Below are positions 1 through 32,000 of a stretch of DNA of 32,000 bases, in pieces. The notes below the pieces were generated by a model. It was given only the letters and a program-made list of their open reading frames with translations. It was not told the DNA's origin and searched no databases. Position 1 is the first letter of the stretch. Every line of letters starts with the position of its first letter. Origin of the DNA: Candidatus Omnitrophota bacterium (lineage in GTDB: Bacteria > Omnitrophota > Gorgyraeia > 2-01-FULL-45-10); NCBI GenBank assembly GCA_023818895.1, contig JAMWCX010000003.1:60001-92000 (forward strand). Direction: 5' to 3'. Position numbers and translations under genes: made by a program.

Positions 1-221
1 GCAAGGTCGGATATATGGACCGTGAGCGGCTTATCACGGGAACGCTTTTTTACCCGATAAATTCTTTCTATCGCGGCCGCATCCAGAAGATTCGCCGCTA
101 ATCCGTAAACCGTTTCCGTAGGAAAGGCGACAAGCCCTCCTTCTCTTACCGTTCGGGCCGCGCAGGCAATAAGGGCCGGATCAGGCCTACGGGGATTGAC
201 TTTAAACACTATGGTCTTCAT
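1..221 (-). CDS. tsaC: L-threonylcarbamoyladenylate synthase (Sua5/YwlC/TsaC family), N-terminal 73 codons only; runs off the window start
   Basis: My own reverse-strand translation from ATG (221-219): [73 protein letters not shown]. The PTETVYGL..N and K.R...KPL motifs are hallmarks of this family. There is an ATGA start/stop overlap with the purE stop (218-220). It is absent from the ORF track because it is truncated. Confidence 0.85.
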
Positions 222-727
222 TTGATCTGGGCAGCAGCGAGATTGCGGTTTTTAATCCTGACTCCTTCGGCAAGTGAGACCTTTAAGGCCGCCAGCTTTT
301 TTTCGAGCCTCTTATCAGATAAACTGAGTATCTGAATAGCGAGGATAGCCGCGTTTTTCGCTCCCGCAGGACCTATTGTAACGGTGGCCACAGGTATGCC
401 GGCAGGCATCTGAACTATGGAAAACAGGGAATCGATGCCTTTCAACTCTTTAGTCTCCATCGGAACACCTATCACTGGAAGGGTTGTAAGGCTTGCCACA
501 ACGCCCGCCAGATGGGCTGCTCCACCGGCGCCGGCTATGATGACTTTAAGACCTTTCTTACGCGCGTTTTTTGCGAAAGCGGCGGCATCTTCGGGCGAAC
601 GATGAGCCGAAAGTATTTTGACAACATGAGCCACGCCGTATTCCTGTAATATTTTCTTTGCCTCTCCCATCACCGGCATATCTGAATCGCTTCCCATGAT
701 TATGGCTACTTCTGGATTTTGTGACAT
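218..727 (-). CDS. purE: N5-carboxyaminoimidazole ribonucleotide mutase
   Basis: 169 aa. Contains IMGSDSD, SAHRSP and AGGAAHLAG motifs typical of PurE. Sits in a purine operon. Confidence 0.95.
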
Positions 728-763
728 CTTTTTTCCCCGTAATTTTCGTGTTATAAGACTCAG

Positions 764-2059
764 TTACCCATTCTCCTTTATAGCCTTATATCCTATATCG
801 GTCCTGTAATGCATCTTGTCAAAGTGTATGGTCCTGACCGCTTGATAACAAATATCTATGGCATTCTTGTAATCTATTCCAAGGGCGGTGACATTAAGAA
901 CTCTGCCACCGTTCGTTATGAAGAGGTTGTGTCCGTCGCTGGCCCGGCGCCCCAGCTTCGTTCCTGCGTGAAACACCACAATGTTTCTCATTTTCTCGAC
1001 CTCCTCAAGGCCGTGGATCTCCATGCCTTTGGCGTATTTTCCGGGATAACCGCTCGCCGCAATTACGACTGATACGCAAGGCCTAGTATCCCATTCGAGA
1101 GTGTAATCAGCAAGCCTGCCGTCTATGGCGCGTTCCATTGCCTCTACAAGGTCGCTCTTAAGGCGCGGCAGAATGGCTTGAGTTTCAGGATCGCCGAATC
1201 TCGTATTGAACTCAAGCACAAATGGGCCGGCCTCCGTCATCATTATACCAGCGTATAAAACACCTTTAAAGAGCTTGCCTTCCGCCGCCAGGCCATTTAT
1301 CACCGGATATATGATCGTGTCCGTTATTTTCTTGAAGATTTCGTCTGTTATCACCGGCGCCGGCGAATACGCACCCATGCCGCCGGTATTGGGGCCTTTG
1401 TCTCCGTCAAACACCCTTTTATGGTCCTGGCTTGAGGCAAGCGGCACGACATTTTTACCATCTGAGATGACTATTATCGAAGCCTCTTCGCCGAATAGAC
1501 AATCTTCAATGACAACTTTCTCTCCCGCGTCGCCAAAGACACGGTTGACCATAATTTCCTTAAGCGCTGTTTTCTGATCCTCTATCGCCCTGCAGACAGA
1601 AACACCTTTGCCGGCGGCTAACCCGTCCGCTTTTATCACAAGCGGCGACCGTTTCGCGTGGACATAAGCTAACGCCTCTTCGTAGTCGTCAAATATCCTG
1701 AAATCCGCGGTAGGAACGCCCGTTTTTCTCATGAATTCCTTGGCAAAGACTTTGCTACCTTCGAGGGCAGCAAGCTCTTTGGTTGGTCCGAATATCCTAA
1801 GACCTTCTTTTTGGAAAGCGTCTACAATACCCGCGTTCAGCGGTCCTTCGGGGCCTACAACTGTAAGGCCGATCTTCTTGTCCTTAGCGAACCTGACTAG
1901 AGATCCGATATCATCGGCTTTTATATGCACTGATTCGGCGACTTTTGAAATTCCATCCGAGCCGGGAGCCGCGTAAAGCTTTTCGCATCGCCTGCTCTGC
2001 GCAATCTTCCAGGCCAGTGCGTGTTCCCTGCCGCCGGATCCGATGACAAGTATCTTCAC
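764..2059 (-). CDS. purD: phosphoribosylamine--glycine ligase
   Basis: 431 aa. The N-terminus MKILVIGSGGREHALAWK and the ATP-grasp core are typical of PurD. Confidence 0.97.
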   Translation of the reverse strand: MKILVIGSGGREHALAWKIAQSRRCEKLYAAPGSDGISKVAESVHIKADDIGSLVRFAKDKKIGLTVVGPEGPLNAGIVDAFQKEGLRIFGPTKELAALEGSKVFAKEFMRKTGVPTADFRIFDDYEEALAYVHAKRSPLVIKADGLAAGKGVSVCRAIEDQKTALKEIMVNRVFGDAGEKVVIEDCLFGEEASIIVISDGKNVVPLASSQDHKRVFDGDKGPNTGGMGAYSPAPVITDEIFKKITDTIIYPVINGLAAEGKLFKGVLYAGIMMTEAGPFVLEFNTRFGDPETQAILPRLKSDLVEAMERAIDGRLADYTLEWDTRPCVSVVIAASGYPGKYAKGMEIHGLEEVEKMRNIVVFHAGTKLGRRASDGHNLFITNGGRVLNVTALGIDYKNAIDICYQAVRTIHFDKMHYRTDIGYKAIKENG

Positions 2060-2152
2060 TTTCCACCTTTTTTCTTAAAATATTATGTGTGCGTCCGCTT
2101 CGTTTAGCGGAGTCGATTCCTCTTACTATAAGAGATCAAGAGGTAGGGGTGG

Positions 2153-3148
2153 TCATATTATCTCGACCTCCCTGTTACCCTTAACAACCCTACCTATCAC
2201 GTGAGACCTGAAGCCTTCGGCTTGCAATATCCTCTGCGCCCGGTCTATATCGCGGCGAGAGAGCACAAGCACCATACCTATACCCATATTAAAAGTCCTG
2301 TACATCTGGCGGTCGTCGACCCCTCCCATCTTCTTAAGCATCAAGAAGATTGGAAGCGGCTTCCACGAGTTTCTGTCTATTTCTATGGCCATACCCTTAG
2401 GAATTATGCGGGGTATCTTGTCATAGAAAGCTCCGCCTGTGATATTTGCTATACCTTTTATCCTGACTTTTTTCTTGAGCGCGAGTATACCCTTTGAGTA
2501 AAGCCGCGTTGGTTTAAGCAGCTCTTTGACATGGGCTTTTAGTTCCCGCTCTCTGAGTATCTTCCTGACGAGGGAGTAGCCATTGGAATGAAGGCCGCTT
2601 GACTCAAGACCCAACACTACGTCGCCCAAAACGGTACCCGTCCCGTCTATAATTTCTTTTCTGTCAACTATGCCGACACCAAAACCGGCAAGGTCGTACT
2701 CGCCCTCCGCATACATGCCCGGCATCTCAGCCGTCTCGCCGCCGACGAGGGCGTAGCCAGCCTGGCGGCAGCCGGCGGCTATACCTTTTACGACATCCTT
2801 CAGTACGGATGGGACTATTTTTCCTGTCGCTATGTAGTCAAGAAAAAATAGCCCTTCGGCGCCTGAGCAGATTATATCATTGGTGCTCATCGCAACCAGA
2901 TCCACTCCGACTGTGTCATGCTTATCGGCAAGAAACGCTATCTTCAATTTGGTGCCGACGCCATCGGTGGAAGAGACCAAAATAGGGTCTTTGAATCTTC
3001 CGATACTGGGCCTGAACAGGGCGCCAAAACCGCCGACATCACTTAAGACCCCTTTTATCTTTGTTAGGGACGCAAAGCGTTTATAATCCCTTACGAGTTT
3101 ATTGGCTTTGTCGATGTCGACGCCAGCGCTTTTATATGTTATGCTCAT
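2153..3148 (-). CDS. purM: phosphoribosylformylglycinamidine cyclo-ligase (AIR synthetase)
   Basis: 331 aa. YKSAGVDID start and DGVGTK motif; length is typical of PurM. Confidence 0.97.
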
Positions 3149-4058
3149 CTTTAAGACCGATACCTTTTCCTGTGATCATCGTAAGGGCCTGTATATATTT
3201 CTGGCTGGTTTTTCGCACTATGTCATCCGGTAATTCCGGCCCGGGAGGCGTCTTATTCCAGCTGAGCGTTTCCAGGTAATCTCTCACAAATTGCTTATCG
3301 AAACTCGGTTGCGGCCCCCCAGGCTTATATTCATCCTTGGGCCAAAAACGGGATGAGTCCGGTGTAAGCACTTCATCTATAAGTATTATCTTATTCTGGT
3401 AGACGCCGAACTCGAATTTCGCGTCGGCGATTATTATGCCTTTTGATTCGGCATAGTGACTTGCTTTCTTGTACAAAGCTATGCTGGTATTTTTCAGTTT
3501 ATCGGTCATGTCCTTTCCGAGACGCTTCTCAACGTAATCTTGAGAGACGTTGATATCATGGCCGACGTCCTCCTTTGTGGACGGCGTGAAAATCGGCTCC
3601 GGAAGTTTGTCAGATTCACGAAGGCCCTTCGGAAGCGCTATGCCGCATATAGAGCCGCTCTGCTTGTACTCTTTCCATCCTGATCCAGAAATATAGCCCC
3701 TAACCACACATTCCACAGGGATCGTCTTCGCCTTCTTTACCAGCATCGACCTTCCCTTTAAGACGTCAGCGTATCTATTCAACACACTGGGATATTGTGA
3801 GACTTCGGCCGAAATAAGATGGTTTTCTATGATGTCCTTGGTAAATTCAAACCAGAAAAGCGATAATCGCGTCAGGACCTCGCCTTTGTAAGGTATGCCT
3901 GTGGGTAAGACGACGTCAAAACAGGATATCCTGTCCGTAGACACAACCAAAAGCTCATCTCCAACATCATAAACGTCTCTGACCTTACCCCTCTTGAAAA
4001 GCTTTATATCTGTAAAGTCCGTCTTTATGACCGGTTCTGTCGTCATCATGTCTTGCAT
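3132..4058 (-). CDS. purC: phosphoribosylaminoimidazole-succinocarboxamide synthase (long form)
   Basis: GKVRDVY....[13 protein letters not shown] is the SAICAR synthase signature. The track ORF extends to 4094. That extension would overlap purB by 32 nt. The internal Met at 4058 (MQDMMTTEP) lies 4 nt after the purB stop, so I prefer it. Confidence 0.93.
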
Positions 4059-4062
4059 CTCC

Positions 4063-5355
4063 CTAAATTCCCACCTGTTTGAATATCCTGTCAACGTTTT
4101 TTATGTGATATCCGTAATCGAATATCTTTTCTATATCTTGAACGCTTAAGAGCGAACGTATGCCATCGTCTTTCAGAAGAGCCTCTTTGAGGCCTATATT
4201 GCCTTGCCGCGCGGCAAAAGCGACTTCTTGCACCTTATCATAAGCTTCGTTGCGTGTAAGGCCTTTTTCGATGAGCTCCAGCAAAAGTTTTCCCGAAAAA
4301 ACTATACCTCCTGAGCGGTTAAGGTTCTCCAACATTCTGTCTTCGTTCACCACCAGGTGACTTACCACGTCCATGAACTTGTTGAGCATATAATCCAAAA
4401 GAATCGTCGAATCCGGTAGTATGACGCGCTCAACCGAAGAATGCGAAATATCGCGCTCGTGCCAAAGGACTATATCCTCCATCGCGGCAATTGAGTTGGC
4501 GCGCAGTATCCTCGCCAGCCCCGATATGCGTTCGCACATGATGGGATTTTTCTTGTGAGGCATCGCGCTCGAACCCTTCTGTCCCTTCGAAAAAAACTCC
4601 TCGACCTCCCCTATCTCCGTGTGCTGCAGGTTTCTGAATTCGGTGGCGAATTTTTCAAGAGATGTCCCAGTTAAGGCTATCGCTACCAGAAATTCGGCAT
4701 GGTGGTCACGCTGAACCACCTGGGTCGCGACATTAGCCGGTTTTAATCCGAGCTTCTTACAGACATACGCCTCAACTGAAGGGTCGATATTGGCATATGT
4801 CCCAACGGCGCCTGAGATCTTGCCGACGCTAACCGCGGAACGCGCCCTTTTAAGCCTTTCGAGATTTCTTGACATTTCGTCATAATAGAGCGCCATCTTA
4901 AGCCCAAACGTCATCGGTTCAGCATGTACTGAATGAGTCCTGCCTATCATGAGCGTCTTCTTGTAGCGCCTGGCCTTTCCGGCTATGATACGCATGAGCT
5001 TCTTCACGTCATCGATGAGTATATCGCAGGCTTCCTGCATCTGTACTGAAAGCGCCGTATCCAATACATCGCTTGAGGTGAGTCCCATGTGGATGTACTT
5101 AGCGTCCTCTCCGACATACTCGGAGACATTCTTTATGAATGCGATGACATCGTGATTTGTGACAGCCTCTATTTCCTTGATGCGATCGATGTTAAACCGG
5201 GCTTTCTTGCGAATCTGAAATAAAGACGCTTTGGGTATCTTACCGAGCTTCGCGAGGGCTTCGCAGGCGAAAATCTCAACGTCCAGCATCTTCTGGAAAC
5301 GGTTTTCTTCGCTCCAGATTGCGGCCATCCGCGGCAGTGAGTATCGTGGTATCAT
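4063..5355 (-). CDS. purB: adenylosuccinate lyase
   Basis: 430 aa. Fumarate-lyase signature [10 protein letters not shown], and an MIPRYS.. start typical of PurB. Confidence 0.97.
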
Positions 5356-5388
5356 TTTTCACCTTAATATTGGCATTATCGCGATAGT

Positions 5389-5417
5389 ATTCTATATTAG
5401 AAAAACGGGTGTGTCAA
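5389..5417 (-). promoter_or_regulatory. sigma70-like promoter of the purB operon
   Basis: On the minus strand: TTGACA (5417-5412), a 17-nt spacer, then TAGAAT (5394-5389). An AAGGTG ribosome-binding site follows, then the ATG at 5355. Confidence 0.65.
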
Positions 5418-5586
5418 TTAAAGAAAAGAGCGGGCGATTTTACGGCTTTATGGGGGTGTTGGTATTTCCTCTAACGAAATAAATCCGTCGGGCTGCTGTA
5501 GCCTGGCCGTAGCCGCTGGCGCGATTGTTCATACCAATTTTGGCCATATCAGGCCGCGAGAAGGAAGATAATTTCACTCCATATGC

Positions 5587-5616
5587 TTGACATAACGCTC
5601 AACGGCAATGTAAAAT
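5587..5616 (+). promoter_or_regulatory. sigma70-like promoter of the hss-decarboxylase pair
   Basis: TTGACA (5587-5592), an 18-nt spacer, then TAAAAT (5611-5616). A GGAGG ribosome-binding site precedes the ATG at 5677. Confidence 0.65.
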
Positions 5617-5676
5617 GTAGCATATTCAATATTTTTTTAACCTTGTTTTGCGTAAAAATAGCTGGAGGCTTAAGCG

Positions 5677-7128
5677 ATGTTGGAATTCAACAATAAGATA
5701 CTCGTCATCGGTTACGGTTCCGTCTCAAAATGCACCCTTCCCATACTCTTAAAGCATATAAAGGTGCCATACAAAAATGTCACAGTAATAGATTTTGTCG
5801 ATCAAAAGGCCGCCATAAAAGAATGGACCGATAGGGGCGTAAAATATTTTCAGGAGAAGATAACCCCTATCAATATGGCGCAGGAGCTGGCCAGGCACGT
5901 TGGTGCGGGCGGCATGGTGATTGACCTGGCATGGAATATCGGATGTATCGACATAGTGTCATGGTGCCATGATAACAATGTCCTTTACGTGAATACTTCC
6001 GTTGAGGAGTGGGATCCTTATGCCGATATCCATAATAAAACAACTCTGCAGAAGTCGTTATACTACAGGCAGATGAAGTTGCGCGAAATGGAATCCAAAT
6101 GGAACGGTGATTCAGCAACGGTAGTCGTAGATCACGGCGCCAATCCCGGTCTTATCTCGCACTTCACAAAACAAGGTCTTATAGATATAGCGGAAAAGGC
6201 CATCAAAGACAAGACGACGCCTAAATCCACTCAAAAGGCGCTTGAGAAGCTGCTGTGCGACATGGACTTTGCGCGGCTTGCCATGAAGCTGGGCGTCAAG
6301 ACCATACACTGTAGTGAAAGGGACACGCAGATAGCGAATAAACCCAAAGAGGTCGACGAGTTTGTCGGAACATGGTCGGTCGAGGGCTTAAGAGAAGAGG
6401 GTATATCCCCCGCCGAAATGGGCTGGGGTACGCACGAGAAAACGCTTCCTAAAAACGCCCACCTGCCGCACTACGGTCCCAAGAATCAGATATTTCTTGC
6501 CCAGATGGGCATGAACACCTGGGTGAGGTCATGGATACCCGACCAGGAGATAGTAGGAATGGTTATCCGCCACGGTGAAGCCTTCGGCATATCGGACAGG
6601 CTCACAGTCTGGAAAGGCAAGAAAGCGGTCTACAGGCCGACGGTCCACTATGCCTACATGCCCTGCCACGAAACCATATCCTCCCTCCACGAACTGCGCG
6701 GTCGTAATTACGAGCTGCAACCCCGCTGGAGGATCATGAACGACGAGATCACTTCAGGCGAGGATATCCTAGGCGCGCTTATCATGGGCCACAAATACAA
6801 TTCCTGGTGGACGGGAAGCATCCTTTCGATCGAGGAATCACGCCGGCTCGTTCCGCATCAGAATGCCACAACGATGCAGGTCGCCATAGGCGTCGTTTCG
6901 GCCGTCATGTGGATGATCGAAAACCCCAGAAAAGGCCTCAAACTTCCCGACGATCTGCCCCATGACTACATACTAAAGATCGCTAAGCCATATCTCGGAA
7001 GGTTTGTGTCGGTCCAATCCGATTGGACACCTCTTTCAAACTATTCGATATTTTTCAAGGAGAATAAGGCCGATAAGCTAGACACCAGAAACATATGGTG
7101 TTTCCAAAATTTCTTGTTTAAACCTTAA
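5677..7128 (+). CDS. hss: homospermidine synthase (bacterial HSS type)
   Basis: 483 aa. As I recall bacterial HSS, it matches along the whole length: GANPGLISHF, ARLAMKLGVKTIHCSERDTQ, NTWSVEG, AEMGWGTHE, VYRPTVHYAY, IEESRRLVPHQNATTMQV, DWTPL. Confidence 0.88.
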   Translation: MLEFNNKILVIGYGSVSKCTLPILLKHIKVPYKNVTVIDFVDQKAAIKEWTDRGVKYFQEKITPINMAQELARHVGAGGMVIDLAWNIGCIDIVSWCHDNNVLYVNTSVEEWDPYADIHNKTTLQKSLYYRQMKLREMESKWNGDSATVVVDHGANPGLISHFTKQGLIDIAEKAIKDKTTPKSTQKALEKLLCDMDFARLAMKLGVKTIHCSERDTQIANKPKEVDEFVGTWSVEGLREEGISPAEMGWGTHEKTLPKNAHLPHYGPKNQIFLAQMGMNTWVRSWIPDQEIVGMVIRHGEAFGISDRLTVWKGKKAVYRPTVHYAYMPCHETISSLHELRGRNYELQPRWRIMNDEITSGEDILGALIMGHKYNSWWTGSILSIEESRRLVPHQNATTMQVAIGVVSAVMWMIENPRKGLKLPDDLPHDYILKIAKPYLGRFVSVQSDWTPLSNYSIFFKENKADKLDTRNIWCFQNFLFKP

Positions 7129-7145
7129 CCGAGATAGACACAGAT

Positions 7146-8300
7146 ATGGCAAAAAAACGCCTTTCAAAAAGACTCCAGAGAATTAAAAGTATCGCGGAAA
7201 GATACGGAACGCCCATCTTCATAGTCGATCATGACAGGATACGCGAAAATTACCGCGAATTCACGACAAGCTTGCCTCGCGTACAGGCATATTACGCGGT
7301 AAAGGCGAATCCGCTACCTGAGATAGTTCGCACTCTCTACAAGTGCGGAGCGAGCTTCGATGTGGCGTCATTTCCCGAGTTCATGATAGTCTATGAGAAT
7401 ATCAAAAACATGCCCGCGAAGAAGCGACAAGACTGGATTTGGGACAAGATCATTTATGCCAACACAATAAAGCAGATAGAAACTCTCCATAAGCTCGATC
7501 AATTCAAGCCGCTTGTCACTTTTGACAATATTGACGAGCTTCACAAGATAAAAGTCCACTGCCCACACGCCGGCCTATGTCTCAGGATTCGCGTTCCTAA
7601 TACCGGCTCTATGGTTGAGCTATCTTCCAAGTTTGGGGCCCATCCGGGAGAGGCGGTCGACCTCATCCTTGAGGCCCGCAAAGCAAATCTCGTAGTGGAG
7701 GGCATCAGCTTTCATGTGGGAAGCCAGTGTAACAATTTTGAGAATTACATGCAGGCGCTTCAGCTTTGCGCCGGCATATTCAGGGAGTCGGAATCAAGAG
7801 GCCATAAGATAAAGATACTGGATATCGGCGGCGGCTTCCCGGTAAAATACGATAATAAATCGAAATCCTTCAAGGTCCTGGCCAGAAAGCTTAACGCGGA
7901 GATAGAGAGGCTTTTCTCGAAGGATATAGAGATACTGGCCGAGCCGGGCCGCTTTATGATCGCGAATGCCGCCACGCTGGTGGCAAAGGTCATCGGGAAG
8001 GCCGTCAGGGATGGCAAGCCGTGTTATTATATAGACGACGGAGTATACCATACTTTCTCGGGAGTAATATTCGACCACTGCACATACCCCATAAAGGCGT
8101 TCAAGGACGGCGAGAAGAAAGTCTCCGCGGTATTCGGGCCTACCTGCGATGCCCTCGATACGATTTCGGTCGCGGAGGAGTTGCCGGACCTTGAGATAGG
8201 CGACTACGTCTATGCCGATAATATCGGCGCCTATTCACACGCCTCGTCCACATACTTTAACGGCTTTCCGCCGGCGAAGGTACTGCATATAAACCGATAG
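7146..8300 (+). CDS. PLP-dependent ornithine/lysine decarboxylase (alanine-racemase fold, eukaryotic-ODC-like)
   Basis: 384 aa. Motifs: YYAVKANP (PLP lysine), SFHVGSQ, LDIGGGFP, AEPGR, FGPTCDALD, and a C-terminal GAYSHASSTYFNGF. These fit ODC/LDC rather than carboxynorspermidine decarboxylase. The substrate cannot be fixed from sequence. Confidence 0.8.
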   Translation: MAKKRLSKRLQRIKSIAERYGTPIFIVDHDRIRENYREFTTSLPRVQAYYAVKANPLPEIVRTLYKCGASFDVASFPEFMIVYENIKNMPAKKRQDWIWDKIIYANTIKQIETLHKLDQFKPLVTFDNIDELHKIKVHCPHAGLCLRIRVPNTGSMVELSSKFGAHPGEAVDLILEARKANLVVEGISFHVGSQCNNFENYMQALQLCAGIFRESESRGHKIKILDIGGGFPVKYDNKSKSFKVLARKLNAEIERLFSKDIEILAEPGRFMIANAATLVAKVIGKAVRDGKPCYYIDDGVYHTFSGVIFDHCTYPIKAFKDGEKKVSAVFGPTCDALDTISVAEELPDLEIGDYVYADNIGAYSHASSTYFNGFPPAKVLHINR

Positions 8301-8310
8301 GCGATTTTTC

Positions 8311-8338
8311 TTGCAAATTAACGGCCTTCCGGTATAAT
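8311..8338 (+). promoter_or_regulatory. sigma70-like promoter of the initiator tRNA
   Basis: TTGCAA (8311-8316), a 16-nt spacer, then TATAAT (8333-8338). The -10 box ends 11 nt upstream of the tRNA 5' end. Confidence 0.65.
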
Positions 8339-8349
8339 AGAAGGTCCAT

Positions 8350-8426
<77 letters not shown>

Positions 8427-8438
8427 AAAAAAATCAAA

Positions 8439-8470
8439 CCCCTGCCTCGATAAGGCAGGGGTTTTTATTT
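8439..8470. terminator. bidirectional rho-independent terminator
   Basis: Stem CCCCTGCC (8439-8446) pairs with GGCAGGGG (8454-8461) around a 7-nt loop. TTTTTATTT follows on the plus strand and an A-run (8426-8433) precedes it, giving a U-tract for the minus strand. It sits between the tRNA and the convergent pdaD. Confidence 0.8.
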
Positions 8471-8482
8471 GTTAACAAAGTC

Positions 8483-9052
8483 TTAGAAAAGAAATACGGC
8501 GGCGGCGATGACCGTGGAGTAGTTGCCTTCCGGACCTATCACCGCCGACTGCGTGGTATTAGAAGTGCGGACTATCTTATCATGCAGTTTATAGATCTCT
8601 TTGTTCTCATCCCAAGATTTATCCTCATCGAATTCTAGACCAAGAGTTGATGCCAACATTTCCACCGCGAGGTCTTCGGCGAGGTCGCCGGCGATTTTTT
8701 CGTTCTGGCCGAAGGCATGATGCTCGCTTAAATACCCGTAAGCGTTAGGATCCGCCGGTACGGCGCAGCCTATTGAGGCGGCGATTAGCCTATGAGGCTC
8801 ATTTCCAGAGCAGCGTGATACCACAGCGAACGTTATCATGCCGGGATATAGCTCCTTCAAGCCCTCGGCCTTAGGTATCACCTTGCAGCCGGGAGGAAGT
8901 ATGCTCGACACATGGACAAGGTTACATTTCTCTATGCCGGCGTCGCGCAGGGCAAGCTCAAAGCTTCTCAGCTCCGCTTTATGCGTACCGACACCTTTTG
9001 TGAAGAACATCTTTTTTGGAAGAAGCAGGTTTTTTCGCGGCACAAGTATCAT
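8483..9052 (-). CDS. pdaD: pyruvoyl-dependent arginine decarboxylase
   Basis: 189 aa. [39 protein letters not shown] includes the VSS self-cleavage site of PdaD-type enzymes. Confidence 0.88.
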
Positions 9053-9064
9053 TTCACATTTACT

Positions 9065-9979
9065 CTATTTCTTTACCGGAAACATATAACCCAGCAGCCG
9101 GTAGATAAGCTTTGCCGCCAGAAAATCAGAAGCTATATTGCCCTTTATGGGACAAAGCTCCACCACATCGAACCCCACTACCTTCTTCGCCTTGATGACA
9201 TCTTTAAGAAGATCCAGCGTTTCGTACCATCCTATACCGCCGGGCTCCGGCGTCCCTACTGCAGGAACGATAGAAGGGTCAAATACGTCCAGGTCTACGG
9301 TAATGTAGATGTTCTCTGAAAGGTTATTCGTCACGGAATCCTTCCACATAGGCGTCTCAAGTATATCATACACACTTACGGACTTTATTCTGCCATTCGC
9401 CTGTGTGGAAAGAAAGTCCTTCTCCTCTTTCGACATGCTCCTGGTGCCTACCTGCACTACGGGGCAAAACTCCAATATCCTTCTGGTGACACAACCATGA
9501 TTTAGCTTGGAGCCAAAGTATTCGTCACGCAGGTCGTAATGGGCGTCGAGGTGAAGTACCGAGAGGTTTGGATATAGCTCTTTTTGCGCCTTTACCACCC
9601 CTATCGTGACCGAGTGCTCTCCTCCGACTATAACTGGGAATTTGTTCGCCTTGATAATCTCAAGCGTCTGTGAGTAAACCTTCTCAACCATATCCTGGGG
9701 CTGCATATTTTCTACACGTAGAGGATCCATGGTATTGATACCGATTCTGAATGTCTCCTGATTCAGTTCGTCATCATAGCGCTCCAGATATCGGGAGGCC
9801 TCCAGGATCGCGGCAGGACCGGCTGATGTTCCATGTATGTAGGTTGTCGTCATATCATAAGGGACTGGGATTATGACAACTTTTGATTTCTTGAAGGTCG
9901 AGTGCTCTTCCTCCAGCGCCAGGTAGCTGGCCGCGGGAACGTTGAAAAGCATCGGGGTTGTCGGACTTTTTTCTTCCAT
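9065..9979 (-). CDS. speB: agmatinase (ureohydrolase family)
   Basis: 304 aa. Mn-ligand motifs of the arginase/agmatinase family are present: GGEHS, LHLDAHYDLR, TVDLDVFDPS. It lies directly upstream of pdaD. Confidence 0.9.
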   Translation of the reverse strand: MEEKSPTTPMLFNVPAASYLALEEEHSTFKKSKVVIIPVPYDMTTTYIHGTSAGPAAILEASRYLERYDDELNQETFRIGINTMDPLRVENMQPQDMVEKVYSQTLEIIKANKFPVIVGGEHSVTIGVVKAQKELYPNLSVLHLDAHYDLRDEYFGSKLNHGCVTRRILEFCPVVQVGTRSMSKEEKDFLSTQANGRIKSVSVYDILETPMWKDSVTNNLSENIYITVDLDVFDPSIVPAVGTPEPGGIGWYETLDLLKDVIKAKKVVGFDVVELCPIKGNIASDFLAAKLIYRLLGYMFPVKK

Positions 9980-9987
9980 ATCGATCC

Positions 9988-12208
<2,221 letters not shown>

Positions 12209-12292
12209 AATAAGTAATTTTTGTTTCCTTGTTCGTTCGGATATCTGATTCTAATTACCAATCACGCTTTACTAATTACTGTTTACTAAACC

Positions 12293-12448
12293 TTAAAAAA
12301 GCGTATAAATGAACGGCGCTATCGCGCTTCCTTCAGTAAATATTATGAGAAGACCTAAAAGGACGAGCATGATAACTATTGGTAAAAGCCACCATTTCTT
12401 GCGCTCCAAAAGAAAGCCCCAGAATTCCTTAATTATGCCGATTCCCAT
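12293..12448 (-). CDS. small membrane protein, DUF5989 / SxtK-like
   Basis: MGIGIIKEFWGFLLERKKWWLLPIVIMLVLLGLLIIFTEGSAIAPFIYTLF. A single TM helix and the ..APFIYTLF C-terminus match the small partner protein of SxtI-type carbamoyltransferases as I recall it. I moved the start from the track's 12496 to the ATG preceded by AAGGTG. Confidence 0.6.
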   Translation of the reverse strand: MGIGIIKEFWGFLLERKKWWLLPIVIMLVLLGLLIIFTEGSAIAPFIYTLF

Positions 12449-12511
12449 CCCGCACCTTCTTTCCCGCCCCCCACAACACCTCCAAAAAAGACACAAAAGG
12501 GGGTCGTTTTC

Positions 12512-12925
12512 TTAATATTGGTTTTCGTAACTTTCTTTAGTTCTGGCAGGGCCCGTACGCATATGCCAGTAAGAATCTCTTCTTTTATCTATCCTCTGAT
12601 CAAGAACATCCTTTCCGAAAAACTTAATCAGAAGACCTATTGGAGTTATCACAAAATAAAAAAGGATCGCAAGAATCAGATGGCTTACGAAAAACCCTAT
12701 TACCAGCCCCAACGCCATCCATGCCTTCTGGAGCGGTTTCAAAACTTCGGGAAAGACTATGCCCAAGGCCAAAAACGATGAGCCGCTACACAAAAGATAG
12801 GGCCAGGACGTCTTGCCGCGCCACATCGCCAAACCGCCAAGCATAAGAAGAACACCTCCGATGGTCAGGCCGAACTCGCGCAACTGCTTTCTGCCGCTTT
12901 TAATATTCTTTATATCTTCGAGCAT
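12512..12925 (-). CDS. SxtJ-like membrane protein
   Basis: 137 aa with 3-4 TM helices. It sits between a carbamoyltransferase and the DUF5989-like gene, which is the known SxtI/J/K arrangement. Confidence 0.6.
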   Translation of the reverse strand: MLEDIKNIKSGRKQLREFGLTIGGVLLMLGGLAMWRGKTSWPYLLCSGSSFLALGIVFPEVLKPLQKAWMALGLVIGFFVSHLILAILFYFVITPIGLLIKFFGKDVLDQRIDKRRDSYWHMRTGPARTKESYENQY

Positions 12926-12926
12926 T

Positions 12927-14744
12927 TTAGTCCAGTTCGAATTCCTTAAGCCAATCTATATCTTTATCTAGCTTTTTCTGCGTTTTCTTCTCAAGAAGAC
13001 AGTTTCCCATTATCAAATAGTCCATATTGGTCCTCATGAAACACATGTAGGCATGCTCAGGGCTCTCAACTATAGGCTCACCCCTTACATTGAAGGAGGT
13101 GTTTATTATAACAGGACAACCGTATTTTTCGTCAAATTTTTTTATCATGTCATAATAAAGAGGGTTCCATCTCCGGCCAACTGTCTGAACGCGCGCCGAA
13201 TAGTCCACATGCGTAACGGCCGGTATTTCCGAACGTACCACATTCAGTTTATCGATACCGAAGAGGTTATTATCCCGCTCTGAAACTGCTTTACGCTTTT
13301 CCTTTTTAACAGGCGCCACCAATAGCATGTAATCACTCTTCGTCTCAAGGTCGAAATAATCCTTGGCCTTCTCCTCAAGGACCGATGGCGCGAAGGGCCT
13401 GAAACTTTCTCTGAATTTTATCTTTAGGTTCATCGTCTCCTGCATTTTCGGAGAACGCGCGTCGCCGATTATGCTGCGGGCGCCTAAGGCCCGGGGCCCG
13501 AATTCCATCCTCCCCTCAAACCAGCCTATGACCTTCTGCTGGGCTATAAGGTCTGCTATGGTCTCGGGTATTTCTTCATCCTTAAGTTTTGTGTAAGACG
13601 CTCCGCGGCTTTTAAGAAATTCTTCTATATAATCGTTTCCGTATGAAGTACCTAAAAGAGAGGCTTTCTGAAAATCATTAACATCATCGGCCATCCTGGG
13701 ATTTTCCAAATATTGATACCACGTAAAAAGCGCGGCCCCAAGGGCAGCGCCCGCATCGCCAGCGGCGGGCTGAATCCACACATCCTTAAAAGGCGTCTCC
13801 CGCAGTATACGGCCATTCCCGACGCAGTTCAGCGCTACTCCGCCCGCCAGAGTAAGATACTTCTTCCCTGTCACTTCATGGGCGTATCTGGCCATGGCAA
13901 GCATCACTTCTTCGGTGACATTCTGTATAGAAGCGGCGAGATCCATGTCACGCTGCGTTATTCGCGATTCTGGTTTTCTCGGCGGCCCACCAAACAGCTT
14001 ATGGAATTTAGCGTTCGTCATGGTGAGCCCGGCGCAGTAATTGAAGTACTTCATGTTCAACTTGAAGGAGCCGTCCTTCTTAAGGTCGATGAGCTCGCGC
14101 ATTATCAGATCCTTATATAGTGGCCTGCCGTAAGGCGCCAGCCCCATGACTTTATACTCGCCTGAATTTACTTTAAAACCCGTATAATATGTAAATGCCG
14201 AATATAGAAGACCGAGAGAATGCGGAAATTTTATATCGGCCTTAATAGACATAGAATTGCCTTCGCCGATGCCGAGACTAGCCGTCGTCCACTCGCCCAC
14301 GCCATCCATAGTCAAGATAGCCGCTTCCTTGTAAGGCGAAGGGAAGAACGCGCTTGAGGCGTGTGACTCGTGGTGTTCGGGAAATATTATCTTACCGCTG
14401 TATCCGAGCTCCTTTTTAATGAGATCCTTCATCCAGAGCTTCTTTTTTATCCACAGCGGGATGGCCTTTATGAAACTCCTTATCCCGAAAGGGGCGTAAG
14501 CAATGTATGTTTCAAGTATGCGCTCAAACTTGATGAACGGCTTATCGTAGAAAGCGACGTAGTCGATATCCTTTACCTTTATACCGGCTTGCGAAAGACA
14601 GAATCTTATGGAGTTGGCGGGGAACGTGTAGTCGTGCTTTTTCCTGGTAAAGCGCTCTTCCTGCGCAGCGGCTACTATATCGCCGTCTTTAATCAGCGCG
14701 GCCGCTGAATCGTGATAGAAACACGAGATTCCCAATATGTACAT
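12927..14744 (-). CDS. carbamoyltransferase (NodU/CmcH/SxtI family)
   Basis: 605 aa. The N-terminus MYILGISCFYHDSAAALIKDG (ASKHA/Kae1-like) plus a C-terminal YrdC-like carbamoyltransferase domain (VINTSFNVRGEPIV) fit this family. Confidence 0.85.
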   Translation of the reverse strand: MYILGISCFYHDSAAALIKDGDIVAAAQEERFTRKKHDYTFPANSIRFCLSQAGIKVKDIDYVAFYDKPFIKFERILETYIAYAPFGIRSFIKAIPLWIKKKLWMKDLIKKELGYSGKIIFPEHHESHASSAFFPSPYKEAAILTMDGVGEWTTASLGIGEGNSMSIKADIKFPHSLGLLYSAFTYYTGFKVNSGEYKVMGLAPYGRPLYKDLIMRELIDLKKDGSFKLNMKYFNYCAGLTMTNAKFHKLFGGPPRKPESRITQRDMDLAASIQNVTEEVMLAMARYAHEVTGKKYLTLAGGVALNCVGNGRILRETPFKDVWIQPAAGDAGAALGAALFTWYQYLENPRMADDVNDFQKASLLGTSYGNDYIEEFLKSRGASYTKLKDEEIPETIADLIAQQKVIGWFEGRMEFGPRALGARSIIGDARSPKMQETMNLKIKFRESFRPFAPSVLEEKAKDYFDLETKSDYMLLVAPVKKEKRKAVSERDNNLFGIDKLNVVRSEIPAVTHVDYSARVQTVGRRWNPLYYDMIKKFDEKYGCPVIINTSFNVRGEPIVESPEHAYMCFMRTNMDYLIMGNCLLEKKTQKKLDKDIDWLKEFELD

Positions 14745-14745
14745 T

Positions 14746-15060
14746 TTACAAAGCCGCCTTTATCTTAACCTCTATAGCCTCTTTGGAATTAACGCCTATT
14801 ATGCGCAACACTTCCTCACCATTCTTGAATAGAACCAGCGTCGGGATATTAAGTATAGAAAGATCGGTAGCCACCTCAGGGCTTTCGTCAACATCGCATT
14901 TGCATACCTTCACCTTCTGCCCCATCTCCTCATCAATCTTTTCCACCGCCGGCGCTATTATCTTGCAAGGCATGCACCACGGCGCCCAGAAATCGATGAG
15001 CACCGGCCTATCTGACTCCAAGACCTCTTTATTAAAATTGGCCTGTGTTATCTCAAGCAT
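14746..15060 (-). CDS. trxA: thioredoxin with non-canonical WCMPC active site
   Basis: 104 aa. VLIDFWAPWCMPCK and IPTLVLFKNGE. The start overlaps the rnfB stop by 8 nt. Confidence 0.9.
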   Translation of the reverse strand: MLEITQANFNKEVLESDRPVLIDFWAPWCMPCKIIAPAVEKIDEEMGQKVKVCKCDVDESPEVATDLSILNIPTLVLFKNGEEVLRIIGVNSKEAIEVKIKAAL

Positions 15061-15868
15061 TTGGCAACCCTCTCCTTGTTATGACTTTGGTTGGACACGC
15101 TTCAAAGCACTTGCCAAGATTCTGACATTTGGCGGGATCTATCCTGGCAAGATTCGATTCGACTTTAATCGCCCCTGCGGGGCAGGCCTTTTCGCACTTC
15201 ATACATCCTATACAGCCGGCCTTACAGGCCTTGGCAGTAATACCGCCTGGGTCTTTCGAACTGCACTTAACGTAATATCTGCATAAGGTGTCAAGAAGCA
15301 CGAACAAACCCTTCGGGCACGCTTTGACGCACTTGCCACAGGAGGTGCATTTTCCCTCATCCACTACCGGAAGACCGTCCGGTCCCATCGATATGGCGCC
15401 AAAGGGACAGGCCTCGACGCAGTCTCCGAAACCGAGACAACCAAAAGTGCACGCCTTATGCCCCGCAAAGATAAGCGTAGCGGCCTTGCAGGTTCTTATC
15501 CCCTGGTACTCGAACTTATTTAAAGCCCTTTGACCACCGTTGCAAAGAACGACCGCTGAAGTTTTTACCTTCCCGGCGTCCTCTATCCCTAGAAGACGCG
15601 CGATCTTCTTTCTGGCCTCACTATCACTTACTGTACACGCCGAAGGCATAGCCTCTCCTTTTGCCAGAATCTCAGCGAATGCGGCGCAGCCGGCGCTACC
15701 GCAGGCGCCGCAATTCACACCCGGAAGAAGCGAAAGGATATTTAGAATAGTGGGATCAACCTTAATAGCAAATATCTTCAGCGCTAAAGCGAGCGCGCAG
15801 CCAAAGGCCAGCCCCAAGGCAGCCATCGTCACTACCGGCGTCATAACCTTAATTGCTATCGCGCTCAT
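15053..15868 (-). CDS. rnfB: Rnf complex subunit B (polyferredoxin)
   Basis: 271 aa. An N-terminal TM helix plus several CxxCxxCxxxCP clusters. Confidence 0.9.
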   Translation of the reverse strand: MSAIAIKVMTPVVTMAALGLAFGCALALALKIFAIKVDPTILNILSLLPGVNCGACGSAGCAAFAEILAKGEAMPSACTVSDSEARKKIARLLGIEDAGKVKTSAVVLCNGGQRALNKFEYQGIRTCKAATLIFAGHKACTFGCLGFGDCVEACPFGAISMGPDGLPVVDEGKCTSCGKCVKACPKGLFVLLDTLCRYYVKCSSKDPGGITAKACKAGCIGCMKCEKACPAGAIKVESNLARIDPAKCQNLGKCFEACPTKVITRRGLPNA

Positions 15869-15920
15869 CTTTATTTCTTCCCCTGCGCTGCCTGCGCCTT
15901 GGAGCGCTTATTATCTCTGT

Positions 15921-16529
15921 TCATATCTTGAATCCGCTGAATCCTAAAAAGGCCAGAGACATCAGACTTGCCACGATGAATGTTATAGGTGCGTCTTTCA
16001 AGCAAGCCGGTATTTCGGCAAATTCAAGCCTCTCCCTTATGCCGGACATTAGAACCATCGCAAGAGTAAATCCTACGCCGGCGCCAAAGCCCTGGAAGAC
16101 AGACAATAGGAAACTGCCGGCAACGGCCTTCCCTTTCATGAAGAACATATCCGTGTTTAAGACCGCCACGCCGAGCACTGCGCAATTAGTCGTGATAAGA
16201 GTCAAGTATATACCGAACGCTTTATAAATGGCGGGCATATTTTTCTGAATTACGATTTCCGCGAACTGCACAAAAAAGGCTATGACAAGTATGAAACTTA
16301 TAGTGCGAAGATACTCCAGGTGGAAAGGTATAAGCACCAGATCGTATATAAGCCATGTCAGGATTGAGGCGGTCGTGGTAACGAAAGTCACTGCAAGCCC
16401 CATCGAGATCGCCGGGCCTGTACGTTTAGAAACCCCTATGAACGGGCAAAGCCCCAAGAAGCGCGACAGGATGAAATTATTTATAAATATCGTGCTAATC
16501 GCTATAGCAATAAATGCCGATAAGTTCAT
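15921..16529 (-). CDS. rnfA: Rnf complex subunit A
   Basis: 202 aa polytopic membrane protein with FLGLCPF.GVS typical of RnfA/NqrE. Confidence 0.92.
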   Translation of the reverse strand: MNLSAFIAIAISTIFINNFILSRFLGLCPFIGVSKRTGPAISMGLAVTFVTTTASILTWLIYDLVLIPFHLEYLRTISFILVIAFFVQFAEIVIQKNMPAIYKAFGIYLTLITTNCAVLGVAVLNTDMFFMKGKAVAGSFLLSVFQGFGAGVGFTLAMVLMSGIRERLEFAEIPACLKDAPITFIVASLMSLAFLGFSGFKI

Positions 16530-16533
16530 TCAC

Positions 16534-17130
16534 TCAAGCCTTTTGTTTTGATGCCAAATAGTTTATAAGTCCTATCAACAATCCGATGGTAAGCAACGCT
16601 CCGGGAGCGAGTATCATAAAAAGGGGCGGCTCAAACCTGTCGCTTATCTGCAGCCCTAGGATAGTGCCATTTCCTAAAATTTCTCTTATAGCGGAAATAA
16701 AACACAATGCCCATGTAAATCCTAGCCCCATACCGATAGCATCTATGGTGGAACTGATGACACCTTTCTTGGACGCAAATGCCTCCGCACGGCCGAGAAC
16801 TATGCAGTTAACGACTATGAGAGGGACATATATACCTAAGGCCCTTGACAATAGCGGCGTATACGCCTTCATGAGGAGCTCTGTTATCGTCACGAATGTC
16901 GCGATGATAACGATAAAACAAGGTATGCGGACTTTTTCAGGTATTACGCCGCGTACCGTAGAGACCATCGCGCTGGAGCCCGCAAGAACAAATGTGGCGG
17001 CTAATCCCATGCCAAGTCCGTTAGCGACGCTGGTGGAAACCGCAAGCGTCGGACAGAGGCCGAGCATCATTCTGAATGTAGGATTCTCCCTCCATAGACC
17101 TTTTATGAGCTCACTGAGGCTGCCTCGCAT
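16534..17130 (-). CDS. rnfE: Rnf complex subunit E
   Basis: 198 aa. NPTFRMMLGLCPTLAV is typical of RnfE/NqrD. Confidence 0.92.
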   Translation of the reverse strand: MRGSLSELIKGLWRENPTFRMMLGLCPTLAVSTSVANGLGMGLAATFVLAGSSAMVSTVRGVIPEKVRIPCFIVIIATFVTITELLMKAYTPLLSRALGIYVPLIVVNCIVLGRAEAFASKKGVISSTIDAIGMGLGFTWALCFISAIREILGNGTILGLQISDRFEPPLFMILAPGALLTIGLLIGLINYLASKQKA

Positions 17131-17132
17131 CT

Positions 17133-17675
17133 TTACCTCTTTACTTTATTAAAAAATTCTGTTGCGGTCTTGCTTATGGCGTCTGTTACAGCCCTCGACG
17201 ATATCGTCGCGCCGGTTATGGCGTCTATATCTTTCTTCACAGAAACGGTCCTCGCCTGTTTACCCTTGAATTGTTTAAGAAAATACGGCTCTGCCTCTCC
17301 CGGACGAGTCTCGTTTATCTTAGATCCGAGCCCGGGGGTTTCCTGGTGCTCAAGAACTCTTACGCCTTTTATAATACCTGATCTGTCCATACCAACTATC
17401 ATGCGTATATATCCGCCATAGCCGAAGCCTGTGACCTTTACGCAGTAACCTACCAGTTCAGCTCCTTTTCTGGCCTCAAAGTACTCTATATCATCCAGAG
17501 TCTTAGCATCGAAGGAATCAGCGTCCGGCATTATCCTCTTGAGGGCGGATTGCACCTCTAGTCTCATCTGCTCATCTATTTTCGGCTTCGTTATCTCATA
17601 TGTGACAGCGAGAACAAGCGTAGCGATAAGACAAATGACTCCCAGTATAAGGCCAAATTTAACAAGTTGGTTCAA
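17133..17675 (-). CDS. rnfG: Rnf complex subunit G (FMN-binding)
   Basis: TM anchor plus an FMN_bind motif (ETPGLG, and ITGATISS carrying the flavinylated Thr). I prefer the TTG start at 17675: AAGGAAGGTG lies 4 nt upstream and TTGA overlaps the rnfD stop. The track start at 17744 would overlap rnfD by 73 nt. Confidence 0.85.
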   Translation of the reverse strand: MNQLVKFGLILGVICLIATLVLAVTYEITKPKIDEQMRLEVQSALKRIMPDADSFDAKTLDDIEYFEARKGAELVGYCVKVTGFGYGGYIRMIVGMDRSGIIKGVRVLEHQETPGLGSKINETRPGEAEPYFLKQFKGKQARTVSVKKDIDAITGATISSRAVTDAISKTATEFFNKVKR

Positions 17676-18682
17676 GCCGCACCTTCCTTTTTCCTCTTTT
17701 CGCGCGTTTTTAGTGGACGTTGCGACGAGACATAACCGAACCATTTCGGGAGCGCATAACGGTCTATGAGGGGTGTCGCCGCATTCATCATTAGTATAGA
17801 ATATGAGACTCCTTCAGGATACCCGGCGAACTTGCGTATCAAAAACGTAAGTACTCCGCATCCGATACCGAATATAACTTTTCCTCGGGCGCTTAATGGG
17901 CTTGTCACATAATCGGTCGCCATAAAGAAAGCCCCAAGTATTAGCCCTCCGCCCAATACAAAGAAAAGAGCGTCGCCGGAAAAAAGACCTGATGTGCCGT
18001 TAAATGCCCAACTCATAAAAGCCACCACCCCGATATATGTCAGGGGGATATGCCATGTGATATAACGTCTTATTAGAAGATAGGCCGCTCCGATTATGAG
18101 AGCGGCTACGCAGACCTCACCAATACATCCGCCGCGATTTCCTATGAAAAGATCCCAGTTTGAAGGACACTTAGCCAGCACGCCCTCCAAGTTCTTATAA
18201 CAGGCGAGCGGAGTTGCGCCAGTAACGGTGTCCGGTGCCCAGCGTGGTTTCTGCCAGGTGGTCATGTAGACCGGCCACGATATCATAAGAAACGCCCTAC
18301 CGGCAAGCGCGGGATTAAATATATTATGACCGAGTCCTCCAAACACTTGCTTGCCAAACGCGATCGCGAAGATCGAACCCGCTATCGGCATCCATAAAGG
18401 GACCTGTGGAGGAAGATTGTAGGCTAAAAGTAAACCGGTCAATACGGCGCTGCCATCCCACACCGCCGAGGTATCCTTCTTTCGGGCGGAAAGTATCACA
18501 AACTCAGTAGCAAGCGCAGCAGCGACTGCGGCGACCGTCACCAAAAGGGCGTTCAGGCCAAATATGAAGACGCCCGCCATGCCGGCGGGAAGAAGCGAAA
18601 TTGTCACCGCCCACATTATCTTTTTGGTAGTCAAGCTGTCCTTTATATGAGGACCTATGGATACTGTCAATGATTCGGCCAT
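17672..18682 (-). CDS. rnfD: Rnf complex subunit D
   Basis: 336 aa polytopic protein with FNPALAGRAF and MATDYVTSP, typical of RnfD/NqrB. Confidence 0.93.
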   Translation of the reverse strand: MAESLTVSIGPHIKDSLTTKKIMWAVTISLLPAGMAGVFIFGLNALLVTVAAVAAALATEFVILSARKKDTSAVWDGSAVLTGLLLAYNLPPQVPLWMPIAGSIFAIAFGKQVFGGLGHNIFNPALAGRAFLMISWPVYMTTWQKPRWAPDTVTGATPLACYKNLEGVLAKCPSNWDLFIGNRGGCIGEVCVAALIIGAAYLLIRRYITWHIPLTYIGVVAFMSWAFNGTSGLFSGDALFFVLGGGLILGAFFMATDYVTSPLSARGKVIFGIGCGVLTFLIRKFAGYPEGVSYSILMMNAATPLIDRYALPKWFGYVSSQRPLKTREKRKKEGAA

Positions 18683-18689
18683 TATGTCC

Positions 18690-20033
18690 CTAAAAGCTTA
18701 TAACCTTTGATTTTCCGTATTTCATATAATCAAGAAGAGGTATCTTTGCCGGGCACGCGTAAGCGCAGGCACCGCATTCATAACAGTTGGTTATGCCAAG
18801 CTCCTTTGCCTCGGCGAAATTATCCTTCTTAACCCGGTACATAAGAACTGTTGGAACAAGCCTCATAGGACAGGCCTCAACGCAGCGGCCGCATCTTATG
18901 CAAACGGATTCTTGCTCAATATTAACCGACTCCTTCGGCATAAACAAGGCGCCGCTGAATCCCTTGGTAACCGGGATATTCATAGTATACTGCGCCACTC
19001 CCATCATCGGCCCACCTACCACGACCTTGGCCGGTTCTTTTATAAAACCTCCAACATATTCGATAAGGTCTGGAAGCATCGTCCCTATCCTAACCCACAC
19101 ATTTATCGGCTCTCTCATGCATTCGCCGGTAAGAGTGACTATCCTCTCAATAAGCGGTTTACTGAAATTGACCGCCTCATATATAGCGAATGCGGTAGCA
19201 ACGTTCTGAACGATACATCCTACATCCATCGGAAGACCGCCTGAAGGCACTTCGCGATTAAGTATCGCCTTTATAACCTGTTTCTCCGCGCCTTGGGGAT
19301 ATTTGGTTCGCAATGCCACTACTTTTATCTTGGGCTGGAGTTTCGCAATCTTCGGCGGGGTTCTCTCTGCACGAGCTCTTAAGGCTTTCTCCATGACATA
19401 TATGGCCGGCTGCTTATTATCCTCTATGGCGATATATCCCTCTTTAGCACCCACTATTTTAAGTATAATGTCCAACCCCTTAAGTATCTGGTTAGTCTTC
19501 TCGATCATAAGACGGGCGTCACAGGCAAGATAGGGCTCACATTCAACGCCGTTCAGTATCACAGCATCTATGGGCTTATTTTTCGGGGGAGATAGCTTGA
19601 CGTGGGTGGGAAACACCGCCCCGCCCATGCCCACTATGCCCGCCTCCTTTATGACAGCCACCAGCTCTTCCGGAGACATAGCGTTTACGTCGCGCGGCGG
19701 TCGGCTCTCCCACTCCTGATTCAATCCCTCCTCTCGCTCGATAACTATAGATAAGGCTCTCGGCTGAATCCTTGTCGGAGAGTGTATCGTCCTCATAACC
19801 TTGCCGCTTATAGAAGCGTGTATTGACGCTGAGACGTAACCTGTCGGCCTTGCTATAACATCACCCACCCGCACGATAGTCCCCGGCGCCACAACAGGTT
19901 CGGCAGGTGAACCAGTATGCTGAAGGACGGGTATTATTACCTTCTTAGGTATTAAAGCCTTTTTAGCAGGCCTGTCCGATGCGAGGGTTTTGTGGACAGA
20001 AGGGTGTATCCCACCGTGAAATCCGTAATGCAT
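18690..20033 (-). CDS. rnfC: Rnf complex subunit C
   Basis: FHGGIHP N-terminus, an NADH/FMN-binding core, and two C-terminal CxxCxxCxxxCP motifs. The track start at 20051 is a TTG lying inside the -10 box, so I prefer the ATG at 20033 (MHYGFHGGIHP). Confidence 0.93.
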   Translation of the reverse strand: MHYGFHGGIHPSVHKTLASDRPAKKALIPKKVIIPVLQHTGSPAEPVVAPGTIVRVGDVIARPTGYVSASIHASISGKVMRTIHSPTRIQPRALSIVIEREEGLNQEWESRPPRDVNAMSPEELVAVIKEAGIVGMGGAVFPTHVKLSPPKNKPIDAVILNGVECEPYLACDARLMIEKTNQILKGLDIILKIVGAKEGYIAIEDNKQPAIYVMEKALRARAERTPPKIAKLQPKIKVVALRTKYPQGAEKQVIKAILNREVPSGGLPMDVGCIVQNVATAFAIYEAVNFSKPLIERIVTLTGECMREPINVWVRIGTMLPDLIEYVGGFIKEPAKVVVGGPMMGVAQYTMNIPVTKGFSGALFMPKESVNIEQESVCIRCGRCVEACPMRLVPTVLMYRVKKDNFAEAKELGITNCYECGACAYACPAKIPLLDYMKYGKSKVISF

Positions 20034-20042
20034 AGTGCGATT

Positions 20043-20070
20043 ATTATACAATATTGTTTTAATTTGTCAA
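20043..20070 (-). promoter_or_regulatory. near-consensus sigma70 promoter of the rnf array
   Basis: On the minus strand: TTGACA (20070-20065), a 16-nt spacer, then TATAAT (20048-20043). Only 9 nt separate the -10 box from the rnfC ATG. Confidence 0.7.
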
Positions 20071-20142
20071 CAAAGGGCCTTTAATCAAAGGCGGCCATAT
20101 CGTCCAATAATTTTTGGCTTCTCCTGAACCTTCAATACTATA

Positions 20143-20171
20143 TTGACATTTCGAACGGCTTGATGTATTTT
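20143..20171 (+). promoter_or_regulatory. sigma70-like promoter of the Cys-rich mini-protein gene
   Basis: TTGACA (20143-20148), a 17-nt spacer, then TATTTT (20166-20171). Confidence 0.6.
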
Positions 20172-20191
20172 ATAGTGTGGAAGGAGAAAAA

Positions 20192-20362
20192 ATGGCCCAA
20201 CCTAAGATCAATTGTTGCGAGACGTGCCAGGTATACTGGACATGCGAGACGAAGTGGTATAGAGGGGAAAAGGGCGAAGAAAATATCTGTTGCCCAGTCT
20301 GTAATTACTATAAGACATGCCTCGAGAAATCAAAAAAAGAGGGTAGCTCTAAGACGAGGTAA
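20192..20362 (+). CDS. 56-aa cysteine-rich protein with duplicated CC-x2-C-x5-C motif (function unknown)
   Basis: MAQPKINCCETCQVYWTCETKWYRGEKGEENICCPVCNYYKTCLEKSKKEGSSKTR. A strong AAGGAG ribosome-binding site lies 5 nt upstream of the ATG at 20192, and the gene has its own promoter. The track's GTG start at 20177 would lie upstream of that ribosome-binding site. Confidence 0.6.
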   Translation: MAQPKINCCETCQVYWTCETKWYRGEKGEENICCPVCNYYKTCLEKSKKEGSSKTR

Positions 20363-21620
20363 CAAAGGTTTTCTTTCCTGATAGCATAGCTGTGATACCA
20401 CAGAGCGAAAAAGCTGCCCCTACCGCCATCAGTACCCAAAATCTTCCAACGAATTTAGCTGCGTAAGCGGCCAGGAACATAAAAACTAAAAACGAAAGAT
20501 GTATTACCACCTCAAGGCTTGAAAATATCCTTCCCCTTACTTCCTCAGGTATCGTTTCGTGCACAATGGTATTAAGCGATACCATCATCGGACTTACAGC
20601 AAGTCCTATGAGAGCTGAGAGAAGCCCCGCCGTATAAACATTCGGGTAACCTCCAAGAAGTACCGTAAACGCTATAATAAAAAATCCGCTTGCAACGAAA
20701 CTTAAGTTGATGACGCTGGGCTTATCCAGCTTCTGACCAAGCCTGCCGTAAATAATAGTGCCGGCGAAGAGACCGCCTACAAGATATGTGGCTAAAAAAC
20801 CAATGTGTCTGGTCGATGTCCCAAACGCCTCTTGGATGAATACAATTATAACGCAAGATATAGCGCCTATGCCGGCCAGGAGAACAAAAAATACCTGAAC
20901 GATAAAACGCATACCCGGGTGGGACGTGATATATCTTATGCCATCTTTGATCTCCGAATAGAAAGATTTTCTAAGAGAATTTTTCAGCGCCTGGCTTGCG
21001 GCTACAAGCTCATTTTCAACATTGATTCCAGAGCCGGTCGAATGGACAATCATTCCGATAAGAGCCGCAGAGACGAAGAAGGTTGCGCTGTCGATATAGA
21101 AACCTCCGACGGCGCCTATATAGCGGATATTCACTATGAAGCCGGCGATCATCAGTCCTACGATATTTCCGATCATATGAGTCATGTCCTGAAGGGTATT
21201 TGCGATCAGCAGTTTATCTCTTGTGACAAGATCCGGGATTATAGCCATCTTGGAAGGTATGAAGAAACGTGATATGGAAAAGACGAGGAATATCACAAGA
21301 TATATCGGCAGCATTCTATTCCATACTATAAAGAGGGGGATCAGCAGGACCAGAAAGCCGCGCAGGATATCCGATATCACCATGATATATTTGCGGTTTA
21401 GCCGGTCAACCCATACGCCGGCTATTGGACCTATGACGAAGACAGGGATTATCGTAAACGATATAAGCTTTGCGAGGGCAACTTCCGAGCCGGGATCTCT
21501 CTGGTATACCAGGGCGACAAGCGCCATCTGATTAAGCCTATCGCCGAAATTTGATATAAGTTGCCCTAGCCAGAGGAATAGGAAGTTGCGGTCCTTCAAT
21601 ACGTCACGGAAACGTATCAT
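20349..21620 (-). CDS. MFS transporter
   Basis: 423 aa with about 12 TM helices. The N-terminus RNFLFLWLGQLISNFGDRL is typical of MFS (EntS/MFS_3-like) exporters. Confidence 0.85.
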   Translation of the reverse strand: MIRFRDVLKDRNFLFLWLGQLISNFGDRLNQMALVALVYQRDPGSEVALAKLISFTIIPVFVIGPIAGVWVDRLNRKYIMVISDILRGFLVLLIPLFIVWNRMLPIYLVIFLVFSISRFFIPSKMAIIPDLVTRDKLLIANTLQDMTHMIGNIVGLMIAGFIVNIRYIGAVGGFYIDSATFFVSAALIGMIVHSTGSGINVENELVAASQALKNSLRKSFYSEIKDGIRYITSHPGMRFIVQVFFVLLAGIGAISCVIIVFIQEAFGTSTRHIGFLATYLVGGLFAGTIIYGRLGQKLDKPSVINLSFVASGFFIIAFTVLLGGYPNVYTAGLLSALIGLAVSPMMVSLNTIVHETIPEEVRGRIFSSLEVVIHLSFLVFMFLAAYAAKFVGRFWVLMAVGAAFSLCGITAMLSGKKTFVTSS

Positions 21621-21626
21621 TCGATA

Positions 21627-21833
21627 TTATGATGTTTTCCTGGATCTCTTTACCGGCTCAAGGCGTGTTTGGGCTATCGCCCTCTGTATATTCTTGATGA
21701 AAAGAAGCCAGAACCGCGGGGTTTCAGTTATCTCGAGAACTTTCTTGCCGTTCATATTTATGAACGCGACGCGGTAATTACATCCTTTGAGTTTCTCTAC
21801 GGAATATGCGTAGATGTTTTTGATGTTCTTCAT
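21627..21833 (-). CDS. hypothetical small protein (68 aa)
   Basis: MKNIKNIYAYSV... with a GAGGA ribosome-binding site 7 nt upstream of the ATG at 21833. Its stop lies 6 nt before the MFS start. The track's N-terminal extension to 21887 runs through the tRNA-derived repeat and is probably not coding. Confidence 0.45.
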   Translation of the reverse strand: MKNIKNIYAYSVEKLKGCNYRVAFINMNGKKVLEITETPRFWLLFIKNIQRAIAQTRLEPVKRSRKTS

Positions 21834-21850
21834 AGTCGGATCCTCGTTAG

Positions 21851-21871
21851 TATGGAGCTGGCGAATGGATT
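21851..21871 (-). repeat. 21-nt perfect direct copy of the tRNA-Thr 3' end (att-like)
   Basis: ATGGAGCTGGCGAATGGATTC at 21851-21871 is identical to 22018-22038, which covers the tRNA-Thr T-loop, acceptor arm and CCA plus 1 nt. Confidence 0.85.
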
Positions 21872-21877
21872 CCTCTT

Positions 21878-21984
21878 CGTCCCGCACAGCGGGACTCAGA
21901 GCCGGCCAAATTGCTGACGGCCTTAAGGCCTTTTCCTCCCCCTTGGTCGGCGCAATTTGGCTTCGAATCCATCCCTGCCAACAT
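21878..21984. other. nested inverted repeats / degenerate inverted tRNA T-arm fragment
   Basis: 7-bp hairpin: GTCCCGC-aca-GCGGGAC (21878-21894). 10-bp long-range stem: GCCAAATTGC (21905-21914) with GCAATTTGGC (21952-21961), enclosing the palindrome GGCCTTAAGGCC (21919-21930). TTCGAATCCAT (21962-21972) is an inverted copy of the tRNA-Thr T-loop region. Confidence 0.6.
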
Positions 21985-22018
21985 CGTATATTATGTACGC
22001 TAACTAGACCAATATGAT

Positions 22019-22094
22019 GGAGCTGGCGAATGGATTCGAACCATCGACCTGCGGTTTACGAAACCGCTGCTCTACCGACTGAGCTACGCCAGCT
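22019..22094 (-). tRNA. tRNA-Thr (anticodon CGU), CCA encoded
   Basis: Reverse complement: GCTGGCG-TA-GCTC-AGTCGGTA-GAGC-A-GCGGT-TTCGTAA-ACCGC-AGGTC-GATGG-TTCGAAT-CCATT-CGCCAGC-T-CCA. This is a canonical cloverleaf. Confidence 0.95.
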
Positions 22095-22104
22095 TGCGCG
22101 TTTA

Positions 22105-22133
22105 TTCTATCGAAAGGGGCATATTTAGGCAAG
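22105..22133 (-). promoter_or_regulatory. sigma70-like promoter of tRNA-Thr
   Basis: On the minus strand: TTGCCT (22133-22128), a 17-nt spacer, then TAGAAT (22110-22105). The tRNA 5' end follows 10 nt later. Confidence 0.6.
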
Positions 22134-22170
22134 GAAAAAACTTCTCGCTCCTGCGCCCCACTACCCTCTC

Positions 22171-22698
22171 CTATATCTTCCTGCTGTCATAGGCCCAGTG
22201 AAGAATGGCCTGGCGCTGGCGGGCGCGGCATTCAAGATTTCCTCTGTCGCAATTATGCCTCACCTGCGCTATATGCCTCTTAATCGCCTTCCACCTTTTT
22301 ATCTGCCTTCTATCCTCTTCGGGCAAGCGTCTGCCCATATAATAACGGCAGTACCACTGAAACCACCCTCTGGGGTCATCCTTGTAAAGCCAGCGCTTTT
22401 TCCTCCAGACTAATAGGGGTTGGCTTGCGTTGACTTTGAAATAATTCAACTTCGGATCATGCCGCTCGCTACAGAGTTTTGCTTTTTTGAACCATGAGGC
22501 TGGGAATTCTTTTCTGCAGTCGGTCATGTATTTTCCGCCGAACACTCCCATCTCCAACATCTGTTTCGGAGTAAGCTCAGGTTTGAATTCAGGGTCAAAA
22601 TTTCGCCCCACCGGTTCGCTAAGGACATATTTATAATTTTTTTGCATCTTGTCATTGACGATAACTATCTTTTTTTTCATGCCAAAATAGTCCTTCAC
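22171..22698 (-). CDS. conserved hypothetical protein, Trp/Arg/Cys-rich (175 aa)
   Basis: The ORF has a distinctive DDPRGWFQWYCRYYMGRR motif. I believe this is a widespread uncharacterised family but cannot name it with certainty. The GTG start overlaps the upstream stop by 1 nt. An alternative ATG lies at 22680. Confidence 0.55.
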   Translation of the reverse strand: MKDYFGMKKKIVIVNDKMQKNYKYVLSEPVGRNFDPEFKPELTPKQMLEMGVFGGKYMTDCRKEFPASWFKKAKLCSERHDPKLNYFKVNASQPLLVWRKKRWLYKDDPRGWFQWYCRYYMGRRLPEEDRRQIKRWKAIKRHIAQVRHNCDRGNLECRARQRQAILHWAYDSRKI

Positions 22699-23201
22699 TA
22701 TACCTTATGCCTGCCGAAAAATATCTCCCTCACTTTGTCCTTGCCTATAGCGCGTATAAGCTCTGATGAAGAACAGTAGAAAAGAAGAAGTATAAAGAGC
22801 CATATCTGTCTGACCCAGAATATGGGCCAAATTATGCGGCTGGATATGTTCTGCCATGTCCACAATAAACCTTTTTCCCTCAGGGAGATATGAACAAATT
22901 CTTCCAGCGCCAGAAAAAGCATAGCGACCAAAAAGTATACCGCCGTCTTTGTCAGGACATTATAGATAAGCGGCTTTTCTGGATACTGGTTGAGGAACGG
23001 GATCCTGCCAGCGATAAAAACTACCTTGGCGACGACCAGGGCGCCTATCACCGCCACGGCCGACATAGGTACGGCGATGCCGAACTGCTGAAGCATTAGT
23101 GTCCTTGTGACTAGTAATATATGGAACATTATGAAGAAGAATAGAAACGCTGGGAATATCTCTCGGAGTGTTTTTGCAAGATATACGGCCGCTCTTATCA
23201 T
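22698..23201 (-). CDS. hypothetical integral membrane protein (about 4 TM helices)
   Basis: 167 aa with four long hydrophobic segments. Co-directional with the polysaccharide locus and tightly spaced. Confidence 0.55.
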   Translation of the reverse strand: MIRAAVYLAKTLREIFPAFLFFFIMFHILLVTRTLMLQQFGIAVPMSAVAVIGALVVAKVVFIAGRIPFLNQYPEKPLIYNVLTKTAVYFLVAMLFLALEEFVHISLREKGLLWTWQNISSRIIWPIFWVRQIWLFILLLFYCSSSELIRAIGKDKVREIFFGRHKV

Positions 23202-23231
23202 ATTTTCTTTTTGCTCCTTTTTATAAGAACG

Positions 23232-24164
23232 CTATCGAAAATAGGGGTCTTCGAGAGCCCCCTTAAGCGCCTTGCCTGCTGGACTTTCTGGGTCAAAAGC
23301 CCAATCAGTCTCTTTATCGACATTGAAAAGGACAAACGCCTTAACCTTTTGCATTGCCTTTATATCTAAGAGGGCCTGCCTTATCCACTCCGCTTTATCG
23401 CCGCCTTTAGAAGAACATCCGAATTCGGTTATGATAACAGGCTTTTCGTAAGAGGTGGTTATCTCGCTATATCGCGCCGAGAAGATCTCTTGAAAGCTCA
23501 TCCACCTACTCCAGTTCTGGCTGTTTCCCCAATTGTATCCATCTATGCCGCAATAATCCACATAGGCATCGCCTGGATACGAGCGCGCGAAACCGTTTTC
23601 TTTCGGCCTATCCTCCCAGTTAATGGAAAATACCCATTTCACATTGTCCACGCCGGCATTGTCAAATAACTTTCTTATATGCCTGTAGATGGCAATATAT
23701 TTCTCTGATCCTATCCTCGCCGCTGACCAGGGATACCAATCGCCGTTCATCTCGTGAGCGAATCTCAAATATAAATCCCTGCGTATATTTTTAAGCCTTA
23801 AAGCAAAGTCCAAGATATAATTGTCGTACTTGCCAGCTATCAGCCCATCGTAATCTATCGCCTCTTGAGCGGCAGCCCGCCAGGGCTCCCAAGTGACCAT
23901 AAGGCGCGCTCCGGCAGAGTAGACATCCCGCACGGTCTTATCGGGAACGTAAGATCCCCATTCGGCAAAAACCATTATAAGCGACGGCTTTTTTCCGAAG
24001 TCCTCTCTGAAGGCGTTCAGTTCATGCCATGATGGATTATCGCCCAAAAAAAATCCAGCCAGGCATGTTTGCTCTCCTTGCTGCCTTGAGGCATTACAAG
24101 ACGAGACAGAGATCACCGTTGAAAGAACCAATATAACAACCGCTGCCTTGTAAAACAATCTCAC
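23232..24164 (-). CDS. GH26-like (clan GH-A) glycoside hydrolase, probable lipoprotein/secreted
   Basis: RFAHEMNGDWYPWS carries the acid/base Glu and PVIITEFGC the nucleophile Glu. Together with WEPW and GIDGYNW these fit GH26 (COG4124-type). I moved the start to the GTG at 24164: AGGA lies 6 nt upstream, and the product begins (M)RLFYKAAVVILVLSTVISVSSC, a signal peptide with a lipobox-like Cys. This start also lies just after the stop of the upstream gene (24176). Confidence 0.7.
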   Translation of the reverse strand: MRLFYKAAVVILVLSTVISVSSCNASRQQGEQTCLAGFFLGDNPSWHELNAFREDFGKKPSLIMVFAEWGSYVPDKTVRDVYSAGARLMVTWEPWRAAAQEAIDYDGLIAGKYDNYILDFALRLKNIRRDLYLRFAHEMNGDWYPWSAARIGSEKYIAIYRHIRKLFDNAGVDNVKWVFSINWEDRPKENGFARSYPGDAYVDYCGIDGYNWGNSQNWSRWMSFQEIFSARYSEITTSYEKPVIITEFGCSSKGGDKAEWIRQALLDIKAMQKVKAFVLFNVDKETDWAFDPESPAGKALKGALEDPYFR

Positions 24165-24175
24165 GAGATATCCTA

Positions 24176-24406
24176 TTAAGTCATACGCCCCAGGAGCAGC
24201 TTTGCCACAGTGTTGACAATTTCGGCATGAGCCGCCTCTTCTAGGGAAAGTTTGCTGAAAAGTGCTTTCATCTGCTGATCGTCGAGCCTGTCTGCAAGGT
24301 CCTTGTAACGAGCGCACATCTTCATCTCAACTGTCCTCATCTGATCGAGGTAATTTTTATAATCTTCTTTAGTAAGCACTTCTTCCTTCTTTCGTAACTT
24401 TATCAA
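24176..24406 (-). CDS. small helical protein, rubrerythrin/ferritin-like half domain (paralog B)
   Basis: About 76 aa. Contains VEMKMCARY (E-x6-Y) and LEEAAHAEIV (ExxH), the ligand pattern of one helix pair of a diiron four-helix bundle. The start is uncertain: TTG 24406, GTG 24379 or ATG 24340. Confidence 0.5.
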   Translation of the reverse strand: MIKLRKKEEVLTKEDYKNYLDQMRTVEMKMCARYKDLADRLDDQQMKALFSKLSLEEAAHAEIVNTVAKLLLGRMT

Positions 24407-24608
24407 TCACTTCCAGAACAATGTTTTGATGCTTTGTCGAGCAAGCAGCAAGATACTTAAAATGCTCCTTTACCTTTTCCGCCTTATCCTGCTCCATGCC
24501 GACCCAGAACAACGCGGCTTTCAAATGATTCATATATACTGGAACGGACTTCTCCTCCATATCCATTGCCTCCTTCAGGAGGCGCAGCAACTCTTCTTTT
24601 TTAATCAT
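24369..24608 (-). CDS. small helical protein, rubrerythrin/ferritin-like half domain (paralog A)
   Basis: 79 aa. Contains MEEKSVPVY (E-x6-Y) and CSTKHQNIV (SxxH in place of ExxH). It aligns by eye with the downstream paralog. GGAAAG precedes the ATG at 24608. Confidence 0.55.
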   Translation of the reverse strand: MIKKEELLRLLKEAMDMEEKSVPVYMNHLKAALFWVGMEQDKAEKVKEHFKYLAACSTKHQNIVLEVIDKVTKEGRSAY

Positions 24609-24654
24609 CTTTCCATTCGTCCCTTATATCTTTCAACTTGCGTTTTTTATTATA

Positions 24655-26175
24655 CTACCTCTCCTCATTAAAGTAAAAGATGGCGGCAAGGGCTAGAAAA
24701 TAATATAATGCCCATAAGCTATTGACGAGGATTGCTGGTTCGCGCTCATAGATATACCTATTTGCCCCCCATACTACAGTAACAACGCAGAAGAACATCA
24801 TCGTCATCTGCGGCCAAAGACGCCAATAAGGTAATCTCTTTTCTTTTACCTTCCCCGTCACACCGAAGCTTACCTTTACGCCAAGAAGCGCCGATGCGGC
24901 GGCTCTAATGTAAATCGAAAATGTATTTACGCCGAGCAGCTGACCGATAAATAGGTCCTGTGGGCTGTAATGCCTGTTTCCGAGCATGATGTAGAAGACG
25001 CTCACAGATAATATAAGATATGGAAGAAATGTGAAAAAATATATTTCGGGATGAGTAAAGAATGACGGTATCCTGAAAAGCAGATAGGTAATAGGACAGA
25101 TCATAAGAAAGAAGAATGCTATACCTATCAGATAATAAGTGCTTGAAAGAAAATACTCCCACCACTGGAGAGGTTTGAGGGAAAAAGGCCTTGTCAAAAA
25201 ACGCCATAACAGCTTTCGAAAGACGCTTATGGTGCCGACAGCCCACCTAAACTGCTGTTTGAAATAACTATTCAGGTCCTCAGGTCCCATTCCGAAAGCC
25301 GAGACATGGTCATAGTAGCGCGATCTCCAACCAGCTGAGTGCAGCTTCACAGATGTTGCAAAGTCCTCTGTGACGGTTGATTCATCGAGACCTCCTACGG
25401 AGACAAGCGCTTCGCGCCTGAATATAACATTGGTCCCACAGCAGAACATCGCCCCACCTGAGGATTTACCTTCGCAGATATATTCATAAAACACCGCTTG
25501 CTGAAATGCCGCACCCCGCGCTATAGCGCTTTTATCTATGTTTGAATAAAACTGAGGGGTCTGAATAAAGGCGAGTTTATCATCGCGCTCCATCATTGGG
25601 ACAAGGACTTTTAAAAAATTTGGCATCGGGTTCTGGTCGGCGTCAAATATGACGACGTATTTTTCGGTAAGGTTCTTTAGGCAGTCGTTTATAATCCCGG
25701 CCTTGGCACCGTGACGGATCTTGCGCCTGAATAGGACCAGACCATATTCAGACGCGATTTCATCAGCCTCTTTTTTGTAGGAGTCCTCCGAGCTGTCATC
25801 CAGGAAATATACCTTCTTATTCGGATAGTCCATTGCGTTTATGGTTGTGAAGGTCTTCTCAAGCACCTCTTTTGGCTCGTGTCTTGCGGTGACCAGTACA
25901 GCTACGGACGGCCCGCCGGCCCTCGCCGAGAATGGAAACATCTCCTCTCTTATTTTCGGGCTCGTCATTATCCTGAAGATGTTGGCCGCATAGCCGAAAG
26001 CATGGAGCAGGATAAAAAGCTCTCCGACTATAAGCATAACGGCAAACACGCGCTCTACGGGACTATATTCGCCGGTCATGAACAGTACGCTCCTTGTGAT
26101 GACGTAGACGACTACGGCAATGAGCGCGCCGACGACCAGGAAATTCATGAAAAGTTTGCGGAATTCCATATTCAT
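24655..26175 (-). CDS. processive family-2 glycosyltransferase (cellulose/PNAG-synthase-like polysaccharide synthase)
   Basis: 506 aa. N-terminal TM helices, then a GT-A domain with FLDDSS, FDADQNP (DxD), TVTEDFATS (TED) and QQFRWAVG (QxxRW), followed by C-terminal TM helices. No PilZ-like RxxxR/DxSxxG tail is visible. Confidence 0.88.
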   Translation of the reverse strand: MNMEFRKLFMNFLVVGALIAVVVYVITRSVLFMTGEYSPVERVFAVMLIVGELFILLHAFGYAANIFRIMTSPKIREEMFPFSARAGGPSVAVLVTARHEPKEVLEKTFTTINAMDYPNKKVYFLDDSSEDSYKKEADEIASEYGLVLFRRKIRHGAKAGIINDCLKNLTEKYVVIFDADQNPMPNFLKVLVPMMERDDKLAFIQTPQFYSNIDKSAIARGAAFQQAVFYEYICEGKSSGGAMFCCGTNVIFRREALVSVGGLDESTVTEDFATSVKLHSAGWRSRYYDHVSAFGMGPEDLNSYFKQQFRWAVGTISVFRKLLWRFLTRPFSLKPLQWWEYFLSSTYYLIGIAFFFLMICPITYLLFRIPSFFTHPEIYFFTFLPYLILSVSVFYIMLGNRHYSPQDLFIGQLLGVNTFSIYIRAAASALLGVKVSFGVTGKVKEKRLPYWRLWPQMTMMFFCVVTVVWGANRYIYEREPAILVNSLWALYYFLALAAIFYFNEER

Positions 26176-26177
26176 AT

Positions 26178-28715
26178 TTAGAAATAATATTTGAACGACG
26201 CGATGAGATCGCTATCTTTGTAGACCTTATTGCTTGAACGCGAAAAAGAGCTGCGTACATTGAAGTTCAGCCTCTTGTTGATGTCCCAGTTGAATTCTCC
26301 CGAAAACTTGTGGGCGACTACGGTCTCGGAATCCACCGAGAATTGATATCCTATATCATAATAGAGGTCGTCTGCGCCGAAGAAGATCTCTTCTTTGTTC
26401 AGGTAGTGGCGCCAGTTAAAAAACACCGAATTGGTGGTAAATCCCTTCGGCGACCAGTAAGCGGCCACCTTTTCGTTAAACTCTTTGTAAAAATACCTGT
26501 ACTTTACCGAAAAGCGCAACGGGTCCAGCGAAAAGAAATAGAGGATATCGAAACCCGGCTCATTTAGATAGTTATGGTCAGAATAGGTGGCGTATAGCAT
26601 ATCTGCACCGACTTTTAACCTCTTTGACAGGCTAAGATCCAGCCTCTCCCTAAAGCAGTCGCGGTATTCGTGGCTTACGATGACGCTGCTGGAGTTCTCA
26701 AGCCTTTCCCTCTCGTAAGAAAATCTGAAAGCGCCTGTCCCCAGAACTCTGAAAGTGGCGCTAGAACCGAAAGTGTTCATTGCCTTTATATCTTTATTAT
26801 AGATAACGCAGTTATAGAAACCGTCCACCCAGCCTATCGGATTATGCATATAGGTGAGCTTCACCATCTCCTCGTTCTCGATCACCTGGCTATAGTCCGA
26901 AAAGGATCTGAAGGTAAGCTTCTGGCCGGCGTCAATCCGGAGGGTGTAATCTAGAGGATAACTGAACTTATTGAAATAGGAGTGCTTCCTCACATCCATG
27001 TCCCTTGAGATAGAATCTGCTTCAACGAAATCATACCCTGTGTCCCAGCGAAGATGAGCCGCCATAAGAGAGATCTTCTCAAGACCTTCATTTGCCCTGA
27101 AATGGGTCGGCGACTGCTCAAGTATCTTCTTGTATTCGTCTGTCGCCTCTTTCCACATCGACTGATAAGAATATATCTGGCTTAAGTCGAACATGGCCTC
27201 CACGTTTCCGGAAGCCCGCCTTATGGCCTCTTTGTAATACTTTATCGCCTGTTCTACGCGATCGCCCCAATAGGCGGTCTTCGCCTTCATCTCAACTTCT
27301 ATGTCCCTATCATATTTCATTTCGAGTATTTTTTGGTATTCCTTTAGAGACCTGTCATATTCCCTCATCCAGCCGAGAACCCTGGCCTTCTGCAGCCTTA
27401 TTTTGCTATCTTCCGTTTCGGCGAGAAGATCATCATAGGCCTTTATCGAACGTCTATAGTCCCTGGCCCACGATAGGACGTCCGCAAGTTTTCTTTTCAC
27501 CTCTCGATCATAAGATTTTTTCAACACTTCCTCATAAAAAGCGATACTTTGTTGAAATCTCTTGGTGTAGGAATAGAGGTCGGCAAGATAGACTTTGGCT
27601 TTGAGATCGTCTGGATCCTTTGCCAGAATCTCCTTTAGGGTTTTTTCGGCTTTCACATAATCACCAGAATATAACAACGCCTTGGCATAATAAGCCCTAA
27701 TCATCCCGTCATCTCTTATGGAAAGGGCCTTTTCAAGATAACCTATGGCCTGGGCGTATTTCTTCTGCCATGTAAGGATCTGACCCAAAAGGCCATAGGC
27801 CTCCACATATTGAGAGTCTTGGCTTATTATTTCCCTTAAGAGCCTTTCAGATCCTTCGAGATCCTTGCTCCACACCAGGACATTTGCGAGTTTCCATTTT
27901 ATATCGATACTGCCCGGCTCTATTTCAAGGGCCTTCCTATATCCGGCTATTGATTCATCATATTGCTTCTGCCAGCTCAGTATGTCAGCCAACGAAAGTA
28001 ACACTTTTACATTATTAGGGTCTTTCTTCAGGATGCGCCTATATTCGGCGATGGAATCCCCATAGTCTTTGCTTATCATATACGCCTCGCCAAGGAGTCT
28101 TCTTATCTCCGTCTTCATCTTTATGTCTTTATTTACTTTCTCATCTTCCAGAAGAGTCCTGTATATCATTACGGCATCGGCGGCCCTGCCGGAATATTGC
28201 AGAGCTTGGGCCATGAGAAAACGCGTCTTGATATCCGTAGGGTTTTCCTTAAGGACCATTATGAGCAGCCGCTCCGCTCTCTCCCACTGGCCCGTCCACA
28301 TAAACACTTCAGCCAGGCGCCTATCCGTAGCGGTATCGCGGCCCTTTCGTAAGATTTCTTCATAGAGCCTTATCGCCTCGGTGTACTTTTTCTCCCAAGA
28401 ATATGTCTCGGCAAGCGAACCTTTCACCGTTAGGTCATCGGGTCTAAGCGCAAGAAGTTTTTCAAAAGCCTCTATCGCCTCTGAATGCCTGCCTGTCCAC
28501 TGGCAGGAATAGCCAAGCTCGCGCAAGGCGTCCAACCGACGAGGATCGATGGCAATAGCCTTTTTGAAATATGGAATCGCTTTTGTGTAGTGGGCCTTTT
28601 CGAAATAACGGTGACCTTTGTAGTAATTGATTTCGGCCTGGTGGGTGCTGTGATATACAAACGTTGTGCCAAAAGAAGTAATGATAAGAATCAAAATAAC
28701 TATGAGGATCTTCAT
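26178..28715 (-). CDS. TPR-repeat periplasmic scaffold fused to C-terminal outer-membrane beta-barrel (PgaA/BcsC-like exporter)
   Basis: 845 aa. N-terminal signal/anchor sequence, then about 550 aa of repeated TPR units (recurring W..(K/Q)Y..AI..Y...L...P). The last ~290 aa show an alternating beta-strand pattern and end in ...SFKYYF, the terminal aromatic residue typical of outer-membrane proteins. Confidence 0.8.
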   Translation of the reverse strand: MKILIVILILIITSFGTTFVYHSTHQAEINYYKGHRYFEKAHYTKAIPYFKKAIAIDPRRLDALRELGYSCQWTGRHSEAIEAFEKLLALRPDDLTVKGSLAETYSWEKKYTEAIRLYEEILRKGRDTATDRRLAEVFMWTGQWERAERLLIMVLKENPTDIKTRFLMAQALQYSGRAADAVMIYRTLLEDEKVNKDIKMKTEIRRLLGEAYMISKDYGDSIAEYRRILKKDPNNVKVLLSLADILSWQKQYDESIAGYRKALEIEPGSIDIKWKLANVLVWSKDLEGSERLLREIISQDSQYVEAYGLLGQILTWQKKYAQAIGYLEKALSIRDDGMIRAYYAKALLYSGDYVKAEKTLKEILAKDPDDLKAKVYLADLYSYTKRFQQSIAFYEEVLKKSYDREVKRKLADVLSWARDYRRSIKAYDDLLAETEDSKIRLQKARVLGWMREYDRSLKEYQKILEMKYDRDIEVEMKAKTAYWGDRVEQAIKYYKEAIRRASGNVEAMFDLSQIYSYQSMWKEATDEYKKILEQSPTHFRANEGLEKISLMAAHLRWDTGYDFVEADSISRDMDVRKHSYFNKFSYPLDYTLRIDAGQKLTFRSFSDYSQVIENEEMVKLTYMHNPIGWVDGFYNCVIYNKDIKAMNTFGSSATFRVLGTGAFRFSYERERLENSSSVIVSHEYRDCFRERLDLSLSKRLKVGADMLYATYSDHNYLNEPGFDILYFFSLDPLRFSVKYRYFYKEFNEKVAAYWSPKGFTTNSVFFNWRHYLNKEEIFFGADDLYYDIGYQFSVDSETVVAHKFSGEFNWDINKRLNFNVRSSFSRSSNKVYKDSDLIASFKYYF

Positions 28716-28735
28716 GATAGCGGCGTATTCGCTTC

Positions 28736-29314
28736 TTATTCCAACCCGCCTTCAATGGCCTTACGCAGGTCCTCCCAAAATTTACTTCGCTCTGGCGCAT
28801 CCGGCTGCGATAGGGCCGGAAATTCAAGGAAAGGCACCTTCACGTTTTCTTTCGCTAGTTCTTCGCCGATTATCTCGGCCATGATTCCGGCAAGGACAGG
28901 ATCGTTCGGATCCGGGTTCTCGGCTGGATTGGGAGATTCGGTCTGATATTTATTGACCTTGTGCTTTCCCCAATGAATACCGCAGGTTGGACTGTTTGCA
29001 AGACCTATAAAACAGGTAAGACGATAGTTATTCTTCAAGAACTCGCGAACCATTAGCATAGGCACCTTCAAAAGCTCCCTGCAGTGATCACGGAAGAATA
29101 TATTGTCATACTGCTGGCGGCCCTGGGGATTTCGCTTAAGCCCCATGGCCGTCGTTTCGGGACAAGGGTATTGGATAATCCCGACGTGTTTTTGCATAAG
29201 ATAGGTTACAAGTTCTTGAGAAAGCGGGAAATTCTGTCCCAGGATATGCACCCTGCAGTAGGGATTGATCAGGCACTGCGCTATAAGTATTATTCTCTTA
29301 TCTTTCTTGCCCAT
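28736..29314 (-). CDS. DUF523/TudS-like putative [4Fe-4S] protein with acidic Pro-rich C-terminal extension
   Basis: 192 aa. Three Cys lie in the contexts QC14L, PC51PE and SPTC111G. The spacings of 37 and 60 residues resemble the three cluster ligands of TudS (DUF523) as I recall them. Confidence 0.5.
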   Translation of the reverse strand: MGKKDKRIILIAQCLINPYCRVHILGQNFPLSQELVTYLMQKHVGIIQYPCPETTAMGLKRNPQGRQQYDNIFFRDHCRELLKVPMLMVREFLKNNYRLTCFIGLANSPTCGIHWGKHKVNKYQTESPNPAENPDPNDPVLAGIMAEIIGEELAKENVKVPFLEFPALSQPDAPERSKFWEDLRKAIEGGLE

Positions 29315-29337
29315 CTCAAATGTCCTCTAAACTTATT

Positions 29338-30300
29338 TCATTTTACCTCGCCGAAAGGGTTTGTCGCCGGCTCCACCCTTACGCCTTTAAGCTCGCCCTT
29401 TTCCCACTGAAAAGTGAATATTATGGGATGGCCGGCCTTGCTTTTTACGGTCAGGGTTTCGAGGTATTCTCCATCCATCGGCACAGAGGGAGGTGGTGTG
29501 GTTATATTGATACTGACAAGCTGCCCCTCCTTATAGAAATACTGAAATTCGATCGGCCTGCCTTCGACGGTATCTATCTTCAGAAACTTGACGCCCTCTC
29601 TTAAAGGGCTTGCCGGCGCGATATCCATATTTTGCAACTCGGGGTCTGGCCGGCGAGCTGTATAATCTGCCACAAGATAGAGATCCTCTCCTTCCTGCGT
29701 CTTTATATCGAAGGCGACAACCGAATCGTTCGGCTCGAGCACCCTATCAGCCCCGATCTGCTGGACAGCGTCGCCTTTAGACAGCGCAAGCCGCGCCTGA
29801 CGCCTGGCTTCGTCTTTCATCAGACCGGGCTGGCACTGACCGCTCAGCGAGTAGAACCTGCCGCTGGACACTCCTATGATATCTGAGTAAAGCTTCAGCG
29901 CCTCTCCTTCTTTCCTTATCTCACCGGTTATCACAAGGTCCGCGCCCCATCTGTCCCGGTAGCCAGCTACGGCACCGAGCTCATCGTGGACAAGTAACGG
30001 CTTAAGGTGCCTCAGATCTTTCAGCCGGATTTCGGCCTCAGGAGTCAACGGCTTCGCGTCGCCTTCAGAGGCGGTCTTGATCCAGTTTTCAGCAAACTTA
30101 TCACCTGTTACATGAGTATATTTCCTCGATGAGTTAATCTCTTCGATCACCGCCGCGGTCATGTCCTTTTCAACCCCCTTAAGCTCGCCTGTCTTGTCTT
30201 CGAAAGGCACGACGAGCACTCGCGTGCCGGCGCCGTGGCATACGCACGTGCAACAAAATAAAAATAGCATGAAAACAAAAGCCCTGATGCGCATCTTCAT
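29338..30300 (-). CDS. secreted hypothetical protein (first gene of the polysaccharide locus)
   Basis: The ATG at 30300 (MKMRIRAFVFMLFLFCCTCVCHGAG...) gives a signal peptide, and an AGGAGAAGAAAGG ribosome-binding region lies upstream. The track's TTG start at 30339 is less likely. I recognise no family. Confidence 0.6.
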   Translation of the reverse strand: MKMRIRAFVFMLFLFCCTCVCHGAGTRVLVVPFEDKTGELKGVEKDMTAAVIEEINSSRKYTHVTGDKFAENWIKTASEGDAKPLTPEAEIRLKDLRHLKPLLVHDELGAVAGYRDRWGADLVITGEIRKEGEALKLYSDIIGVSSGRFYSLSGQCQPGLMKDEARRQARLALSKGDAVQQIGADRVLEPNDSVVAFDIKTQEGEDLYLVADYTARRPDPELQNMDIAPASPLREGVKFLKIDTVEGRPIEFQYFYKEGQLVSINITTPPPSVPMDGEYLETLTVKSKAGHPIIFTFQWEKGELKGVRVEPATNPFGEVK

Positions 30301-30340
30301 TGTAACCTTTCTTCTCCTACAATAAAGGTTAGTCGTCAAA

Positions 30341-30359
30341 GCTAAATAGAGCTAAATAG
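30341..30359. repeat. tandem 10-nt repeat carrying GCTAAATAG twice (operator-like)
   Basis: GCTAAATAG-A-GCTAAATAG at 30341-30359. A near-copy in inverted orientation (CTATTTAgGC) lies at 30446-30455. Confidence 0.8.
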
Positions 30360-30370
30360 TATTTGATATC

Positions 30371-30399
30371 ATTATATCCCTTTAGGCCGAGAACTCCAA
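30371..30399 (-). promoter_or_regulatory. candidate sigma70 promoter of the polysaccharide locus
   Basis: On the minus strand: TTGGAG (30399-30394), a 17-nt spacer, then TATAAT (30376-30371). The tandem repeat falls at roughly +7 to +30 of the predicted transcript. Confidence 0.5.
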
Positions 30400-30418
30400 C
30401 AGAAATCATTAAGAAAAC

Positions 30419-30447
30419 TTGACATAAAACCTCTTTTACATTACCCT
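30419..30447 (+). promoter_or_regulatory. candidate promoter of cstA
   Basis: TTGACA (30419-30424), a 17-nt spacer, then TACCCT (30442-30447). The -10 is weak and keeps only TA...T. Confidence 0.4.
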
Positions 30448-30470
30448 ATTTAGGCTAAGGGAACAAATTC

Positions 30471-32000
30471 ATGTACGCACTGACGTTGCTTATAGTCTCG
30501 CTTCTTGTCTTCGCGCTCGCCTATCGTTTTTACGCCAAGTTTATAATAACGAAGGTGCTGGTCGTTGATGACCAAAGGATGACACCCGCGTATAGATTTA
30601 ACGATGGCCGGGAATATCATCCGACCAACAGGTACATCCTCTTTGGCCACCATTTCGCTTCTATATCCGGCGCGGGCCCTCTTGTCGGACCGATTCTCGC
30701 CGCACAATTCGGCTATCTTCCGGGTTTCCTTTGGATATTAATAGGCGCGGTACTTGCCGGGGCGGTCCATGATATGGTCATACTCTTCGCGTCAGTAAGA
30801 ACAAAAGGTCTTTCGCTCACAAGGCTTGCGAAAAAAAACGTAAGCAGGGTCGCCGGCATTATAACGGGGCTCGCCATCCTGTTCATCATAATAACGGCCC
30901 TGGCGGGACTTGCTCTGGTAGTCGTCAACGCTCTCAATGAAAGCTCTTGGGCTACCTTCACGATCATCATCACTATACCGGCGGCTATGTTCGTGGCTCT
31001 ATACATGTATCGGATCCGCCCCGGCAAAATCTTCGAGGCTTCCGTTATCGGCATGGCCATAGTAATAGCTGGCGTGGTGCTGGGAGAACCGCTTTCAAGG
31101 TCCGCTTTAGGCGGATATTTTCTTTTTTCAAAGCAGGCTCTATCGGCGTCGCTTCCGCTATACGGCTTTATCGCCTCGATACTTCCTGTCTGGCTCCTTA
31201 TGTGCCCTCGAGATTACCTCAGTTCATACATGAAGATAGGTACAGTAGCGCTCTTGGCTGTCGGAATAGTAGTTGTCAATCCGCATCTTAAGATGCCCGC
31301 TTTCACCAATTATATTCACGGTGGGGGGCCTATAATACCCGGCAAGGTATGGCCTTTTGTCTGTATCACAATCGCATGCGGCGCCATAAGCGGTTTCCAT
31401 GCCCTCATAAGTTCAGGGACAACGCCTAAAATGATAAAACTAGAGTCCGACATTCGCATGATAGGATTCGGGGCGATGCTTGTTGAGTCGATTGTCTCGG
31501 TCATGGCCCTGATAGCCGCTACAGTATTGATACCAGCTGACTATTTCGCGATCAACGTGCCCGTGGATGTATTCCAGAAGCTTGGTCTCCACACAGTACA
31601 ACTTGCGGACATAGAGCGCATGACCGGCGAGGCCCTGGCGGGCAGGACCGGTGGAGCGGTATCGCTCGCAGCGGGAATGTCAGTAATCCTTTCCGCCATC
31701 CCTGGCATGAGGAACCTGATGGGATACTGGTACCATTTCACGATAATGTTTGAGGCGATGTTTATATTGACCACGATAGACACCGGCACGCGCGTGGCCC
31801 GCTATATATTCGACGATCTGGTAAAATTCGCGAATCCGAGATGGACCGGCAAAAAACTTTGGGCGGCTATAGGCAGCGGAGCGGCTGTAAGCTTCCTGTG
31901 GGGATACCTTGTGTGGAACGGTGATATTACGACTATCTGGCCAATGTTCGGGGTAGCAAACCAGCTTCTGGCAACGCTTGCTTTATTGGTGGGGACCGTC
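30471..32000 (+). CDS. cstA: carbon starvation protein A (peptide/pyruvate transporter family), 5' 510 codons; runs off the window end
   Basis: My own translation from the ATG at 30471: MYALTLLIVSLLVFALAYRFYAKFIITKVLVVDDQRMTPAYRFNDGREYHPTNRYILFGHHFASISGAGPLVGPILAAQFGYLPGFLWILIGAVLAGAVHDM... This matches the CstA N-terminal signature (FGHHFA.I.GAGPLVGP.LAAQ.GYLPG). The frame stays open to the window end, so it is absent from the ORF track. Confidence 0.92.
   Translation, partial: MYALTLLIVSLLVFALAYRFYAKFIITKVLVVDDQRMTPAYRFNDGREYHPTNRYILFGHHFASISGAGPLVGPILAAQFGYLPGFLWILIGAVLAGAVHDMVILFASVRTKGLSLTRLAKKNVSRVAGIITGLAILFIIITALAGLALVVVNALNESSWATFTIIITIPAAMFVALYMYRIRPGKIFEASVIGMAIVIAGVVLGEPLSRSALGGYFLFSKQALSASLPLYGFIASILPVWLLMCPRDYLSSYMKIGTVALLAVGIVVVNPHLKMPAFTNYIHGGGPIIPGKVWPFVCITIACGAISGFHALISSGTTPKMIKLESDIRMIGFGAMLVESIVSVMALIAATVLIPADYFAINVPVDVFQKLGLHTVQLADIERMTGEALAGRTGGAVSLAAGMSVILSAIPGMRNLMGYWYHFTIMFEAMFILTTIDTGTRVARYIFDDLVKFANPRWTGKKLWAAIGSGAAVSFLWGYLVWNGDITTIWPMFGVANQLLATLALLVGTV

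What the first reader, a model, noticed from the sequence alone, without database searches (positions are those of the whole stretch)
22171..30399. Uncharacterised synthase-dependent exopolysaccharide locus with an atypical accessory gene set
Seen in sequence: nine co-directional minus-strand genes run from 30300 to 22171. Intergenic gaps are at most 46 nt, and one promoter candidate lies upstream. Three genes form the core triad. The first is a GT2 synthase with the full processive beta-glycosyltransferase motif set (D, DxD, TED, QxxRW) flanked by TM helices. The second is an 845-aa TPR protein fused to a C-terminal beta-barrel that ends in Phe. The third is a secreted GH26-like hydrolase with both catalytic Glu motifs. 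Established knowledge: synthase + TPR/porin + cognate glycosidase is the defining architecture of synthase-dependent secretion systems (Bcs cellulose, Pga PNAG, Pel, alginate). Departures from those systems: I see no PilZ tail on the synthase. There is no BcsB-, PgaB-, PgaD-, PelD- or Alg44-like partner and no deacetylase. The remaining genes are not known from those systems: two half-size rubrerythrin-like proteins, a TudS/DUF523-like Fe-S protein, a secreted protein of unknown family, a 4-TM protein and a Trp/Arg-rich protein. Inference: the locus may make and export a beta-linked polymer. GH26 enzymes are mostly beta-mannanases or beta-1,3/1,4-glycanases, so a mannan-like or mixed-linkage glycan is possible. 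Sequence alone cannot decide this. The locus also lacks any recognisable c-di-GMP receptor, which suggests a different control logic.
Basis: partly seen in the sequence, partly recalled or inferred. Interest (0 to 1): 0.72.

Follow-up and report, generated by a model that had tools for sequence, protein, structure and literature searches.

The report
Undescribed synthase-dependent beta-glucan export locus
This stretch of an uncultivated Omnitrophota genome carries a conserved, so far undescribed gene cassette that most likely makes a beta-glucan slime polymer and pushes it out through both membranes, with an unusual pair of tiny metal-binding proteins where the usual c-di-GMP switch would sit.

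Summary
Nine co-directional minus-strand genes lie at 22171-30300, with gaps of 46 nt or less. The predicted core triad is real:
- a BcsA-like GT2 synthase with all processive motifs and a modelled transmembrane channel;
- a TPR protein whose C-terminus models as a 16-strand barrel closest to PgaA, PelB and BcsC;
- a lipoprotein GH26.

1. The GH26 is 42% identical to the C. thermocellum lichenase CtLic26A and only remotely related to mannanases. This favours a mixed-linkage or other beta-glucan, not mannan.
2. Comparison with 80 related loci shows a conserved unit of five genes, not nine: porin, synthase, GH26 and the two half-ferritin hairpin proteins. The half-ferritin pair is present in 32 of 34 Omnitrophota-type loci. 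g1, g2 and g8 are found only in this locus, and g9 recurs in just two others.
3. The family is tied to c-di-GMP. Relatives fuse the g6-like hairpin to a canonical PilZ domain or to a GGDEF domain. Others carry a degenerate PilZ tail on the synthase or a neighbouring PilZ protein. This particular locus has none of these.

No BcsB-like partner occurs anywhere in the family, and I found no publication describing it. I rate it a new variant of a known kind, of moderate to high interest.

The parts
30371..30399 (-). Promoter candidate: TTGGAG, 17-nt spacer, TATAAT, in the 170-nt divergent intergenic region shared with the CstA-like gene
   Evidence: Read directly from the sequence. The -10 is perfect but the -35 matches only 3 of 6, and the consensus scan did not list the site. 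No Rfam riboswitch is present here.
29338..30300 (-). g1: secreted 320-aa protein of unknown family, co-transcribed but probably not part of the EPS machinery
   Evidence: It has a signal peptide. There are no Pfam, NCBIfam, PHROG or PDB matches. Only 5 homologues were found, and it is absent from the 80 related loci. In L081 its homologue lies between CstA/dCache and a pilus/T2SS cluster.
28736..29314 (-). g2: TudS-related (CD3072-family-like) Fe-S protein, a lineage-specific passenger gene
   Evidence: NCBIfam NF045597 scores 114 bits (cutoff 130) and Pfam PF04463 scores 22 bits (cutoff 34.7). It is absent from the 80 related loci.
27096..28715 (-). g3, N-terminal part: signal or anchor helix followed by about 540 aa of TPR repeats (periplasmic scaffold)
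   Evidence: Many TPR Pfam families match, for example TPR_19 at 4e-54. An N-terminal hydrophobic helix spans residues 3-21.
26178..27095 (-). g3, C-terminal part (residues 541-845): 16-strand outer-membrane beta-barrel porin ending in Phe
   Evidence: The AF2 model has pLDDT 86 and pTM 0.79, with 16 strands. The Foldseek top four are PgaA 4y25, PelBC 9h80 and BcsC 9b8a/6tzk, at TMq 0.74-0.76. There are no Pfam or PDB sequence matches. A barrel HMM finds the same domain upstream of the GT2 in 70 of 81 loci.
24655..26175 (-). g4: BcsA-like processive GT2 synthase with its own transmembrane channel; no PilZ domain
   Evidence: TIGR03030 CelA scores 215 bits, covering model positions 59-565 of 714. 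The PDB sequence match to BcsA is about 1e-35. All motifs, including the gating-loop FGVTGK, are present. The AF2 model has pTM 0.84, and BcsA is the top Foldseek hit at TMq 0.77-0.80.
24369..24608 (-). g5: 79-aa two-helix half-ferritin-like protein; the family has invariant E18, H28 and H60
   Evidence: Pfam Rubrerythrin scores 18 bits, below cutoff. The family alignment is A3. hhalign relates it to the g6 family at 88% probability. A g5-like gene precedes a g6-like gene in 32 of 34 Omnitrophota-type and 12 of 47 Desulfobacterota-type loci.
24176..24379 (-). g6: 67-aa two-helix half-ferritin protein with a canonical E...ExxH half of a dimetal site; its start overlaps the g5 stop by 11 nt
   Evidence: E27, E57 and H60 are invariant (76-aa ORF numbering). 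The profile matches Due Ferri diiron hairpins, TM1526, symerythrin, bacterioferritin and EncB/EncC. The exact 67-aa protein is in public databases. Relatives carry PilZ and GGDEF fusions.
23232..24164 (-). g7: periplasmic lipoprotein, GH26 of the CtLic26A (beta-1,3-1,4-glucanase) branch
   Evidence: PDB 2bv9 matches at E 1.3e-55, against 2.9e-12 for the best mannanase. Identity is 42% over 257 columns. Of 56 family-conserved positions, 49 are identical in CtLic26A, including E109 and E222. The signal peptide and VSSC lipobox are visible in the sequence.
22698..23201 (-). g8: 167-aa protein with 4 transmembrane helices, unknown family, lineage-specific
   Evidence: Four hydrophobic helices are predicted. 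It matches no family and is absent from the 80 related loci.
22171..22680 (-). g9: 169-aa cytoplasmic Trp/Arg-rich protein of unknown family, occasionally linked to the cassette
   Evidence: No Pfam, NCBIfam, PHROG or PDB match was found. Copies at 71-80% identity lie downstream of the cassette in L001 and L027 only.

Best explanation
The locus carries a five-gene, cross-phylum cassette for a synthase-dependent exopolysaccharide system that has not been described.

The proposed mechanism has four steps.
1. g4, a BcsA-like GT2, polymerises a sugar nucleotide (probably UDP-glucose) at the cytoplasmic face. It threads the growing chain through its own transmembrane channel, without a BcsB-type partner.
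2. The long TPR arm of g3 receives the chain in the periplasm, and the C-terminal 16-strand barrel of g3 passes it across the outer membrane.
3. g7, a lipoprotein GH26 of the lichenase branch, trims or clears the polymer in the periplasm, as BcsZ, PgaB and PelA do in their systems.
4. g5 and g6 are cytoplasmic two-helix half-ferritins. They most likely pair into a four-helix bundle with a dimetal site and act as a regulatory or sensory subunit of the synthase. They occupy the regulatory niche that PilZ and c-di-GMP fill in Bcs.

The hydrolase branch points to a beta-glucan containing beta-1,3 next to beta-1,4 linkages (mixed-linkage glucan) as the most likely product. I give that about 50%.

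g1, g2, g8 and g9 are co-transcribed neighbours rather than core parts.

Shown here: the identities and folds of g3, g4 and g7, the conserved synteny, the g5/g6 metal-ligand pattern, and the domain fusions. Inferred: the sugar and linkage, g5/g6 pairing and any sensing role, and the periplasmic role of g7.
For: Synthase. CelA-type HMM match and BcsA PDB match. Full motif set with gating loop. The model's best structural matches are BcsA, then plant CesA, HAS and CslF6.

Porin. Confident 16-strand model whose four best PDB matches are the PgaA, PelB and BcsC exporters.

Hydrolase. CtLic26A matches at 1e-55 and 42% identity, with 49 of 56 conserved positions shared, including both catalytic Glu. 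All 58 family members examined begin with a hydrophobic N-terminal segment read as a signal peptide or membrane anchor. 2BV9 is cited as a beta-1,3/1,4-glucanase in PMC10470212.

Conservation. Of 80 GTDB loci, 72 have the GH26 and 68 the TPR protein next to the GT2. Most exceptions are contig ends. The barrel HMM hits 70 of 81 loci.

g5/g6. The adjacent pair is found in 32 of 34 and 12 of 47 loci. The family has invariant E...ExxH and diiron-hairpin PDB matches. The g6-like hairpin is fused to a canonical PilZ in L005, L015, L017 and L025 and to a GGDEF cyclase in P0211. In the Paceibacteria-labelled locus L049 the pair stays with the GT2 although porin and GH26 are absent.

No BcsB-like conserved neighbour was found.
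Against: - No biochemical data exist for any member. Linkage cannot be read from a GT2 sequence, and the R. ilealis authors say the same of their own models (PMC10374906).
- At 42% identity to a single characterised lichenase, substrate specificity may not be conserved.
- The GT2 is only 27-33% identical to any annotated BcsA. It falls far below the curated cutoffs for CelA (215 vs 699 bits), as g3 does for BcsC (56 vs 858 bits).
- g5/g6 pairing and metal binding are inferred from motifs only. Window g5 lacks the acidic residue that most g5-like proteins have four positions before H60.
- The pair is missing from about three quarters of Desulfobacterota-type loci, so it is not essential to the machinery.
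- g1, g2, g8 and g9 sit in the same tight operon, so a local functional role for them cannot be excluded.
Confidence: 0.65

Rival explanations
1. It is a divergent cellulose (beta-1,4-glucan) secretion system. g4 makes cellulose as BcsA does, and the GH26 simply replaces the GH8 BcsZ as the trimming endoglucanase.
For: The best sequence and structural matches of g4 are cellulose synthases. NCBI and JGI label family members 'endoglucanase' and 'cellulose synthase (UDP-forming)'. Other systems have swapped the hydrolase family; for example, the clostridial CcsZ is GH5 (PMC8892547).
Against: The nearest characterised GH26 is a lichenase. From my own knowledge of Taylor et al. 2005 (PMID 15987675; paper not held), it shows no activity on beta-1,4 homopolymers of glucose. 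MLG and curdlan synthases are also BcsA-like in sequence (PMC6821405), so similarity to BcsA does not fix the linkage. BcsB, the PilZ tail and GH8 are all absent.
Confidence: 0.2
2. The product is a beta-mannan or glucomannan, as the first reader suggested from the GH26 family assignment.
For: Most characterised GH26 enzymes are beta-mannanases. g7 does match several of them weakly (E 3e-12 to 1e-6).
Against: The match to the lichenase branch is more than 40 orders of magnitude stronger, and 49 of 56 conserved positions are shared with CtLic26A. The only mannosyltransferase matches of g4 (5mlz, 6yv7) are far weaker than its BcsA matches.
Confidence: 0.05
3. All nine genes form one machine. g1 (secreted) and g8 (4 transmembrane helices) would be functional replacements for BcsB and PgaD, and g2 and g9 would be further dedicated subunits.
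For: The operon is tight, with gaps of 46 nt or less and one upstream promoter candidate. No BcsB-like partner exists, which leaves an apparent vacancy. g9 recurs beside the cassette in L001 and L027.
Against: g1, g2 and g8 have no counterpart in any of 80 related loci, although the other five genes do. The g1 homologue in L081 is syntenic with CstA and a pilus/T2SS cluster, with no EPS genes nearby. Upstream genes in sister loci are unrelated to one another. Plant CesA and hyaluronan synthases work without a BcsB-type partner (PMC10374906).
Confidence: 0.1
4. g5 and g6 are oxidative-stress or iron-handling proteins (mini-rubrerythrin or ferritin) that merely sit next to the EPS genes, with no role in polysaccharide control.
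For: Their only detectable similarity is to ferritin-like diiron proteins. The hosts are anaerobes, in which rubrerythrins are common. The pair is absent from most Desulfobacterota-type cassettes.
Against: The g5-then-g6 pair sits in the same order directly after the GT2 or the GH26 in 44 loci across two phyla. It is duplicated where the GT2 carries the extra tail. Fusions to PilZ and to GGDEF argue for signalling rather than detoxification. The pair stays with the GT2 in L049, where the export genes are missing.
Confidence: 0.15

Closest known systems
Bcs cellulose secretion systems (BcsA-BcsB-BcsZ-BcsC, types I-III)
   Same: Both have a membrane GT2 with D, DxD, TED, QxxRW and FxVTxK motifs and a BcsA-like fold. 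Both have a TPR arm fused to a 16-strand barrel like BcsC, a periplasmic endoglucanase-type hydrolase, and the same overall logic of polymerisation coupled to export.
   Different: There is no BcsB, and the synthase has no PilZ tail. The hydrolase is GH26, not GH8. The porin has no sequence similarity to BcsC outside the TPRs (BcsC model 56 vs cutoff 858 bits). The synthase is 27-33% identical to BcsA and far below the CelA cutoff. None of BcsD, E, F, G, Q or R is present. A half-ferritin pair is added.
Pga (PNAG) and Pel systems: PgaA and PelB exporters
   Same: The g3 barrel model is structurally closest to the PgaA barrel (4y25, TM 0.74/0.77) and to PelBC (9h80). All share the TPR-plus-porin single-polypeptide design.
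   Different: The locus has no PgaB-type deacetylase/hydrolase, no PgaD, and no PelC, PelD, PelE, PelF or PelG. g4 matches PgaC much less well than CelA (92 vs 215 bits).
Rhizobial mixed-linkage beta-glucan system BgsBA (+TolC)
   Same: It also uses a BcsA-like GT2 without a canonical PilZ, and it makes a lichenase-sensitive beta-1,3/1,4-glucan (PMC5567048, PMC13438883). That is the product class suggested here by the GH26.
   Different: BgsA binds c-di-GMP through its own C-terminal domain. Export uses the membrane-fusion protein BgsB and TolC, not a TPR-porin, and the operon holds no hydrolase. None of those partners was detected in this locus (Pfam and NCBIfam scans of the nine proteins).
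Romboutsia ilealis RiGT2 (bacterial 1,3;1,4-beta-glucan synthase)
   Same: It is a stand-alone BcsA-like GT2 shown to make MLG without a BcsB partner, and its activity was independent of c-di-GMP (PMC10374906).
   Different: The host is Gram-positive, so it has no porin. [quoted passage not shown] Relatedness to g4 was not tested here.
CtLic26A (GH26 module of C. thermocellum endoglucanase H, PDB 2bv9)
   Same: g7 is 42% identical to it. The catalytic Glu109 and Glu222 and 49 of 56 family-conserved positions are shared.
   Different: CtLic26A is a cellulosomal, secreted biomass-degrading module. g7 is a stand-alone lipoprotein encoded inside a biosynthetic cassette.
Two-helix ferritin-like proteins: encapsulated ferritins (EncFtn/EncB/EncC), symerythrin, and the designed Due Ferri hairpins
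   Same: g6 is a helix-loop-helix carrying E...ExxH, a design that yields a dimetal site only on dimerisation.
   Different: There is no encapsulin context. g5 and g6 form a heterologous pair in which g5 has a different ligand set (E, H, H). They are linked to a polysaccharide synthase and fused to PilZ or GGDEF in relatives.

Membership tests
Synthase-dependent exopolysaccharide secretion systems (general class) | Inner-membrane processive glycosyltransferase that also forms the translocation channel | tested here: met
   Motifs plus gating loop are present. The HMM alignment spans the transmembrane regions. The AF2 model has BcsA as its best structural match, TMq 0.77-0.80.
Synthase-dependent exopolysaccharide secretion systems (general class) | Periplasmic TPR scaffold joined to an outer-membrane beta-barrel porin | tested here: met
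   TPR Pfam hits. The 16-strand barrel model has PgaA, PelBC and BcsC as its top PDB matches.
Synthase-dependent exopolysaccharide secretion systems (general class) | Periplasmic glycoside hydrolase or lyase encoded in the operon | tested here: met
   g7 is a GH26 with a lipoprotein signal, and its position is conserved after the GT2 in 72 of 80 loci. Enzyme activity was not tested.
Synthase-dependent exopolysaccharide secretion systems (general class) | Inner-membrane co-polymerase and/or c-di-GMP receptor (BcsB + PilZ, PgaD, Alg44, PelD) | tested here: not met
   No such domain occurs in any of the nine proteins, and there is no riboswitch. Relatives do have PilZ in other forms.
Bcs cellulose synthase complex | BcsA reaching the curated family score, with a C-terminal PilZ domain | tested here: not met
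   TIGR03030 scores 215 bits against a cutoff of 699, and PRK11498 scores 158 against 992. The match ends at model position 565 of 714, before the PilZ.
Bcs cellulose synthase complex | BcsB co-catalytic subunit adjacent to BcsA | tested here: not met
   No BcsB domain is found in the locus. No conserved neighbour of that type occurs in 80 related loci.
Bcs cellulose synthase complex | GH8 endoglucanase BcsZ and a BcsC porin reaching family score | tested here: not met
   The hydrolase is GH26. The BcsC model NF008520 scores 56 bits against a cutoff of 858, through the TPRs only.
Bcs cellulose synthase complex | Product is beta-1,4-glucan | not testable with these tools
   Requires linkage analysis of the polymer.
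Rhizobial BgsBA mixed-linkage glucan system | HlyD-type membrane-fusion partner BgsB, and c-di-GMP binding by the BgsA C-terminus | tested here: not met
   None of the nine proteins has a membrane-fusion-protein domain. g4 ends directly after its last transmembrane helix. Direct sequence comparison with BgsA was not possible.
GH26, lichenase branch (CtLic26A) | GH26 fold signature with the catalytic acid/base and nucleophile Glu | tested here: met
   Pfam PF02156 scores 53 bits against a cutoff of 20. E138 and E247 (310-aa numbering) align with Glu109 and Glu222, and both are at least 95% conserved in 58 homologues.
GH26, lichenase branch (CtLic26A) | Closer to the lichenase than to mannanases or xylanases | tested here: met
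   E is 1.3e-55 for the lichenase, against 2.9e-12 for the best mannanase and 0.015 for the beta-1,3-xylanase.
GH26, lichenase branch (CtLic26A) | Hydrolysis of beta-1,3-1,4-glucan and not of mannan or cellulose | not testable with these tools
   Requires an enzyme assay.
Ferritin-like / rubrerythrin diiron four-helix-bundle superfamily (g5, g6) | E...ExxH metal-ligand motif on a helix pair | tested here: met
   g6 family: E27, E57 and H60 are invariant, and the profile matches diiron hairpins and ferritins. g5 family: E18, H28 and H60 are invariant, with no canonical ExxH, so the feature is met for g6 only.
Ferritin-like / rubrerythrin diiron four-helix-bundle superfamily (g5, g6) | Complete four-helix bundle with two metal half-sites in one chain | tested here: not met
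   Each protein is a single helix pair of 67 or 79 aa. A bundle would require dimerisation, which was not tested.

The most novel reading that the evidence does not exclude
Anaerobic, largely uncultivated lineages (Omnitrophota, Desulfobacterota and others) share a distinct class of synthase-dependent system that secretes a mixed-linkage beta-glucan. Its synthase needs no BcsB-type partner. It is switched not by an in-chain PilZ but by a split dimetal half-ferritin heterodimer (g5/g6) that senses oxygen, redox state or metal. That sensor module is wired to c-di-GMP in some lineages through PilZ or GGDEF fusions and works alone in this one.
Probability: 0.25. Interest if true: 0.78.

Novelty: new variant of a known kind. 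Interest (0 to 1): 0.6.

Why it matters
Only a handful of synthase-dependent polysaccharide systems are defined: cellulose, PNAG, Pel, alginate and rhizobial MLG. All come from cultured Proteobacteria or Firmicutes.

This cassette would add a family that is widespread in anaerobic sediment and groundwater phyla. The scan found 212 confirmed relatives in GTDB species-representative genomes.

The family has three unusual features:
- a synthase that appears to work without a co-polymerase;
- a lichenase-type hydrolase, pointing to bacterial mixed-linkage glucan outside the rhizobia and clostridia;
- a conserved pair of two-helix metal-binding proteins that recur fused to PilZ and GGDEF domains.

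The last feature suggests a new sensory input domain for c-di-GMP signalling and for control of matrix production in oxygen-sensitive bacteria. For Omnitrophota, which are nano-sized and possibly host-dependent cells, a secreted glucan could bear on attachment.

One cultured organism, Dethiosulfatarculus sandiegensis SPR, carries the cassette. The predictions are therefore testable.

Tried and rejected
- A c-di-GMP riboswitch or other RNA element upstream of the operon: none found, either at Rfam gathering thresholds over the whole window or in a permissive scan of 30200-30560.
- A sigma-70 consensus promoter upstream: the scan lists nothing there. Only a weak -35 with a perfect -10 is seen by eye.
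- BcsB- or PgaD-like roles for g1 and g8: rejected as core functions. Neither gene is conserved. g1 is syntenic with CstA and pilus genes elsewhere. The genes upstream of the porin in sister loci are unrelated to one another: a methyltransferase, ComEC, CstA, ArnT-like and PpiD-like proteins (identities judged by eye, not HMM-tested).
- Sequence searches of the barrel domain, g1 and g9 against the PDB: no hits. PHROG searches for g1, g2, g8 and g9: no hits.
A tblastn search against plasmids showed only that BcsA is the nearest annotated relative, at 27-33% identity.
- The primary CtLic26A paper could not be retrieved. Its specificity statement rests on my own knowledge and on a citing paper.
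- Literature searches for Omnitrophota plus cellulose synthase, synthase-dependent plus GH26, family 26 plus cellulose synthase plus TPR, and PilZ plus ferritin-like found no description of this system.

Full report
**Observation.** The ORF list shows nine co-directional minus-strand genes between 22171 and 30339. I corrected four gene starts from the sequence and from homologue alignments:
- g1 starts at ATG 30300.
- g6 starts at GTG 24379 (67 aa).
- g7 starts at GTG 24164 (310 aa), giving the signal peptide MRLFYKAAVVILVLSTVISVSS|C with a lipobox.
- g9 starts at ATG 22680.

These four starts are the lengths on record for the source MAG, a Candidatus Omnitrophica bacterium with locus tags NC938_06005-06045 on a 321-kb contig. 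Gaps are 46 nt or less, and two junctions overlap or nearly abut. The locus is bounded upstream by a divergent CstA-like gene and downstream by tRNA-Thr(CGT) at 22018-22093. The rest of the window is housekeeping: purine and polyamine synthesis, enolase, Rnf and an MFS transporter. Its -35 is weak, and the consensus scan did not list it.

**The synthase (g4).** g4 matches the CelA cellulose-synthase domain model over positions 59-565 of 714. That span covers everything except the first transmembrane helices and the PilZ tail, at 215 bits and well below the equivalog cutoff. It matches solved BcsA chains at about 1e-35. It carries LDD, KAG, DAD, QTPQ, FCCGT, TED, QQFRW and the gating-loop motif FGVTGK, with two N-terminal and several C-terminal transmembrane helices. 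An AlphaFold2 model built on 36 homologues has pLDDT 82.6 and pTM 0.84. Its closest PDB structures are BcsA from E. coli and R. sphaeroides (TMq 0.77-0.80), followed by plant CesA, hyaluronan synthases and barley CslF6.

**The porin (g3).** The first 540 residues or so of g3 are TPR repeats. The last 305 residues match no Pfam family and no PDB sequence. They nevertheless model confidently (pLDDT 86, pTM 0.79) as 16 antiparallel strands. The four best Foldseek matches are the PgaA barrel, PelBC and two BcsC structures (TMq 0.74-0.76), ahead of general porins (TMq 0.52 or lower). The protein ends in ...KYYF. The second refutation test also fails to refute.

**The hydrolase (g7).** Pfam calls g7 GH26. 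The decisive result is the PDB search. The GH26 module of C. thermocellum endoglucanase H (2bv9 and variants) matches at 1.3e-55 and 42% identity. The best mannanase reaches only 2.9e-12, and the beta-1,3-xylanases about 0.015. 2BV9 is CtLic26A, cited as a beta-1,3/1,4-glucanase in PMC10470212. From my own knowledge of Taylor et al. 2005, it is inactive on mannans and on beta-1,4 homoglucan; I could not retrieve that paper. Across 58 homologues taken from related loci, 56 positions are at least 90% conserved. Of these, 49 are identical in CtLic26A, including the catalytic Glu109 and Glu222. All homologues start with a hydrophobic N-terminal segment that I read as a signal peptide or membrane anchor. 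In characterised synthase-dependent systems the operon-encoded hydrolase matches the polymer. On that basis a beta-glucan with beta-1,3 adjacent to beta-1,4 linkages is the best guess. Cellulose is second and mannan is unlikely.

**Conservation.** A scan of GTDB species representatives gave 212 confirmed relatives of g4, of which 80 were kept. Omnitrophota relatives are 54-68% identical. A second group is 43-49% identical and is mostly Desulfobacterota/Thermodesulfobacteriota, including the cultured Dethiosulfatarculus sandiegensis SPR. tblastn and ORF clustering show the order TPR-porin, GT2, GH26 in nearly all loci. The GH26 is present in 72 of 80 and the TPR protein in 68 of 80, and most of the exceptions lie at contig ends. 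An HMM built from the Omnitrophota barrels finds the same domain at the C-terminus of the gene upstream of the GT2 in 70 of 81 loci, including the distant group. The third refutation test fails to refute as well. By contrast, g1, g2 and g8 have no counterpart in any of the 80 loci, and g9 occurs in two (L001, L027). g1 has only five detectable homologues. In one of those genomes the homologue lies between CstA/dCache and a response regulator plus a type IV pilus/T2SS cluster, with no EPS genes nearby. The genes upstream of the porin in sister loci are unrelated to one another, and none appears BcsB-like by inspection; they were not scanned with HMMs.

**The two small proteins.** The g5-like and g6-like families are related two-helix proteins (hhalign probability 88%). 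The g6 family has invariant E27, E57 and H60, the E...ExxH half of a ferritin-type dimetal site. Its profile matches the designed Due Ferri diiron hairpins, TM1526, symerythrin, bacterioferritin and the encapsulated ferritins EncB and EncC. The g5 family has a different invariant set: E18, H28 and H60. HMM searches of stop-to-stop ORFs find a g5-like gene immediately followed by a g6-like gene on the GT2 strand. This holds in 32 of 34 Omnitrophota-type loci; the other two end just after the GH26. It also holds in 12 of 47 Desulfobacterota-type loci, always directly after the GT2 or the GH26. A MAG labelled Paceibacteria (L049) keeps the GT2 and the pair but has neither porin nor GH26. That ties the pair to the synthase rather than to export.

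**Link to c-di-GMP.** The window synthase ends right after its last transmembrane helix. About a third of Omnitrophota orthologues are roughly 608 aa. Their extra 100-residue tail gives a sub-threshold PilZ match without the canonical motifs. Loci with that longer synthase also contain a second g5/g6 pair, a response regulator and a large protein in the signalling cluster C3. In L005, L015, L017 and L025 the g6-like hairpin is fused to a PilZ domain with both RxxxR and NxSxxG motifs (Pfam 34 bits, above cutoff). In 21 Desulfobacterota-type loci a 270-aa protein with an N-terminal PilZ (RxxxR, DxSxxG; 21.7 bits, just below cutoff) lies beside the cassette. STAS, anti-sigma-kinase, PAS-PP2C and Hpt genes often accompany it. 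An exhaustive HMMER search with g6 found 85 representative clusters. Nearly all are stand-alone proteins of 63-72 aa, but one 525-aa protein has the hairpin at its N-terminus followed by a C-terminal GGDEF cyclase domain (148 bits; the intervening hydrophobic stretches look like membrane segments). The hairpin therefore behaves like a signalling input module. The window locus carries the bare module with no recognisable nucleotide receptor and no riboswitch.

**Mechanism proposed.** g4 polymerises and translocates the glycan. The g3 TPR arm and barrel take it across the periplasm and the outer membrane. g7 trims or clears it. g5 and g6 form a dimetal four-helix bundle that modulates g4, plausibly in response to oxygen, redox state or metal availability in these anaerobes. 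The first three steps rest on fold and homology. The last step is inference from motifs, synteny and fusions.

**Comparison with known systems.** The locus works like Bcs, Pga or Pel, but it fails the membership tests for each. It has no BcsB, PilZ tail or GH8, and its curated-model scores are far below cutoff. It lacks PgaB/PgaD and the Pel-specific proteins. The rhizobial MLG system BgsBA+TolC uses a membrane-fusion protein and TolC and has no hydrolase. The R. ilealis MLG synthase is Gram-positive and depends on its PilZ domain. The Bcs review lists types I-III and some alternative assemblies, none with this composition. Five literature searches found no description of it. Public annotation reads only 'glycosyltransferase', 'tetratricopeptide repeat protein', 'endoglucanase' and 'hypothetical protein'.

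**Verdict.** I rate it a new variant of a known kind. Interest is 0.6, driven by the cross-phylum distribution, the absence of a co-polymerase, and the half-ferritin module with its PilZ and GGDEF fusions. The main weakness is that the product and the regulatory role are inferred and have not been shown.

Noticed in passing
window 22018-22093 (-): A tRNA-Thr(CGT) gene lies 78 nt downstream of the g9 stop on the same strand, marking the end of the operon. A second tRNA lies at 8350-8423 (+).
   Followed up: partly
window 24649-24677 (-): The best sigma-70-like match in the region (TTTACT-17-TATAAT, 10 of 12) lies across the end of g4, with its -10 hexamer reaching into the 46-nt g4-g5 gap. It could be an internal promoter for g5-g9.
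   Followed up: no
window 22171-22680 (-); L001 about 14693; L027 about 12925: g9 is a 169-aa Trp/Arg-rich cytoplasmic protein with no Pfam, NCBIfam, PHROG or PDB match. It is 71-80% identical in two other Omnitrophota, which is more conserved than the synthase (64-65% in those loci). In both it lies downstream of the same cassette.
   Followed up: partly
L081 5835-20960 (GCA_964352425.1): The g1 homologue (57% identical) sits in the order CstA(-) | dCache protein | g1 | response regulator | MshEN-T2SSE ATPase, T2SSF, pseudopilins, PilM, PilO. g1 may therefore belong with a pilus/T2SS or CstA neighbourhood rather than with the EPS genes. L006 also has CstA directly upstream of its cassette.
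   Followed up: partly
P0211 (525 aa): A g6-like half-ferritin hairpin (residues 2-62) is joined through hydrophobic, apparently membrane-spanning stretches to a GGDEF diguanylate cyclase domain. This suggests the hairpin is a previously unrecognised sensor domain.
   Followed up: partly
L034-L080, e.g. L062 (Dethiosulfatarculus sandiegensis SPR): Desulfobacterota-type cassettes have two extra small TPR proteins (about 160 and 210-235 aa) ahead of a porin protein of roughly 900-1100 aa. They are flanked by a 270-aa PilZ protein on the opposite strand and by partner-switching genes (STAS, HATPase_c_2 kinase, PAS-SpoIIE phosphatase, Hpt).
   Followed up: partly
L002, L003, L006, L007, L009, L020, L021, L022, L026, L031: Omnitrophota loci in which the GT2 is about 590-617 aa (L022 is cut at the contig start), with a degenerate PilZ-like tail, have the g5/g6 pair directly after the GT2. 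A response regulator and a large protein in the signalling cluster C3 often follow. In L006, L020, L021 and L022 a second g5/g6 pair lies after the GH26.
   Followed up: partly
L049 9983-11917 (MAG labelled Candidatus Paceibacteria): This locus has the GT2 (48% identical) plus a g5/g6 pair, but no TPR-porin and no GH26. That would fit a cell without an outer membrane, although the MAG assignment was not checked.
   Followed up: no
window 12512-14744 (-): An SxtJ-like small protein (Pfam PF19588, 49 bits) sits next to a 605-aa carbamoyltransferase, between the Rnf genes and purN. The pairing is reminiscent of saxitoxin-cluster genes but lies in a housekeeping context.
   Followed up: no
window 5677-9979: A polyamine gene cluster is present: a saccharopine-dehydrogenase-like protein plus an Orn/DAP/Arg-decarboxylase-family protein (likely the carboxyspermidine pathway) on the + strand, and a pyruvoyl-dependent arginine decarboxylase and an agmatinase-family protein on the - strand.
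   Followed up: no
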